In this document: one piece after another, positions 1 to 64,000 of the stretch
Layout: each line of letters starts with the position of its first letter
Numbering within the stretch: position 1 is the stretch's first letter
Assembly: GCA_016929065.1 (NCBI GenBank)
Contig: JAFGJO010000042.1
Coordinates: forward strand, 16,543 to 80,542
DNA: 64,000 nt
From: Spirochaetales bacterium
GTDB lineage: Bacteria; Spirochaetota; Spirochaetia; SZUA-6; RPPD01
Reading direction: 5' to 3'
Translations under genes and position numbers: made by a program
Notes under the pieces: generated by a model
Told to the model about the DNA's origin: nothing
The model's input: the letters and a program-made list of their open reading frames with translations, nothing else
The model's database searches: none

Positions 1-1770
1 GGTCCGTTTTTCAAAACTCTTTGGCAGTACAATTTTTTTACCGGTAATACCCGATAAAATTCTGGCAATTTCTTTAGGAGAGTCCCCCTGGACAAGTGCA
101 TCAAGCAGCTGCTTGAGCGGCTCACCGCTTAATTCCTGCTCGCCGATTAATTCTTCTACAATAATTTTTACATTCAAGGGAAGTGAAGCAAGTGTTTCGG
201 TTATCCGGTCGAACTGTGATTGCGAAAATTCAATTGCTGCGCCGGTACCGGATAGTTCCTCAAAGCCCCGTGCACCCTGCTTTTTAACAGCAGGCCGGGG
301 TACACCAGGCATTTCGATTTCAGGTGTTTTGGATTCCCCGGCCTCCGGCAATCCAAAATCCTGACCCATCTCCGGCAGGGCGAATTCATCTATGGAAAAC
401 TGGTCAAGCTGTTCACCGGTATCAGATGGTTCCGCACCTGTTTCTTCAAACGATTCTCCAACATCCGGCATTTCAAATGAGAGTTCCCCTTCAGTCTCTG
501 ATGAAAAAGCCCCTGTTCCAAACCCTTCCCGGTCAAAAGCATCGCCACCGGTAATTTCCGGCTGATTGATGTCTGATTCAAAGGAGCCGCTGTCGATGCC
601 GGAAATATCGGGCATCTCAAAGCCGTCAATATCCGACATTTCAAAACCGGTATCGCCTGAATCATCCATACCTGCATCCATATCAGGAAGCACTGTATCA
701 GCTTCTTCTGTTTCTGGTCCTGCCGGTTCTTCAGCTCCCCCAAAATCTGGAAGATCAAACGAGGCGATGTCAATCGCCTCCCCGCCTTCCTGTGCCGGAC
801 CAGCGGACTCTGTTGAAAATTCCGTATCCTCCCCGGAGGATTCAATACTTCCAAAATCAAAATCGCCAGGCAATTCAATATCGCTGAATGACGTTTCTTC
901 CCCTGCTGCGGATTCTTCGGAAATCCCGGGGGTTTCCGAAAGAAAGTCATCTCCAGCATCCATTGAAAACATCTCTTCCCCGGGGGCATCTCCTTCAGAT
1001 GTCTGTTCACCGGAAATTTCCTCACCTCCCAGAGAAGTCATCTCGGAGATATCCGGCAGATCAAAATCGGAAATCGTATCCATCGACGCAGTATCTGCTT
1101 CGTCAAACCCCTCGCCCAGCAGGGCATTATCGTCTTCAGCCGGGTTATCACCAGGGACAGGTTCATTTCCTGCGGGAAGTTCCATAAAATCGCCGAATGC
1201 AGACAAATCCGGCGATTCTTCTTCGGCGATTTCAGGCATATCCATTTCCAAAGATTCACCGGAAACGGCTTCTTCGTCGGGAACGGTGTCTGCAAGCAGC
1301 GCATCGAGTTCAGAACTGTCGAGTGTCGAAGATTCATCCGGAAACACATCAGAAGAGGGTTCACCTGTATCTTCCCCGACAAGACTGTCCAGATCAAACA
1401 TGTCGGGCGACGGGACATCCCCGGCTCCCTCCCGGGGAGGTCCTGTTTCTTCGAAAATTTCCCCGGCATCGCCGCCGAGCAGAGCATCAAAATCAGGACC
1501 CGATTCAGGCAGCTCTGTTTTTTTACCTCCAGAGAAGTCATCAAGAGAGAACGTATCAAAATCAACAGCACCATCAGACGGGAGTTCTGCTTCCGTTACC
1601 GGTTCATCACCCCCGTCAATGCCAAGCAGATCGGTCAAATCCTGTGTCAGCCCCTGTTCTGGCGGAGTGATCGTTTCAATGGACTCTCCGCGCTCCTGAC
1701 GTATTGCAGGTTCGTCGCCCATTGCGTTGATAATTTCTTTTAGACTGTCGAGATCATCAATTTTTGGCAT
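1..1770 (-). CDS. Highly acidic (D/E/F/P-rich) repeat protein. The start codon is at 1768-1770 and the 3' end runs off the window start
   Basis: My manual reverse-complement translation is stop-free for 590 codons from the ATG at 1768-1770 (MPKIDDLDSLKEIINAMGDEP...). The ORF track does not list it because the reading frame runs off the window edge. It carries degenerate F-[DE]-[LM]-P-[DE] repeats (FDLPDIS, FEMPDIS, DFGLPEAG, etc.). The plus-strand Ser-rich ORF at 566-1699 is its antisense shadow. Confidence 0.6.
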   Translation of the reverse strand, partial: MPKIDDLDSLKEIINAMGDEPAIRQERGESIETITPPEQGLTQDLTDLLGIDGGDEPVTEAELPSDGAVDFDTFSLDDFSGGKKTELPESGPDFDALLGGDAGEIFEETGPPREGAGDVPSPDMFDLDSLVGEDTGEPSSDVFPDESSTLDSSELDALLADTVPDEEAVSGESLEMDMPEIAEEESPDLSAFGDFMELPAGNEPVPGDNPAEDDNALLGEGFDEADTASMDTISDFDLPDISEMTSLGGEEISGEQTSEGDAPGEEMFSMDAGDDFLSETPGISEESAAGEETSFSDIELPGDFDFGSIESSGEDTEFSTESAGPAQEGGEAIDIASFDLPDFGGAEEPAGPETEEADTVLPDMDAGMDDSGDTGFEMSDIDGFEMPDISGIDSGSFESDINQPEITGGDAFDREGFGTGAFSSETEGELSFEMPDVGESFEETGAEPSDTGEQLDQFSIDEFALPEMGQDFGLPEAGESKTPEIEMPGVPRPAVKKQGARGFEELSGTGAAIEFSQSQFDRITETLASLPLNVKIIVEELIGEQELSGEPLKQLLDALVQGDSPKEIARILSGITGKKIVLPKSFEKRT

Positions 1771-1958
1771 GCGCCGTCTGTTTTCTCCATTGGCAAAGCG
1801 TTAAATGTATTCTCTTTATAAATTCGGTAAATTCCGCAAAAAGATGAAGTGCTTCCGGATAATTATCGGTTGCCGAAACAATATACACATACCGCAGCGA
1901 AAATCATCTGTTAAAGTAAAACGGTTCATCATCCGAATCTAAAAGAGTATAGCAGAAA

Positions 1959-2663
1959 ATGATGACACATAAAAAGAGCTTTTTAGTATTTCTTCTCTTC
2001 ATATTTGCACTGTACAGCGGTATTGCAGAATCTCTGGATCTGCTGCTCTACATACAAAAAATCGAGCATGCATCGCAACCGGAAGTATTCGGAGATACAA
2101 TTATATTCACCTATGATTCTCCAAAACACACATTCTTTGTCGGCGCACGATTCAGCCACGAAAACTACGCCGTGATGCATTCATTCCGTATAAACGAGAA
2201 TAATATTTTTGTTCTTGCCATCCCCCTGCCGCCGGCGGATATGACGATAAAATACCGCCTTATGGTTGACGGACTCTGGACCAATGACCCGAAAAATCCC
2301 TTGCAGGAGGTTGACATGCTGGGAAATGTATTATCAGTCATCAATGTTGCCGGTTTGCCTCAAATGCCGTTTTCAACACCCGTCGTGAAAAATGGAAATA
2401 TTGTTGAGTTCAGCCTGCAGACTGAAACGGGGCGCCGGGTATATGTTGCCGGTGATTTTAATTCGTGGGATCCGTTCTCACATCGGCTTGCAGAAATTTC
2501 TCCGGGAATTTACCGTTTACAGCTTCAGCTGTATCCCGGGAAACACAATTATTATTTCCTCGTGGATGGTATCCGGATGATTGATCCCCGAAATGAAAAA
2601 ATAATGACTGATAGTGACGGATTTTTTGTTTCAACGGTAACGGTTACACGGAGCTATCGATAA
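1959..2663 (+). CDS. Secreted protein with two CBM48/AMPK-beta glycogen-binding-like (E-set) domains
   Basis: It has an N-terminal signal peptide and two copies of the motif seen in CBM48/isoamylase-N domains (e.g. VYVAGDFNSWDP and FLVDG). Confidence 0.5.
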   Translation: MMTHKKSFLVFLLFIFALYSGIAESLDLLLYIQKIEHASQPEVFGDTIIFTYDSPKHTFFVGARFSHENYAVMHSFRINENNIFVLAIPLPPADMTIKYRLMVDGLWTNDPKNPLQEVDMLGNVLSVINVAGLPQMPFSTPVVKNGNIVEFSLQTETGRRVYVAGDFNSWDPFSHRLAEISPGIYRLQLQLYPGKHNYYFLVDGIRMIDPRNEKIMTDSDGFFVSTVTVTRSYR

Positions 2664-3618
2664 CACTGTGCAGCCGGCGTACTATCTCCAGAGCGAATGA
2701 ATTGCTGATTGTTTCTGCGGTGGCAGGAACAGCAAGCGTATTGCCCATTTTCCTGTACATCGACAATTCCTGTTCATACAATGACAAAACCGATTTTTCC
2801 TCGCCGTGGACTCTGACAAGTATTTCCCGGACCTTATAGCGTCCTTCAATTGCAAAGCTGATAATGGAGCGGATTCTGGCAATTTCCTTTGACTGACGGG
2901 TAAAAAACGGCACCAGCGTCTTCAGCTCAAGCTGTGACAGGGAAAATTTTGATTCTTCCCGTTTATCCCGGGTTTCATTCTGCTGTTCAATCAACAGCTC
3001 CCCGTAATACTTCTGGATGCTGTCGGTAATTTTCCTGAATGTCTTCTGAAAATTCTCCCTGAATGCGGCTTTTTTTTGCGGCTCGGTGATATTGGGGGCA
3101 AGCTTTTCCATCGTATCCCGCTCTTTTTGATAGATGACAAGCTGTGTCAATATCATTTTTACCGCAGTCTTTTGCTTATACTCCGGATTTTCCTTCACCC
3201 TGGCCATGACATCAGCGAGAATAAACTTGATATCCGGGATTGACTCCCTGGGGATTTCACTTATCCTTCCGTCTTCACCCTGCGAGACAGCTACTTTTTT
3301 GGTGGCAAAGAGCCGCTGGATCAGGGTCAGGAAGAGGACACAATCAATACTGCTTTTCTCGGCATTCAGCGCATCAAAGCTGATCGATTTGAATTTTACA
3401 TCATCAAGAAGCGAAAATATCGGCCGGGTGAGATGTTCCTTGTATTCGACAATTCCCTGGTCTGTTGATGAAGAGAGTCCATCGGCAATAGTAGCCACAC
3501 TGTGTGTTGTCAATGAAAAGTAATCAACAAGACTCGTTATATTCAGCCCTGCCTGACCGATATCAACCCAATCTCCGGTTATTTTTTTTGAAAGTCCTTC
3601 AACCATGATCGTCCCCAC
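2644..3618 (-). CDS. Hypothetical protein
   Basis: A 324 aa ORF lying 5 bp downstream of the next minus-strand gene, consistent with an operon. I recognise no motif. Confidence 0.45.
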   Translation of the reverse strand: MGTIMVEGLSKKITGDWVDIGQAGLNITSLVDYFSLTTHSVATIADGLSSSTDQGIVEYKEHLTRPIFSLLDDVKFKSISFDALNAEKSSIDCVLFLTLIQRLFATKKVAVSQGEDGRISEIPRESIPDIKFILADVMARVKENPEYKQKTAVKMILTQLVIYQKERDTMEKLAPNITEPQKKAAFRENFQKTFRKITDSIQKYYGELLIEQQNETRDKREESKFSLSQLELKTLVPFFTRQSKEIARIRSIISFAIEGRYKVREILVRVHGEEKSVLSLYEQELSMYRKMGNTLAVPATAETISNSFALEIVRRLHSVIDSSV

Positions 3619-3622
3619 AACT

Positions 3623-4492
3623 TCAGCGTGCAGGTTCTGCAGTTGTCACAGTTTTGGTTTCCCGGGTATCATCTCCGAAAAACCACCGAGCTGCATCATC
3701 AAGAATCTGAGACAGGATGAGTGCCTCAACATTTTGTTTTGCTTTTTCACAGAGCTGGTTCCACTTTTCAACCGGTATTTTTTTCCTGTAATCGTCGCGG
3801 ATGGTCTCGACCTTTTCTTTTATGGTGATGTCCCGGGCTGCATATGATTCAATCATGTATAATGTCAAAAAAAGCACAGGAATGTCTTTTGTGGTGTCGA
3901 GAAGCAGAAACAGTTCCCTTTTGGCCTGGTCGATTTTATTCTGCTGCAGAAGACTGAATGCAAAATTCCAGCGGATCCAGTCCCGTTCCCGGATATTCGA
4001 ACGGGTGAGCAGCGCGGCAAAAAAAGATTCTGCTTCCTCCGGTTTTCCCCCAAGCAGATACGGAATACTGAATTGTGTAGCGTATTTTTCCACAAATTCA
4101 GGTTTCTTCTGAAAAAGATATTTTTCCAGCTCCCTTATTTTATCGATCTGCGAAGTGACCACGGCGGAATTCAATAACACTTTTATATAATTCTTCCTGA
4201 GGGACCCTTTTTTATAGATCGCATCCTCAAGAAATGATATCAAAGCGCCCCAATCTTCCCTTTCAAGGTATGAATAAAACTTCCAGTTTGCAAAAAAATA
4301 AATATTGAATAAAAGCAAAAACACAAAAAAAATAACGGCAATATATATGTTTTCTTTCAATAGATAGTAAAAATCAGCAGGATTAAGGATGAATAACGGG
4401 GCAAGAAAGATAAATAGAAAGGCAAATAGAAGAAAAATATTGAAAATGATAAAAATAAATTTAAATTTCACCCAAAACCCCTGTAATCTCAC
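3623..4492 (-). CDS. Hypothetical membrane protein with a TPR-like C-terminal region
   Basis: Hydrophobic N-terminal segments followed by helical repeats. The exact start is uncertain. Confidence 0.45.
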   Translation of the reverse strand: MRLQGFWVKFKFIFIIFNIFLLFAFLFIFLAPLFILNPADFYYLLKENIYIAVIFFVFLLLFNIYFFANWKFYSYLEREDWGALISFLEDAIYKKGSLRKNYIKVLLNSAVVTSQIDKIRELEKYLFQKKPEFVEKYATQFSIPYLLGGKPEEAESFFAALLTRSNIRERDWIRWNFAFSLLQQNKIDQAKRELFLLLDTTKDIPVLFLTLYMIESYAARDITIKEKVETIRDDYRKKIPVEKWNQLCEKAKQNVEALILSQILDDAARWFFGDDTRETKTVTTAEPAR

Positions 4493-4538
4493 TGGATGTT
4501 ATACTATAATATTAATGAGGTCAACACAGGAGTATACC

Positions 4539-5705
4539 ATGAAAAGCATTCGCGCGGATAGCCTGATGCCGGATTCGACATTTACAGAACCCCTTTTCCT
4601 TGATGAAAATTACATCCTGCTTTCCCCGGATACATCCGTTGATGAAGCACTGATAGAACGTCTTAAAAAATGGAATTACGAGAATCTCTTCACCAACGGG
4701 GTTGCGGTCGGAAAAACCGAGATCGCAGACTCATCGGACCATAAAACGATTGAACTCACCCTGGATGAAGATATAAAACAGAAAAGTGACCAGGAACAGA
4801 TCACCAGATTTTATTTCGATTTTTTGAGTTTTACCAAGGATTTTTTCATCAGCTACATGAACCGCAATGAGCTGAACATGGGATCACTCACCGAAAAAGT
4901 AAAAACAGTTATTGAGCAGGTAAAAAAGCATCGGGATTTTATTTTGCGGTTTAATGAAATGAAATATCCGACAGACAACTACCTGTATAACCACAGTGTC
5001 AATTCAACACTTCTTGCACTTGCAATCGGCAGTATTTTAAAACTGCCGCCACATAAATTAATCGAATTGGGAATTGCGGCTGTTTTGCACGACATCGGCA
5101 TGCTCCGGATTCCCCCCAATTTGTACATGACAAACAAACCGCTCACCCCCGTGGAAAAAAAGACGATCATGGCGCATACGATTGCGGGATACAAATCGCT
5201 CAAAACACATGCGGTCCATGAGACACTCGCTCTCCCTGCGCTCGAACACCACGAGCGGCTGGACGGTTCAGGATATCCGCGTGCCATGAAAGGCGAACAA
5301 ATATCACTCTATTCCCGCATTATCGCAATTGCCTGCACATTTGACGGGATTACCGCCGACCGCCCCTACAAGGACTGCATGGACGGACATCACGGTCTGA
5401 TCGATCTGTTGAAAAACCACAAGGGCAGATATGATGAAACAGTACTCAAGGCTTTGATCTTTTCCATTTCCCTGTACCCGGTCGGAACGCACGTCCTGCT
5501 TTCAAATAATGCAAAGGCCATTGTTGTAAAGACAAATCCGCAGAACCCAAAATGTCCAATCGTAAAAATACTGGTCGATAAAACCGGAAAACAGATGTCT
5601 GAACAGGTACTTGTACAAACATCAGAGGAATCGGGGATTACCGTCTTTCGGGCGCTTGAAGAAGCCGAAAAACCAAAAACGGAAACCCAGCATCCGCACG
5701 AATAA
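4539..5705 (+). CDS. HD-GYP domain c-di-GMP phosphodiesterase
   Basis: It has HD (HDIGM) and GYP (DGSGYPR) motifs. The start is refined to the ATG at 4539, with a GGAG RBS 6 nt upstream; the track ORF begins at an upstream alternative start. Confidence 0.8.
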   Translation: MKSIRADSLMPDSTFTEPLFLDENYILLSPDTSVDEALIERLKKWNYENLFTNGVAVGKTEIADSSDHKTIELTLDEDIKQKSDQEQITRFYFDFLSFTKDFFISYMNRNELNMGSLTEKVKTVIEQVKKHRDFILRFNEMKYPTDNYLYNHSVNSTLLALAIGSILKLPPHKLIELGIAAVLHDIGMLRIPPNLYMTNKPLTPVEKKTIMAHTIAGYKSLKTHAVHETLALPALEHHERLDGSGYPRAMKGEQISLYSRIIAIACTFDGITADRPYKDCMDGHHGLIDLLKNHKGRYDETVLKALIFSISLYPVGTHVLLSNNAKAIVVKTNPQNPKCPIVKILVDKTGKQMSEQVLVQTSEESGITVFRALEEAEKPKTETQHPHE

Positions 5706-5759
5706 CCGCCGCAGAATAAACAGCGGCCAGACAAATCCATCACAATCAGGAATAAGAAA

Positions 5760-7418
5760 ATGAATATTACGGTAACATTTCCGGATAATAATAAAAAATC
5801 CTACCCCGTTTCAACTCCCGTTGGTGAAGTCATCAAGGATTTCACACCAGGGGATCCTTCGATTCCGGTTGTCGGAGGATTTGTCAATAATGAAATTACC
5901 TCGCTCTCGTTCCGGCTCGATATCAACTGCTCGGTTCGGCCGGTACTGCTTTCTTCCCGCGATGGTGTGTCCATGTACCGACGCTCATTGTGCTTTCTCG
6001 TTTCCATCGCCTCCAGAATTCTGTTTCCTGAAAAACGCCTGGTAATCGGCCATTCATTGGGAAAAGGCTATTTTTATCACTATGAGCATCAGAAAAACAT
6101 TCCCCAAAAAGACCTGGAGGCTCTGACAGAAAAAATGAATGAACTCATTCGTGAGAATCTTCCCATTGATCAACACCACCTCTCCTACCAGGATGCGGTG
6201 AGTCATTTTGAAAAAACGCGTGAAATTGATACCGCATTACTTCTGAAGTATAAAAATGAAATGAAAATACGTGTCCTTGAATGTGCAGGGTTTCTTGATC
6301 TGTTTCACACACCGCTTGTACCGCAGACAGGCATGCTCAAATATTTCGAGATCTATCCATACACTCCCGGTTTTATTCTGCGGTACCCGCCTTTCAATAA
6401 TCCAACCACCATTGCCCCGTTTATTGACAATCCCCTGCTTTTTTCAATATACAAGGAATACAAACAATGGGGAAAAATTCTCAATATCCATTGCATTGGC
6501 AGCCTGAATGAAAAGATCCAGACAAACCAGATTCAGGAATTTATTGATATTGCCGAGGCGCTTCATCATAAAAAAATCGTTGAAATCGCCAACAGGATTA
6601 CAGAAAACCATGACAAACTGTGTGTGATCCTTATCGCAGGGCCGTCATCATCCGGTAAAACAACCTTTGCAAAAAGACTCTCCATCCAGCTGAAAGTAAA
6701 CGGCCTCTCCCCGGTCCCGGTGTCGATTGACGATTATTTTCTGCCGAGAATACAAACGCCGGTTGATGCTGACGGGAAACCGGATTTCGAGAACATCAGT
6801 GCACTCGATACAAAAAAACTCAACGACCACCTTGTCCGGCTGCAAAACGGGGAACAAGTTGATATTCCGGTGTACGATTTCGTGGCAGGAAAACCGAAGG
6901 AAAAGGGAGTACCGCTGAAACTCACCGATACATCAGTCCTTGTTCTGGAAGGCATCCACGGCCTGAATGATGAACTCACCTGCATGATTCAGCCGGCGGC
7001 AAAATTTAAAATATATGTATCCGCGCTCACCCAGTTGAATCTGGATGACCACAACAGGATCCCCACAACCGACGTCCGGCTTATCCGGCGTATTGTGCGT
7101 GATCACCAGTTCCGGGGCCACAACGCCCTGCAGACCATAAGGATGTGGCCGTCTGTCCGCAGGGGAGAAGACCGCAATATTTTTCCATTCCAGAATCAGG
7201 CTGAAATGGCGTTCAATTCAAGCCTTGACTATGAACTTGCCGTGTTAAAAGTGTATGTGGAGCCGCTGTTAAAAACGATCAAACCGGATGATATGGAATA
7301 CCATGAAGCCCGAAGGCTGCTTGCCTTTCTGGACAATGTCATTCCCGTTCCCCCGACATGGATACCGGGACAGTCATTGCTGAGGGAGTTCATTGGTGAC
7401 AGTACATTTTCGTATTGA
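5760..7418 (+). CDS. TGS-like N-terminal domain fused to a uridine kinase/PRK-family P-loop nucleoside kinase
   Basis: The N-terminus resembles the ThrRS TGS fold. The Walker A motif is GPSSSGKTT, with a PRK-family kinase core downstream. Confidence 0.5.
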   Translation: MNITVTFPDNNKKSYPVSTPVGEVIKDFTPGDPSIPVVGGFVNNEITSLSFRLDINCSVRPVLLSSRDGVSMYRRSLCFLVSIASRILFPEKRLVIGHSLGKGYFYHYEHQKNIPQKDLEALTEKMNELIRENLPIDQHHLSYQDAVSHFEKTREIDTALLLKYKNEMKIRVLECAGFLDLFHTPLVPQTGMLKYFEIYPYTPGFILRYPPFNNPTTIAPFIDNPLLFSIYKEYKQWGKILNIHCIGSLNEKIQTNQIQEFIDIAEALHHKKIVEIANRITENHDKLCVILIAGPSSSGKTTFAKRLSIQLKVNGLSPVPVSIDDYFLPRIQTPVDADGKPDFENISALDTKKLNDHLVRLQNGEQVDIPVYDFVAGKPKEKGVPLKLTDTSVLVLEGIHGLNDELTCMIQPAAKFKIYVSALTQLNLDDHNRIPTTDVRLIRRIVRDHQFRGHNALQTIRMWPSVRRGEDRNIFPFQNQAEMAFNSSLDYELAVLKVYVEPLLKTIKPDDMEYHEARRLLAFLDNVIPVPPTWIPGQSLLREFIGDSTFSY

Positions 7419-7430
7419 GGTGAAGCTGTA

Positions 7431-7841
7431 CTATAAAATGATCTGATTCTGCCTGGCGACAAATTGTCCGACCAATTCCGACAATTCTCCAACAGTATCA
7501 AGGAACATGAGACCATATCCGCTCTCCGCCAGAGAGTTGTCAGGACCGAAAACACGTGCTGAACGGACCACCCGCATTTGCCCTTCATAAAACTGTTTGT
7601 TTTTTTCATTGATCAGCACCGAGACTTCATCGCTTATATCAAACAAAGACAAATCCTCGGTGACAATAAACACACCACCGGCAGAAAGATTGCTTGTCAG
7701 AAATTCCATAATGATCAGGCTTCCATCTGCCTGCTGTTTCCGGATGATTGTTTTTACACGATGTTTAATTCGTTTGTTCTTTCTTCTTTCTGTCATAGAC
7801 TTCTCTCTATTTATTGTACGTAATATTTCAATATAGTTCAA
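7431..7841 (-). CDS. PilZ domain c-di-GMP-binding protein
   Basis: It carries an RxxxR motif (RKNKR) and an NxSxGG motif (NLSAGG). Confidence 0.7.
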   Translation of the reverse strand: MNYIEILRTINREKSMTERRKNKRIKHRVKTIIRKQQADGSLIIMEFLTSNLSAGGVFIVTEDLSLFDISDEVSVLINEKNKQFYEGQMRVVRSARVFGPDNSLAESGYGLMFLDTVGELSELVGQFVARQNQIIL

Positions 7842-7870
7842 TCATATTTTGGGAAATCTGCTTTCATTAA

Positions 7871-10015
7871 ATGTGGAAAATGTTTCCACAATCCATATAC
7901 TCTAACTGTATGAATAAAATCGTAAAAGATTTGTTTCAGGCGCCTGCTGCCTGCTGTTTCCTTGATGAAAAACAAAATATCACCGACTGGAATCCCGCGG
8001 CTGAAATGCTCTTTTCTATTCCGGAGCCGAACACTTCAATACCGCTTGTCCAGGCACTTGAAAACCTGTGCAGGGGAAAATCATTTTTTTTCACCGAAGA
8101 ATCCAAAAGCTGCACTGCCCGGCAGATTGCAGACCGCGTACAACTCCTGATCAGAAGCACTCAAGAAACAACACCCTCCTGCCATTTTATTATCCATAAC
8201 AATGCTCAGGAGTATCTGAAGATATCGGTTGCCACAATGGCCCGGGGACGCACCAGGCTTCTTTCTGTTGATGATATCTCTCCACTGTTACAGAAACAGG
8301 AATGGTGTGAGCTTCGCATGTCTTTTGAGGTTCTCATCAGAGACCTGTCAAAAATACTTATTTCAATTAAATTCAGCGATCTCTCATGGATTGATTCATT
8401 TTTACTGTATATCATGACCTTTCTCAATGCCGACAGGGGGTTTTTATTCATTACAGAGCCTTCAGTAGATATTCCGCACCATATTTTCAAATGCACAATC
8501 CCGGTGATAAATTCGAAACCGGGAAAACCTGTTTTTTCCCACGAAAATTCAAACAGAAAAATAGATGGAATCCTCACCAAAAATTCTGAACCCCTGGTTT
8601 TCACCACGGGCAACGGTTCGGTTGATAACGGTCTTTTCAAGGAACTCGTTTCCATTATCGGGTATAATCCAAATGCTCTGTTTTATCTTCCTGTTGTACT
8701 GGATAATAATTTTTTCGGTTTTTATATTTTTACTGCGCTGTCAAAGAGTTTCAGGTGGTCATCACCGCTCCTTGAAATCTTTTCGCATGTCAGCACGATA
8801 ACCGCTGCCCGTTTTGACCGCGAAGGGTCCATCGCAAAAATAAAGGAAATTGAACAGGCCAATGAAACACTTCAGGACAAGTTTCTGCACTCCCAGCGCA
8901 TGGATGCCATTGGCAGGCTTGCGGGCGGAGTGGCCCACGATTTCAACAATATTCTGAGCTCAATACTTGGACATGCTGAATTAATCCTCGAAGATTATTC
9001 CCATATCGATGGTCTCAATCTTTACACCGATGAAATTATCAAATCAGCCCAGCGTGCCGCATCACTGACCCAGCAGCTTTTGATATTCGGAAAAAAACAG
9101 ACAACTGATCCCCGGCCGATAAATCCCGCCCGCTTAATCGCTGATTTGCAGAAAATGATACTTCGAATTCTTGGCGAAGATATTATTTTTTCTTCTCACA
9201 TCGATGACAAGGCCCCCGACATCATGTTCGACCAGTCCCAATTTGATCAGGTTATCATGAACCTGATCGTCAATGCCCGGGAAGCCATGCCTCAAGGCGG
9301 TTCATTATTTATTTCAGTAACAACCTTGGAGAAAAGCGGAATGATACCTTCTGCAGGATTTACCCACGATGCTGATACATATGTACTGATCACTATAAAG
9401 GACACCGGAGAAGGGATGCACGCAGAAACAAAGCCCTTTCTCTTTGAACCTTTTTTTACAACCAAAAAGGATTCCGGCCATGTCGGACTTGGCCTTTCCA
9501 CTGTCTATGCCATTTGCACCCAGCATGGAGGATACATTGAAATAGAAAGCAAAGAAGGACAAGGGACTACCGTATTCCTGTACATTCCCGCTGCACAACA
9601 CAATAATGCCGAAGCGGAGCTAAAAATACCAGCCAAACAAATCCCCGCGAACAGTGTTATCATGCTTGTCGAGGATGAAGATGCCCTTCGGGCAGTAATC
9701 GCAAAACAGCTGAAAAAAAAGCAGCTTGTTGTCTTTGATGCCGAGTCACCTGAAACAGCAATCAAAAAAAGCAGGGAATATAAAAACACCATAGACCTGC
9801 TGATCACTGACATCATCATGCCGAAGATGAACGGCAAACAGCTCTATGATCTGCTAAAAAAAGAACGCCCCTGCTTAAAGACCCTGTTTATATCAGGGTA
9901 TTCTTATGACGTACTCTCAACGCACGGGATAATTCCGGAAGAAATCAATTTTTTGCCGAAACCTTTTTCACTGGATCAACTGCAAAATAAAATAGCGGAA
10001 ATATTACAGAGTTGA
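7871..10015 (+). CDS. Hybrid sensor histidine kinase with a C-terminal receiver domain
   Basis: It has a HisKA H-box (VAHDFNNIL), an HATPase_c G-box (GHVGLGLS) and a receiver domain (LVEDED...DIIMPKMNG). The N-terminal sensory region is PAS/GAF-like. Confidence 0.85.
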   Translation: MWKMFPQSIYSNCMNKIVKDLFQAPAACCFLDEKQNITDWNPAAEMLFSIPEPNTSIPLVQALENLCRGKSFFFTEESKSCTARQIADRVQLLIRSTQETTPSCHFIIHNNAQEYLKISVATMARGRTRLLSVDDISPLLQKQEWCELRMSFEVLIRDLSKILISIKFSDLSWIDSFLLYIMTFLNADRGFLFITEPSVDIPHHIFKCTIPVINSKPGKPVFSHENSNRKIDGILTKNSEPLVFTTGNGSVDNGLFKELVSIIGYNPNALFYLPVVLDNNFFGFYIFTALSKSFRWSSPLLEIFSHVSTITAARFDREGSIAKIKEIEQANETLQDKFLHSQRMDAIGRLAGGVAHDFNNILSSILGHAELILEDYSHIDGLNLYTDEIIKSAQRAASLTQQLLIFGKKQTTDPRPINPARLIADLQKMILRILGEDIIFSSHIDDKAPDIMFDQSQFDQVIMNLIVNAREAMPQGGSLFISVTTLEKSGMIPSAGFTHDADTYVLITIKDTGEGMHAETKPFLFEPFFTTKKDSGHVGLGLSTVYAICTQHGGYIEIESKEGQGTTVFLYIPAAQHNNAEAELKIPAKQIPANSVIMLVEDEDALRAVIAKQLKKKQLVVFDAESPETAIKKSREYKNTIDLLITDIIMPKMNGKQLYDLLKKERPCLKTLFISGYSYDVLSTHGIIPEEINFLPKPFSLDQLQNKIAEILQS

Positions 10016-10348
10016 TTACGCCTGCGGGATCCGTGCAGTGGGAAACAGCTTGATCCGTCTGTATTTCTCGACATAACCGCAGGTGGCGGGCAATGCCCTG
10101 GAAAAGAGCGCATGAAACATTGTCACTTTTCCGCAGAACCTGCAGACCTGGAATCTGTCTTCATACACAGAGCAGGTACTGGATACGATATCCAGATAAT
10201 CACACGGATATTTTTTGTTTATTCTGATAAATAAAAAGTGAAAATCTTTCTCATAACAGCAGATTCCGCATTTTTTGCATAATGATTCCCAAAGCAGTTT
10301 TCTTTTTTTTCGCCATGCGGTAAATTTTTTGATTGCGGTGGCGATCAA
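10016..10348 (-). CDS. YkgJ/UPF0153-family cysteine-cluster protein
   Basis: It has a CxxCGxCC motif (CKKCGICC) plus additional Cys pairs. Confidence 0.5.
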   Translation of the reverse strand: MIATAIKKFTAWRKKRKLLWESLCKKCGICCYEKDFHFLFIRINKKYPCDYLDIVSSTCSVYEDRFQVCRFCGKVTMFHALFSRALPATCGYVEKYRRIKLFPTARIPQA

Positions 10349-11085
10349 TGTTTTGACACCTTCTCATAAACAAACAATACCAGAGGAAGGGAGATTCCCA
10401 GAAAAACCAGAAGAATTGCCGCAAAAAACTGCAATTCGAACATGGCAACGAACACGAAATAAAACATGTCTGCGGCGATAATGATGGCCCCGGTGATCAG
10501 GGAGAACCTCATTTTTTTCCGCTGGACAGAAAAAACGTAGATAAACAGAAAGGAGATGCCAATCCATAAAATCAGGGCAATGGGATGATATTTTATCTGC
10601 GGTTGGAGCGACCCGTGCAGAATCCACGAGGCCATTCCAAACAATACTCCCCAGGGGAGAATTGCCCACCATGCTGATTTCCGGAAAAAGAAGACAAGGA
10701 GGAATGTTGCACCCATCCCGACACAAAAAAAACTCAATGACAAAAATGAAATTATCTGGTCGAACCCAAGGATGACCGTGGTAATACCCGTGGTGATTGC
10801 AGCACCCGCCGGAATGATAAACCAGAACAGGCCCCCATTGCCTCCCTGAAAGAAGGCGAACACGATACCGGCAATAAAAAAGAGAATTCCGATATAATAA
10901 TTGTTCAGGGAGGCTTCATCAGGCAGAATGAAATTTGTCAGTAAAAAGAAAATGCCCGAAAGAATCAGAATTATTCCCAAAAATCCGGTCTTCCAGTAGA
11001 GAATATTACGCTGAATCGTTTTCTTTTCCATATGAATATACAGTCTATCAAATATCATGGTATTTGGGAATGGGTAGCTTGACAA
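10345..11085 (-). CDS. Polytopic membrane protein, hypothetical
   Basis: It has 6 or more hydrophobic segments. A 4 bp ATGA-type overlap couples it to the downstream YkgJ gene. Confidence 0.5.
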   Translation of the reverse strand: MSSYPFPNTMIFDRLYIHMEKKTIQRNILYWKTGFLGIILILSGIFFLLTNFILPDEASLNNYYIGILFFIAGIVFAFFQGGNGGLFWFIIPAGAAITTGITTVILGFDQIISFLSLSFFCVGMGATFLLVFFFRKSAWWAILPWGVLFGMASWILHGSLQPQIKYHPIALILWIGISFLFIYVFSVQRKKMRFSLITGAIIIAADMFYFVFVAMFELQFFAAILLVFLGISLPLVLFVYEKVSKH

Positions 11086-11162
11086 CTCTCATTGAAAAAT
11101 CTGTTGCTTTTTCAAGACACCTGGAATTGTTACGCTTCTGACACAGGCCTGAAAATGAAAAA

Positions 11163-11196
11163 AGCTGTTTCGGTGATTATCAACCGAAACAGCCGG
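11163..11196 (-). terminator. Rho-independent terminator of tkt
   Basis: An 11 bp perfect stem (gctgtttcggt...accgaaacagc) is followed by a U-tract on the minus strand. Confidence 0.55.
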
Positions 11197-11217
11197 AACT
11201 CAATTCATATATTAAAA

Positions 11218-13209
11218 TTATTTTTTAAAATGTTTTTTTATTTTTCCTGCAATCGCCTTTGCGGTAAAACCGTAATGTTCAGCAAGCACGGGATATGCTC
11301 CGGATTCACCAAACTGATCAATGCAGCACAAAAGTCCGTTCTCGCCCGCAATGACGCCCCAACCAGCTGAAACACCCGCTTCGATAACCACGCGCGGGAC
11401 GCCCGGAGGCAGGAGTTTGTTTTTAAAATCTGCCGGTTGCGCGTTAAATCGTTCCCTGTTCGGCATGGAAATAATCCTGATTGAGTCATCCTGTAACTCC
11501 TTCCGTGTATTCAGGGCAACCTCAACTTCCGAACCTGTTGCAATAATCACCATTGAGGGAGAACCGCCTGCCTCCTGTGCTATATATGCGCCCTTTGCAT
11601 AATCATGCTTCCATGAGGCGCTTTCCTTTTTAAAAACCGGAAGGTTCTGCCGTGTCAGGCCGATCATTGAGGGGCCGGTGGTTTTCCTGATCATCTCTTT
11701 CCATGCTTCGATATTTTCCTGCGCATCAGCCGGCCGCCACACGTCAAGTCCGGGGATAATACGAAGTGCGGCAAACTGTTCAACCGGCTGGTGTGTTGGG
11801 CCGTCTTCACCGACATAAATCGAGTCGTGGGTAAATATATAGATTACCGGCAACCCCATGATCGATGCGAGCCGAATCGGCGGGCGCATATAATCAGAGA
11901 ACACAAAAAATGTTGCGCAGAACGGGCGAAGTCCGCCGTGAAGGGCAATTCCGTTTGAGATTGAACCCATTGCATGTTCCCGCACGCCAAAGTTGATATT
12001 GCGGCCGGCAGGAGTATTTGCCTGAAAGTCACCCATATCTTTAAGATTTGTTTTATTTGAAGCGGCAAGGTCGGCACTGCCGCCGATCAGGTTTTCGATT
12101 GCTTTAGCGGTTGCATTCAATATCTGATGATTGGAAATTCTGGTCGCCACCTTGTCATCCACGTTATATTCCGGGAATACTGCCGAATCTATTGCGTCAG
12201 CTGCATTATTCCAGTACGCATCCCATTTTTTTGCAAGTTCAGGATTTTTTTGTTTCCACTCAGAAAACATTTTTTCCCACTCTGTGGTTTTTGTTTTCCA
12301 TCCCTCATGCTTTTCCTTATAATAGGTCACCGCATCCGGATCAACATAAAAATCCTTGTCTTCGGCAACACCAAGTGCTCTCCGTGTCGCCTTGATTTCT
12401 TCCTCTCCCAGGGGTGCACCGTGTACATTATGCGTTCCCGCCATGTTGGGTGAACCCTTTCCGATGATTGACTTTAAAATGATCAGCGTCGGTTTATCTG
12501 TTTCCTGTTTTGCAGTCTGAATATGTTTTAGAATTCCATCCAGGTCATAGGCATCAGCGTGAAGTACCTGCCAGTGATATGCTTCAAACCGCTTTGCAAC
12601 ATCCTCTGTAAACGCAAGATCGGTCGAACCGTCAATGGTTATTTTATTTGAATCATACATTGCGATCAGCTTCCCCAGTTTCAGGTGGCCCGCGAGTGAA
12701 CACGCTTCACTGGAAACACCTTCCATCATGCAGCCGTCACCGGCAATGACAAAGGTGTGATGATCAACAATGGCATGTTCAGCAGTATTGAACCGTTCGG
12801 CAAGCATTCGTTCCGCCATGGCCATTCCCACTGCATTGGCGATGCCCTGGCCCAACGGCCCGGTGGTTGTCTCGATCCCCGGAAGCCTGCCGTACTCCGG
12901 GTGGCCGGCACATTTTGATCCAAGCTGCCGAAAGTTTTTCAGGTCTTCAAAGGGGACGTCATATCCCGAAAGATAGAGGAGTGAATAAATGAGCATTGAT
13001 CCGTGCCCTGCAGACAAGACAAATCTGTCCCGGTCTTTCCATTGCGGATCAGCCGGATTATGTTTTAACACTTCACCATACAGCAACGCGCCGAATTCAG
13101 CCAATCCCATGGGAAGCCCCGGATGTCCTGATTTTGCTTTCTGTACTGCGTCAACCGCCAGCATTCGAATACTTAACGCGGCTTTTTCAATTCCTTTTCT
13201 CATGTCCAT
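11218..13209 (-). CDS. tkt: Transketolase
   Basis: The full-length 663 aa protein carries canonical transketolase motifs, including GHPG and a TPP-binding region. Confidence 0.95.
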   Translation of the reverse strand: MDMRKGIEKAALSIRMLAVDAVQKAKSGHPGLPMGLAEFGALLYGEVLKHNPADPQWKDRDRFVLSAGHGSMLIYSLLYLSGYDVPFEDLKNFRQLGSKCAGHPEYGRLPGIETTTGPLGQGIANAVGMAMAERMLAERFNTAEHAIVDHHTFVIAGDGCMMEGVSSEACSLAGHLKLGKLIAMYDSNKITIDGSTDLAFTEDVAKRFEAYHWQVLHADAYDLDGILKHIQTAKQETDKPTLIILKSIIGKGSPNMAGTHNVHGAPLGEEEIKATRRALGVAEDKDFYVDPDAVTYYKEKHEGWKTKTTEWEKMFSEWKQKNPELAKKWDAYWNNAADAIDSAVFPEYNVDDKVATRISNHQILNATAKAIENLIGGSADLAASNKTNLKDMGDFQANTPAGRNINFGVREHAMGSISNGIALHGGLRPFCATFFVFSDYMRPPIRLASIMGLPVIYIFTHDSIYVGEDGPTHQPVEQFAALRIIPGLDVWRPADAQENIEAWKEMIRKTTGPSMIGLTRQNLPVFKKESASWKHDYAKGAYIAQEAGGSPSMVIIATGSEVEVALNTRKELQDDSIRIISMPNRERFNAQPADFKNKLLPPGVPRVVIEAGVSAGWGVIAGENGLLCCIDQFGESGAYPVLAEHYGFTAKAIAGKIKKHFKK

Positions 13210-13874
13210 TATACATGCCTCCTGTTCACCGAAAATGTATTATTATTGAATTCTATAATGCAATACGCACCCTGGAGTACTGCACCGATATTTACTGTCA
13301 TTACTCCCTGAACTGTTTGTTCACCGGGAGATTCATGAATATGGCCGCAAAGACAGAGTGAACATTCATTGGTCTGTAGAAATGTCCTTACCGCCTCAGA
13401 CCCCACATGCGCTCCGATTTTTATCCTGTCCAAAGTCGTCCCGCGGGGAGGGGCATGCGACACAATTATTTTATGCTCGGCAGCCGTTATCTGCTTGTAC
13501 CCTCTCTCAAGAACACTCCCCAAATCCTCTTCCAACAATTCAAACGGTGTGTGCATCGGTGTCGGATTACTCCCGCCGACCCCGCAAACCCCGATCGATT
13601 CAAACATTTCGCCCCTGCCATGCAGGGAAATCCTTTGCAGTTCAAGCACGTCCAGCACGGCTGCAGAATCCATATTCCCTGGAACGCCGCGCAAAATAAT
13701 TGTATTGGAATATTGTGTACATATATCAAGAACCTGTTCGGCCTCGGAAGGATCACCACATCGGGAAATATCGCCGCAGAGGAGGATCATCCACAGATCC
13801 TCCTCCTGGCAAATAATTTTCTTTACATTCGAAATATTCCCGTGAATATCTGAAAGAGCAAGAATACGTTTCAT
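13209..13874 (-). CDS. Metallophosphoesterase (calcineurin-like, YfcE-like)
   Basis: It has DIHG, GDxx(R)xGD and GHIHE motifs. Confidence 0.8.
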   Translation of the reverse strand: MKRILALSDIHGNISNVKKIICQEEDLWMILLCGDISRCGDPSEAEQVLDICTQYSNTIILRGVPGNMDSAAVLDVLELQRISLHGRGEMFESIGVCGVGGSNPTPMHTPFELLEEDLGSVLERGYKQITAAEHKIIVSHAPPRGTTLDRIKIGAHVGSEAVRTFLQTNECSLCLCGHIHESPGEQTVQGVMTVNIGAVLQGAYCIIEFNNNTFSVNRRHV

Positions 13875-13883
13875 TGCATTTCG

Positions 13884-15275
13884 TTATTTTTTTCTTTTTT
13901 TCTTTTTGCTGACAACTCTCTGAACGCGGGTAATACCGGCTCCGGATGCTGAATCATTTGACGAGTTGTCGCCCGAAGAGTCTGTACGCTCCTGCTCCTC
14001 ACCGCCAGGTCGACGCCCGAACATCTCAATATCTTTATCAAGCATTTTCCTGTTGATCGTTTTATGCCAGATCATGACAATCGGCGAAGCGATGAATATT
14101 GAAGAATACGTTCCGGCAATAATACCAAAAATCATACAAAATGCAAAATCTTTTACCGGACCTGCGCCGAGAAAATACAGCGGTATTATTGCTATAATTG
14201 TGGTCAGGGCAGTAATTGTCGTTCTGGACAGAGACTGGGTAATACTGGTATCGATCAGTGTTCCGAACTGGGTTCCTTTTAAAAGAGTCATATTTTCGCG
14301 GATTCTGTCATAGACCACGATTGTGTCATTGATTGAGTACCCGATAATCGTCAATATTGCCGCAATGGTGGCTGTATTGATTTCGACTTTCAGGGCGCCG
14401 ACAAGCGCAATGATGAACAATCCGTCATGCACCAGTGCGACAATCGCCGCAATCGCAAAGTGAAACTGAAACCGGATGGTTACCCATAACAGAATAAGGC
14501 CGATCGCGATTACCAATGCAAAAATAGAGCCGGTTGCAAGATACTGTGCAAGTCCTGGCCCCAGTGATTCCTGTGCTTTTTTGATGACCGTTCCTTCACC
14601 ATATTTGCTCTCGAAATGCGTGACAATATTTTTGGACAGCTGATCCAAAACAGAATCATCATCGCCTGCTTTGACGACATCAGCATCAACACGGATGATA
14701 TATTCCTGTGCATCGGGTTTTCCCACTGTCTGCAGGGTTGCCTTGGAATAGATTTCGTCGAGTAATCCCCGGACTTCATCAATTTTTGAAAGCGGTGCGC
14801 TTCCTTCCGGCAACCGGTAATTGAAATACAGTTTCTGGTCTTCAGGCAGCTGTGCCTTGAATCCAATGAGCTGGAGCGGAGACACCGTCGTCTCTGCCAT
14901 TTTCTCTATGGTAAACGGAGCTTTTTGATTCTTCAAAAACGCGATCAGCAGATCTATTGTTTCATAATCGGCCAGTTTCACCGTGGTTTTTTGACCGCCT
15001 GCATAGGTATACGTCAGTGTTTCGTTTGTCTCGGAAACATCGAACGTAATAACGCTGGCAAAGTTTTGGGTTCCTGCATCACCGGAAGCAGATAACGCTT
15101 TTATTGAAAAGGCAACCGGTGCAATCTGAATCTGCTGTGAAAGACCGCCCTTGAAGTCAATGCCAAGATTATATCCATTATTGAGATAGGTCCACACAAA
15201 TCCGCCCGCAATGACAATGATTGACATCGCGAACATGAGAAAACGTACTTTTGTAAAGCCTATAACTGTCTTCAT
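13884..15275 (-). CDS. secF: Protein translocase subunit SecF (long periplasmic domain form)
   Basis: It has a GIDFKGG motif and a SecD/F membrane core, and it overlaps secD by 4 bp. Confidence 0.9.
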   Translation of the reverse strand: MKTVIGFTKVRFLMFAMSIIVIAGGFVWTYLNNGYNLGIDFKGGLSQQIQIAPVAFSIKALSASGDAGTQNFASVITFDVSETNETLTYTYAGGQKTTVKLADYETIDLLIAFLKNQKAPFTIEKMAETTVSPLQLIGFKAQLPEDQKLYFNYRLPEGSAPLSKIDEVRGLLDEIYSKATLQTVGKPDAQEYIIRVDADVVKAGDDDSVLDQLSKNIVTHFESKYGEGTVIKKAQESLGPGLAQYLATGSIFALVIAIGLILLWVTIRFQFHFAIAAIVALVHDGLFIIALVGALKVEINTATIAAILTIIGYSINDTIVVYDRIRENMTLLKGTQFGTLIDTSITQSLSRTTITALTTIIAIIPLYFLGAGPVKDFAFCMIFGIIAGTYSSIFIASPIVMIWHKTINRKMLDKDIEMFGRRPGGEEQERTDSSGDNSSNDSASGAGITRVQRVVSKKKKRKK

Positions 15276-17038
15276 TGTAACCGCCTCCAGCTAATGCTCA
15301 ATTTTGATGAGCGGAGCACATCAGTTGAAAAATCGAATAGAATTCGTGAAACGAAAAGGGCCGTAAAGAACGAGGTGACAATACCCACACAAAGAGTAAA
15401 GGCAAACCCCTGGATGCTTCCCTTTGTAAAAAGGGCAAGCACGATACCGGCGATAAAGGTGGTGACATTCGAGTCAAGGATTGTCCAAAAGGCCCGGGAA
15501 AAACCCGCTTTCACTGCTGCCTTTGGTGTTTTGCCAAGATGATACTCTTCCTTGATGCGTTCATAAATAATGACGTTTGCATCGACAGCCATACCGATCG
15601 TCAGGATGATACCTGCAATACTGGTCAGCGTGAGTGTAAAGTTGGTCACCGACAACAGGGTAAGAAGCAGAAAAATATTTGAAACAAGCGCAATGTTTGC
15701 GATGAAACCTGCACCTTTATAATATACCAGCATAAATGCGAGGACGAGAAGCGCGCCAATGATCATCGCATTCATCCCGTTTACAATAGTGTCTTCTCCA
15801 AGACTTGCACCAACTGCAGATGTATTGCCGATAATCAGCGGTACCGGTAAAGCACCGGTTTTCAGAACCTTTGCAAGGTCTTCTGTATCCTGATATGAAA
15901 AATCTCCCGTTACACGGACCTGTCCATTGGGAATGGTGTCTTTTATATACGGATAGGACATAACCTTCTGGTCCATCACCACCGCAAGGAATTTCCCCTT
16001 GTTTTTCTCGGTCAAATCGCGGAACTGGGCAATACCGTCTTTTGTCTCTCCGTTCGCGTCAATATAGGTATCAATCGTAAATTGAACAATCGGTGTACTT
16101 TCCTGGATGTCAACAGTGGCTCTTGCTTCCTTGATCGCTTCGCCAGGGAGCCCAATTTCATTTGAAATCGCGACAAAATTGAGAAGGTCATCCATCCCAT
16201 AGTCATCTTTCCCGTAATATCCGAGGATTTTTACACCGGATTTCAGTTCAAAATCAGCGGGAGGGATAACTTCGCCGTTTGCATTAAACTTTGGCACATA
16301 GGTTGTATTTTGCGCCAGATATTCCTTGAAGGCATTATGCATTTCATCATCAACAAGATGGAATGCGAGTGTCCCTTTTCCAAGAATAACCTTTCGCACC
16401 CGTTCCACATCTGCTGCGCCAGGAAGTTCAACGATAATATTGTCGGTTCCAATCTGCCGTCGGATAATCGGCTCAACCGTACCAAACTGGTCAAACCGGG
16501 ACAACAGCCGTTCCATGGCATCCTGCAGGATCCTGTCCTTGTCGATCGTCACCGTCTTGTCATCAGCTTTCTTGTCGGCAGATTCATTGGTCTCATTCTT
16601 TGCCTGTTCTTCAAGCTGCTTCTGCACATAATTAAAATCTGCTGAAAGCGAAACATTCAATCCGCCCTGCAGGTCCAAACCTAGCTGCATTGTCAAATCA
16701 CGAAGCTGTTTGACGCTTAAAATATTGTCCCGAACCCGGCCTTCGACAGCCGTTTTATATGCCTCGGGATCCACACTTGCATACAGCTTTTCCAAAAAAA
16801 TCCCCTGGCTTTTTCCATAAGGAGAAAAGCCTTCGGATTCCCTGATAAAATCAAGAAACGCGGCATATTCCGCCGCGGCCTTGGTTGTTGCATCCTGTTT
16901 AATCTGAGGCAGAGAACCCAGGGCCAAATCCTTTGATTCTTCCGGGATGAGAAAATACCACTGTATTGTAGGAGAGATAAACATCGCTCCAACAATGAGT
17001 ATGATGATAAGAATTATTATTCTTCCTCGTAAACTCAT
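15272..17038 (-). CDS. secD: Protein translocase subunit SecD
   Basis: It matches the SecD family throughout. Confidence 0.9.
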   Translation of the reverse strand: MSLRGRIIILIIILIVGAMFISPTIQWYFLIPEESKDLALGSLPQIKQDATTKAAAEYAAFLDFIRESEGFSPYGKSQGIFLEKLYASVDPEAYKTAVEGRVRDNILSVKQLRDLTMQLGLDLQGGLNVSLSADFNYVQKQLEEQAKNETNESADKKADDKTVTIDKDRILQDAMERLLSRFDQFGTVEPIIRRQIGTDNIIVELPGAADVERVRKVILGKGTLAFHLVDDEMHNAFKEYLAQNTTYVPKFNANGEVIPPADFELKSGVKILGYYGKDDYGMDDLLNFVAISNEIGLPGEAIKEARATVDIQESTPIVQFTIDTYIDANGETKDGIAQFRDLTEKNKGKFLAVVMDQKVMSYPYIKDTIPNGQVRVTGDFSYQDTEDLAKVLKTGALPVPLIIGNTSAVGASLGEDTIVNGMNAMIIGALLVLAFMLVYYKGAGFIANIALVSNIFLLLTLLSVTNFTLTLTSIAGIILTIGMAVDANVIIYERIKEEYHLGKTPKAAVKAGFSRAFWTILDSNVTTFIAGIVLALFTKGSIQGFAFTLCVGIVTSFFTALFVSRILFDFSTDVLRSSKLSISWRRLQ

Positions 17039-17093
17039 AACTGTTTCTCCGCTCTATTATTGAAAATGGTAAAAAAATCGGGGAAATCGCTTT

Positions 17094-17462
17094 TTAATTT
17101 GAAGATTTTTTCTTCCCGCTGCTCTTTCCCTCTTCTTTATCTTTATCTGTGAGCACCTGGGATACCGCATTCTTGGTAAATTCCATGGTTGTATCTGTAT
17201 CAACTTTTACAACAACCGACTGTTCTTTCACAGCGGTCACTGTTCCATAAATTCCGCCAATCGTAACAATCTTGTCACCCTTTTTCAGCGCACCAAGCAT
17301 ATTCTGCAGTTCTTTCTGCTTTTTATTCTGCGGCCGGATGATCAAAAAATAAAACACGACGATAATAAGTCCGATAGGAGCAATTGTCCAAATCAGATTA
17401 GTTGTAGAATCGCCCCCTTCTGCTGCCTGCAACACAGGCAAATTGAGCAATAAATCAATCAT
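17094..17462 (-). CDS. yajC: Preprotein translocase subunit YajC
   Basis: It has a single TM segment plus the conserved YajC core (IRPQNKKQKE...GDKIVTIGGIYG). Confidence 0.85.
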   Translation of the reverse strand: MIDLLLNLPVLQAAEGGDSTTNLIWTIAPIGLIIVVFYFLIIRPQNKKQKELQNMLGALKKGDKIVTIGGIYGTVTAVKEQSVVVKVDTDTTMEFTKNAVSQVLTDKDKEEGKSSGKKKSSN

Positions 17463-17644
17463 TATATTCCCTCTGTATGTGAAAATTTCAGCTAAAGTAC
17501 CACATATACTCCGGCAGAGTCAAGATACTACCATAGAATGTAAAATGAGTCCAGAGAACGGGTACCAGCTTTGTGGTTTTTTTTAAATCAACCGTGCAAA
17601 ATATAATATTTTTTTTTTGAGATGTGAATAAAAATAAAAAATAA

Positions 17645-18301
17645 TTAATTATTGTCGCTGCGGGTCAGCTTGAGCACCAGCTTGAGACGTTTTGCGAATA
17701 AAGATTCAACGCGCGAGGTCGCATGCCGGGTTTCTTTCATGCGTTCGATCAGATATTCCAGCCCGGACTGGAGTTTTTCCAGCTCCTGCTGATTCATTTC
17801 CTTTAACGGTTCGTGCGATAATACATCCTTGCCCATCAGTTTCAGGATATTCCCGATTTCAGCAAGTGTATAATTACAGGATTGCAGGTCTTTGATGAAA
17901 TTTACCCGGTCCACGTCCCGGATCTGATAGAGCCGAAATCCGCCGTCGGTCCGCTGAAATGGTTTTATCAGCCCCTTTTCTTCCCAGAATTTGATCGTCC
18001 GGGTGTTCACCCCGCCGGCATCCGCCAGTTCCCCAACCGTAAGCATTCCGGAAATAATGCCCTGTGACTTTATATTTTCCTTTGCCGGCAGCCCGACATC
18101 CTTTTTGATTTTCAGAATTTCTTCCAGCTCATACCCCATCGAAATAAATTTCTTGATGGTCTCGCCTTCGCGGAATGCATCCTCCGTGTAAAGTTCCCCT
18201 TCAGTATCGAAGGAAGAAATCAGCTTCATTACACGCCAGTCTGTCAGAGTATCAAGTGAAATATCAAGTTTTTTAGCAAGATCTTTTGCAGCAAGCTTCA
18301 C
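17645..18301 (-). CDS. MerR-family transcriptional regulator with two tandem MerR-type HTH modules
   Basis: One MerR HTH is at residues ~5-30 (LAKKLDISLDTLTDWRVMKLI) and a second at ~95-125 (LTVGELADAGGVNTRTIKFWEEKGLI), with a C-terminal coiled coil. Confidence 0.7.
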   Translation of the reverse strand: MKLAAKDLAKKLDISLDTLTDWRVMKLISSFDTEGELYTEDAFREGETIKKFISMGYELEEILKIKKDVGLPAKENIKSQGIISGMLTVGELADAGGVNTRTIKFWEEKGLIKPFQRTDGGFRLYQIRDVDRVNFIKDLQSCNYTLAEIGNILKLMGKDVLSHEPLKEMNQQELEKLQSGLEYLIERMKETRHATSRVESLFAKRLKLVLKLTRSDNN

Positions 18302-18361
18302 CGGCGCCCCACCAATCCTTACAATAACAAGCCTTTCCCATACTGTTCGTTTCAGGAACAG

Positions 18362-18658
18362 TTATATATACAGTATCCGGTCGATATCATCCACATTTTC
18401 CAGAAGACCAAAAGTTCTTCTCAATTTTTCAACCGACTCAAGCGGATATTTGTTCCCCTCGTTGTAGCACGCAAGAACTTTTTCCAGGTCTTCTGGGCTC
18501 TCATCGTAATATGCCATAAAGACAGCCGGCTTGAAAAAACCTTTTTCCGCCAGTTCCTGTGCATTCAGTCTTTTAAATCTGTTTGTCATCGATTTGCTGA
18601 CAATTGCCGTATTGCCGCTGAATCCGACTGTAAAAATAAAATCTTCCCGGCTGATCAT
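18362..18658 (-). CDS. Small hypothetical protein
   Basis: The start is refined to the internal ATG, with a GGGAG RBS 6 nt upstream. It sits between groEL and the MerR gene on the same strand. Confidence 0.4.
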   Translation of the reverse strand: MISREDFIFTVGFSGNTAIVSKSMTNRFKRLNAQELAEKGFFKPAVFMAYYDESPEDLEKVLACYNEGNKYPLESVEKLRRTFGLLENVDDIDRILYI

Positions 18659-18926
18659 ATATGCTCCCGATTTCCAAAAATATTTCTGTCTTTTCTGTTT
18701 TTTAGAACAATTACCGTCTCCCGGAGACATACACTCATTGTATCATAAAATCCGGAAAAAGCAAAATCTCTGTGCAGGGCATAAACACTTCTGTTCCTGT
18801 TCATGGACCGTACATGTGGTATTGTGCAAAAAAAAAGTGTTTTCTGCAACAGAAGGCGGAATAAAAAAAGGCTGTCCGGCCCCTTTGCAGGGGAAACCAA
18901 ACAGCCCTGAATTGTTTTCCGCTCTC

Positions 18927-20573
<1,647 letters not shown>

Positions 20574-20614
20574 TTAATTAAAATGTTTAATAAAAATATA
20601 CGATTGGTATGTAC

Positions 20615-20643
20615 ATGCACTCCCGTATAATAAGAGTGTGCAC
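20615..20643 (-). promoter_or_regulatory. Degenerate CIRCE-like inverted repeat in the groEL 5' leader
   Basis: The sequence is GCAC(AC)TC-N9-GAGTGC, lying 57-85 nt upstream of the groEL ATG. This resembles the HrcA operator TTAGCACTC-N9-GAGTGCTAA. Confidence 0.4.
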
Positions 20644-20756
20644 TATTTTTTTATAAAGATACATATTCTTTGCGGTATCATCAATAAAAAAATGGAATTT
20701 TTTTTATATTTTCCTTTCCGCCTATTGACTTTCCCTTCTATTTTCATAATAAGAAG

Positions 20757-22484
20757 ATGATGGGAAAAGGCCACACAACGAACCTTTCGATAGGAATCTC
20801 CTTATTGCACGCAAATAAGGAACAATACAGAAACTCGGCTGAAAAAATATTTGCCCTGTTCCCCGAAATACCGGTCACCTGGTGCATCCCCTCGCATCCG
20901 TTTCTGGAAAACCGTGACAATGACTACGGGTATATCATATCGGAAATAAGAGAACGTGCAAAACAAGTCGGGGATGCTGTCCTGCCGGTGGGTTTCTCCG
21001 GTGCTCCGCACCAGCTTCTCACCGAAAAGGAAGTGAAAAAGGAATTAGCCTGGGGAATAAAAAATCCCTGGAAGTCCGGTGTTGCCGATATTTTCAGCAA
21101 TTCCATGCGGTACTTTGTTCCCGTAGAAACAGATTTCAACCGTCAGCAAATCGTCAAACAGTATGCACAAAAAGGGATCAAGGGGATCATACTTCCCGCA
21201 CCTCCCGATTCTCCGTATATGTTCAGAAGAGAACCGGTGTCGGATATACACATATTCAATGCCTTTTCTTTTCTCCTTATGGAAAAAAGAAAACCTGAAA
21301 AAGAACTGAAATTATATTTTCCCAGACCGATTCAGAATATTTTTGTCATGGTCTCGCCGGAATCCGAAGTGCATATCGATCTGCTCATGCTCCTGAGAAA
21401 ATTCCTTGAAAAACAGGCGACAGTATCCTGCTGCTCATTTCCCGAAATTGTCCAGGCAGTGCCCATCCCGGAAAAAAAAATACCGGCTGCAAAAAAGTTT
21501 TTCCCGGGATTGCCTCTGACCAGCGTCCCCTGTGATGATCCGGTTTCGAGAGCACGGCTTTTAAAATCTGCTGCGATACGGCAAAAGGATCCGGACAGTA
21601 ATGATACGGTCAGGGAAATCCTGAGTAATACGGCAACAGCAACAACGGCCGGCAGGGCCGAAAAGCTGCTCGCACAAAAAAAGACTTTGCTGCTTCCTGC
21701 CAGGATTTACACGGCACACATGCCGGGCGAGATTCTCTTGCCCGGACAAAATTTTGATGTAAAACTGAACAAAGGCAAACTTGTTGATTTTTTTTACAAC
21801 GAACACCGGTATTTGCCGAATTTGCCGTCATCATCATTCATCAGCGACAGGAATGTCAAAAAAGAATTTATCTATGACCGGATGTTTTCCTTTGATACCG
21901 AGGACATCCGCGGCCTTGAATCAATATTGAGTTTTGGCGGCCAGAAAGAATCTGCTGTCTGCTCCATCAGTTATTACTTTCACAGTGAGTGCCCATGGCT
22001 TTTCATTACCAGCGATTTCTCTTTTCGGCAGATCCCTTTATCAGGGGATATCTCGGAAATTGCGCCGATGGAGATCCATATCTGCTCCCTGCCCGGCCAG
22101 GAGACAAAATCAATAATTTCCCTGTATCCCGACGGGACAGAATCAAGAACAGAATTCAGGAATGCAAACAGCCGGTCAATCCTCTTTGGTTCGGTGTTTT
22201 CTATTGAACAGGAAGGGAAATACATTGTATTTGGCTTTCTCCCCAATAAAAGCTCTCCGATCATGCCCATCCCTTGTATTACCAGAAGCAACAGGAAGCA
22301 GGCAGTTGTCTCGATCAATCCATTCGGAACCTACAACTATACCCCTCACTTTCCCTATGCAGGATTTGCAGAACAACTGACTTTTTTCATTGGGCTGAGG
22401 GATGAAGCACCCGATAGAATTCCTTTCTTCCCCAATGCGCTTCTCAAAAGCCTGCCCCAGCCTGCAACCATGAGGGTAAAATAA
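20757..22484 (+). CDS. Hypothetical protein (575 aa)
   Basis: A long ORF with no motif I recognise. A possible TTGACT-N16-TAATAA promoter at 20725-20752 lies very close to the ATG, so the transcript might be leaderless. Confidence 0.5.
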   Translation: MMGKGHTTNLSIGISLLHANKEQYRNSAEKIFALFPEIPVTWCIPSHPFLENRDNDYGYIISEIRERAKQVGDAVLPVGFSGAPHQLLTEKEVKKELAWGIKNPWKSGVADIFSNSMRYFVPVETDFNRQQIVKQYAQKGIKGIILPAPPDSPYMFRREPVSDIHIFNAFSFLLMEKRKPEKELKLYFPRPIQNIFVMVSPESEVHIDLLMLLRKFLEKQATVSCCSFPEIVQAVPIPEKKIPAAKKFFPGLPLTSVPCDDPVSRARLLKSAAIRQKDPDSNDTVREILSNTATATTAGRAEKLLAQKKTLLLPARIYTAHMPGEILLPGQNFDVKLNKGKLVDFFYNEHRYLPNLPSSSFISDRNVKKEFIYDRMFSFDTEDIRGLESILSFGGQKESAVCSISYYFHSECPWLFITSDFSFRQIPLSGDISEIAPMEIHICSLPGQETKSIISLYPDGTESRTEFRNANSRSILFGSVFSIEQEGKYIVFGFLPNKSSPIMPIPCITRSNRKQAVVSINPFGTYNYTPHFPYAGFAEQLTFFIGLRDEAPDRIPFFPNALLKSLPQPATMRVK

Positions 22485-22618
22485 ACTCATCTCTTCCTTC
22501 GAAATACACCACATTTTTTTATTCTCATCTGAAAGCACCATAACACAATGGGGTGTACTATATCTGCGAGAGCACGTGTTATCTTTTACCTTTTTATTTT
22601 TTATTATTGGAGGATACT

Positions 22619-23002
22619 ATGAACAATCTGAATCAAATTTTAATTGAGGGAAATCTGGTGAGAGATCCGCAATTCAAACATACACCCAAGGGGACTGCGG
22701 TGTGCACATTTTCTGTGGCGTCGAACCGGTACCTGAAGCAGGATGATGATTATGAACAGGAAGTGTCTTTTTTTGATATTACCACATGGTCACAACTTGC
22801 AGAGTCATGCAATGAGCAGCTCAAAAAGGGCCGCGGGGTACGAATAATTGGACGGTTAAAACAGGACCGATGGCAGGATCCTGAGGGAAAAACCAGGGCC
22901 AGGGTACACATCATCGCTGATCATGTTGTATTCAAACCGGTTTTCAAAGGAAAAACCAGCTCCCCGAAAAAAGAAGCGTCAATACAGACCGGCGCATTCT
23001 GA
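22619..23002 (+). CDS. ssb: Single-stranded DNA-binding protein
   Basis: It has an OB-fold SSB core (LIEGNLVRDPQFKHTPKGTAVCTFSVASNR), with a GGAGG RBS upstream of the ATG at 22619. Confidence 0.85.
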   Translation: MNNLNQILIEGNLVRDPQFKHTPKGTAVCTFSVASNRYLKQDDDYEQEVSFFDITTWSQLAESCNEQLKKGRGVRIIGRLKQDRWQDPEGKTRARVHIIADHVVFKPVFKGKTSSPKKEASIQTGAF

Positions 23003-23024
23003 ACTGCACACCCGGTACCAAAAC

Positions 23025-23062
23025 AAACGGGTTGCCTGATTTATTCAGACAGCCCGTTTTTG
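23025..23062. terminator. Bidirectional hairpin terminator between ssb (+) and the small peptide/hsp20 unit (-)
   Basis: An imperfect stem aaacggg(ttgcc)tga / tca(gacag)cccgttt is followed by a T-run. Confidence 0.45.
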
Positions 23063-23066
23063 TTAT

Positions 23067-23185
23067 CAGTCTTCCGGTGTGTCTTTCTTTCTGACAAATT
23101 GAATAACCTTTACGATCATGTTTTCAATCTGTGGTTTAAAGAAAAATACAATAACCCCTCCGGCAAGCAAGCCAAGTATAAACAT
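23067..23185 (-). CDS. 39 aa hydrophobic peptide, translationally coupled downstream of hsp20
   Basis: The sequence is MFILGLLAGGVIVFFFKPQIENMIVKVIQFVRKKDTPED. The ATG lies 2 nt after the hsp20 stop with GGAGG 8 nt upstream, and it runs into the bidirectional terminator. Confidence 0.35.
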
Positions 23186-23186
23186 G

Positions 23187-23711
23187 CTATTCCGCCTCCC
23201 TGACAATCTCAACCTTCACCCCTTCTGTTGAGGAATAATTCTCTTTTGGGGGAACAACCACCTTCAGGATTCCATCCTTGAATTTCGCATCAACTTTTTC
23301 GCGGTCGAATTTTTTTTCCGGCACATAGTATTTGTGATTTTTTATCTCTTTGAGTTTGAGTCTGTGCTTGAAATACTTCACGCCGCCCTCTTCTGTCCGG
23401 ACAGATGGCTCGGCAGAAATCACCATGTAATCCCCCTGAAATTCCAGAGAAATGCTTTTCTCGTTGAATCCGGCAAAAGCAAATTCAAAAACAAGCTTCC
23501 TGTCTTCTGTCAAAAAAATATTTGCCGGCGGGTAATGGTACAGGGGATAAAAATCTATATTTTCATCCCAGTCAAACCCCCAGTTCCGGGGTCCGTTTTT
23601 CGGAGAGAATCCATCCTTGAATTCCTCCCTGAATGCATCTTTAAAATTTTGTGCAGTTTCGAAGACTTCATCGAAAATGCGGCCAAGATCAAACCAACCC
23701 TGTTCTTTCAT
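23187..23711 (-). CDS. Hsp20/alpha-crystallin family small heat-shock protein
   Basis: It has the alpha-crystallin-domain layout, including the G-x-L-x-V-x-V-P motif (GILKVVVP). Confidence 0.85.
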   Translation of the reverse strand: MKEQGWFDLGRIFDEVFETAQNFKDAFREEFKDGFSPKNGPRNWGFDWDENIDFYPLYHYPPANIFLTEDRKLVFEFAFAGFNEKSISLEFQGDYMVISAEPSVRTEEGGVKYFKHRLKLKEIKNHKYYVPEKKFDREKVDAKFKDGILKVVVPPKENYSSTEGVKVEIVREAE

Positions 23712-23950
23712 AAAACACCTCGCAAAAGCGTGTATTCAGCCCCTTATACAAGGCGGCTGTTTCGGGGAATATTTCCCCTTATTCCATATATAGAGTTGCA
23801 AGAACCATGCCACAAAGATACCCGTCCGCATTTCAGGCCTCTTGTAGAACTGCATATAGTATAATGAATTACCAATAGCACCCGGAGTAGTATTACAGGG
23901 AATTACGCTGATGAGTCATAATGACCCTATTATTCTGAAATTGGTGTAAT

Positions 23951-24751
23951 ATGGGTCGTCCCTTTACTGATTTTCTTGGAATAATCAGAAAGGTATGCTA
24001 CACTCGGAGGATGAAACAATTACTGAGGTTTTTCATTGTTATCCTTGCTGTCCTCCCTTTTACAACCGGGCTGTTTCATATCTGCCTTCTGGGTGTCACC
24101 GGAAAAGAACTCTTCGCCCTGAAAGAAACGTTTCCGCAGAAAACATCAATTATAAAATTGAGGGGAAATAATTATGCCAAACAGCTGGAAAAAATTGTTC
24201 CGCTGACCGAATTTCCCGCCGACCTGGTGCAGACGGTGCTCTTTGCGGAAGATTTGTATTTCTACCGGCACAGCGGTTTCTCAATCCGTTACATCGAACA
24301 CGCCATAACATTGAACAACAAGTATGGATATACCGTATACGGTGGAAGCACCATTACGCAGCAGCTTGCCCGCACACTTTTTTTGAATATTGATAAAAAT
24401 TATCTGAGGAAATATCTCGAGCTGGTCATTTCGATTGAAATGGAATTTATCCTGGAAAAAAACCGGATTTTGGAATTGTACCTGAACTATATAGAATTGG
24501 GTCCGGAGATATACGGATTCCCCGAAGCAGCAGAATATTATTTCAACAAACGCCTTATGGAGCTGACGACCGAGGAAAAACTGAGCTTGATCTCGATCAT
24601 GCCGAGCCCGTTACACTGGAGTGTGCATACCTTCAAGGAAAATAATATACTGCTTCGCCGCTACTATTTTATCCGGAGTTATTACCAAAACCAGCATACG
24701 CTCCCGCCCCGGATAAAAAGCTCACTAATAGAAAAAAACAAACTAGAATAA
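23951..24751 (+). CDS. mtgA: Monofunctional peptidoglycan glycosyltransferase (GT51)
   Basis: It has GT51 motifs (GGSTITQQLAR, RKxxE). An alternative start is at 24011 (MKQLLRFF). Confidence 0.8.
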   Translation: MGRPFTDFLGIIRKVCYTRRMKQLLRFFIVILAVLPFTTGLFHICLLGVTGKELFALKETFPQKTSIIKLRGNNYAKQLEKIVPLTEFPADLVQTVLFAEDLYFYRHSGFSIRYIEHAITLNNKYGYTVYGGSTITQQLARTLFLNIDKNYLRKYLELVISIEMEFILEKNRILELYLNYIELGPEIYGFPEAAEYYFNKRLMELTTEEKLSLISIMPSPLHWSVHTFKENNILLRRYYFIRSYYQNQHTLPPRIKSSLIEKNKLE

Positions 24752-24760
24752 AAAAAATAA

Positions 24761-24782
24761 AGCCCCCGATAAATCGGGGGAG
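24761..24782. terminator. Bidirectional terminator hairpin between mtgA and the YD-rich protein gene
   Basis: A cccccgat/atcggggg stem is flanked by an A-run on the + strand, which reads as a U-run on the - strand. Confidence 0.55.
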
Positions 24783-24788
24783 GCTTCA

Positions 24789-25346
24789 TCAATAATAGCC
24801 GTATGGACTGTAGTAATACCCGTACGGATCATAGTCATCATAATACCCGTATGGATCATAGTCATCATAATAGCCATACGGATCATAATAGTCATAATAA
24901 TATCCGTAGGGATCATAATAATCATAATAACTGTACGGATCATAATAATCATAGGGATAATAATCAATATTGAGCGGAAAGGACGGCTCCTGTTCTTCTG
25001 CAATAGGCCAGAAGTATTCTTTTCCTTCCCTGAATTCTCCGTTTTTTCTGATTTGAAATGTTTTCCCCTCATGTTTGTACAGAGCAACCAGAGTATGCTT
25101 GCCGGAAGGAATTTGCACCATCACCGCCTCATGCGGTTTTATTCTGGATGATTCAGTGAGGTTATTACTCCAACGCTCCCCTCCGTCGGAATAATAATAC
25201 ACCCCGATCAAATCAAGTGATGTCTCATTCGAGACAGAAACAGAAATTAATCCTGAAGCCGGGCTGTTGTTTTTTTCTGCGACAATCACTGTAGTAAGAA
25301 AAAGCAGCATTCCGCATAACAGTAGCAGACGACGAAATGTTTTCAT
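24789..25346 (-). CDS. Secreted protein with a C-terminal Tyr/Asp/Pro-rich tandem repeat tail
   Basis: It has a signal peptide, then a C-terminal tail of about five 9-10 aa units of the form DPYGYYDDY. Confidence 0.6.
   Translation of the reverse strand: MKTFRRLLLLCGMLLFLTTVIVAEKNNSPASGLISVSVSNETSLDLIGVYYYSDGGERWSNNLTESSRIKPHEAVMVQIPSGKHTLVALYKHEGKTFQIRKNGEFREGKEYFWPIAEEQEPSFPLNIDYYPYDYYDPYSYYDYYDPYGYYYDYYDPYGYYDDYDPYGYYDDYDPYGYYYSPYGYY
24796..24960. repeat. Tandem 27-30 nt coding repeats (the YD-rich tail)
   Basis: Near-identical units such as ataatacccgtatggatcatagtcatc recur head to tail. The overlapping minus-frame ORF at 24743-25087 is an artefact of this repeat. Confidence 0.7.
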
Positions 25347-25772
25347 AAAGGCCTCCCCATTGATGTATTTATTATAGTATAGACAAACCGGAATTTCAAA
25401 AATAAATTAAAAAATTACCGGAATTTATCCCTTCAGGAAGCTGGCGGTCCCGGGATACTGTTGACTGAGCACAGTACACCATTAAAACAACTACTATGAC
25501 TACTATAAAAACCGGTTTTCTGAATTCAATTGCTGTCCTGTGTATTCTTCATTTCATTTCGATGGGGTTTCAACGGCGTAATATAATCTTTTTCATTCGC
25601 TGTTCTACAAAAATTTGTACAATTCGGGTTAACCTTTTTGCATGAGTGTTGTTTTCAAGAAACGACGCCGGTAATCTGTCGAAAAATTGAGGGTATAATG
25701 GGTAGACCGCGTCTTTACAGAGCAATAGATTCTCATTATAATCGCCCCTTACAACCCCGAGGAGGACTGTAC

Positions 25773-26879
25773 ATGCATAAAAGCTTCGTTTTATTCCTGA
25801 TATTAATACTATCTGTTACCGGATTATTTGCCCAGACAAATCCCGAAATACAGGCAATAGAAAAAAACTATAAATACCATGCGTTGTATGATTTTATCGA
25901 AATCATGCAAAAAAGCAAATTAAGCTATTCAATCAATGCCGGAAACGAAAGCGAATTTGCCTACACACAGTTTGTTCTGCCGATCCAGGAAGGACAGCAT
26001 ATTCCCTCCATTTATGACCGGCGGGTGACCAATGCCGACGGCAGTGTAAAAGTAATCGAAGATCTGCCGAAAGGTGATATCAGCCGGTTGTTTGACGAAG
26101 CAGCCCAGTATATTGAAAAAGAAGACTGGGGAACAGCAAGAAAATTGGTTGAAAGGGCAACGCAAATTGATCCCAACTACTTTGTCGCCTGGTCGTATCT
26201 CGCGCAAACGTTTTTGTTTAACGACAACCCATTGCAGGCGATCGGGTATCTTAAAAAGGCGATATCGCTGAATCCAATCGCCTACCATGAGCATTATCTG
26301 CTCGCGATGGCGCTGTATCAGCTTGGTGATTTTGAAAACGCACTGGAATCCATTACCCAGGCTTTTATCTACAACCGGTACGACCCCAAAGTTATTGAAG
26401 GACTTCAAGCGGTCCTCAAAGCGAAAAACATGAAGCTGTATGAAAATCACATGATATTCCCGTTTCACATAAAAAAGGTATCAGATACCAAATGCGATAT
26501 TTACCTGATCGGCGAACACGGTGAATCGTGGACTGCCATGGCAGTTTCAACCGCCGTTTGGATGATGGAACCGGAATTTAAAGAGATTGACGAAAAATAT
26601 TCAAAAGCCGGGATTTTCAACAGTATCAAATTCTATGAAATCTTTTACGGGCAGTTTGGCGAAATCGCTCTCCGCCTCAACAATAAGGAAACAGTGACAC
26701 CCCTTGAAAAACGTTTTTTCAACATCGTAAATGACGGATATCTGCTGCAGGTAATCTCCTGGGACCTCCTTGGCCAGGCATTTCCCGAGGTGATATACCT
26801 GATGAAAGATGAAGAAATGCAAAAACTGAAAAAATATGTACAGAAGTATGTTTTTGTACAGCAGGAAAAAAGCGAATAA
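25773..26879 (+). CDS. Secreted TPR-repeat protein
   Basis: A GAGGAGG RBS lies 7 nt before the ATG at 25773. It has a signal peptide and TPR-like helices (WSYLAQTFLFNDNPLQAIGYLKKAISLNP). Confidence 0.7.
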   Translation: MHKSFVLFLILILSVTGLFAQTNPEIQAIEKNYKYHALYDFIEIMQKSKLSYSINAGNESEFAYTQFVLPIQEGQHIPSIYDRRVTNADGSVKVIEDLPKGDISRLFDEAAQYIEKEDWGTARKLVERATQIDPNYFVAWSYLAQTFLFNDNPLQAIGYLKKAISLNPIAYHEHYLLAMALYQLGDFENALESITQAFIYNRYDPKVIEGLQAVLKAKNMKLYENHMIFPFHIKKVSDTKCDIYLIGEHGESWTAMAVSTAVWMMEPEFKEIDEKYSKAGIFNSIKFYEIFYGQFGEIALRLNNKETVTPLEKRFFNIVNDGYLLQVISWDLLGQAFPEVIYLMKDEEMQKLKKYVQKYVFVQQEKSE

Positions 26880-26918
26880 AATAATTCAGACTTACCAATA
26901 AATTGAAAGGAAATTACA

Positions 26919-27491
26919 TTGAAGGGAAAAAATATTGTATTGTTCGGCCCCCCGGGTGCCGGCAAAGGAACCCAGGCGGCAAAACTCATCGGTTTTTTAC
27001 AGGTACCACACATCTCAACCGGCGATATGTTTCGCCACAACCTGAAAAACCAGACCGAATTGGGAAAAAAAGCACAGGAATACATGAGCAGGGGCGCCCT
27101 TGTTCCTGACGAAATAACCATTGCGATGGTCGCCGACCGGCTGTCCCAGCCCGATGTCAAAGAGGGATTTTTACTCGACGGATTTCCCCGAAGCACGCCC
27201 CAAGCGGCGGAACTGGACAATATTTTGTCCAGCCTGTCCATTCAACTCGATTATGTAATAAACATCGCTGTTTCGGATGAAGAAGTCCGTGCCAGACTCT
27301 CAAAACGGGCAGAAATCGAAGGCCGTGCCGATGACCGTGATCCTGCCGTGATTCAAAACAGAATCGACACCTACAAAAGCCAGAGCGAACCGTGCCTTGA
27401 GTACTATCGCCCCAAAAATATTCTCGTTGATATTAACGGTACAGGCACTATTGAAGAGATTTTCGAAAGAATTAAAAAAGCATTACAATAA
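26919..27491 (+). CDS. adk: Adenylate kinase (short form, TTG start)
   Basis: It has the GPPGAGKGTQA P-loop and NMP-binding motifs. Confidence 0.95.
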   Translation: MKGKNIVLFGPPGAGKGTQAAKLIGFLQVPHISTGDMFRHNLKNQTELGKKAQEYMSRGALVPDEITIAMVADRLSQPDVKEGFLLDGFPRSTPQAAELDNILSSLSIQLDYVINIAVSDEEVRARLSKRAEIEGRADDRDPAVIQNRIDTYKSQSEPCLEYYRPKNILVDINGTGTIEEIFERIKKALQ

Positions 27492-27497
27492 ACTGAA

Positions 27498-27547
27498 AAC
27501 GAAAGCCTTCTTGACACAGGAAGGCTTTCGTTATATAAATTTTTTCC
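27498..27547 (+). terminator. Rho-independent terminator of adk
   Basis: A 13 bp stem (aacgaaagccttc / gaaggctttcgtt) is followed by a U-rich tract. Confidence 0.7.
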
Positions 27548-27665
27548 TATTCCAAAGGATATTTTCAGAAACGCAGATTTTTGCTGCAAGGACGCTGAAA
27601 AATCCTGAGGAAGATATGACACGAAGTTTCGATATTACAAGGCTTCTGCCTTTTAAATAGTAAAT

Positions 27666-27714
27666 GGAGTTTTATTATTCTCCTTAAAAACTTTTTCGAG
27701 AATAATAAAACTCC
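27666..27714. repeat. Perfect 17 bp inverted repeat with a 15 nt loop (ggagttttattattctc ... gagaataataaaactcc)
   Basis: I read this directly from the sequence. It lies 60 nt upstream of the tRNA gene. Confidence 0.8.
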
Positions 27715-27773
27715 AAGGTTTGTCGGTAATGTACCTTTCTTGTCGGGAAGATCGTACATTATTGACAAACACC

Positions 27774-27847
27774 GGGCCTATAGCTCAGTTGGTTAGAGCA
27801 ACGGACTCATAATCCGTGGGTCCCAGGTTCAAGTCCTGGTGGGCCCA
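27774..27847 (+). tRNA. tRNA with a CAU anticodon (elongator Met, or lysidine-modified tRNA-Ile2). CCA is not encoded
   Basis: It folds as a cloverleaf with acceptor GGGCCTA/TGGGCCC, D-arm AGCTCAGTTGGTTAGAGC, anticodon loop CTCATAA and T-arm GGTTCAAGTCC. Confidence 0.85.
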
Positions 27848-27882
27848 TTCTTTCCACTGTGCATCCTGCACAGTGGAAAGAA
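27848..27882 (+). terminator. Perfect 16 bp palindrome hairpin immediately 3' of the tRNA (putative terminator/processing structure, no U-tract)
   Basis: The arms are ttctttccactgtgca and tgcacagtggaaagaa, separated by a tcc loop. Confidence 0.5.
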
Positions 27883-27897
27883 TGCAGAAATCGAGAA
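27858..27897. repeat. 40 bp direct repeat, copy 1 (tgtgcatcctgcacagtggaaagaatgcagaaatcgagaa)
   Basis: It is 39/40 identical to copy 2 at 28174-28213. Confidence 0.85.
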
Positions 27898-28081
27898 TTG
27901 CAATTCCAGACTCTTTGCAAAATTAACAGCATTTTATTTCAACTATTCGTATTTCTGCACGAGATTTCTGTGGCTGGCCATCCATGGCCAGAAACTATCA
28001 ATCCATTTCCTGGAATTCAATCAAAATAATACTGTTTCATTCTAAATCTCTTGGTTTCTCCACAATTACTATACCGTTCCG

Positions 28082-28122
28082 TGGAGTTTTGTACTAAAAC
28101 CCTGTTTTGGTACAAAACTCCA
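28082..28122. repeat. Perfect 13 bp inverted repeat with a 15 nt loop (tggagttttgtac ... gtacaaaactcca)
   Basis: It shares the ggagtttt/aaaactcc arm ends and the 15 nt loop size with the IR at 27666-27714. Confidence 0.8.
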
Positions 28123-28173
28123 AATTTACTCCATGCGAAGCAAGGAGTAAAACGAACATCCTGTTCAGAGAAA

Positions 28174-28213
28174 TGTGCATCCTGCACAGTGGAAAGGATG
28201 CAGAAATCGAGAA
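28174..28213. repeat. 40 bp direct repeat, copy 2
   Basis: It matches copy 1 with a single a/g difference. The spurious ORFs in this tract share the translation CILHSGK(N/D)AEIEN. Confidence 0.85.
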
Positions 28214-28331
28214 CTTGGTTTGCCCTCCTTTTACCACTTTTGTAAAAAAGCTGACTCTTTTTGTTTTCCTGCCATTTCCACAAAGAACAACATATTGTAT
28301 AAAGAGTGAACATGAATTCTATGGAGGAACA

Positions 28332-28778
28332 ATGCGAAATATCACTTGTATTAAACTTTTAACATTCCTGGCAGTTGCGTTTTTCATATCATCGGGGTGT
28401 ACAAGCGTGAACAATGCAAGGCATTCAATTGATCAGAAAGAAGCGGAAGCAATTACCAAAGCATGTTTTGATTATGTTGAAGGTTTTTTTGAGGGGAGCG
28501 TGGAACGTGTATCCAATGGATGCCATCAGGAACTTCAAAAACGCCGGATTCGTGATAATGCACTCTATACAACTACCCGCGAAAAACTTCTTGAAGGTGT
28601 GGCAAAAAACAAAAAGAAACCCGATAATCTTGAAATAACCGTTGATATCTATGATGTCTACGGTACCATTGCATCTGCTGTAATCTACTCTTTTTATGTC
28701 GATTATGTTCAGCTTGCGAAGATAGAAGGTCGCTGGCAGGTTGTCAATGTTTTGTGGGACTATAAAAGCATCAAGTAG
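28332..28778 (+). CDS. Small lipoprotein, hypothetical
   Basis: A GGAGG RBS precedes it and the signal peptide ends in an SSGC lipobox. The ORF-track start at 28107 lies inside the repeat tract and I reject it. Confidence 0.65.
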   Translation: MRNITCIKLLTFLAVAFFISSGCTSVNNARHSIDQKEAEAITKACFDYVEGFFEGSVERVSNGCHQELQKRRIRDNALYTTTREKLLEGVAKNKKKPDNLEITVDIYDVYGTIASAVIYSFYVDYVQLAKIEGRWQVVNVLWDYKSIK

Positions 28779-28832
28779 CTGACTAATATTCAATGGAATA
28801 AGCTGACTATTTTATCGTTTCTTCTATAATCA

Positions 28833-28859
28833 AAGAGCTGCCTTTTTTCGGCAGCTCTT
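28833..28859. terminator. Bidirectional terminator between the lipoprotein gene (+) and hsp20 (-)
   Basis: A perfect 10 bp stem (aagagctgcc / ggcagctctt) with a T-rich loop and T-rich flanks. Confidence 0.65.
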
Positions 28860-28882
28860 CTTTGTTGTTTTCCGAAGAGTAA

Positions 28883-29314
28883 TTATTCACTCTTTACCTG
28901 TATTGTTTTCGGTTGGGCTTCGGGAGACTTCGCAATAGTCAGTGTCAAAACCCCGTTTTTAAAAGAAGCATTAATCTTTTCGCGGTCAACATCTTCCGGG
29001 AGCACAAAACTCCGGGTAAATGAATACCCCTTTCTCTCACGGATAAGGTATCCGTTTTTTTCCGCCTCTTTTTCCTCATTCTTTTCCGATGAAATGGAAA
29101 GAAGATTGTTTTCAATCTTGACAGCAATATCCTTGTCGGTCAAACCGGGAAGATCTGCTTCCAGTATATACTGTTCTTTTTCTTCCCGAACATCAACCCG
29201 GGGATGTGACCCGTTTGTGTTCCACAATTTGTTGTCAAAGACCTCATCAAAAAAACGGTCCAGGTCAGTTCCGAAAATACTCTTCGAAACAGGATTGTAT
29301 TTTACCAGATTCAT
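28883..29314 (-). CDS. Hsp20/alpha-crystallin family small heat-shock protein (second copy)
   Basis: It has an alpha-crystallin domain (SFKNGVLTLTI). Confidence 0.9.
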   Translation of the reverse strand: MNLVKYNPVSKSIFGTDLDRFFDEVFDNKLWNTNGSHPRVDVREEKEQYILEADLPGLTDKDIAVKIENNLLSISSEKNEEKEAEKNGYLIRERKGYSFTRSFVLPEDVDREKINASFKNGVLTLTIAKSPEAQPKTIQVKSE

Positions 29315-29683
29315 AGGAAACCTCCTTGGGTTTTATTTTCTATTTACTATATTGCAATAAATGTGCCAAGTCGCCTGAACTTGTTGCCTCTATTTAATTT
29401 CAAGCTGTATATAGAATTAACAAGTCATCACTAATTCTTGATACTTTTGCTCTATTGATAATGGGTATTTTTGACATACTGTATCATATTATTTAATTCT
29501 GCGTATCAATTTGACACACTCGCCGTTATCGCCTTTGTTTTGAATGTGAAAAAATGATCCACTGGCCTTTTTTTAGCGAAAATTCCTTTAATGCTTTTCC
29601 AAAAAAATATGGTAGAGTATCTTCTGTAAAATCATGATACTATTCATTTTTCAATTATTGAAATTATCATATCCGGGGTTTAT

Positions 29684-30463
29684 GTGAACAGTTATCATAC
29701 CCATACATTTCGATGCAAACATGCCACAGGGGAAGTACACGAATATGTGGCTGAGGCCATGAAGAAAAATTCAACCCACGTTGGCATAACCGACCATACT
29801 CCGCTCCCGGATAATCGCTGGCACAGTGTCCGAATGCGCATGGATGAACTTGAAGGATATCTGCTGGCGATTGAGACGGCAAAGGCGATGTATCCCGGCA
29901 TAACGGTCTACGCCGGGCTTGAATGCGAATACGCCAATGAATATGCTTCCTTTTATCAGGATCATCTTATTGGTAAATGCCGCTTGAACTATCTCATCGG
30001 CGGAGCCCACTTTTTTCCTTTTCACAAAGAATGGGCAAATGTTTATGAAGGAATACAAACTCCAAAACAACTCACTGCCTATGCAGATTATGTTATTTCC
30101 TCTATTAGATCCGGCTTGTTTGCATTCATTGCTCATCCTGATCTGTTTGCAAACTCATATCTCCGATGGGATGCGGATGCAAAGGCAGCATCAATGGATA
30201 TACTTTCGGCTGCAGAGTCGTGCAGGATACCGCTTGAACTCAACTGTTATGGTTTTAGAAAACCGTTCGTCAGCAGCAGCAGCGGGAAGAGGCCTGCGTA
30301 CCCGCTCGAAGAATTCTGGGCGCTTGCGTCCGGATATCAAATAATGGTTGTTGTCAATGCTGATGCTCACAAACCCGATGATATTATCGCCAATATGGAC
30401 CAGGGTTTAAAGCTGGCACAAAAGTATAATTTGAATGTCATTGATCTTTCTTCATTTTTATAA
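29684..30463 (+). CDS. PHP-domain histidinol-phosphatase family protein (HisJ-like)
   Basis: It has the N-terminal HTHTxxxxHA metal-binding motif and the PHP fold pattern. Confidence 0.75.
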   Translation: MNSYHTHTFRCKHATGEVHEYVAEAMKKNSTHVGITDHTPLPDNRWHSVRMRMDELEGYLLAIETAKAMYPGITVYAGLECEYANEYASFYQDHLIGKCRLNYLIGGAHFFPFHKEWANVYEGIQTPKQLTAYADYVISSIRSGLFAFIAHPDLFANSYLRWDADAKAASMDILSAAESCRIPLELNCYGFRKPFVSSSSGKRPAYPLEEFWALASGYQIMVVVNADAHKPDDIIANMDQGLKLAQKYNLNVIDLSSFL

Positions 30464-30530
30464 ACTTTTCGTTGATTTCTCCGGATGCATGGAGTACAAT
30501 ATAAATATATCTCACCTCTGGGAGGGGACC

Positions 30531-30731
30531 ATGAGAGAACACGCCCGTTTTACACACATGCAAAAAAAAGACATCAACAACATTATGCAGCTGATCAGAA
30601 TGTACAAGATTCTGTCACCGCATGCATACAGACGTCTGCACTCATATATTCTTTCACTCGAAAAGGAAAACAGACGGATGAGTAAAAACGAAGAAAGCCT
30701 CGCAAGCGAGGAAGTAATCTACCTCAATTAA
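30531..30731 (+). CDS. Small basic hypothetical protein (66 aa)
   Basis: A GGGAGGGG RBS precedes the ATG at 30531. Confidence 0.4.
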   Translation: MREHARFTHMQKKDINNIMQLIRMYKILSPHAYRRLHSYILSLEKENRRMSKNEESLASEEVIYLN

Positions 30732-30972
30732 AAAAAAGTATTTCACCGCTCTTGCAGGGGTTGTTTTAAAAGAATTCCTTTTTGGGGAGGGGCTTTTTCA
30801 ACAATCCCTTGCACCCCTTTTTTTCATAAATTTCACACAAGGATCACAAAAAGTAGATTTTTGAATTAATTACTAAAAAATAATAAAAATTGTGAACTGT
30901 GTATTGCTGACAGAGTGACTTTTTCCTCCCCTTTGTGAATTCTGCGAGAGATTCTTCTCTTAAAATATTTTC

Positions 30973-31001
30973 TTGACAATAGTGTCTCAATGTACTAAAT
31001 T
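30973..31001 (+). promoter_or_regulatory. Putative sigma70-type promoter (TTGACA-N17-TAAATT) for the GntR operon
   Basis: A consensus -35 hexamer is present, and a gtacta...tagtac palindrome downstream may be the operator. Confidence 0.3.
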
Positions 31002-31041
31002 ATTATTGTATTACTACACTAGTACAATTACGAGGTGATAT

Positions 31042-31461
31042 GTGTACGGTCAAATTGAGTTTACGCTGGATCCAAAAAGCGGTGTTCCCTTCTACAAACA
31101 AATAATACTTCAAATCGAAATGGCGATTGCAGATGGCCGGCTGAAAACCGGTGATCAGGTTCCAACGGTCAGAGGACTTGCGGTTGATCTGTCGATTAAC
31201 CCGAACACTGTTGCCAGAGCATACAGCGAACTGGAAATCAGGGGAATTGTGACTACTCAGCACGGGACAGGCACCTTTATCGGAGATAAAAAAATCGATA
31301 TCTCTGATGTTGAGAGAGAACGCATACTGGCCGAAATGGCGCGTGCTTTCATCGTCAATGCCAATTCCTATGGTTTTACAATCCGCGAGTTGATAACGTA
31401 TCTTGAAGAACTTGACAATGAAGAATCACAGACAAAGGAGACGACACATGAAGTTCTCTGA
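31042..31461 (+). CDS. GntR-family transcriptional regulator (short YtrA-like subtype)
   Basis: It has a GntR winged HTH (VPTVRGLAVDLSINPNTVARAYSELE), is ~139 aa long and is followed by ABC transporter genes. Confidence 0.8.
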   Translation: MYGQIEFTLDPKSGVPFYKQIILQIEMAIADGRLKTGDQVPTVRGLAVDLSINPNTVARAYSELEIRGIVTTQHGTGTFIGDKKIDISDVERERILAEMARAFIVNANSYGFTIRELITYLEELDNEESQTKETTHEVL

Positions 31462-32554
31462 ACAGACAAAAAAACTGATTAAAAATCTGATTATGCTGCA
31501 AAATACCCATGATTTCAAAATTCAGCCTTTTTCTTTTTTCCTGCTCTGCCTTGTTTTGGTGGGAGGGTATTTTCTTCAGATGTATTTCCACCCATACACA
31601 CCATTTATTAATTTTCTATATATTTCTGCGGGTTCATTGGCGGGAATGATCATGTTTTCATTCAGCCCGACCTGGTGGTCTGGGTTAAAACTGATTGCCT
31701 CAGGCTGGATTGCTGTACTCATCCTGCTTGATATTACCTATATTCCGCTCCTGGGAACTATATCCCTCGGCATCCTTGTTTCTCCCTGTATCCAGCTGGA
31801 TCATCAGTGGGAAAAAGCGATTGTTTTACGATTCGGGAAATTCCGCAGAATCAAAGGTCCGGGTATTTTCTGGATTTTTCCGCTTGTTGAACGAATTGCC
31901 GAATTTGTTGACACCCGTATCCGCGCAACTGATTTTTCAGCAGAGACCACACTCACCCGCGACACAGTTCCTGTCAATGTTGATGCAATTGCATTCTGGA
32001 TGATCTGGGATCCCAAAAAAGCAATCCTGGAACTCGAGAATTTCATGGACGCGGTCATTCTCTCTGCACAGACCGCACTCCGTGACGCAATTGGAAAACA
32101 TGAACTGGCGAGTCTGCTATCGGAACGCGATCAGCTGGGAAAAGAAATCCAGAAAATCCTCGAGGGAAAAACAAACGCGTGGGGAATTACAATCCTTTCC
32201 ATTGAAATACGGGATGTCATTATTCCCAAGGGGCTCGAAGACGCCATGTCAAAACGGGCGCAGGCCGAGCGTGAGCGCCAGGCGCGGGTAATTCTTGGAA
32301 CCGCAGAAGTTGAAATCTCGGAAAAATTTGAAAAGGCGGCAGAACGGTATAAGGATAATCCTACCGCGCTTCATTTGAGGGCGATGAACATGATTTATGA
32401 GGGCCTTCGAAAAAACGGCTCAATTGTTCTGCTGCCCTCAAACGCACTTGAGTCCATGTCCCTGGGGACCATGATGGGAACGCATCAGGCTATGGAACAA
32501 ATAAAAAAAGTAACAGAACCGGAAAAAGGTACGAAGGAGGAAAACAATGGTTAA
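31448..32554 (+). CDS. SPFH/Band-7 (stomatin/HflC-like) membrane protein
   Basis: It has N-terminal TM helices and the SPFH core. The start is refined to the ATG at 31448, with an AAGGAG RBS. Confidence 0.8.
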   Translation: MKFSEQTKKLIKNLIMLQNTHDFKIQPFSFFLLCLVLVGGYFLQMYFHPYTPFINFLYISAGSLAGMIMFSFSPTWWSGLKLIASGWIAVLILLDITYIPLLGTISLGILVSPCIQLDHQWEKAIVLRFGKFRRIKGPGIFWIFPLVERIAEFVDTRIRATDFSAETTLTRDTVPVNVDAIAFWMIWDPKKAILELENFMDAVILSAQTALRDAIGKHELASLLSERDQLGKEIQKILEGKTNAWGITILSIEIRDVIIPKGLEDAMSKRAQAERERQARVILGTAEVEISEKFEKAAERYKDNPTALHLRAMNMIYEGLRKNGSIVLLPSNALESMSLGTMMGTHQAMEQIKKVTEPEKGTKEENNG

Positions 32555-33227
32555 TGTACAAAAAACAGTAAAAGATTATATCGCTGGAAAAGTTGTTGTC
32601 CATGCCCTTCGCGGGGTTGATCTGACTATCAATGGCGGTGAATTTATGTCGATCGCCGGCCCTTCGGGCTCAGGCAAGACCACTCTTTTAAACCTCATCG
32701 GTTGCTTGGACATCCCCACGAGCGGTGAAATATTCATTGATAATGAGCCAATCAGCAATAAATCCAAAACTGCACGGGCCCTGTTGCGCAGGAAAAAAAT
32801 CGGCTTTGTATTTCAATCCTTCAATCTTATTCCGGTACTCACCGCATTCGAGAATGTTGCCTTTTCCCTTTCTCTCCTAAGCCTTCCCCAGAAAGAAATA
32901 TACGACCGCACCATGAACATACTCGATGAAGTGGGCCTGGGCGGTCTTGAAAAACGCTTTCCAAAAGAGATGTCCGGCGGCCAGCAACAGCGCGTGGCGA
33001 TTGCACGGGCACTGGTCAAACAACCGGCACTGATACTCGCGGATGAACCAACAGCAAATCTTGATTCAAACACCGGTAAAGAGATTTTAAAGCTCATGGA
33101 AAAACTGAACAAATCCCACAAGTCCACTTTTGTTTTTTCAACTCATGATGCAATGGTTATGGATTTCGCGCATCGTCTGGTTATGCTCCATGACGGCCGG
33201 ATTGTCAATGGAAAAAAGTCTTCATAA
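32547..33227 (+). CDS. ABC transporter ATP-binding protein (MacB/LolD-like)
   Basis: It has Walker A (GPSGSGKTT), the ABC signature (LSGGQQQR) and Walker B motifs. Confidence 0.9.
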   Translation: MVNVQKTVKDYIAGKVVVHALRGVDLTINGGEFMSIAGPSGSGKTTLLNLIGCLDIPTSGEIFIDNEPISNKSKTARALLRRKKIGFVFQSFNLIPVLTAFENVAFSLSLLSLPQKEIYDRTMNILDEVGLGGLEKRFPKEMSGGQQQRVAIARALVKQPALILADEPTANLDSNTGKEILKLMEKLNKSHKSTFVFSTHDAMVMDFAHRLVMLHDGRIVNGKKSS

Positions 33228-33239
33228 AGGGGGATCACT

Positions 33240-34553
33240 ATGGGATTTATCCTTTCATTATCAATAAAAAATCTGATGCGGTATAAACGGCGGACCTTTA
33301 TTACGGCCATCGCTATTGCGGTGGGCATCGGAGCGTTTATTTTCATGGACGGCATGCTTCTGGGAATAGAGCTTGAATCAGAACGGAATCTTGTCAAATT
33401 CGAAACCGGCTCCGCCCGGATTATGAACAAGACCTACTGGGACGATCACGATTACCTCATTCCGAAATACAATATCCCGGACAGAAATACAGTGATGAAA
33501 GCAGTCACTGAAGCAGGGATTCCGGCAACACCCAGAATCACCGTATGGGGCAAGGTACGAAAATTGATCCCGACTAATTATGAAGAGTCCAATGATTATT
33601 ATCCGGCGACTGTAACCGGTATTGACCAGAAAACAGAAGGCGATGTCTTTCTCCTCAATGAATCAGTTATAATAAATTCAAAAACAGAAAAGGAGAATGG
33701 GCGGTATTTTAATGCTGTTGAAGAAGTTTCGTTAACCGGAAGTGTTGCTCTTGTTGGAAAAGATCTGGCAAAAAATCTTAAAGTCAGTGTCGGAGATGAA
33801 ATTCAGGTTCTTGAAACGAAAACCGCCGACGGACAAAATACAACGCTGAACGCAACAATTGTCGGATTACTCAATACGCCGGATCCGATTATCAATAAAC
33901 AGATGGTGTTTTTGCCTTTAGCATACATTGAACAAGCCTTGTTGATGAAAGGAGCAGCAACCGATATTGTCCTCCTTTATCCCGAATACACAGACATAAA
34001 TGATCAAGTCGCAAAAACAAAAAACGCGATAGCCGGAGTTCCGGGTTCAGAAAAACTGGTTACCAAAAGCTTTCTTGATATAGCCTCTACATATCTTTCA
34101 ATCAGCCGGGGGAAACGCGGAGGATCTGCCTTTCTCCTGATCGTCGTTTTTCTCATTGCCGTAATCGGTGTGTCAAATACTATGCTGATCGCAGTTTTTG
34201 AACGACGACGGGAAATTGCCATGATGCGGGCACTCGGCATGCGCGAAGGATCCATCCTTGTATCATTTATTTTGGAAGCAAGCGGTATTGGATTTATCGG
34301 TGGTATCGGTGGTTTGATCATCGGAATACTCGGCAATCTTTACATGGTTAATATCGGAATGGATTTCCGTGAAATGATGGATGAAATGGGAGACATAGGA
34401 TATAGAAGCCTGGGGATTTTCAAATCCGCCTGGAACTTCCAGACCATGATTACTGCCTTTATCTGCGGACTGATTTTTACCGGGATTATGGCCCTGCTGC
34501 CGGCGATCATGGCGTTGCGCAAGGACATCACCAAAAATCTGAATCCCAAATAG
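33240..34553 (+). CDS. ABC transporter permease, FtsX/MacB family
   Basis: It has an N-terminal TM helix, a large periplasmic domain and a C-terminal FtsX four-helix bundle. Confidence 0.85.
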   Translation: MGFILSLSIKNLMRYKRRTFITAIAIAVGIGAFIFMDGMLLGIELESERNLVKFETGSARIMNKTYWDDHDYLIPKYNIPDRNTVMKAVTEAGIPATPRITVWGKVRKLIPTNYEESNDYYPATVTGIDQKTEGDVFLLNESVIINSKTEKENGRYFNAVEEVSLTGSVALVGKDLAKNLKVSVGDEIQVLETKTADGQNTTLNATIVGLLNTPDPIINKQMVFLPLAYIEQALLMKGAATDIVLLYPEYTDINDQVAKTKNAIAGVPGSEKLVTKSFLDIASTYLSISRGKRGGSAFLLIVVFLIAVIGVSNTMLIAVFERRREIAMMRALGMREGSILVSFILEASGIGFIGGIGGLIIGILGNLYMVNIGMDFREMMDEMGDIGYRSLGIFKSAWNFQTMITAFICGLIFTGIMALLPAIMALRKDITKNLNPK

Positions 34554-34563
34554 GAGGAAAGCA

Positions 34564-35853
34564 ATGAAACTTTCAGTTATAGCATTCCGGAATATTCGGA
34601 GAAACAAAGTGCGTACTGCGCTGACATTAATCGCGATTGCATTTGTTACGATGCTGATTGTCGTACTCTTTTCTTTTATTCAGGGAATGAAGGCGGATGT
34701 CATGCATACAATGGTTAATTTTACAAACGGCCATATCCGCATACAGCAAAAGGATTATGAAGAGAAAGCTGTGCTGTATCCCCTCGACATGCTAGTAGAT
34801 AATTATCACAAACTCTGTACCGCGCTTGAAAAGATAGATGGTGTTGAAACAGCGACACCGCGCATTCAGTTTGGATTGGAAATCGGAATTAATCCGAAAA
34901 AAAGACCCGGAATCGCGGATGAATATTCAGACCGTATCAGGGGAATAGGATACGGCGTTGATTTCAAACGCGAAAAATATCTGAGCAATCTCGGACTTTA
35001 TCTTCAGGAAGGATCTGATAACCGACTTCCTGAGGGAGACGGGGTTGTGCTCGGCAGCGAACTCGCCCAGCAATTGGGAGTAAAAGCCAATGATACCATC
35101 GTTGTTTTTCATCCAACTCGAGAAAACCTGACACAAATACCGATGCGTATCAAAGTAACCGGTGTCATGAACCTGCCGATCGCCCAGCTCAATGCAAGGG
35201 CGATTTATTTTCCGGTAGAACTGGCTGCATCAAAACTGGGTATTGAGGGCAGCACAACACAGATTCTTTTGGCGATCAAAGATGGCCGGGATCCTGCCCA
35301 AATGATCAAAAAAATAAATACCGAACTACCGAAGACATTTGATAAGAATTATCTGGATAAACTTCAGATTCAGCCCTGGACAGAGATAGGGTTTATGGTT
35401 GAATGGATTGCGATCGCAGAAAACTCGTATAACTTTATCGCTGTATTCTTTTTTCTGATGGCTGGAACTGTTATTGCGGTGACAACAATGATGGTCATTT
35501 TTGAACGAATGAAAGAAATCGGCACAATGGCTGCCATGGGAATGACCGGCTCACAGATGGTGGGACTTTTTTTCCTTGAGGCCTTTTTTATGAGTCTGGT
35601 TGCCTCGATCATCGGTGTCATATTGGGAATTGTACTCGTTATTCCGCTGACACAATCAGGAATAAATTTCAATGCCTTCATGAATTTTGAAGATTCGGGA
35701 TTTATTATCTCCAACTACATTTACCCGCAGCTGAATGTCAATTCAACGATCTTTGTCTTTTTCTTCTCCATATTTATCGCCTCGGGAATATCCGCGATTT
35801 TTGCCCGGCGCGCCGGAAAAATCGAACCGATAGAAGCGTTAAATTCGCTGTAA
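34564..35853 (+). CDS. ABC transporter permease, FtsX/MacB family (second copy)
   Basis: Same architecture as the preceding gene, giving a LolC/LolE-like pair. Confidence 0.85.
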   Translation: MKLSVIAFRNIRRNKVRTALTLIAIAFVTMLIVVLFSFIQGMKADVMHTMVNFTNGHIRIQQKDYEEKAVLYPLDMLVDNYHKLCTALEKIDGVETATPRIQFGLEIGINPKKRPGIADEYSDRIRGIGYGVDFKREKYLSNLGLYLQEGSDNRLPEGDGVVLGSELAQQLGVKANDTIVVFHPTRENLTQIPMRIKVTGVMNLPIAQLNARAIYFPVELAASKLGIEGSTTQILLAIKDGRDPAQMIKKINTELPKTFDKNYLDKLQIQPWTEIGFMVEWIAIAENSYNFIAVFFFLMAGTVIAVTTMMVIFERMKEIGTMAAMGMTGSQMVGLFFLEAFFMSLVASIIGVILGIVLVIPLTQSGINFNAFMNFEDSGFIISNYIYPQLNVNSTIFVFFFSIFIASGISAIFARRAGKIEPIEALNSL

Positions 35854-35893
35854 TCATTTTGTTACTTGAAGGATTTTATTTTTGGAGGATGTT

Positions 35894-36637
35894 ATGAAAA
35901 GAATTATAATATTATTGATAATTTTTCTGATGGCCGGTACAGTCCCGGTTGTTGCGCAGTTGACCGCAGAGCAGGTTGTACAAAAAATGGAAGCCAACCA
36001 GGTGCATGAGACATCAAAAAGTACCGGCAGCATGATTATCACAAACCAGTTCGGGACACGGACCAAAACCTTTACTACTATCGCAGAGGGTGAAGATAAA
36101 ATGCTTCTGGAATTCACCAATAAAACAGAGAACGGACAGAAAATCCTGCGTGTAAAGGATGAAATATACCTGTATTATCCTGAGGAGGAAGTCATCCTGC
36201 GGCTTCAGGGTGGGGCATTGAAGGAATCAATATTTGGTTCAAATTTTTCTTATGAAGACCTGACCGGAGAAAAAGGCATTTTATCTTCCTATTCTGCGAC
36301 ATTCTCAACACAGGGGACTGTCATAATAGACGGAATAGCATGCTATCATATCAGTCTATCCGGAAAAAAAAGTGTTTCATACCCTTATCAGGAAATATGG
36401 GTTGAAGCAAACCGGTTTGTTCTGAAAAAAGCTTCATACTATTCATTAACCAAAGTAAAACTGAAAGAGCTCACTGTTCTGGGAGTAACCCAGCTTGCCG
36501 GAAAATATATTCCATCACATTTTCTTATGATAGATGTAAACAGGAAAGACTCAAAAACAGAGTTCAAACTTGAAAATATGCAGGTGAATGTAAAACTTCC
36601 CGCAAATCAGTTTTCACTTGAAAGGCTGTCGTTTTGA
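35894..36637 (+). CDS. LolA-like outer-membrane lipoprotein-sorting protein family
   Basis: It has a signal peptide, is ~250 aa with a beta-rich fold typical of LolA-like proteins, and sits in the expected position after the FtsX pair. Confidence 0.55.
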   Translation: MKRIIILLIIFLMAGTVPVVAQLTAEQVVQKMEANQVHETSKSTGSMIITNQFGTRTKTFTTIAEGEDKMLLEFTNKTENGQKILRVKDEIYLYYPEEEVILRLQGGALKESIFGSNFSYEDLTGEKGILSSYSATFSTQGTVIIDGIACYHISLSGKKSVSYPYQEIWVEANRFVLKKASYYSLTKVKLKELTVLGVTQLAGKYIPSHFLMIDVNRKDSKTEFKLENMQVNVKLPANQFSLERLSF

Positions 36638-37740
36638 AGAAGACACTGTGTGCTTTTTTTATTCTGATTATGTCTCCTGTCGTTCTCCTTGCAGATCTGC
36701 AGACAAGCGTTGATCTTACCCTGCTCGTCTCGTTTCTGCGGGATGCCGCGGGAAATCCTGCCATGACATTTCTGGCACAGGGTGATGTCGGCTTCAAAGC
36801 AGTTATGGTCCCCGATGTGAAAGCTGAAGTGGTCTTTACTGCAGCGTTCATGGATACACTCGTCACACCGCCCGAGGACATACTCAAAAAAGCATATATC
36901 AAAACGAAATTCGAAAGTCTGCGCCTCACCGCCGGAAAAACCCGTGTCAGCTGGGGCGACGGATTTGTTTTTAATGCCGGTGATGTAATTTTCGGGAGCA
37001 TGACCCCGGTTGCTGACCTCTCGGCATCCCTCCTCCGTGATTCAACCGACTGGATGATCGACCTTTATTACCCTCTTGGCGATTTTTCATTTATCGAAAC
37101 GATTCTTCTGCCCTATTCACCCCTCAGAACTCCCGGAGACCTGCTTGTCTCGGCATATGAACTGCGGTACGGCGGCCGAATCGTGACAAAGGTTTTTGAT
37201 ATGAAACTTGAAACCGGATATCTGTTCCGCAATGATACTGCTGCACACATTCCGTACATTGGTGTTCAGGGAAACCTGTTTTTCGATGTTTTTCTCAACG
37301 CCTCGATGGATATCCCTGCGATAAATCCTTCACAGGCTGATATTCAAAACGGCCTTGCTGTCGCTGCGGGGCTGTTCCGCATGTTCTCGTTTGAAGACGG
37401 ATCGAGTCTTGTTATCAGGTGCGAAGCAGCAAGTTATCCGTTTGGCATCTGGAATGAAACCGATGCAGCAGGTGATCCCCTGACTGACAGGTTTGGACTG
37501 CTTTTGTATCCTGAAATTGCGTATGCCCCAATGGATATATTGTCGTTTCAGCTCCGCGGCATGATCAATCCCATCGACAGCTCCGGGATGGTGATGGTTG
37601 GAACCACATTCAGTATTTACCAGGGATTTGATATTCTGGCCTATACATGGGTAATGTACGGGGATACAGATGATTCGTTCTTTGGCTGGGACCGCCAGGG
37701 GGATATCGGAATCGCTGTTGGAATTCAGTATATTTACTAA
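36634..37740 (+). CDS. Secreted beta-rich protein, putative outer-membrane beta-barrel
   Basis: It has a signal peptide, alternating hydrophobic strands and a C-terminal aromatic residue (…GIQYIY). Confidence 0.5.
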   Translation: MKKTLCAFFILIMSPVVLLADLQTSVDLTLLVSFLRDAAGNPAMTFLAQGDVGFKAVMVPDVKAEVVFTAAFMDTLVTPPEDILKKAYIKTKFESLRLTAGKTRVSWGDGFVFNAGDVIFGSMTPVADLSASLLRDSTDWMIDLYYPLGDFSFIETILLPYSPLRTPGDLLVSAYELRYGGRIVTKVFDMKLETGYLFRNDTAAHIPYIGVQGNLFFDVFLNASMDIPAINPSQADIQNGLAVAAGLFRMFSFEDGSSLVIRCEAASYPFGIWNETDAAGDPLTDRFGLLLYPEIAYAPMDILSFQLRGMINPIDSSGMVMVGTTFSIYQGFDILAYTWVMYGDTDDSFFGWDRQGDIGIAVGIQYIY

Positions 37741-38294
37741 TGAACATGTTTTATTCCGCCACCTGTCAATCCCCTGTCGGAACACTTTTTATTGTTGTTG
37801 ACGGGGACGGAGGACTGCAAAATCTTTCTTTTTCATCAAAAAAAGCCGGGATTGCTTCCTCTGTCCCCGCGACAACCGAGTGCGACCACATAAAAACCGG
37901 GCTTGCTGCCTATTTTTCCGGAAAAACTGCGAAATTCGGCATAAACCTCCGTCCCCGCGGCACTGAATTTCAGAAACTGATATGGAAAACACTATCCTCC
38001 GTCCCCGCAGGAACGACCATTTCCTACAAAGAACTTGCAGCCAGGGCAGGCAAACCGCAAGCGATCCGGGCAACAGCAAACGCAGTAGCAGCAAATCCAA
38101 TAGCCATTTTCATTCCCTGCCACCGGGTCCTTGCATCTGACGGGACTCTTGGCGGTTACAGCGCCGGGAAGGGGGACGGAGGTCCAAAAAACAGGGAAAA
38201 TTTGAAAATAAAAAGCTATTTACTTGATTTGGAAAAGCAGATAGAAAAAAGCCGAAAATCAGACCAAAAAAATAAGAATGTCAGTTCACATTAG
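37740..38294 (+). CDS. ogt: Methylated-DNA--protein-cysteine methyltransferase
   Basis: It has the PCHRV active-site motif. Confidence 0.85.
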   Translation: MNMFYSATCQSPVGTLFIVVDGDGGLQNLSFSSKKAGIASSVPATTECDHIKTGLAAYFSGKTAKFGINLRPRGTEFQKLIWKTLSSVPAGTTISYKELAARAGKPQAIRATANAVAANPIAIFIPCHRVLASDGTLGGYSAGKGDGGPKNRENLKIKSYLLDLEKQIEKSRKSDQKNKNVSSH

Positions 38295-38378
38295 CGGATT
38301 ATTATATTTTAATCACAATTATACACCATACTGCCTTTCGGAAGGGTAGCTACTGGTGCACGGCGTTTTAAAATCTAT

Positions 38379-39176
38379 TTATACAACTCCCTGTATCCCC
38401 GCATTCAACAATAGTTCCCTGAACTTTTTGGCGTTCGAGACTGCCTGGGCCCGTGCATGGTTGTTAAAGGTAATATACAACACCCGTGCCTTTTGAACGA
38501 TCACCCGAACCCGTTCAATCCATCCAGCCAGTTCATCCTCATTATAAAGATAATCATAGCGGCTGACATTTGTCCCGCTCCACCAGTTTTCCTTGTTTCT
38601 TCCATGAAAGCGTATATAAGCGATATCTGCGGTAACTGTTTCAGAGGGACGGAGGAGCTTTGGCAGTTGCGGCTCATCAACATTCACAAATGCAATATTT
38701 CTTTTTTCAAGCTCTGCAACCATGGAATCCTGCATCCATTCGGATGCACGGAACTCAAGCGCAAGCGGAATGTCCTTTAGCGAATCGCATAATCCGGCTA
38801 AGTACCTTCGGTTATCGGGTGTATAATGAAAACTGTAGGGGAACTGCGCGAGTACACACGAAAGCCTTTTCTGCTCAATCAGCGGTGATATTCCTGAACA
38901 GAAATCAGAGAATATTTTTTGTTCATACACATTTGTATCGTGGGTCATGCTTTGATGTGCTTTGATTGCAAACCGAAAATGCTTTGGTGTTTTTTCCACA
39001 AGCCGCTCCAACAGATGTGCCTCAGGCATTTTATAATAGGAAAAATTGAGTTCAACAAATGGAAAATTATTTGTATAAAACTGCAGAAAATCAGCATCAG
39101 CCATATCCTCAGGGTAAAAAGGCCCCTTCCAGTCCTTGTAGGAGTACCCGCTTGTCCCGATATAAATTTCTGCCAT
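38379..39176 (-). CDS. DUF72 family protein (YecE-like)
   Basis: It has the GTSGYSYKDW motif characteristic of DUF72. Confidence 0.8.
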   Translation of the reverse strand: MAEIYIGTSGYSYKDWKGPFYPEDMADADFLQFYTNNFPFVELNFSYYKMPEAHLLERLVEKTPKHFRFAIKAHQSMTHDTNVYEQKIFSDFCSGISPLIEQKRLSCVLAQFPYSFHYTPDNRRYLAGLCDSLKDIPLALEFRASEWMQDSMVAELEKRNIAFVNVDEPQLPKLLRPSETVTADIAYIRFHGRNKENWWSGTNVSRYDYLYNEDELAGWIERVRVIVQKARVLYITFNNHARAQAVSNAKKFRELLLNAGIQGVV

Positions 39177-39311
39177 AAAGGCATTGTACAGCAGAATACT
39201 AATTCGTCAATCTGTTTTCATTTTTTAAAACTATGAAATACCATGAACTCCGGCTTGTTTTTTGGACAAATTGGATATACACTATACTGTAGACTATACA
39301 AGGAGGTTTGT

Positions 39312-40343
39312 ATGCGTTTACGAATATTGTTCATTTCATTTTGCTTATTTTTGATATTGGGAGTCTCAGCCTTTGGACAATTCGCAACTGATGTTGCTGC
39401 CATCGAAGATGCTTTTCAGACATTCACCAATGACTTTGCAACGACCCTGCCGGCATTGAGTACCGTCGGATTGAACTGGTCAGATGCCTACATCGGCGGA
39501 TTTCCCCATTTTGGAGCAGGAGCAACCCTTGGGGTGGCAATGATTCCCTATACCTCAATGACGGATGCCGCTGCAATTTTTGGGGTAAGTTTGGATGAAT
39601 TAATACCCCCGGAACTCCGGGGATACGGGTTACCACTCCCAATGTGGTGTGTTGACGGCCGTCTTGGCGGTTTTGTCCTTCCCTTTGATGTGGGATTCAA
39701 GATTGGATTCCTTCCACCGGACGTCGATCTCCCGGCCAATTTGACATTTGATTTTATGCTTGTCGGAGCGGATTTCAGGTACGGAATTCTGGAAGACCTC
39801 GGCCCGATACCCGACCTTTCTGTGGGAATCGGAATTAACTGGCTGAGCGGTGCGATAGGCTTTAAAGATGCAATCCCTGACGGCACAATTGATATTACCG
39901 ATTATGGTGCAAATGCACAGTTGGTTTTGGATGCGGGTGACTTTAATTACAACTGGCAGGCTTTGACCGTTGACCTGAAAGCTCAGGTGAGTAAAAATCT
40001 GGTATTTATCACGCTCTCTGCAGGTTTCGGAGCGACCTACAGCCTGTATGCCGAAGCAGGCGGGGGAATTGAAGCGGCAGTCCTGATTGATGAGGATTCA
40101 ACAGACGGAAATCCCCCAGTAGCGTTAACCCCCGCACAGATAGCGCAGATTCAGTCATACTACTCCGGCCTTGACCTTTCAGGTGCACAATTTATTATTA
40201 CCGGTTCAGCAAACGGCTGGTCATTCCGGGCATTCGGCGGACTGCAGTTCGACCTTCTTATTTTCAAAATTGACCTTAACCTGAACTATAACTTTATTTC
40301 CAGTTCATGGGGCGGAACACTGAACCTTCGCGCACAGTTATAG
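39312..40343 (+). CDS. Secreted hypothetical protein (beta-rich, possibly outer membrane)
   Basis: An AAGGAGG RBS precedes the ATG at 39312 and a signal peptide is present. Confidence 0.5.
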   Translation: MRLRILFISFCLFLILGVSAFGQFATDVAAIEDAFQTFTNDFATTLPALSTVGLNWSDAYIGGFPHFGAGATLGVAMIPYTSMTDAAAIFGVSLDELIPPELRGYGLPLPMWCVDGRLGGFVLPFDVGFKIGFLPPDVDLPANLTFDFMLVGADFRYGILEDLGPIPDLSVGIGINWLSGAIGFKDAIPDGTIDITDYGANAQLVLDAGDFNYNWQALTVDLKAQVSKNLVFITLSAGFGATYSLYAEAGGGIEAAVLIDEDSTDGNPPVALTPAQIAQIQSYYSGLDLSGAQFIITGSANGWSFRAFGGLQFDLLIFKIDLNLNYNFISSSWGGTLNLRAQL

Positions 40344-40362
40344 TTATCATTATATTTTTTGG

Positions 40363-40388
40363 GCCGGCAGCGATGCCGGCTTTTTTTC
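40363..40388 (+). terminator. Rho-independent terminator
   Basis: A gccggca(gcga)tgccggc stem is followed by T8. Confidence 0.75.
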
Positions 40389-40620
40389 AAGAGTTCGACT
40401 CCCGTAAAGAATGATTCGTTTCCCTATTAATCGTACTAACACGATCACTTTACAATTTCAACAGAAATCGATACAGTAACAAAACAGTGAACTATTTTTA
40501 GTGCTGGGGGCGCGGCAGCCGGGCATGGGAGCCTTTGGTTTTCAAATTCGGTTGTCTGGGGTATGCAAATGTCCAGTAATTTTTAACAGATACATTTGCA
40601 GACATCCACGGCTTTTTTTT

Positions 40621-40697
40621 CAAGAATGCCGGCTGAGAAAGGCGAGTGCCTGACCCTTGGAACCTGATGCAGGTAATACTGACGAAGGGAAGCATGT
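40621..40697 (+). ncRNA. TPP (THI-box) riboswitch
   Basis: It contains the conserved CTGAGA, ACCCTTGGAACCTGAT, GGTAATAC and CGAAGGGA elements, and lies directly upstream of thiS. Confidence 0.8.
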
Positions 40698-40712
40698 TGT
40701 GAAAACCATACA

Positions 40713-40742
40713 GCTTGCCTCACCGGGCAGGCTTTTTTTTTG
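40713..40742 (+). terminator. Riboswitch expression-platform terminator
   Basis: A 7 bp stem (gcttgcc/ggcaggc, with one G-U pair) is followed by T10 and ends 11 nt before the thiS ATG. Confidence 0.6.
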
Positions 40743-40752
40743 GGGATATACC

Positions 40753-40953
40753 ATGACGATTGTTTTAAACGGAAAAACGGAAGAACTCGGCGAAGACAGA
40801 ACACTGATGGATGTCCTGTCTTTAAAACATCTTGCCGAACACCGCGTTGTGGTTGAATATAACGGGAAAATTATTCCAAAAAACACTTTTTCATGCATCA
40901 CACTTAAAAACAATGATGTACTGGAAATCCTTCATTTTGTCGGAGGCGGCTGA
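40753..40953 (+). CDS. thiS: Sulfur-carrier protein ThiS
   Basis: It is 66 aa and ends in the C-terminal Gly-Gly. Confidence 0.8.
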   Translation: MTIVLNGKTEELGEDRTLMDVLSLKHLAEHRVVVEYNGKIIPKNTFSCITLKNNDVLEILHFVGGG

Positions 40954-41736
40954 TTGAACACACATGATTATCTTGAGATTGGCGGACGAAAACTCATTAG
41001 CAGACTGTTTACCGGATCGGGCAAGTATTCTATTGACAGCATCATTCCCCAGATTGTCGAGGCGAGCGGCTGCGAGGTCGTCACCGTTGCGTTGCGCCGG
41101 GTAGATTTTGACCGTGCCGGCAGCAACATCCTCTCCCATATCCCCGGGAGCGTGCAGCTTTTACCAAACACCTCCGGTGCGCGCAATGCAGATGAGGCGG
41201 TCAGAATTGCCAGAATCGCACGCGCAGCCGGCTGCGGCAACTGGATAAAAATCGAGGTGATCTCGGACAATAAATACCTGCTTCCTGACGGTTACGAAAC
41301 AGCAAAGACCACGGAAATACTGGCAGATGAAGGGTTTGTGGTGCTGCCGTACATAAGCCCTGACCTGATGGTGGCAAAATCTCTCGTTGATGCCGGTGCT
41401 TCTGCGGTGATGCCGCTGGGCGCACCCATCGGAACCAACAAGGGTTTAAAGACCAAAGAACTCATTAAAATCCTGATTAATGAAATATCACTCCCGGTTA
41501 TTGTGGATGCCGGAATCGGCGCACCAAGTCACGCCTGTGAAGCGATGGAGATGGGTGCGGCTGCCTGTTTGCTGAACACAGCGATTGCATCGTCAGATGA
41601 TCCGGTCGCAATGGCCCGCGCCTTTAAACTCGCTATCCAGGCAGGACGCGCTGCGTTCTGTGCCGGAACAGGCGCTCAGCGGGAGTATGCCGCGGCATCA
41701 TCACCCCTCACCGGATTTCTTTTCCCCAATGAATAA
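40954..41736 (+). CDS. thiG: Thiazole synthase ThiG
   Basis: It has the LFTGSGKY family signature and a TIM-barrel pattern. Confidence 0.9.
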
Positions 41737-42850
41737 TATTCCCGGCCGCTTCAGGACCATCCTTGATTCCGCTGCATGCTTCCCCTTTGATGATTTTTTC
41801 GCTGCAATCACACCGCAGAAAGTCCGGCATATTATTCACAAAGATAATTTGACTAAAAGCGATTTTCTCGCGCTGCTTTCGCCAGTCGCTGAACCATTTC
41901 TTGAAGAAATGGCGCAAAAAGCACATCAGGTGACCGTGCAGCAGTTCGGCAAAGTTGTTTTTTTATATACCCCGTTGTATCTTGGCAATTTTTGCAATAA
42001 CCAATGCGTCTACTGCGGGTTCAACACCGTAAATCCTGTTCCCAGGAACAAGTTGAGTGTTGAAGAAATAGAAAAAGAAGCGATCGCAATCGCGGAGTCC
42101 GGCCACCGACACATACTCATTCTCACCGGCGAAGACCGTGTGCAGACAAGTGTTGAGTATATCCGGCAGAGTATTGAAATATTAAAAAAATATTTTTCAT
42201 CCATTTCCATTGAGATTTATCCGCTTTCCAGGGAAGAATATTCACAACTCATCGAATCCGGTGTTGATAATCTGACCATCTATCAGGAAACCTACAACCG
42301 GAAATTATATGCCGCGCTTCATCCGCACGGACCAAAAAAAGATTTTTATTACCGACTCGACACACCACAACGGGCACTCGATGCAGCAATGCGCACAGTA
42401 AACATTGGCGCGCTTTTGGGACTTGATGATTTTCGAAAAGAGTGTTTTTTCGGCGGCCTGCATGCGCGCTTTCTGCAAGATACATACCCGGCCTCTGAAA
42501 TCGGTTATTCCCTGCCCCGGATGCAGTCACATGCGGGAAGTTTTCCTGTTCCCCATCCGGTGGCCGATGCCCATCTGGTCCAGATGATTACCGCGCTTCG
42601 ACTGTTTATGCCCCGCCTGGGCATCAGTATTTCAACCCGGGAACCTGCCCGGCTCCGGGACAAACTGATTCCTCTCGGCGTGACAAGGATGTCATCGGGA
42701 TCAAAAACCAGTGTCGGCGGGTATGCCGCCGAGCACCATGCGGGATCAAAACAGTTTGAAATTTCCGACAGCCGCAGCGTCAAGGAAATTGAAGAAACGC
42801 TGTTTTCCATGGGATACCAGCCTGTCTACAAAGACTGGGAGAGAATATGA
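41729..42850 (+). CDS. thiH: 2-iminoacetate synthase ThiH (radical SAM)
   Basis: It has the [10 protein letters not shown] radical-SAM cysteine motif. The start is refined to the ATG overlapping the thiG stop by 8 bp. Confidence 0.85.
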
Positions 42851-44100
42851 GAGAAAATTTATTTGTACAGGCGCTTGAAGACTTTTTTTCCAAAGAACAG
42901 ATTGCCGTCATTCAAAAAAAGAAAGTCGGCATCTGCGGTGCCGGAGGCCTGGGCTCCAATGCTGCGGTTAATCTTGTACGGTCGGGATTCTGCCATTTTG
43001 TCATCGCCGATTTCGATAATGTCTCGCCCGGCAACCTCAACCGCCAGTTCTTTTTTTACAACCAGATTGGAGAAAAAAAAGTCGAAGCATTGCGTGAAAA
43101 TCTTTTTACCATAAATCCAGATCTCGATATTTCGGTCTTTGATGGAAAAATAACGAAAGACAATATCAACGATGTATTCGACAGCTGCGATGTTGTCATT
43201 GAAGCGTGCGATTCTGTGGACTCAAAACAGCTTATTGCAGAGACATTCCTGAATAAAGACAAAATACTCGTAAGCGTGTCGGGGATCGCCGGAACCGGAA
43301 ACGCGGATGACATTATCATCCAGCGTCTTCGGGAAAACTTTTTTTTAATCGGTGACGGAAAATCAGAGGCAGGCATTCTGCCGCCGCTCTCCCCCCGGGT
43401 TCAGGTTGCCGCGGCAAAACAGGCCGACATTGTTCTCGAGCAGACCCTGTACCCCAAAAGGGCTGTGAACAATTTCGACTGGGGATTATACGGCATCACT
43501 GCAGAAAAATTTTCAGGCGGGAGAAACAATCTCAGCGTTGTACAGGAAATGATCGATGCGGGCATCAGAGTAATTCAGTACCGGGAAAAAGAAAAAAGCC
43601 AGCAGGAAAAATACAGAGAATGCATACAGATCCGCAACCTCTGCAAAAAGGCCGGTGTCTGCTTTATTGTCAACGACGATCCGGCCATCGCCCGGCTCGT
43701 CGATGCAGACGGTGTGCACGTGGGACAGGATGACCTGCCGGTTGCCGAAGTGCGTAAAATCATTGGGTACAATAAAATTGTGGGACTCTCCACGCATTCG
43801 CCCGAACAGGCCCGGCAGGCACTTTCCCAGCGGCCCGACTACATTGGTGCGGGGCCTTTGTTCCAGACATCGACCAAAGACGATGTCTGCGATCCGGTTG
43901 GACTGGAGTATCTTGAGTATGTGGTGAGAAACATTCCCCTGCCCTTTGTCGCGATCGGCGGAATCAAAAAACACAATATTCACGAAGTCGTACAGCGGGG
44001 GGCGAAAAATATCAGTCTGGTCACAGAAATTACCGGTGCTGTTAATATAAAAATGATGATAAAAGAATTAAAGATGATCATTGATTCTGTGAAGAAATAA
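42847..44100 (+). CDS. Fusion protein: ThiF-like E1 adenylyltransferase (N-terminal) plus thiamine-phosphate synthase ThiE (C-terminal)
   Basis: The N-terminal half has the GICGAGGLGS Rossmann motif of ThiF/MoeB. The C-terminal half has ThiE motifs (ADGVHVGQDD, IGAGPLFQTSTK, VAIGGI). Confidence 0.8.
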   Translation: MRENLFVQALEDFFSKEQIAVIQKKKVGICGAGGLGSNAAVNLVRSGFCHFVIADFDNVSPGNLNRQFFFYNQIGEKKVEALRENLFTINPDLDISVFDGKITKDNINDVFDSCDVVIEACDSVDSKQLIAETFLNKDKILVSVSGIAGTGNADDIIIQRLRENFFLIGDGKSEAGILPPLSPRVQVAAAKQADIVLEQTLYPKRAVNNFDWGLYGITAEKFSGGRNNLSVVQEMIDAGIRVIQYREKEKSQQEKYRECIQIRNLCKKAGVCFIVNDDPAIARLVDADGVHVGQDDLPVAEVRKIIGYNKIVGLSTHSPEQARQALSQRPDYIGAGPLFQTSTKDDVCDPVGLEYLEYVVRNIPLPFVAIGGIKKHNIHEVVQRGAKNISLVTEITGAVNIKMMIKELKMIIDSVKK

Positions 44101-44141
44101 TTCAGGCATTGTCAGGAGGATTACCGGAGCGGCATTTCTGT

Positions 44142-44639
44142 TTATTTAAAAATGTCTATTAACAATCGCTTTTTATGGTCATTAAAGAGAGATACAATTG
44201 CTGTCACTTCTTCATTTGTAAAATTTCCGGTTACCTGCAATTTGCCTCCCGGAATTGTATCAACAATCTTTGCGACAACCACCAGCTCACCGTTGATGAT
44301 CAGCGCCGCAGAATCTCCTATATGGGCTGCAGTAAAATCAAACAGCTTTACAGCACCCGCATCAGAAAAATTAATCAGAATTATCGGCTGACGCGTCCTT
44401 CTATCACGATCTTTTTTTATGGAGACAATATCCGAGTCCTCCAGCACGATTTCAGAAGCAAGCCAGATTTCTTCACCGGTTCCTTTTTGCAGAAAGGGTT
44501 CTGCTTTCGGAGTATTTTTTTCCACCACAAGCCGCATCTGGAAAACAGGCACTGCTTCGATTTGTTCTGCGTTTTCCTGCGCGAACAATACTGCATGAAC
44601 ACCAAGAACAAAAACAAAACCTGCCAATAATCTTTTCAT
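44142..44639 (-). CDS. Secreted hypothetical protein
   Basis: It has a signal peptide but no motif I recognise. Confidence 0.5.
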   Translation of the reverse strand: MKRLLAGFVFVLGVHAVLFAQENAEQIEAVPVFQMRLVVEKNTPKAEPFLQKGTGEEIWLASEIVLEDSDIVSIKKDRDRRTRQPIILINFSDAGAVKLFDFTAAHIGDSAALIINGELVVVAKIVDTIPGGKLQVTGNFTNEEVTAIVSLFNDHKKRLLIDIFK

Positions 44640-44728
44640 ACCATCACCTTGCGGATATACACTTTTAATAGTGTACTCTCTATTTTTTTTATTTCAAACG
44701 CGCTGTACCCCTGTGTATTGTTTCCGGT

Positions 44729-44986
44729 TCACGCCTTCTTTAAAAGCACAGCTGCCCGATAGACTTCATTAGGATACAAATCGTCCGGGACATGTTCTTT
44801 CCCCAGAACCTTGAAAACCATAAAACGCCCGCATTCCCAATGCTCGCCTTTACAGTATTTCATTTTCATCAAATCGGATACCAGCTGCATATCAGCCATT
44901 TTGTCATTAAAAAAAGAACATTTTTTCAGGCATTCACAGCTGTTTGAATTCTGTTGCTCCATACAGTCAGTTTCTCCGCTCCACAA
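44729..44986 (-). CDS. Small cysteine-rich protein (paralog A)
   Basis: It has four Cys in a C-x-C...C-x6-C pattern and a conserved C-terminus (PDDLYPNEVYRAAVLLKKA). Confidence 0.45.
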   Translation of the reverse strand: MWSGETDCMEQQNSNSCECLKKCSFFNDKMADMQLVSDLMKMKYCKGEHWECGRFMVFKVLGKEHVPDDLYPNEVYRAAVLLKKA

Positions 44987-45045
44987 ACCAAAATGTTTCC
45001 AAATACTCTACTACATTCCGGACAACTAATCAATAAATTCAGACA

Positions 45046-45303
45046 TTATGCCTTGTCAAGAAATTGTTTTGCACGGTACATCTGGTTCGGAAAAAGATCC
45101 GGAATCACCTCTGAAAAACCGAATACCCTGTATAATACATATCTGGCACACGCAGTCTTGTTCTGCCTGCAGAAAGTATCCTGCATAATATGCTGCAGCA
45201 GCGGAATATCCTTTACCTGTTTGTGTAAAAAAAGGCACCTGCACATCAACTCGCAGTTTTTCATGAAAAACTCCTTGTAACTCCCGAAGTGTGGATCAAA
45301 CAC
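45046..45303 (-). CDS. Small cysteine-rich protein (paralog B, tandem duplicate of A)
   Basis: It is the same length with the same Cys spacing and C-terminal motif (PDLFPNQMYRAKQFLDKA). Confidence 0.45.
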   Translation of the reverse strand: MFDPHFGSYKEFFMKNCELMCRCLFLHKQVKDIPLLQHIMQDTFCRQNKTACARYVLYRVFGFSEVIPDLFPNQMYRAKQFLDKA

Positions 45304-45451
45304 TCAGCTTTAATACACACTTCCCTGCCTCTTCTCCTGTATATAAAACACCTCAAATCCAAAAAAGCTACACTGAATTTTGGCCTCTGCTTGCCTTAAC
45401 TGATGTTTACCATTATTATTGAAACATCATTTTCAAAACCAGGAAAACTCT

Positions 45452-48331
45452 ATGAACAAAATCATTATACAAGGCGCCCGTGAGCACAACCTTAAAAATA
45501 TCGACATTACTCTGCCGAGAGACAAATTTATTGTGATCTCGGGACTTTCCGGTTCCGGGAAATCATCTCTCGCATTCGATACAATTTTCGCAGAAGGCCA
45601 GCGGAGGTATGTCGAATCGCTTTCCGCGTATGCACGGCAATTTCTGGGCAGGCTCGACAAGCCCGATGTCGACTATATCGAGGGGCTTTCCCCTGCCATT
45701 TCGATTGAGCAAAAAACCACCCATAAAAATCCCCGTTCGACGGTTGGAACGGTCACCGAGATTTATGATTACCTCCGGTTATTATTCGCACGGATCGGTA
45801 CGCCCCATTGCCCCACGTGCGGCAAGGAAATCAAAGAGCAGTCAATCGACCAGATCATCGATACCATTCTGGCGTATCCACAGAACAGTAAAATAATCAT
45901 CTGCGCCCCAATCGTCCGGGGCAGAAAGGGCGAGCACCAGAAGATTTTCGAGGATGCAAAAAAAGGCGGATTCGCACGGGTGCGGGTAAACGGGGAAATT
46001 CGATCGCTCGAAGAACAAATACCCCTGGAAAAAAACAAAAAGCACTCAATCGAAATTGTTGTCGACCGTCTCACCGTACATGGCGAAAACCGTCAACGGC
46101 TCGCGGAATCGGTTGAAACCGCATTGGAACTCGCCGGCGGCAAGCTGACTGTCATCACCATTGACGGAACAAAAGAGACCGAGGAGTTTTTCTCGCAGCT
46201 TTTTTCCTGTTCAGAATGCGGAGTGAGCATCCCTGAACTTCAGCCGAGGCTTTTTTCGTTCAATAACCCCTACGGTGCCTGCGAGACCTGCTCCGGGCTG
46301 GGAGTTACCCTGGAGTTCGATCCCGGCCTGGTCATTCCCGATCCCTCGCTTTCATTTAATGAGGGAGGGATTGCGCCGTATAATCCCGAAGCAGCCTGGT
46401 ATAAAAGCCGGGTGGGTTCGCTGGCAAAGCATTACGGATTCACCCTTGATACCCCGTTTGATCAGCTGCCGAAACAGGTTCTGAAAAACATTCTGCACGG
46501 CACCAAAGATGCAATTGATTTTACCTATACCAACCGCGACAAACGGGGGAAGTGGGAATATACCTCATCGTTTATCGGGATCCTCCCCGATTTAAAACGC
46601 CGGTATTTCGAGTCTACCTCGGAGGGAGTCAAGGAATGGCTGGAGCAATACATGCGTCAGGCCGAATGTCCGGCGTGTTCCGGCAAGCGCCTGCGGCCCG
46701 AAAGCCTGGGTGTCACAGTATCCAATAAAAACATCTGGGATGTGACGGTGCAGTCAGTGGGTGACGCAGCTCGTTTTTTCGATACACTCAAACTGAGCGA
46801 AACCCAGGCCAAAATTGCCTCTCAAATTCTCAAGGAAATTAAAGCGCGGCTCACTTTCATGATCAACGTGGGGCTCGATTACCTCACCCTTGAACGAAAA
46901 GCGGCAACACTCTCCGGGGGCGAGGCGCAGCGGATCCGGCTTGCAACGCAGATCGGTTCACAGCTGGTCGGAGTGCTGTATATTCTGGATGAGCCGACAA
47001 TCGGGCTGCATCAGAGGGACAACCAGCGGCTCATTGACACGCTCAAACACTTGAGAGATATCGGGAACACACTCATTGTTGTGGAACATGATGAACAGAC
47101 ACTCCGCACGGCGGACTATATTGTGGACCTGGGACCCGGCGCCGGCGTGCATGGCGGGCATGTAGTCGCCGCCGGCACCTATAATGAAATACTTGCGAAC
47201 AAGAAATCGGTCACTGGCCAGTATTTGTCCGGCGCGATTGCCATTGAACAGCGGCCGCAGCGGCGCCCGGTTGATGACAATAAAAAAATCATGCTCCTCG
47301 GCGCAAAGGAACATAATCTTAAAAATATCGATGTCGGGTTTCCACTTGGTGTGTTCACGGTGATTACCGGGGTGTCGGGATCGGGGAAGTCGACCCTGCT
47401 CTCGGACCTGTTGTACCCGGCGCTTTCAAACAAAATCATGCGCTCCCATCACCGCGAGGGCAGTTACGGGAAAATTACCGGGACAAAACATGTCGACAAG
47501 GTGATCAATATCGACCAGAGCCCCATCGGAAGAACCCCGCGCTCAAACCCCGCGACCTACGTGGGGCTGTTCACGCCCATTCGTGAACTGTTTGCAAAAC
47601 TGCCGGAATCACGGGCGCGCGGCTACAAGGCCGGCCGATTCTCGTTTAATGTACGCGGCGGACGGTGCGAACACTGTGAAGGCGACGGTACACTCCGCAT
47701 CGAAATGCACTTTTTATCGGATGTGCATATTACCTGCGACAATTGCAAAGGCAAACGCTATAACCGTGAAACACTTGAAATCCGGTACAAAGGAAAGAAC
47801 ATTCACGATGTGCTGGAAATGACCGTCGAGGAAGCGCATGGCTTTTTTGATAAAATACCAATGATCGAACGCAAACTCCGGGTGCTCCGCGATGTTGGAC
47901 TGGATTATGTCAAACTCGGCCAGTCAGCGCTCACCTTATCGGGCGGGGAAGCACAAAGGGTAAAACTGGCTCTTGAACTGTCCAAGAGGAGCACCGGCCA
48001 GACGCTCTACATACTGGACGAGCCGACTACCGGGCTTCATTTTGCCGACGTTAAAAAACTGATTGAGGTACTGCAGCTCCTGGTAAACCAGGGGAACACC
48101 ATTATCCTTATCGAACACAACCTGGACGTGATCATGCAGGCAGACTATATCATTGACCTGGGGCCGGAAGGCGGCGACCGCGGCGGGCAGGTTATCTGTG
48201 CCGGCACTCCCGAGCAGGTGATGGAATGTAAAGACTCATACACCGGGCATTATCTGAAAGAGGCTTTGGCACAGAACGGGAATAAAAAACCGGCTACGAA
48301 AAAAGCAAAGAAAATGCAAAAGAGAAAATAG
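45452..48331 (+). CDS. uvrA: Excinuclease ABC subunit A
   Basis: It has two ABC ATPase modules with zinc-finger insertions ([15 protein letters not shown] ... LSGGEAQRI). Confidence 0.95.
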
Positions 48332-48410
48332 ATACATTTTTATATAAACCCTACCCGCTCTTTGTCAATGGTGATACCCTATAATTGATGCGAAATTCAC
48401 AAAAATGTGG

Positions 48411-48439
48411 TTGATACAGGTCAGGGTATGTTTTACAAT
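48411..48439 (+). promoter_or_regulatory. Putative sigma70-type promoter (TTGATA-N17-TACAAT) for the island operon
   Basis: It lies ~95 nt upstream of the ATPase gene ATG. Confidence 0.3.
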
Positions 48440-48533
48440 TGTCATGGCATAATGTAAAGTATAAAACCTTCTATATATAACATTTTCCAGGCTGGAAATA
48501 GTCGGTAAGAATATATCGTTGCAAGGGGTTATT

Positions 48534-51500
48534 ATGAATACAGTCTTACAAGCCCTTCATGATTCCTGTGTTCCGCGAAAGAGCGTCTTTGACAAATCCC
48601 GTAAGGACGTAGTCCTTCACCTGGGAGACCTCCTAACAGGAAAACTCAAGGAAAAAGATGCGGAGCTTTTCTTTGATGAGAACTTTGTCACCAAGGGCAT
48701 GAAGTCGTTGATTGAGAAGACTTTCCAGCGCCTTTGCGGGAAGAAAGACCAGGCTGCGACGTTTCTGCTCTCACAGGCCATGGGCGGCGGCAAGACACAC
48801 TCAATGCTCGCCCTGGGATTGCTTGCAAAATATCCGGCTGCGAGGGCGAAATTATGGAAAGAATCAAAGCTCGACGACATGGCGATCCGGGTGATCGGCT
48901 TTGACGGCAGGGAATCAGACTACCCATTCGGGATCTGGGGCTCTATTGCCGAGCAGTTGGGAAAAAAGGATCTGTTCAAGAACCTCTACACTCCCCTTCA
49001 GGCGCCCGGGATCACCTCATGGATCAATCTCCTTCAAGGCGAGCCGACGGTGATCCTGCTCGATGAGCTTCCGCCATACTTTATGAGCGCCATGTCCAAA
49101 TCCGTGGGCGACAGCAACCTGGCCGCGGTGACAACGACCGCAATTTCCAACCTGATGGTCGCAGCCAACAAAACGGAACTTAATAACATCGTTATTGTCA
49201 TTTCAGACCTGTCGGCAACTGCATATTCCAACCTGGGCACCGGGGTCATGGCGGCCCTGGATAACCTGGAAAAAGAAACAAACCGGAGCGCTCTTGTCAT
49301 TGAACCGGTGGCGACACAGGGCGACGAGGTTTTTCACATTCTGAAGACACGGCTTTTTGAAAAATTGCCGGAAGAAAAGATAAAAACCGATGTTGCGGCC
49401 GCGTACGCGGACGCGGTGAAGAAGGCAAAACAGATGGAGCTCACCGCTGCGACGCCGGAAAGTTTTGCAGCCGAGATTAAAGATTCATATCCCTTTCATT
49501 TTTCCCTGCGCGATTTATACGGCCGCTTCAAGGAAAATCCCAATTTTCAGCAGACGCGCGGGCTTTTGCGCATGATGCGCTCGATTATTGCCAATATATG
49601 GGAAAGCGGCAAGGCAAAAAAACTGTATCTAGTACATCCGTATGACATCGATTTGAATGACGGCGACATTTTTACGGAGTTCGACCGCATCAATTCAAGT
49701 CTCTCGGAAGGAGTACGCACCGACATCGCGAACAGCGGCCATTCGCACGCCGAGGAGCGCGACGCGGAATTGAAGACCACAGACGCAACGGACGCGGCAA
49801 AACTCATCTATGTGTCCTCGCTTTCCACAGCACAGAAGGCGGTTATCGGCCTGCGGGATACGGAGATTATTGCCTGGTTGTGCGCGCCCGGCCGCAGTAT
49901 GGAGCGGGTGTTGAGCGACGTGCTTGAGGTCCTGCCAAATCGGGCATGGTATCTGCATCTGTCGCTTGACGGAAGGTTGTACTTTAAAAACATCCAGAAC
50001 CTGGCGGCCAGGCTTTTCGGGATGGTGAGCACTTCCACCAAGGAAAACAAGATCCAGGAATTGCGCAAATACCTGCAATCCCTTTTTGAGCCCAAAATGA
50101 AGGATTTGTATCAGGATATCAAGGTGCTATCGCCGATAGACGACATCACCATCACGCAAGAGAAAACCACGCTCATTGTTACTGACCCTTGGCCTGACGC
50201 GAAATCCGACCAGCCGCTTAATCCGGAGTGGGTCAAGTTCCACAACGATCAGACCTGTCAGAACCGGATGTTTTTTTTGACCGGCGACCGCAACACCATG
50301 GACGAGGTGCTCAAGAACGCCGCGTACCTCAAGGCCGTGGAGGTCGTACTTGCAGAGCAGGAGCAGGAGGGCGTGTCGCCCAAGGACCCGCAGGCGAGCG
50401 AGGCCCGGCGGAGCAAGGATAAATACCAGGTACAGCTGCGCAGCGCGGTCCAGCAGACCTTTTCCACTATCGTATACCCTGCGCGCGGAAAACTGCGGCA
50501 TGAACACATCAATTTTAATTTTGACAACAACCAGTATGACGCGGAGGCACAGATCAGGCGCACACTGGCTGACAACCAGAAGTTCTCGCTGGATGCTGCC
50601 AATGAGACCTGGATCAAAAAGGCGGAGGAACGCCTGTTCGACAACCAGAATCCGGTGCCCTGGAACGAGGTGAAAAAACGCGCGGCGGTGAAGCCGGAAT
50701 GGCAATTCCACCACCCGGGCCTTTTGGAGGACATCCGGGAATACGCAATAAAAACCGGGCGCTGGCGGGCGGAAGGCAACATGGTGCGCCGGGGGCCGTT
50801 TGAAAAGGAACCGACCGGCGTGAAGGTCGCGCTGAAAAGTTTTGATTCTGATACCGGCGATGCGATTCTGCAGATAATCCCTGAAAACGGCAACAAAGTG
50901 TATTACGAAATCGGCGATGCAAAGCCGACCACATCGTCACTGATCGTTACTGATTTTTCAAGTTTTCGCACCAAAGAGCTCAAGTTAACCTTTCTCTGCG
51001 TGGACGAGGGACCGGACCCGCGGCCAACGGGGAATCCTTACGTATGGAAAAATACAATTCAAATCAAATACCGGATTTACTCCCAAGGCAAGGAATATTA
51101 TGCACAGGTTGTCGCAAATCCGCCGGTACCGCTCCGCTATACTACGGAAGGCCGTGATCCGCTGGAACACGGCGTACCCTATGCCGGGGACATTCTCCTG
51201 CCGCCGGAGTGCACCATGCTTCAGGTTGTGGGCGAAAAAGACGGGGTGATGAGCAGAGTAGAGACGTTCAGGATAGACCGCAAGCCTGGCGGGGAAATAG
51301 ATCCGGACAAGCCCGCGGTCTGGTACTGCGGCAGGCATTTCCAGCACAAGCCGGGGGCGGAGGCGTTTCAGCTCCTGGACCGCGCAAAGGAACTTCGGGC
51401 AAACCTTTCATACGTGCTCGTCAATTCGGTCTCTTCGGATACGGAAGAGGCGCTCATGTACACACTACCCAAAAATCATCTGCGATCTGCTGAGGAAGTT

Positions 51501-51653
51501 GGCAATATTTGCAACAATCTGCAGGAGATGATCCCGGACGCGCATCTGACATTGAGCATCCATGAGATACACTTCACGCGAGGCCAGGACCTGCTGGACT
51601 GGATGCAAAAGGACCGGCTTTCCATTGACGTTGCCAAAGAGGTGAAACAGTGA
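48534..51653 (+). CDS. Large P-loop ATPase of the DUF499/BrxC-PglY-like type (phage-defence associated)
   Basis: It has a Walker A motif (MGGGKTHS) near residue 90 and a DE(L) Walker B motif (ILLDELPPYF), and is ~1040 aa. It is GC-rich relative to the flanks. Confidence 0.65.
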   Translation: MNTVLQALHDSCVPRKSVFDKSRKDVVLHLGDLLTGKLKEKDAELFFDENFVTKGMKSLIEKTFQRLCGKKDQAATFLLSQAMGGGKTHSMLALGLLAKYPAARAKLWKESKLDDMAIRVIGFDGRESDYPFGIWGSIAEQLGKKDLFKNLYTPLQAPGITSWINLLQGEPTVILLDELPPYFMSAMSKSVGDSNLAAVTTTAISNLMVAANKTELNNIVIVISDLSATAYSNLGTGVMAALDNLEKETNRSALVIEPVATQGDEVFHILKTRLFEKLPEEKIKTDVAAAYADAVKKAKQMELTAATPESFAAEIKDSYPFHFSLRDLYGRFKENPNFQQTRGLLRMMRSIIANIWESGKAKKLYLVHPYDIDLNDGDIFTEFDRINSSLSEGVRTDIANSGHSHAEERDAELKTTDATDAAKLIYVSSLSTAQKAVIGLRDTEIIAWLCAPGRSMERVLSDVLEVLPNRAWYLHLSLDGRLYFKNIQNLAARLFGMVSTSTKENKIQELRKYLQSLFEPKMKDLYQDIKVLSPIDDITITQEKTTLIVTDPWPDAKSDQPLNPEWVKFHNDQTCQNRMFFLTGDRNTMDEVLKNAAYLKAVEVVLAEQEQEGVSPKDPQASEARRSKDKYQVQLRSAVQQTFSTIVYPARGKLRHEHINFNFDNNQYDAEAQIRRTLADNQKFSLDAANETWIKKAEERLFDNQNPVPWNEVKKRAAVKPEWQFHHPGLLEDIREYAIKTGRWRAEGNMVRRGPFEKEPTGVKVALKSFDSDTGDAILQIIPENGNKVYYEIGDAKPTTSSLIVTDFSSFRTKELKLTFLCVDEGPDPRPTGNPYVWKNTIQIKYRIYSQGKEYYAQVVANPPVPLRYTTEGRDPLEHGVPYAGDILLPPECTMLQVVGEKDGVMSRVETFRIDRKPGGEIDPDKPAVWYCGRHFQHKPGAEAFQLLDRAKELRANLSYVLVNSVSSDTEEALMYTLPKNHLRSAEEVGNICNNLQEMIPDAHLTLSIHEIHFTRGQDLLDWMQKDRLSIDVAKEVKQ

Positions 51654-52219
51654 GCGAAGTGCTGGGATTCGGCTTTTTCCCGGAGCGCACAACGCACTGC
51701 TTTGTCGTGCACCTGCCGAATACGGCAAAGGGAGAAATCGCCATTACAGAAGAGTTTAAGTGGGCGCTTGAACAGGAATCGTTTGAAAAACATGGTCTGC
51801 AAAATCCCGACCTGAAAGTACTTCTTTCCATGGAACTCTGGAAAGAGATCGCGGACGAGGCCAAGGCCGAGTTTAACCGCAGGCTCATCCGGCATGGCGT
51901 AAAGTCCGGCAAGTGGCCGGCGAAAGGCAAGGTGCCGGTTGACCGCAACCTTGGAAAGGAACTGGTACTCCTGGCCTGGGCCGTGGAGGACGCGGACCCC
52001 GTGCTCATCCCCAATGCGGTACGCAACTGGTTGGGCTTGAGCCCGGAGGAGCGCTGGTGGCTTTTCACCATGACCAACGCGGCCACGGGCCAGGCTTTGG
52101 GCGGCCGCAACAAGGGCTGGCGTAAAGCCGTACGCTTTGCGCTCACGGAAAACCCCATCGCCGATTCAGTCATAAAAAAACGCGTGAGCGATTTTGAATT
52201 GCCGCTTTTTCGGGAGTAA
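51650..52219 (+). CDS. Small conserved protein, translationally coupled (GTGA overlap) between the ATPase and the MTase
   Basis: It is 189 aa with no catalytic motif I can see. Confidence 0.5.
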   Translation: MSEVLGFGFFPERTTHCFVVHLPNTAKGEIAITEEFKWALEQESFEKHGLQNPDLKVLLSMELWKEIADEAKAEFNRRLIRHGVKSGKWPAKGKVPVDRNLGKELVLLAWAVEDADPVLIPNAVRNWLGLSPEERWWLFTMTNAATGQALGGRNKGWRKAVRFALTENPIADSVIKKRVSDFELPLFRE

Positions 52220-52224
52220 TAACT

Positions 52225-55101
52225 TTGCCGCATAAACCACTCATTGAAACACAATTCCCCCTGGCGATCTTGAGCGCCGAAAGCTACAAGGAGCGCAAGG
52301 CCAATTTGGGACAGACGCTCACAGGTCTTGGAAAATGGTGGGGCAGAAAGCCGCTCATACTAGTACGCGCGGTCATCCTGGGTCTTCTCATGCCCGCATC
52401 CGACAATCCGGAAAAGGACCGCGAGGTATTCCTGCGCGTGCTCACCATGGACGAGGACGGTCTGTGGAAACGCAAGAGCAAAAAAATGAGCGCGGCCCAA
52501 GTTGCCGGACAATTGAGCCCGCAGGAGAGCACAGGAATTATTGAAATAAACGGCGACAAGCCCGCCTGGAAACGCGGTCTGGACGCAACGGACAAACTGC
52601 GGCTTGAGAAACTCGCCTTTAACCGCCTGGATTATGAGGAAAAGCTTACGCTTTGCGACCGGCCGGAGCAGATTGACGGGCCCAGTGAAGAAAGCTGGCA
52701 GGAAATAAACCGGCATTTGGGTACTTGCGCCGCAACCCTGCAGGAACTCTTCGCCGAGCTTTCCCGGAAAGCATTTGGCCGACTCGCGCGAGTTGGTGAT
52801 GTGTTTTGCGGGGGCGGCTCCATTCCGTTTGAAGCCGCCCGGCTGGGGCTTGAAGCCTACGGAAGCGACTTGAATCCCGTGGCCGCGCTGTTAACCTGGG
52901 CCGCAATCAATTTGATCGGCGGTGGGAAAGAGGTACAGGAGCAGGTGCGCAGTGCGCAGAAGGAAGCTTGGGAAGCGGCGGACAAACAAATCACGGAATG
53001 GGGGATCGAACACGACAGTGCGGGGAATCGTTCAGACGCCTATCTCTATTGCATAGAAGTAAAAAGTCCGGCCACTGGTCTGTGGGTGCCTTTGGCGCCT
53101 AGTTGGGTAATTGGAGAGAGAAGCAAAGTCATCGCGGTTTTGAAAAAAAATGAAAAGCGGCACGGATATGATATCAATATTGTAACCGGGGCAACAGACA
53201 AGCAGATGAAGGAAGCCAAAACCGGTACGGTGCAGGACGGTGAACTGGTCTGCCCGGAAACAGGCAAGCGCTACAGCATTGCCAGCCTGCGCGGGGATCG
53301 CCGGGATGAAGGGGAATCCGTTTACGGCCTGCGGCTTTGGGAAAACGAGGACCTTGTCCCGCGGCCTGAAGACACATTTCAGGAACGGCTTTACTGTGTG
53401 CGCTGGGTCACTCCGGAAGGAGAGCGGCTCTATAAAAGTGTGACGCAGGAGGATGAGGCGCGGGAACAAAAGGTGCTTGCGCTTTTGAAAGAACGGTTTT
53501 CCGAATGGCAGGAGAAGGGGTATATTCCGTCAAAACCAATTACACGCGGTGGCGACAAAACAGAAGAACCGATCCGGACACGCGGCTGGACGCACTGGCA
53601 CCATTTGTTTAATCCAAGGCAATTGTTGGTACATGGGTTGATATCAAGTATTAATACTTCAAGAGATAAAATAAATAGGGTATTCCTTCTGTTGTGGATT
53701 GGTAGCCTATCAAATCGTGATTCAAGAATTGTTGGCTGGGTTCCTTCATATGGAGTTGAGACTACTGATCAAGTATTTACAAACCAGGCATTAAATACAA
53801 AATTTAACTGGGCGGCAAGAGGTTTACTAGGATATAAAACAGTCACTAATATTAGGGCCAATTATAATGTAAACATTAACTCCAGTAAAATTGAACCACA
53901 AGATGCTCGAGTAGCTCAAAGTGATAATCACTTATGGATAACAGACCCACCATATGCTGATGCTATAAATTATCATGAGATTCTCGATTTTTTCCTCGCC
54001 TGGTATGAAAAACACCTACCCAAGTTATTTCCTGACTGGTATACGGACAGCCGTCCGGCTTTGGCAGTCAAGGGTACAGATGAGGATTTTAAGCACAGTA
54101 TGGTTGGAATTTACGCCAATCTCGCGGCTCACATGCCTGACGACGGCCTGCAGGTTGTTATGTTCACCCACCAAGATGCGGGCGTCTGGGCGGACCTGGG
54201 CATGATCCTCTGGGCCGCTGGACTTAAAGTGACTACTGCTTGGACGGTTGTTACAGAAACAGTATCTGCATCTGATTCCGGCAACTTTGTCCAAGGCACT
54301 GTACTTATGGTTTTACGCAAGCGCTTGGAAAGTAAAACCGTGTTTCTGGACGAGCTCTACCCGCTTGTGGACGACGAGGTGAAAAAACAGCTTGACCACA
54401 TGCACCGTGTGGACGACCAAATTCGCTCCCAGTTCGGAGACACGGACTTCCAGCTCGGCGCCTATGCCGCTGCCCTCCGTGTGCTCACAAGCTACGCGGA
54501 TATCGAAGGCCAGGATATCAAGCATGAGCTTTTCCGCACACGGACCAAGAATGAAAAATCCCCCTTTGAAAATATTATTGACCGCGCTGTCTCCATCGCC
54601 GCCGGCTACCTTATTCCGCGCGGTATTAGCCAGCAGGTTTGGCGCAATCTTGACAACATGGAGCGGCTGTATCTGCGTGGCCTGGAACTGGAACGCCATG
54701 GCGAATTGCGGCAAGGCGCTTACCAGGAACTCGCGCGCGGGTTCGGCGTGCAGGAATACACCTTTATGCTTGCAGACAAGGTAGCCAACCAGGCGAGATT
54801 CAAGACGGCAATCGAGTTCAAGCGGACGCAAATGGGCGAGGGCGACTGGGGCGGCACCCTGTTGCGCCATGTTTTATTCGCCATTCATGAGGCCGTGCGT
54901 GCGGAAAACCCGCGTGAGGGTTTTAATTACCTCAAGAACGCGCGGACGGACTATTGGGCCAGGCGAGAGGACATTCAGGAAATATTCAAGTATTTGGAGC
55001 AGGCAGCCACGCATAGTCACCTTGCGCATTGGAAACAGGACAGCGCGGCGGCGCAATTGGTACGCGGACTCGTCGCGAACGATTATGGCGGGAGCGGGTA
55101 A
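52225..55101 (+). CDS. N6-adenine DNA methyltransferase, 958 aa, DUF1156-like architecture
   Basis: It has an N-terminal KWWGRKP-type region, an AdoMet motif I (VFCGGGSIPFEA...DLNPVA) and the catalytic motif IV DPPY at about residue 570. Confidence 0.75.
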   Translation: MPHKPLIETQFPLAILSAESYKERKANLGQTLTGLGKWWGRKPLILVRAVILGLLMPASDNPEKDREVFLRVLTMDEDGLWKRKSKKMSAAQVAGQLSPQESTGIIEINGDKPAWKRGLDATDKLRLEKLAFNRLDYEEKLTLCDRPEQIDGPSEESWQEINRHLGTCAATLQELFAELSRKAFGRLARVGDVFCGGGSIPFEAARLGLEAYGSDLNPVAALLTWAAINLIGGGKEVQEQVRSAQKEAWEAADKQITEWGIEHDSAGNRSDAYLYCIEVKSPATGLWVPLAPSWVIGERSKVIAVLKKNEKRHGYDINIVTGATDKQMKEAKTGTVQDGELVCPETGKRYSIASLRGDRRDEGESVYGLRLWENEDLVPRPEDTFQERLYCVRWVTPEGERLYKSVTQEDEAREQKVLALLKERFSEWQEKGYIPSKPITRGGDKTEEPIRTRGWTHWHHLFNPRQLLVHGLISSINTSRDKINRVFLLLWIGSLSNRDSRIVGWVPSYGVETTDQVFTNQALNTKFNWAARGLLGYKTVTNIRANYNVNINSSKIEPQDARVAQSDNHLWITDPPYADAINYHEILDFFLAWYEKHLPKLFPDWYTDSRPALAVKGTDEDFKHSMVGIYANLAAHMPDDGLQVVMFTHQDAGVWADLGMILWAAGLKVTTAWTVVTETVSASDSGNFVQGTVLMVLRKRLESKTVFLDELYPLVDDEVKKQLDHMHRVDDQIRSQFGDTDFQLGAYAAALRVLTSYADIEGQDIKHELFRTRTKNEKSPFENIIDRAVSIAAGYLIPRGISQQVWRNLDNMERLYLRGLELERHGELRQGAYQELARGFGVQEYTFMLADKVANQARFKTAIEFKRTQMGEGDWGGTLLRHVLFAIHEAVRAENPREGFNYLKNARTDYWARREDIQEIFKYLEQAATHSHLAHWKQDSAAAQLVRGLVANDYGGSG

Positions 55102-55115
55102 AAGCCGAGCTTTGA

Positions 55116-55171
55116 CCAAAATCAAATTATTGGCAATAATTGCCTAAAATTGCCGATAATTTGATTTTAGG
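55116..55171. promoter_or_regulatory. 22 bp inverted repeat (2 mismatches) spanning the abiEi start codon; putative AbiEi autoregulatory operator
   Basis: The arms are ccaaaatcaaattattggcaat and attgccgataatttgattttagg, separated by an 11 nt spacer that contains the ATG. Confidence 0.5.
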
Positions 55172-55910
55172 AGAAACGACCATAAAGGACTATAGGAAAA
55201 AGATAGCGCTTTACCTCAATTCCCATAAGACGCTTAGTACTGCGGAGGCCGCCCATATTTTCCGGCAGGACGAGGTGGATTTACCAGATGCGACGATCAA
55301 TTGGCGGCTCCATGAAATGGAACAGAACGGAAGCCTTCAGCGAATCGGCCGTGGTAAATACCGTCTTCCGGACAAGCCGGTGTTTAACCCGGAAACAAAG
55401 TCATTTCAAGAAATGGCCGCTTTTATTCGCGGGCAATTCCCGCTGGTGAAGTATTGCCTTTGGGATACTGAGATAGTGCGTGCGCTTGCGCACCATATTC
55501 CCTCGCGCGCGTTTGTGATCGTGGAAGTGGAAAAAGACCCGCTTGAGGAGGTGTACGACAAGCTCAAAGACAAGTATGATTATGTGTTCCTGGCCAAAGA
55601 CTATAATCAGGCATCCGGTTTTCTCAAGAAAGATGTGTCCGCTATTTTTATAAAGCCGCTATTATCAGAAGCTCCCGTACGGATTCTCAATGGCGTCCCC
55701 GTACCAGAACTGGAAAAAATACTTGTGGACACCCATCGCGACATGGACCTGTTCAGCTTCCTGGAGGGAAAAGAATGGAACAACCTCTGGGAAAACGCAT
55801 TGGCGCGGTACACGGTCAATACGACGAGGCTCCTGCGCTACGCCGCGCGGCGTGGGCAACGAAAGTTTTTCTACAGTCTGTTTCATCCTGGAACGGTAAA
55901 AAATGATTGA
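55140..55910 (+). CDS. AbiEi-like antitoxin/transcriptional regulator (type IV TA, COG5340-like)
   Basis: It has an N-terminal winged HTH (LSTAEAAHIF...LQRIGRGKYRL), is ~250 aa, and overlaps the downstream gene by 8 bp. Confidence 0.6.
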   Translation: MPKIADNLILGETTIKDYRKKIALYLNSHKTLSTAEAAHIFRQDEVDLPDATINWRLHEMEQNGSLQRIGRGKYRLPDKPVFNPETKSFQEMAAFIRGQFPLVKYCLWDTEIVRALAHHIPSRAFVIVEVEKDPLEEVYDKLKDKYDYVFLAKDYNQASGFLKKDVSAIFIKPLLSEAPVRILNGVPVPELEKILVDTHRDMDLFSFLEGKEWNNLWENALARYTVNTTRLLRYAARRGQRKFFYSLFHPGTVKND

Positions 55911-56973
55911 TGTAAAAAAGCTAGATCAACAATGGTTTTCCTTAACAAGCAGAGAAATACATGGCGACCCGCTATTGCTTGAAAAGGTGACGAAAGCACT
56001 TTTGCTGGTTGAAAAACTCGCACATCTGGGTCTCAAATTCATCTTCAAGGGCGGCAGCGCGCTCATGTTGCTTTTGGAAAAGACCGCCAGGTTTTCGATT
56101 GATGTGGACATACTCCTGCCGCAAAAGGCGGTCAATATGGTCCTGTCCCCGGTCTTTGACGGCATTGTTTCATCAGGAATCTTTACCCGCTACGAGCCGA
56201 GCCCACGAAAAAAGACCGGAGTACTTAAAAAGGAGCATTTTCGGTTTTTTTATAATTCCTTGGTGCTGGCGGGCGGTGCTGAAGACAACATTATACTTGA
56301 TATCGTTTACGAAGACGGCCTTTACAATACAATCATTTCTCTCCCCGTGACCCTCCCGTTTCTTCCGGTTTCCGGCAAACCAGTGACCGTGTCAGTGCCC
56401 GATCTGGAAAATCTTCTTGGCGACAAACTCACCGCGTTTGCCCCGAATACGGCGGGCATTGCCTATAGAAGAAACAACGTCAGCATGTCCCTGGAAATCA
56501 TCAAGCAGTTGTATGACATCGGGATTTTGTTTAAATTTGTCAACAAACCTGAACATGTCCGTGATGCCTTTGAAAATTTTGCGCGCAAACAGATACAATA
56601 CCGGGGAAGACAATTTTCCGTTGATGATATTTATGAGGACATTTTTCAGACTGCTTTGTGTTTTTCCACAAAGGGTGAATTCGGAATCGGAAACTATGGC
56701 GAACTGCAAGATGGGATAAAAAGGGTCAAAAGCTATATATTTTCAGAGAATTTCAGCATACCCAAGGGTGTAACGAATGCAAGCATTGCCGCCTACCTGG
56801 CGATGATCCTGCGCCGGAAGACCGGGAAAATTGAAAAATATGGCGAACCCGGGTCTGTCACCAGTCTGGAAATCTCTGAAAAAGAATTCAAGATGCTCAA
56901 CAAGCTAAAGAAAGGCAATCCCGAAGCATTTTATTATTGGTACAGGGCGATAGAAGCAAGGAGCAGCCGATGA
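55903..56973 (+). CDS. AbiEii-like nucleotidyltransferase toxin (DUF1814 family)
   Basis: It has the NTase-fold signature FKGGSALMLL...RFSIDVDIL. Confidence 0.7.
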   Translation: MIDVKKLDQQWFSLTSREIHGDPLLLEKVTKALLLVEKLAHLGLKFIFKGGSALMLLLEKTARFSIDVDILLPQKAVNMVLSPVFDGIVSSGIFTRYEPSPRKKTGVLKKEHFRFFYNSLVLAGGAEDNIILDIVYEDGLYNTIISLPVTLPFLPVSGKPVTVSVPDLENLLGDKLTAFAPNTAGIAYRRNNVSMSLEIIKQLYDIGILFKFVNKPEHVRDAFENFARKQIQYRGRQFSVDDIYEDIFQTALCFSTKGEFGIGNYGELQDGIKRVKSYIFSENFSIPKGVTNASIAAYLAMILRRKTGKIEKYGEPGSVTSLEISEKEFKMLNKLKKGNPEAFYYWYRAIEARSSR

Positions 56974-59738
56974 TCAACCGTTTCAGTTTTCATAAAGGTA
57001 AAAAGGGGACGCGCTTTCTTGCAGACCGGCTTCAGAACGCGCGCTCCTATGACCGAATCGCGGGATTTTTCAATAGCTCACTTTTGGAATTTGCGGGCGA
57101 GGCGTTGGAAACAGTGAGTGGTAAAATCCGCATCATATGCAACTCGGAATTGCGGCCGGAAGATGTTGCCGAAGCCCAGAAAGCGGAGCAGGCCCAGAAA
57201 ACCAGTTTCTTCAAGCTCGATCCGGAGCAAGTGAGCAAGAACGCCAGGGACAGACTCACACGCCTGCATCGCCTGCTCTCTAATACGGAAAAAGCGATGT
57301 TGGAAATACGAGTTTTACCGAACGAGGCTTTCGGTCTCATCCACGGCAAAGCCGGAGTCATCTGCTTCAAGGACGGCAGTCGGACGAGCTTTCTTGGATC
57401 AGCCAATGAAACCTTCGCCGCCTGGAATCTCAACTATGAACTCGTCTGGGAGGATGACACTGTGGAGGCATGCGACTGGGTGCAGTCGGAGTTCGACCGG
57501 CTCTGGACGCACCCGCAGGCAGTGCCGCTTGCGCAGGCGGTCGTGAAGGAAATCGAGCGGCTGGTGGATCGCCGCGAACTGAATCTTGATAACTGGAAAA
57601 AACAGGCAGCGCCCGCGGGTGTGCTCGTGGAAGCACCGGTGTACCGGGAAGAGTTTGGGTTGTGGCCGCATCAGCGTTATTTTATTGACCTCGCCTGGAA
57701 AACGCATCTGGCTTTTGGAGCGCGCTATGTGCTCGCGGACCAGGTTGGCCTGGGGAAAACCGTTCAACTCGGTATGGTGGCGCAGCTTGTCGCGCTTGCC
57801 GGTAATCTGCCCGTGCTGGTGCTGTTGCCAAAGACGCTCATGGAACAGTGGCAGACCGAGTTGTGGGATTTACTGGAGGTCCCTTCTGCGCGTTGGGCGG
57901 GCAGACACTGGATAGATGAAACAGGTTATGAGCACTCCCCCGAAGGGCAGAATCCACTTCTGCATTGCCCGTGCAAGATCGGTCTTGTATCACAGGGGCT
58001 TGTCACCCGGGGGAGCGCGCAGGTAAAGGCGCTTTTAGCCCGAGAGTGGGAATGTGTCCTTGTTGACGAGGCGCACCGCGCCCGCAGGAAAAAGCTGCCC
58101 AAACCGGATGAACGCGGTCCGGCGATCGGCAATGTTGATGCGGACTGCAATAAACTGTACGGATTTCTTTTCAAGATTGCATCACGGACGCGTTCAATGC
58201 TTTTGTCTACTGCCACACCCGTGCAGATGCATCCGATTGAGGCTTGGGATATGTTACGTATGCTTGCGGAGGCAAACGATCATGTATTGGGGAGCACAGG
58301 GAGTAATTGGCGGAAACCTGAACTGGCGCTTCCATATTTATTACAAGAACAGGAAATACCGGAAGATGTACAGACGCTCTGGGAGTGGCTGCGGAATCCA
58401 TTCCCTCCAAAGTGGGAAGAGATGAATTTTGCATATCTAAGGCTGCAGCTCGGTGTGGATGATGCCCAGGCGGTTATCGCAGAGCAGTTCAGGGACTATA
58501 ACAAGCTTACGCCGGACTTGAAGACAAGAATGGATCAAAGCATGAAAAATCTATTCGGGGATCATCATCCGTTTTTGCGGTTTATCGTGCGGCGTACCCG
58601 GAAATATCTGGAAGACACAATTGATCCCGCCACCAATGAACCGTATTTAAACCGGATTGAAGTAGAGCTCATTGATGACCAGCCCGTGATTCTGGGCAGT
58701 TATTTGAAGCAGGGCTATCAGGCCGCGGAGAAGTTCTGTAAACTGCTCGCCCGCAGGGTGCGGGCCGCCGGCTTTTTTAAAACACTCCTGTTGCGACGAA
58801 TCGGAAGTTCCATAAAGGCGGGTCTTAATACCGTGAATATGATGCTGTCAAGCTGGGATATTGCAGAGCCCGGAGAGGATGAAGAGGATATCGAAGATTT
58901 ATTTGAAGATGATGACACCTCGGATGAACGGTTCTCGGAAAATACACGTTCCGAGCTCAAACAGCTTACCCGCGAGGAAACGGATATCCTTCGCGATTGT
59001 CAGCGAGCCCTTGAACAAGGCCTAAGCCAGCGTGAAGGTGCAGATCCCAAGCGGGATGTCGTCATCGAGTTTCTAAAAAACAAACGATGGGCTGAAGACG
59101 GTTGTATACTGTTTTCACAATATTTTGATACCGCGAAATGGATTGGTGAGGAGACAGTCCGACTGTTCCCGGATTCACCGGTTGGACTCTATGCAGGAGG
59201 CGGAAAATCAGGGATCTGGGAGAATGGCCAGTTTCTGAAAAAGTCCCGCGAGGAAATAAAAGCCAAGGTTAGAAGCGGAGAAATCAAAATTCTTGCGGGA
59301 ACAGATGCCGCGAGCGAAGGTTTGAACCTGCAGGCTTTGGGAACGCTCATCAACGTGGACTTACCATGGAATCCGACGCGACTTGAGCAGCGCAAGGGGC
59401 GAATACAGCGTATTGGACAATTTCGCGATAAAATAAAAGTGCTTAACTTGCGGTATAAAGATTCAGTCGAGGACAAGGTACATCAGGTTCTGTCGGGACG
59501 TCTGCAGGACATCCATGAATTGTTCGGTCAGATTCCGGACGTGCTCAAGGATGTCTGGGTGGAAATCGCGCTTGATGATGTTGAAGCCGCTAAAAAGCTT
59601 ATCGAGGATCTGCCCAAAATGAATCCGTTCGACAACCGTTATTCAAAACTGGAAATGATTTCCGGCTGGGACACCTGGAACAAAGTGCTTAATAAACAGG
59701 ATAAGTTATACAAACTAAGGGAAGGTTGGGGGCAATAA
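56970..59738 (+). CDS. PLD-family nuclease domain fused to a SNF2/SWI2-type helicase
   Basis: The N-terminus has an HKD motif (HGKAGVICFKDGSRTSFLGSANET). The helicase has motif I (GLGKTVQ), a DEAH box (LVDEAHRAR) and C-terminal motif VI (QRKGRIQRIGQ). Confidence 0.8.
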   Translation: MINRFSFHKGKKGTRFLADRLQNARSYDRIAGFFNSSLLEFAGEALETVSGKIRIICNSELRPEDVAEAQKAEQAQKTSFFKLDPEQVSKNARDRLTRLHRLLSNTEKAMLEIRVLPNEAFGLIHGKAGVICFKDGSRTSFLGSANETFAAWNLNYELVWEDDTVEACDWVQSEFDRLWTHPQAVPLAQAVVKEIERLVDRRELNLDNWKKQAAPAGVLVEAPVYREEFGLWPHQRYFIDLAWKTHLAFGARYVLADQVGLGKTVQLGMVAQLVALAGNLPVLVLLPKTLMEQWQTELWDLLEVPSARWAGRHWIDETGYEHSPEGQNPLLHCPCKIGLVSQGLVTRGSAQVKALLAREWECVLVDEAHRARRKKLPKPDERGPAIGNVDADCNKLYGFLFKIASRTRSMLLSTATPVQMHPIEAWDMLRMLAEANDHVLGSTGSNWRKPELALPYLLQEQEIPEDVQTLWEWLRNPFPPKWEEMNFAYLRLQLGVDDAQAVIAEQFRDYNKLTPDLKTRMDQSMKNLFGDHHPFLRFIVRRTRKYLEDTIDPATNEPYLNRIEVELIDDQPVILGSYLKQGYQAAEKFCKLLARRVRAAGFFKTLLLRRIGSSIKAGLNTVNMMLSSWDIAEPGEDEEDIEDLFEDDDTSDERFSENTRSELKQLTREETDILRDCQRALEQGLSQREGADPKRDVVIEFLKNKRWAEDGCILFSQYFDTAKWIGEETVRLFPDSPVGLYAGGGKSGIWENGQFLKKSREEIKAKVRSGEIKILAGTDAASEGLNLQALGTLINVDLPWNPTRLEQRKGRIQRIGQFRDKIKVLNLRYKDSVEDKVHQVLSGRLQDIHELFGQIPDVLKDVWVEIALDDVEAAKKLIEDLPKMNPFDNRYSKLEMISGWDTWNKVLNKQDKLYKLREGWGQ

Positions 59739-60003
59739 ACCCGGGTATTCACACGCATGAAATCACTTGCCGCTCTGGTTGCCGTACTGATAATTACCAT
59801 TCTGCTCGCATTCACTGTTGCCGTTCTTATATCAGGGTGCTGACAGACAACCAGTTTGTCAGCACCCTGCTAATTCTATAGACCGCACAGCAGTATATAC
59901 CAGCGAAAATACTCCTCAATAATAATGCTTGCCTGCAATTTTTTGTAAATAACCTGATTTCTTTCACATTATTTGATATATTTATCCTAAAAAGGACAAT
60001 GAC

Positions 60004-60651
60004 ATGTTCGCAGGATTGTCAAACACAGGAGTCTCAGCGTTTTCTTCCGGGCTGTCACCGCGTAGTAATTACCTTCAGGGAATTGACGGCGCAGTAAAGG
60101 CGCATGAGAAGGCGCATCTGCTCGCACTCGGCGGGTTTGCGAAGGGCGGTATTTCCTATGACTACCTGCTCACCTCAGACGGCCACAAATACGCAGTCGG
60201 CGGCTCGGTGGGGGTTGATATTTCACCGGTCCCTGACGACCCCAAGGCAACCATCCGGAAAATGCGGACCGTGCGGGCCGCAGCCTTAAGCCCCACGCAC
60301 CCCTCCGCCGCTGATACCGGGATTGCCTCAAAGACCCTGCAGATTGAGATGCAGGCCCATCAGCAGCTGAAAAAGGAACAGCTGGACAGCAGCGCATCAA
60401 TTGGTATTGCAGCGGCCACATCAGCTGATATACCGGCAAATTCAAAGAAGGCCTCAACTCCAGCCAGTTTCGCGGGATCACCCGAAACAATTATCGACAA
60501 GGCAAACGCAGTCCAGACTGAAATTCTGATTTCCGGCGACCGTTCGGCGAGAGCAATGCAGCGGCTCTTTCAGTCGTATATCATGGAAATGAAGGCGCAG
60601 AAAAAACTAAGAGCTGAGGACTCCCTGCCGCAAACCGATATTTTAATCTGA
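60004..60651 (+). CDS. Hypothetical protein with an HExxH metalloprotease-like motif
   Basis: It contains an AHEKAH motif. The coding sequence is GC-rich and lies at the distal edge of the island. Confidence 0.45.
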   Translation: MFAGLSNTGVSAFSSGLSPRSNYLQGIDGAVKAHEKAHLLALGGFAKGGISYDYLLTSDGHKYAVGGSVGVDISPVPDDPKATIRKMRTVRAAALSPTHPSAADTGIASKTLQIEMQAHQQLKKEQLDSSASIGIAAATSADIPANSKKASTPASFAGSPETIIDKANAVQTEILISGDRSARAMQRLFQSYIMEMKAQKKLRAEDSLPQTDILI

Positions 60652-60995
60652 ACTCAAATTTCTGTCTTCCATCTTACTTATTCAGAATTTTATCCAGTTC
60701 AAAGTGCGCTTTTTCCGATAATTTTTCATGCACTGAGGACCGCTTCGGTATCAGTACTGCCCGCAATTTCAATATTCTTTTTTTGTGTCTTTCGTGATTT
60801 TAGTGGTATTTTTTTTAAAATCCGCATCAGCCATAACGGATATTCTACAGAAAAGAAAATAATGGTCAAACCACAATGAATAGTTTATAAGACAGTACTT
60901 ATAGAATACCCTTGATTTTTTAAAACTATGGAATACATTGATAGGAGAGCCTGACAATCCATAAAGCATGGATACAGCTGTAAAAGGAGCAGACA

Positions 60996-61802
60996 ATGAC
61001 AATTTTACCCTGTACAACCGTTCAAATAATTAATAGAACGGGAAATTTCATTCTTAAAATATTTTTATTGTTATCGGTATTCATTTTTTTTACCGGCTGT
61101 CTGAATGTGTCAGCGCAGCCCGGCCAGCCGGTTCCGGTGAAAAACAACAGCAAAATTTGGGAAGAAAAAGATTATGCACGTGTCTCACTTTCAAATTTCA
61201 GAAAGGAACCCCTGTTTCTGGAAACAATCAATTTTACCAGTATTGATTACCCCCGGCTCCATGCGTCGATTTTTTATGCGACCAATGAAATCCGTGTCAG
61301 CCACAAACTGAAAGAACTCGGCTATAACGCCAATCTTGAAATTGCTGCATACAATCACTCAAAACGGATGGTAGAAAAAAACTTTTTCAGCCATCAGGAT
61401 TCAACCGACCGCACACGCTACAATCCCGGCGACCGGGCGAAACTCGCGGGGGTAACCAATCCTTCGATCGCTGAAAATATCGCAGAGACATTTGCCATTC
61501 AGTACAAGGCAGGCACATCGGTATATCCGCTCTCCACCCCTGGAGAGTTCAGCTACACGAACAGGGGCAAACCCATTCCCCCGCATACCTACTTGAGTTT
61601 TGCTGATGAAGTGCTGACCATGTGGATGAACTCAAGCGGACACCGCGCGAATATTTTATCCACAAACGGGCTTGAGCTGGGTTGCGGTGCATATTTTTAC
61701 CAGGACAAATCCTTTTACCAGATGGCGAAATTCAAGGCAACACAAAATTTTCAGTGGTACAAAAAGGTGATTCCCGGGGAAGTATCCGACCCCACACCAT
61801 AG
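60996..61802 (+). CDS. CAP/SCP/PR1-domain lipoprotein (YkwD-like)
   Basis: It has a lipobox (FFTGC) and CAP motifs (HSKRMVEKNFFSH, GENIA, HRANIL). Confidence 0.7.
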   Translation: MTILPCTTVQIINRTGNFILKIFLLLSVFIFFTGCLNVSAQPGQPVPVKNNSKIWEEKDYARVSLSNFRKEPLFLETINFTSIDYPRLHASIFYATNEIRVSHKLKELGYNANLEIAAYNHSKRMVEKNFFSHQDSTDRTRYNPGDRAKLAGVTNPSIAENIAETFAIQYKAGTSVYPLSTPGEFSYTNRGKPIPPHTYLSFADEVLTMWMNSSGHRANILSTNGLELGCGAYFYQDKSFYQMAKFKATQNFQWYKKVIPGEVSDPTP

Positions 61803-61833
61803 GCATCGCATGACAATTTTTTTGGGTCTTTTT

Positions 61834-62502
61834 TCACGCAGCTCTTCTGTGTGAAAAAAGTTTTCCCAATTGCAAAGCAACCAGATAGAAAAAAGGCCCC
61901 CAAAACACCGGGTATCCGGCTTTGACAAGATCCGGCAGTTCCTGGTGATAGTTGACATAGGGGATGACAGAGAAACAGAACCAGGACAAATACCAGGCAC
62001 CGACAAATCCCATCGGAATAAATAAAATTGTAAACCATGATATTTTTACCAGCATTATTCGGATCAGGAGCACAGTGATCACGGTCGAGCCGATGAGAGG
62101 AACCAATATCACACAGACAAGCCCTCCGCAGAAGTCAAGAAGATGATAGCTCACAAAACCGGTCACACCGGTCCAGTAAAATAATGCGGAAATATCGAAC
62201 ATGGCACAGTCATAATACACAGCGAATAACACAGAATTACAGACAAGAAAAACAAGTACCTTCACCCAATGTTTTTTAATACCCTCAAACGGGACCAGAA
62301 AAAAAATAACCGCGATATTGAAAAGGATAACAATTACAACACCAAAGGAATACGACCAGGAAAGCCATGCCAACCCCTTCCAGCCGGAAATAAACCCAAT
62401 CATGAAAGCCCAGGCTATAAACAGGAAAAATGAGACCGCAAGAATAAATACAGGTTTCATCCAATTATTTTTCAACACCGGTAAAAGTTGATCAGTCTTC
62501 AT
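61834..62502 (-). CDS. Polytopic membrane protein, hypothetical
   Basis: It has six or more TM segments. Confidence 0.5.
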   Translation of the reverse strand: MKTDQLLPVLKNNWMKPVFILAVSFFLFIAWAFMIGFISGWKGLAWLSWSYSFGVVIVILFNIAVIFFLVPFEGIKKHWVKVLVFLVCNSVLFAVYYDCAMFDISALFYWTGVTGFVSYHLLDFCGGLVCVILVPLIGSTVITVLLIRIMLVKISWFTILFIPMGFVGAWYLSWFCFSVIPYVNYHQELPDLVKAGYPVFWGPFFYLVALQLGKLFSHRRAA

Positions 62503-62641
62503 TGTTTTTCCTGGCGGTGAGCATCACAAAGCTGGTTGGGACAATTTTTTTTGAGATCGCGTCAAAAGCCGCTTCGGCGCGCCGGTTGTGTTCGGGGTTG
62601 AGGTCCCATGTTTTGGCCGCAGTATCAAAAGACCTCATTGT

Positions 62642-63280
62642 TCAATTACCGTCATAGGTAATATTGGGGGACGGAGGACTGCTTTTTATCCCGTCTTTCG
62701 GCTTTTTTTCACGGGCAAAGAGCAGCCCGAACATTCCGCCGAAAAATCCGCCGATTAAATGGGCTTCTTCGTTTACATTATTCGTTTCAAACAGCATGCT
62801 GAATATTTCTTTTGTTACGAAAATAAGAATAACGGCAATCAGTGTGAGCGGAATTTCGCCTTTTTTGACATTTGTAATGGAAATAAGAAGGATAAGCATG
62901 AAGACAATACCGCTTGCTCCAAGCGAGGATGATGACAGAAAAAAAACGTTCACCAGGCCGGATGCAACAGCGGTAAGGATCATCATCAGCAGGATTCGTG
63001 CTGATCCGTATTTTTCCTCAAGAATGGGACCGATCAACAGCATAAACGAGATATTTCCAAACAAATGCTCCCAGCCGCCGTGTCCCACAGTATAGGAAAC
63101 AAGCCGGAGGACATCAAGTGAAAAGAAATTAAACGGATACGTATTGCCCGGAACAACAAAATTTCCCATAAATTCCGGAATGATCGATGCAACACCCATA
63201 ATAGCGGTACTTGCTATAGAGAATGTCAAAATGACCGGTGCATTATAACGAATTTTCATAGAAATACCTCTTGAAATCAC
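62642..63280 (-). CDS. Rhomboid-family intramembrane serine protease
   Basis: It has a GASG catalytic serine motif and a downstream His within TM helices. Confidence 0.8.
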   Translation of the reverse strand: MISRGISMKIRYNAPVILTFSIASTAIMGVASIIPEFMGNFVVPGNTYPFNFFSLDVLRLVSYTVGHGGWEHLFGNISFMLLIGPILEEKYGSARILLMMILTAVASGLVNVFFLSSSSLGASGIVFMLILLISITNVKKGEIPLTLIAVILIFVTKEIFSMLFETNNVNEEAHLIGGFFGGMFGLLFAREKKPKDGIKSSPPSPNITYDGN

Positions 63281-63427
63281 AAATTGAAAGTATCTCTCCC
63301 AAAGAACGCAACGTACACAAAAAAAAACAATTTAATTATTATCTTTGTACGCCCGTGAACTTTGTGAATAATTTTCTTCTTAAACAAGCTTACTCCGGAT
63401 AGAGTTTTCCGGTCAAGATATGAAATA

Positions 63428-64000
63428 CTACGGGAGTCTTCCAAGTACCTTCAGTTTTGAATCAGCATGGGCGGGCGTTTCCTCTTCCTGTTTGCTTTTT
63501 CGGTACACATCGAGCTCGCGGATAAATACTGACGGGATCACTCCCAGCTCAAAAATAACCTTCGAGCATCCCCGGCCGACATAGCGGAAATGCCAGGGCT
63601 CATGGATATAGCCGGTAATCGCCTCGGAGTTTTCAGGATAAGACATGACAAAACCGTATTTCCAGGCATTCTCTGCCAGCCAGATGCCCGCTGGAGATTT
63701 ATCGAACCCGTCAAATACATCCCCCTTGTAATCGGTCGCTGACATATCGAATGTTGTACCCAGCTGGTGTTCGCTGTGTCCGGGACGGGCCGATGAACGG
63801 TCTGCTTCGGCTTTTCCAAGCTGCTGCACCCAGTAATTATAGGTTTCTTTCTGCGTTTCATAGGACCGGTACGAGGAAAATACATAGAAAAAATGGCTGT
63901 CTTTTTTTGCTTCCTCAAACATCGAAAGAAGGTCATAAATGGCAACAATACGGCCCTGAAGATGCGCATGCCGTGTCTTGACACCATGCGATTCCAGATT
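63428..64000 (-). CDS. M15-family D-Ala-D-Ala carboxypeptidase (VanY-like), partial, N-terminus beyond the window
   Basis: It has the SEHQLGTTFD motif (SxHxxGxAxD), and I confirmed the frame stays open to the window end. Confidence 0.7.
   Translation of the reverse strand, partial: NLESHGVKTRHAHLQGRIVAIYDLLSMFEEAKKDSHFFYVFSSYRSYETQKETYNYWVQQLGKAEADRSSARPGHSEHQLGTTFDMSATDYKGDVFDGFDKSPAGIWLAENAWKYGFVMSYPENSEAITGYIHEPWHFRYVGRGCSKVIFELGVIPSVFIRELDVYRKSKQEEETPAHADSKLKVLGRLP

Follow-up and report, generated by a model that had tools for sequence, protein, structure and literature searches.

A hypervariable, AT-rich block ahead of the catalytic motif in the methyltransferase of a predicted Type-2 BREX-related locus

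The window that we analyzed is the whole of a 64,000-nucleotide stretch of DNA from a Spirochaetales bacterium. Judged from its gene content, the locus of interest in this window is a Type-2 BREX-related system, in which a DUF499 ATPase, a DUF3780 protein, a methyltransferase and a PLD-Snf2 helicase are accompanied by a nested AbiE pair:

48519-51653, plus strand: DUF499 AAA+ ATPase (PADLOC DUF499, E=6.3e-180; Pfam DUF499, 3.5e-24)
51650-52219, plus strand: DUF3780 protein, hallmark of the Type-2 BREX-related subtype (Pfam DUF3780, E=5.8e-48)
52225-55101, plus strand: predicted DUF1156 N6-adenine DNA methyltransferase gene, 958 aa, modification subunit (PADLOC DUF1156_MTase, E=6.6e-286; Pfam DUF1156 at aa 10-70)
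55140-56973, plus strand: AbiEi/AbiEii toxin-antitoxin pair, between methyltransferase and helicase (PADLOC AbiEi, 2e-67; AbiEii, 2.2e-112)
56937-59738, plus strand: PLD(HKD)-Swi2/Snf2 helicase-nuclease, presumably the effector of restriction (PADLOC PLD_Helicase, E=4.6e-232; Pfam PLDc_2, SNF2-rel_dom and Helicase_C)

All four genes that define Type 2 are present (a DUF499 ATPase, DUF3780, a DUF1156 N6-methyltransferase and an HKD(PLD)-Swi2/Snf2 helicase), and an anti-phage role is predicted. According to the published family analysis, DUF3780 occurs in 98% of Type-2 loci and is used for defining the subtype (PMC12839542); the window locus is like the Type-2 BREX-related system, a relative of 'Hma' (NAR 2026, PMC12839542), in having the same gene set and accessory effectors nested in the locus. 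Within the helicase, PLDc_2 (aa 30-190) is followed by SNF2-rel_dom and Helicase_C. The DUF499 ATPase is 83% identical to its counterpart at the related locus L001, and the AbiE pair shares only 50-52% identity with the L001 pair. An NCBI protein from a Spirochaetales metagenome-assembled genome (MAG) matches the methyltransferase at 100% identity. A tRNA scan from 40 to 64 kb returned none.

The methyltransferase gene contains the following features:

52795-52833, plus strand: AdoMet-binding motif I GDVFCGGGSIPFE, aa 191-203 (invariant G191, D192, G196, G198, S199, P201, F202 and E203)
53581-53640, plus strand: left conserved anchor RGWTHWHHLFNPRQLLVHGL, aa 453-472 (columns invariant or nearly so)
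53635-53931, plus strand: hypervariable block, aa 471-569, an allele-like module and candidate specificity determinant (low pairwise identity, uncoupled from the backbone)
53641-53991, plus strand: AT-rich tract (change-point fit and sliding GC/GC3 profiles)
53776-53796, plus strand: FxNQALN anchor, aa 518-524, inside the variable block (conserved columns; intact in the window protein)
53932-53979, plus strand: conserved anchor to the right, LWITDPPYADAINYHE, aa 570-585, which includes catalytic motif IV, DPPY (invariant columns)
54211-54303, plus strand: second, smaller AT-rich patch, aa 663-693, with the loop TETVSASDSGNFVQG (GC3 0.33-0.40)

Motif I (DVFCGGGS, aa 192-199) and motif IV (DPPY, aa 574-577) are invariant in a 150-sequence alignment, and the presence of both marks the protein as a predicted N6-adenine (amino) DNA methyltransferase. 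Two invariant motifs bracket the variable block, RGWTHWHHLFNPRQLL to its left and WITDPPYADA to its right. In its order of parts, i.e., motif I (aa 191-203), hypervariable block (471-569) and motif IV (574-577), the protein is like the alpha-class Dam/D12 N6-adenine methyltransferases, in which motif I, a variable region and motif IV (DPPY) follow one another; and the N-terminal part of the D12/Dam profile (PF02086) gives a weak match at aa 188-233, which misses the threshold in the window protein and passes it in its relatives P0388 and P0410. The window protein differs from Dam/D12 enzymes in that the match does not go beyond the first ~65 positions of the profile, motifs I and IV lie ~370 residues apart, and there are, in addition, a DUF1156 domain at the N-terminus and ~250 helical residues at the C-terminus. 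An AlphaFold model based on 150 sequences reached an overall pLDDT of 82.6 (an earlier model from 31 sequences was poor, with a pLDDT of 63) and was least confident at aa 500-580 (36-68). Fold searches matched generic SAM-methyltransferase cores only, with no structural homolog for the block, and a PDB sequence search with the family profile gave zero matches.

That an AT-rich patch interrupts this otherwise GC-rich gene had been proposed from a reading of the sequence alone, and the computed profiles, which are anything but uniform, bear this out. Sliding GC (200-nt windows) drops from 0.55-0.60 to 0.35 over ~53600-53999 and has returned to 0.53 by 54000-54199; GC3 (30-codon windows) drops from 0.5-0.77 to 0.17-0.33 across codons ~461-580, with GC2 nearly flat. 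When two breakpoints are fitted by likelihood to third positions, the tract extends over codons 473-589 (53641-53991), with support intervals of codons 460-475 on the left and 582-596 on the right, and the log-likelihood ratio of 35.5 compares with a maximum of 11.4 among 200 permutations. The tract is thus shorter than the ~520 bp (53600-54120, residues 460-630) first assigned to it: It covers ~350-410 bp, roughly 53600-54010, or residues ~460/473-589, and the adjoining 54013-54120 has a GC of 0.47. Within the tract GC is 0.34 and GC3 0.21, as against 0.55 and 0.62 in the remainder of the gene. The supposition that its codon usage resembles that of the host does not hold either, since a GC3 of 0.21 falls far under the 0.40-0.53 of host genes within the window. 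When the residues of the tract are recoded with the codon usage of the island, GC rises to 0.49 and GC3 to 0.61; and because these expectations for the same amino acids greatly exceed the observed values, the signal is synonymous. A promoter and terminator scan returned four promoter-like sites, as against 2.6 +/- 1.8 expected, and nothing specific to the patch.

The least conserved segment of the family (aa ~470-569) coincides with the AT-rich patch. Mean pairwise identity within it is 0.17-0.44, and across 303 homologs the identity of the block is uncoupled from that of the backbone (Spearman coefficient 0.07, vs. 0.60 for a control variable region at aa 85-130). Even among the 280 pairs with 90-97% backbone identity, median identity is 0.36 in the block and 0.88 in the control. 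Block identity reaches at least 0.8 in only 49 of 45,753 pairs, and values cluster at 0.2-0.45: The alleles are discrete, being either near-identical or ~35% identical, regardless of backbone similarity. Several residues in the block nevertheless form a conserved scaffold (FxNQALN, W505, R532, D560 and R562). F518 and N524 of the first of these are invariant or nearly so by alignment, and the conservation of N520, Q521, A522 and L523 is 90% or more, which shows that all alleles are built on one common scaffold. The composition of the block is biased toward N, C, S, F and T (Asn being 2.7-fold enriched) and away from E, P and R.

The window gene itself is a mosaic, as had been suspected. Its nearest relative, P0002/L001, is 81% identical over the backbone and 79-87% in the flanks of the block, but only 36-43% over aa 460-590 (36% in the block), and the best matches to the window block are other proteins (P0007, ~61%; P0003, ~55-60%). 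In a codon alignment with L001 the two sequences are near-identical through aa 472 and then collapse; homology thus stops just past RGWTHWHHLFNPRQLLVHGL, making this left anchor the probable left crossover zone. The codons of the right anchor read ATA ACA GAC CCA CCA TAT GCT in the window and GTC ACC GAT CCG CCT TAC GCG in L001, and since the window anchor is written in AT-rich synonymous codons, the right junction lies at or past it. Exchange of the catalytic module, which had also been entertained, is not indicated: Both DPPY and the core are conserved, with no more than the edge of the tract reaching into them.

En-bloc transfer between diverged backbones is directly seen in relatives known from metagenome assemblies. 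Synonymous identity between L088 and L089 is 100% over aa ~430-655 and ~50% in the backbones, and L090 and L085 show the same over aa ~448-685; in both cases the exchanged segment is larger than the AT-rich block, which is carried inside it. Together with the uncoupling of block and backbone, these cases sustain the original suggestion that recombination swaps a module of this gene. Across a trio of Rectinema sequences, nucleotide identity goes from ~0.9 to ~0.45 and GC3 from ~0.8 to ~0.2, with sharp edges at both motifs.

Several searches were made for the source of the window block. A search of aa 451-596 against 1.84 billion representative proteins found no donor (best identity 50-51%), nor did a scan of JGI metagenomes with the block peptide, which returned two loci only, at 58-59% identity; across everything searched, the closest match to the block has ~60% amino-acid identity. 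(A protein search with the patch only returned short fragments of at most 254 aa, missed the source protein itself and is uninformative on donors.) Because no donor or near-identical allele was recovered, we infer the exchange event of the window gene from its mosaic nearest neighbors rather than observe it. Viral contigs contained 24 family members, none of them close to the window block, so phages are not evidently its reservoir.

The low GC3 of the patch recurs in the family: Of 82 genomic homologs from many phyla, 77 have a dip in GC3 at this place (mean dGC3 -0.18, p=2e-14), and it was seen again in 21 of 24 further loci. The family-wide dip is limited to aa 486-575. In the block, GC2 is unchanged and GC1 is 0.13 lower. 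It is regional, in that conserved codons (GC3 0.47 inside the block, 0.76 outside) and variable codons (0.48 vs. 0.73) are equally low, and within the block GC-ending codons are used less for every one of the 18 degenerate amino acids. In AT-rich hosts (11 genes with GC3 <0.35) there is no dip (mean dGC3 -0.007, maximum +0.06), and across the family the relation is GC3(block) = 0.06 + 0.57 x GC3(rest). On backbones whose GC3 is 0.55, 0.86 and 0.87, distant relatives of the window allele retain an offset of ~-0.26 to -0.46. Low synonymous GC is, then, a standing property of the block in almost all members whose genes are not already AT-rich, and the data lend no support to reading it as the dated footprint of one transfer or as a mark of a recent donor of low GC. 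A general AT-richness of variable regions was also considered and rejected: The equally variable aa 96-125 shows a difference of only -0.04.

We consider it likely that the patch is a hypervariable, exchangeable module of the Type-2 BREX-related DUF1156 methyltransferase, one that sets the methylated motif and whose AT-richness is standing. The ~100 residues (aa ~471-569) between RGWTHWHHLFNPRQLL and WITDPPYADA would occur as discrete alleles, and homologous recombination would replace segments spanning the block, with crossovers in or beyond the conserved flanks, to give new combinations. In alpha-class methyltransferases the target-recognition domain (TRD) lies between the AdoMet-binding motifs and motif IV (order X, I-III, TRD, IV-VIII). 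The block sits between the AdoMet-binding half and motif IV, i.e., at what would be the alpha-class TRD position; the sequence-only reading had likewise placed the patch next to a target-recognition segment, and its position supports this, the identity of the TRD being read from motif order. Because it occupies this position, the block probably sets the DNA sequence that is marked as self. Its identity does not co-vary with the DUF499 C-terminus (rho 0.03), with DUF3780 (rho -0.07) or with the loop at aa 676-690; and since neither the DUF499 C-terminus nor DUF3780 changes with the block, the block may set the specificity of the whole system.

A stronger pair of linked claims can be made, though we hold it as possible and somewhat doubtful: that the ~100-residue block preceding DPPY, and not the Zn-finger insert, is the specificity determinant in BREX-related methyltransferases and, by homology, in Type-3 BREX, where it would alone program the target of the system; and that its AT-richness is a maintained state of the cassette. 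Diverged alleles could not recombine inside the block, which would thereby be excluded from homologous exchange and from GC-biased conversion and, in the absence of such conversion, would drift to an AT-biased mutational equilibrium. The fitted relation for GC3(block) and the absence of a dip in AT-rich hosts suit this maintained AT state. The published family analysis puts the TRD elsewhere, in a ~250-residue Zn-finger insert after core strand 2 (PMC12839542). In our alignments, the region of this insert (aa ~260-405) is moderately conserved (0.42-0.73), and it is aa 470-569 that are allele-like.

Among the alternatives, the one put forward on first reading was a single recent import, in which a ~400-bp piece came from a much lower-GC donor. 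It would account for a patch GC3 that is under both the gene (0.62) and the host genes, and for a nearest backbone relative with a different block; and a degree of amelioration would fit the deeper dips found where a block is unshared with a relative of 75-96% backbone identity (-0.29 vs. -0.155, p=0.05, samples non-independent). Nevertheless, random transfer among hosts predicts that some AT-rich hosts should have received a GC-rich block, and none has; the dip recurs in the same place across phyla, lies inside a larger transferred piece in relatives, and is retained by distant relatives of the allele on backbones of very different GC3, and neither the representative proteins nor the JGI metagenomes held a donor. 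We therefore regard a recent import as decidedly unlikely. Rather unlikely, too, is that the block is an arms-race surface (a phage-inhibitor site or a partner contact) and not a reader of DNA. Diversifying selection would be equally expected to yield allele-like diversity and horizontal exchange, and phage inhibitors are known to target the BREX methyltransferase. The TRD described in the published analysis is at another place in the protein (PMC12839542). An arms-race surface is at odds with the lack of co-variation with the DUF499 C-terminus or DUF3780, with the exact placement at the alpha-type TRD position, the retention of the internal scaffold, and a composition poor in glutamate and rich in N, S and T, which suits a DNA-facing surface.

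The remaining explanations concern the nucleotide signal. It had been anticipated that homologs might share the pattern through amino-acid constraint, the AT-richness following from an obligatory, conserved sequence rich in Asn, Ile, Lys and Tyr. Homologs do share the pattern, but the reason given fails: Despite the enrichment in Asn and the lower GC1, GC2 is unchanged, island codon usage would yield a GC of 0.49 in place of 0.34, the 18 of 18 degenerate amino acids shift in the same direction, conserved and variable codons are alike low, and no part of the protein is less conserved than the block, so that this reading, already refuted, keeps next to no probability. A conserved cluster of rare codons, slowing translation such that a large inserted domain folds before the catalytic half is made, would be position-specific and conserved across phyla, as is the dip, and AT-ending codons are indeed the rare ones in GC-rich hosts. 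But in AT-rich hosts the sign should reverse, which it does not in the 11 genes with GC3 <0.35, and the low-GC block is sharply co-extensive with the exchangeable module; we find such a cluster very improbable. Slightly more improbable still is an artefact of assembly, in which the contig would be a chimera of two strains' alleles. The window does come from a MAG, and multi-allelic regions are prone to chimeric assembly; the reading frame, however, is intact with every conserved anchor residue present, and the same architecture occurs in isolate genomes, such as Rectinema subterraneum SURF-ANA1 (L005), as well as in dozens of assemblies made independently. Other cultured carriers are Neomoorella thermoacetica, Thermoclostridium stercorarium DSM 2910, Tepidanaerobacter acetatoxydans, Methanococcoides vulcani SLH33, Caloramator australicus RC3 and Ruminiclostridium sufflavum DSM 19573.

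The closest precedent, by analogy, for the hypervariable module that we favor comes from Type III mod and Type I hsdS genes, whose recognition domains are exchanged. As in modA of Neisseria and Haemophilus, conserved 5' and 3' parts surround a central variable domain, and the modA domains show 29-38% identity between alleles, high conservation within an allele, en-bloc replacement and GC below that of the flanks (PMC3311624); on sequence, the window family likewise has the layout of a cassette, with discrete alleles of a variable domain between conserved flanks. There are differences: Type III Mod proteins are beta-class, whereas motif I precedes motif IV in the window family; the window methyltransferase has no phase-variable repeats; its partners are a DUF499 ATPase, DUF3780 and a PLD-Snf2 helicase in place of Res; and specificity has been measured for modA, while for the DUF1156 family it is predicted. 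In Type I hsdS and other restriction-modification methyltransferases, according to reports on TRD shuffling and 'domain movement' (PMC3467074, PMC3575425), modules likewise move via conserved flanks such that specificity changes and catalysis is kept; those cases, however, involve a separate specificity subunit or movement within a genome, whereas the window module forms part of the catalytic polypeptide itself, immediately ahead of motif IV. Also unlike hsdS-type loci, the surroundings of the window gene contain no spare cassettes: Direct repeats, inverted repeats and a second copy of the flanking motifs were likewise absent from 44000-64000. An invertible hsdS-type shufflon was rejected, there being no inverted repeats bracketing the block and no extra flanking-motif copy in 44000-64000, and so was the target of a diversity-generating retroelement (no repeat of the block in 44000-64000, no reverse transcriptase among annotated neighbors). 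Term searches in the text of PMC12839542 did not find a hypervariable, exchangeable block preceding DPPY.

These observations pin an allele-like, recombining block to a ~300-bp stretch between two invariant motifs, and the alleles of the block offer a way to type BREX-related DUF499 systems. Such systems have been reported in thousands of prokaryotic taxa, and we know of no description of the DNA motif that they mark or of the part of the protein that reads it. The tempting inference from low GC to a recent foreign donor is corrected by a dip that stands across phyla. Low GC has long been noted as a puzzle in Type I and Type III recognition domains, and the DUF1156 family provides a large and phylogenetically broad data set for testing its explanations. 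If the AT state is indeed maintained, a sharp intragenic GC3 dip between invariant motifs could serve as a sequence-only detector of specificity modules in defense genes.

The second, smaller AT-rich patch (aa 663-693) has a GC3 dip that is not family-wide. A compensated frameshift was considered for its odd loop, TETVSASDSGNFVQG (54253-54297), and rejected, there being no frameshift there. The loop contains three residues unique to this genome, S683, D684 and F688, at positions that are otherwise conserved as L/I/F/M, K/R and Y in 297, 299 and 300 of the 303 homologs, respectively.

The methyltransferase lies in a defence locus whose gene set is that of the "Type-2 BREX-related system" under the definition given in PMC12839542 (NAR 2026), a system that is described there as related to "Hma". 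Its components were assigned with Pfam and PADLOC:

48519-51653, DUF499 AAA+ ATPase
51650-52219, DUF3780 protein
52225-55101 (+), DUF1156 methyltransferase (PADLOC E=6.6e-286)
55140-56973, AbiEi and AbiEii, nested between methyltransferase and helicase
56937-59738, PLD-Swi2/Snf2 helicase

The methyltransferase ORF (52225-55101, +) encodes a 958-aa protein with a fully identical counterpart in a Spirochaetales MAG; its motif I (DVFCGGGS, aa 192-199) and the DPPY of motif IV (aa 574-577) are invariant in a 150-sequence alignment. GC content is higher in the operon (0.52 over 46000-59700) than in the remainder of the window (0.44 over 1-45000), relatives of the operon are GC-richer still (GC3 of 0.71 in L001, the nearest homologous locus, and about 0.8 in Rectinema), and a GC-richer lineage is the probable source of the whole defence system.

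Against this background, which makes an AT-rich block even more conspicuous, sliding GC (200 nt) is 0.55-0.60 over most of the methyltransferase gene, 0.35 at 53600-53999 and 0.53 at 54000-54199. By 30-codon windows, GC3 goes from 0.5-0.77 down to 0.17-0.33 across codons ~461-580, and GC2 is nearly constant. A two-breakpoint likelihood fit to third positions places the tract at codons 473-589 (53641-53991), with support intervals of codons 460-475 on the left and 582-596 on the right, and with a GC3 of 0.21 inside vs. 0.62 outside (LLR of 35.5; 200 permutations gave at most 11.4). Because GC3 is 0.40-0.53 for long ORFs in other parts of the window and 0.52-0.66 for the operon genes, the tract is more AT-rich than both. 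The sequence-only reading had claimed an AT-rich patch at 53600-54120: The GC profile and the change-point fit confirm the drop, but its length is about 350-410 bp, shorter than claimed, and GC at 54013-54120 is 0.47.

The AT-rich patch is the hypervariable block of the methyltransferase family. Residues 481-560 form the least conserved long stretch of the protein (mean pairwise identity of 0.17-0.44 per 20-residue bin in 192 homologs), and are flanked by invariant or near-invariant residues on the left (R453 G454 W455 .. W458 H459 H460 L461 .. P464 R465 .. L467 L468) and on the right (W571 .. T573 D574 P575 P576 Y577 A578 D579 A580). A conserved scaffold within the block (W505, F518, N520-N524, R532, D560 and R562) is intact in the window protein. 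Residue usage in the block is biased, with Asn enriched 2.7-fold, Cys, Ser, Phe and Thr also enriched, and Glu, Pro and Arg depleted.

Comparisons among 303 non-redundant homologs (45,753 pairs) demonstrate that block identity is virtually independent of backbone identity (Spearman 0.07), whereas a comparably variable control, aa 85-130, follows the backbone (0.60). For the 280 pairs with 90-97% identical backbones, median identity is 0.36 in the block and 0.88 in the control. Block identities cluster at 0.2-0.45 and reach at least 0.8 in only 49 of the 45,753 pairs, a pattern of discrete alleles rather than gradual divergence.

Exchange of the block is visible between individual relatives, with the caveat that the loci, save for the isolate L005, come from metagenome assemblies. 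Third-position identity at conserved codons between L088 (P0417) and L089 (P0430), which derive from different samples, is ~50% along the backbone and 100% over aa ~430-655; between L090 (P0020) and L085 (P0030), it is 0.83-1.0 across aa ~448-685 vs. 0.45-0.65 elsewhere. Three Rectinema genes (L084, L005 and L085) each carry a different block allele, with nucleotide identities of ~90% or ~75-88% outside the block and ~0.45 between the two motifs. Both L084 and L085 reside in a Rectinema subterraneum MAG (GCA_054641635.1), which appears to hold two complete DUF499/DUF3780/DUF1156/PLD-Snf2 systems in one genome; since their methyltransferases differ mainly in the block, the sequences suggest two specificities side by side.

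For the window gene itself, the closest homolog is P0002 (from L001), with identities of 79-87% in the flanks, 43% for aa 460-590 and 36% for the narrower aa 470-565, and the best block matches are to other proteins (P0007, 0.61; P0003, 0.55; P0052, 0.54). The codon alignment with L001 is near-identical up to aa 472, then breaks down, and recovers from L570. Because the DPPY codons are AT-rich synonymous forms in the window gene and GC-rich in L001, the right junction of the tract falls at or just past the motif. An HMMER search with aa 451-596 against 1.84 billion representative proteins returned no donor (top identity, 50-51%), the block peptide matched only two loci in JGI metagenomes (58-59% identity), and viral contigs contained just 24 family members, none near the window gene in the block. 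The block allele is rare and can be traced to no named source. A module replacement likely occurred at some time in this gene's lineage; the proposal that a gene module had been swapped is supported at the family level, by the 303 homologs and by the exchanges among relatives, and for the window gene is plausible.

That the low GC marks a specific foreign donor, as had also been proposed, is not borne out. Among 82 genes from one-genome-per-species contigs, in which the region aligned to aa 465-570 was compared with the rest of the gene, GC3 is lower in the block in 77 (mean difference −0.18; Wilcoxon p=2e-14), GC1 is down by 0.13 and GC2 is unchanged. The dip was replicated independently in 23 loci of viral-contig collections plus one metagenome locus (21/24 negative, p=1.6e-5). 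By 30-residue bins, strongly negative values of dGC3, the GC3 of a region minus that of the remaining gene (−0.16 to −0.20), are confined to aa 486-575, and another variable region, aa 96-125, has a dGC3 of just −0.04. The dip deepens as gene GC rises, with GC3(block) = 0.06 + 0.57 x GC3(rest) (r=0.73).

Mean dGC3 by GC3 of the rest of the gene
<0.35: −0.007 (n=11; maximum +0.06)
0.35-0.5: −0.17
0.5-0.65: −0.19
0.65-0.8: −0.24
>0.8: −0.32

In GC-rich genes, GC-ending codons are rarer inside the block for all 18 degenerate amino acids, and GC3 is reduced at conserved codons (0.47 in the block vs. 0.76 outside) and at variable codons (0.48 vs. 0.73). Because all amino acids and both classes of codon are affected, the dip is regional at the DNA level, and not a matter of amino-acid content or rapid residue turnover. 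Distant relatives of the window allele keep a similar offset on other backbones (block/rest GC3 of 0.25/0.61 in the window gene, 0.29/0.55 in L002, 0.58/0.87 in L003 and 0.40/0.86 in L087). In that the exchanged segments of L088/L089 and L090/L085 include and exceed the AT-rich block, the dip moves with the block and is not made by the junctions. AT-richness belongs to the block rather than to this genome.

Several alternatives were weighed. Amino-acid constraint is refuted by recoding, in which codon usage taken from the neighbouring operon genes gives the tract a GC of 0.49 and a GC3 of 0.61 (observed, 0.34 and 0.21), and by the extension of the dip to all degenerate amino acids. A conserved rare-codon pause predicts a reversal of sign in AT-rich hosts, and none is seen; a DGR or invertible shufflon depends on repeats, which a search around the gene did not reveal; and an internal promoter in the patch is unsupported by a promoter scan. 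One recent import from a low-GC donor cannot account in general for the dip, since the dip recurs family-wide. Two candidate sources of the AT bias are a mobile pool of AT-rich cassettes, partly ameliorated, and the barring of a block with many alleles from homologous exchange and GC-biased conversion. There is a weak trend toward some amelioration, dGC3 being −0.155 where the block is common to a 75-96% backbone relative and −0.29 otherwise (p=0.05, with non-independent samples).

The block follows the AdoMet-binding half (motifs I and II, aa 191-220) and precedes motif IV, the position of the target-recognition domain (TRD) in alpha-type N6-adenine methyltransferases. This general layout gains support from a weak match to the first ~65 positions of the D12/Dam profile. 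Neither the DUF499 C-terminal domain (rho 0.03, 32 close pairs; e.g., block identity of 0.40 and C-terminal identity of 0.81 in L073/L082) nor DUF3780 (rho −0.07, 61 close pairs) switches with the block. Should the block set sequence specificity, the methyltransferase would be the sole specificity-bearing subunit among those tested; the block may also be an arms-race surface or partner interface. The DUF499 domain (aa ~920-1015; 51279-51563) is the least conserved part of the ATPase (mean pairwise identity of 0.17-0.27), diverges in step with its own backbone and has no GC3 dip. PMC12839542 applies the TRD label to a Zn-finger insert after strand 2, and term searches of that text did not turn up the block before DPPY; in the present alignments, conservation of the insert region is moderate (0.42-0.73), whereas aa 470-569 behaves as alleles.

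The closest precedent is recognition-domain replacement in Type III modA, where, as in the DUF1156 block, conserved flanks surround a central domain with diverged alleles (29-38% identity in modA), en-bloc transfer and lower GC (PMC3311624). Recognition-domain shuffling in Type I hsdS and other methyltransferases, as outlined in the sources consulted, is similar. Block exchange is a known kind of phenomenon, in a family whose literature, in the portions examined, does not describe it.

A second small AT-rich patch in the gene (54211-54303; GC3 0.33-0.40) encodes a loop, TETVSASDSGNFVQG (54253-54297), with S683 where 297/303 homologs have L/I/F/M, D684 (the sole one in the set) where 299/303 have K/R, and F688 where 300/303 have Y. 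A frameshift was rejected as its source, the dip is not family-wide, and the loop shows no co-variation with the block; local decay, or co-adaptation of a loop that contacts DNA, could explain it. Helicase aa ~620-700 (~58797-59040) is a second variable segment of the system, with 40-62% identity to the L001 helicase vs. 78% overall, and a GC3 somewhat low in both genes.

The AbiEi/AbiEii pair has 50-52% identity to the pair in the same place in L001, vs. 75-86% for core genes. Within 55112-55168, a promoter-like TTGACC-17-AATAAT is overlapped by an inverted repeat of 20 nt (55118-55137 / 55149-55168, 95%), which is therefore probably the AbiEi operator. Six relatives (L001, L003, L084, L085, L088 and L089) carry differing accessory genes (Abi_C, MNT+HEPN, an AAA_15/SMC-like ATPase, an HNH protein, a Schlafen/AlbA_2 protein and Mrr) at two shared insertion slots, DUF3780/methyltransferase and methyltransferase/helicase, such that two cargo hotspots flank the methyltransferase. 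The gap before DUF499 (48332-48518) is highly AT-rich (GC 0.31-0.37). Directly upstream of the operon, a UvrA-like ORF (45419-48331; GC3 of 0.60, above host genes) matches UvrA domains and the PADLOC model 'mad3' (7.5e-105), and may simply be housekeeping uvrA.
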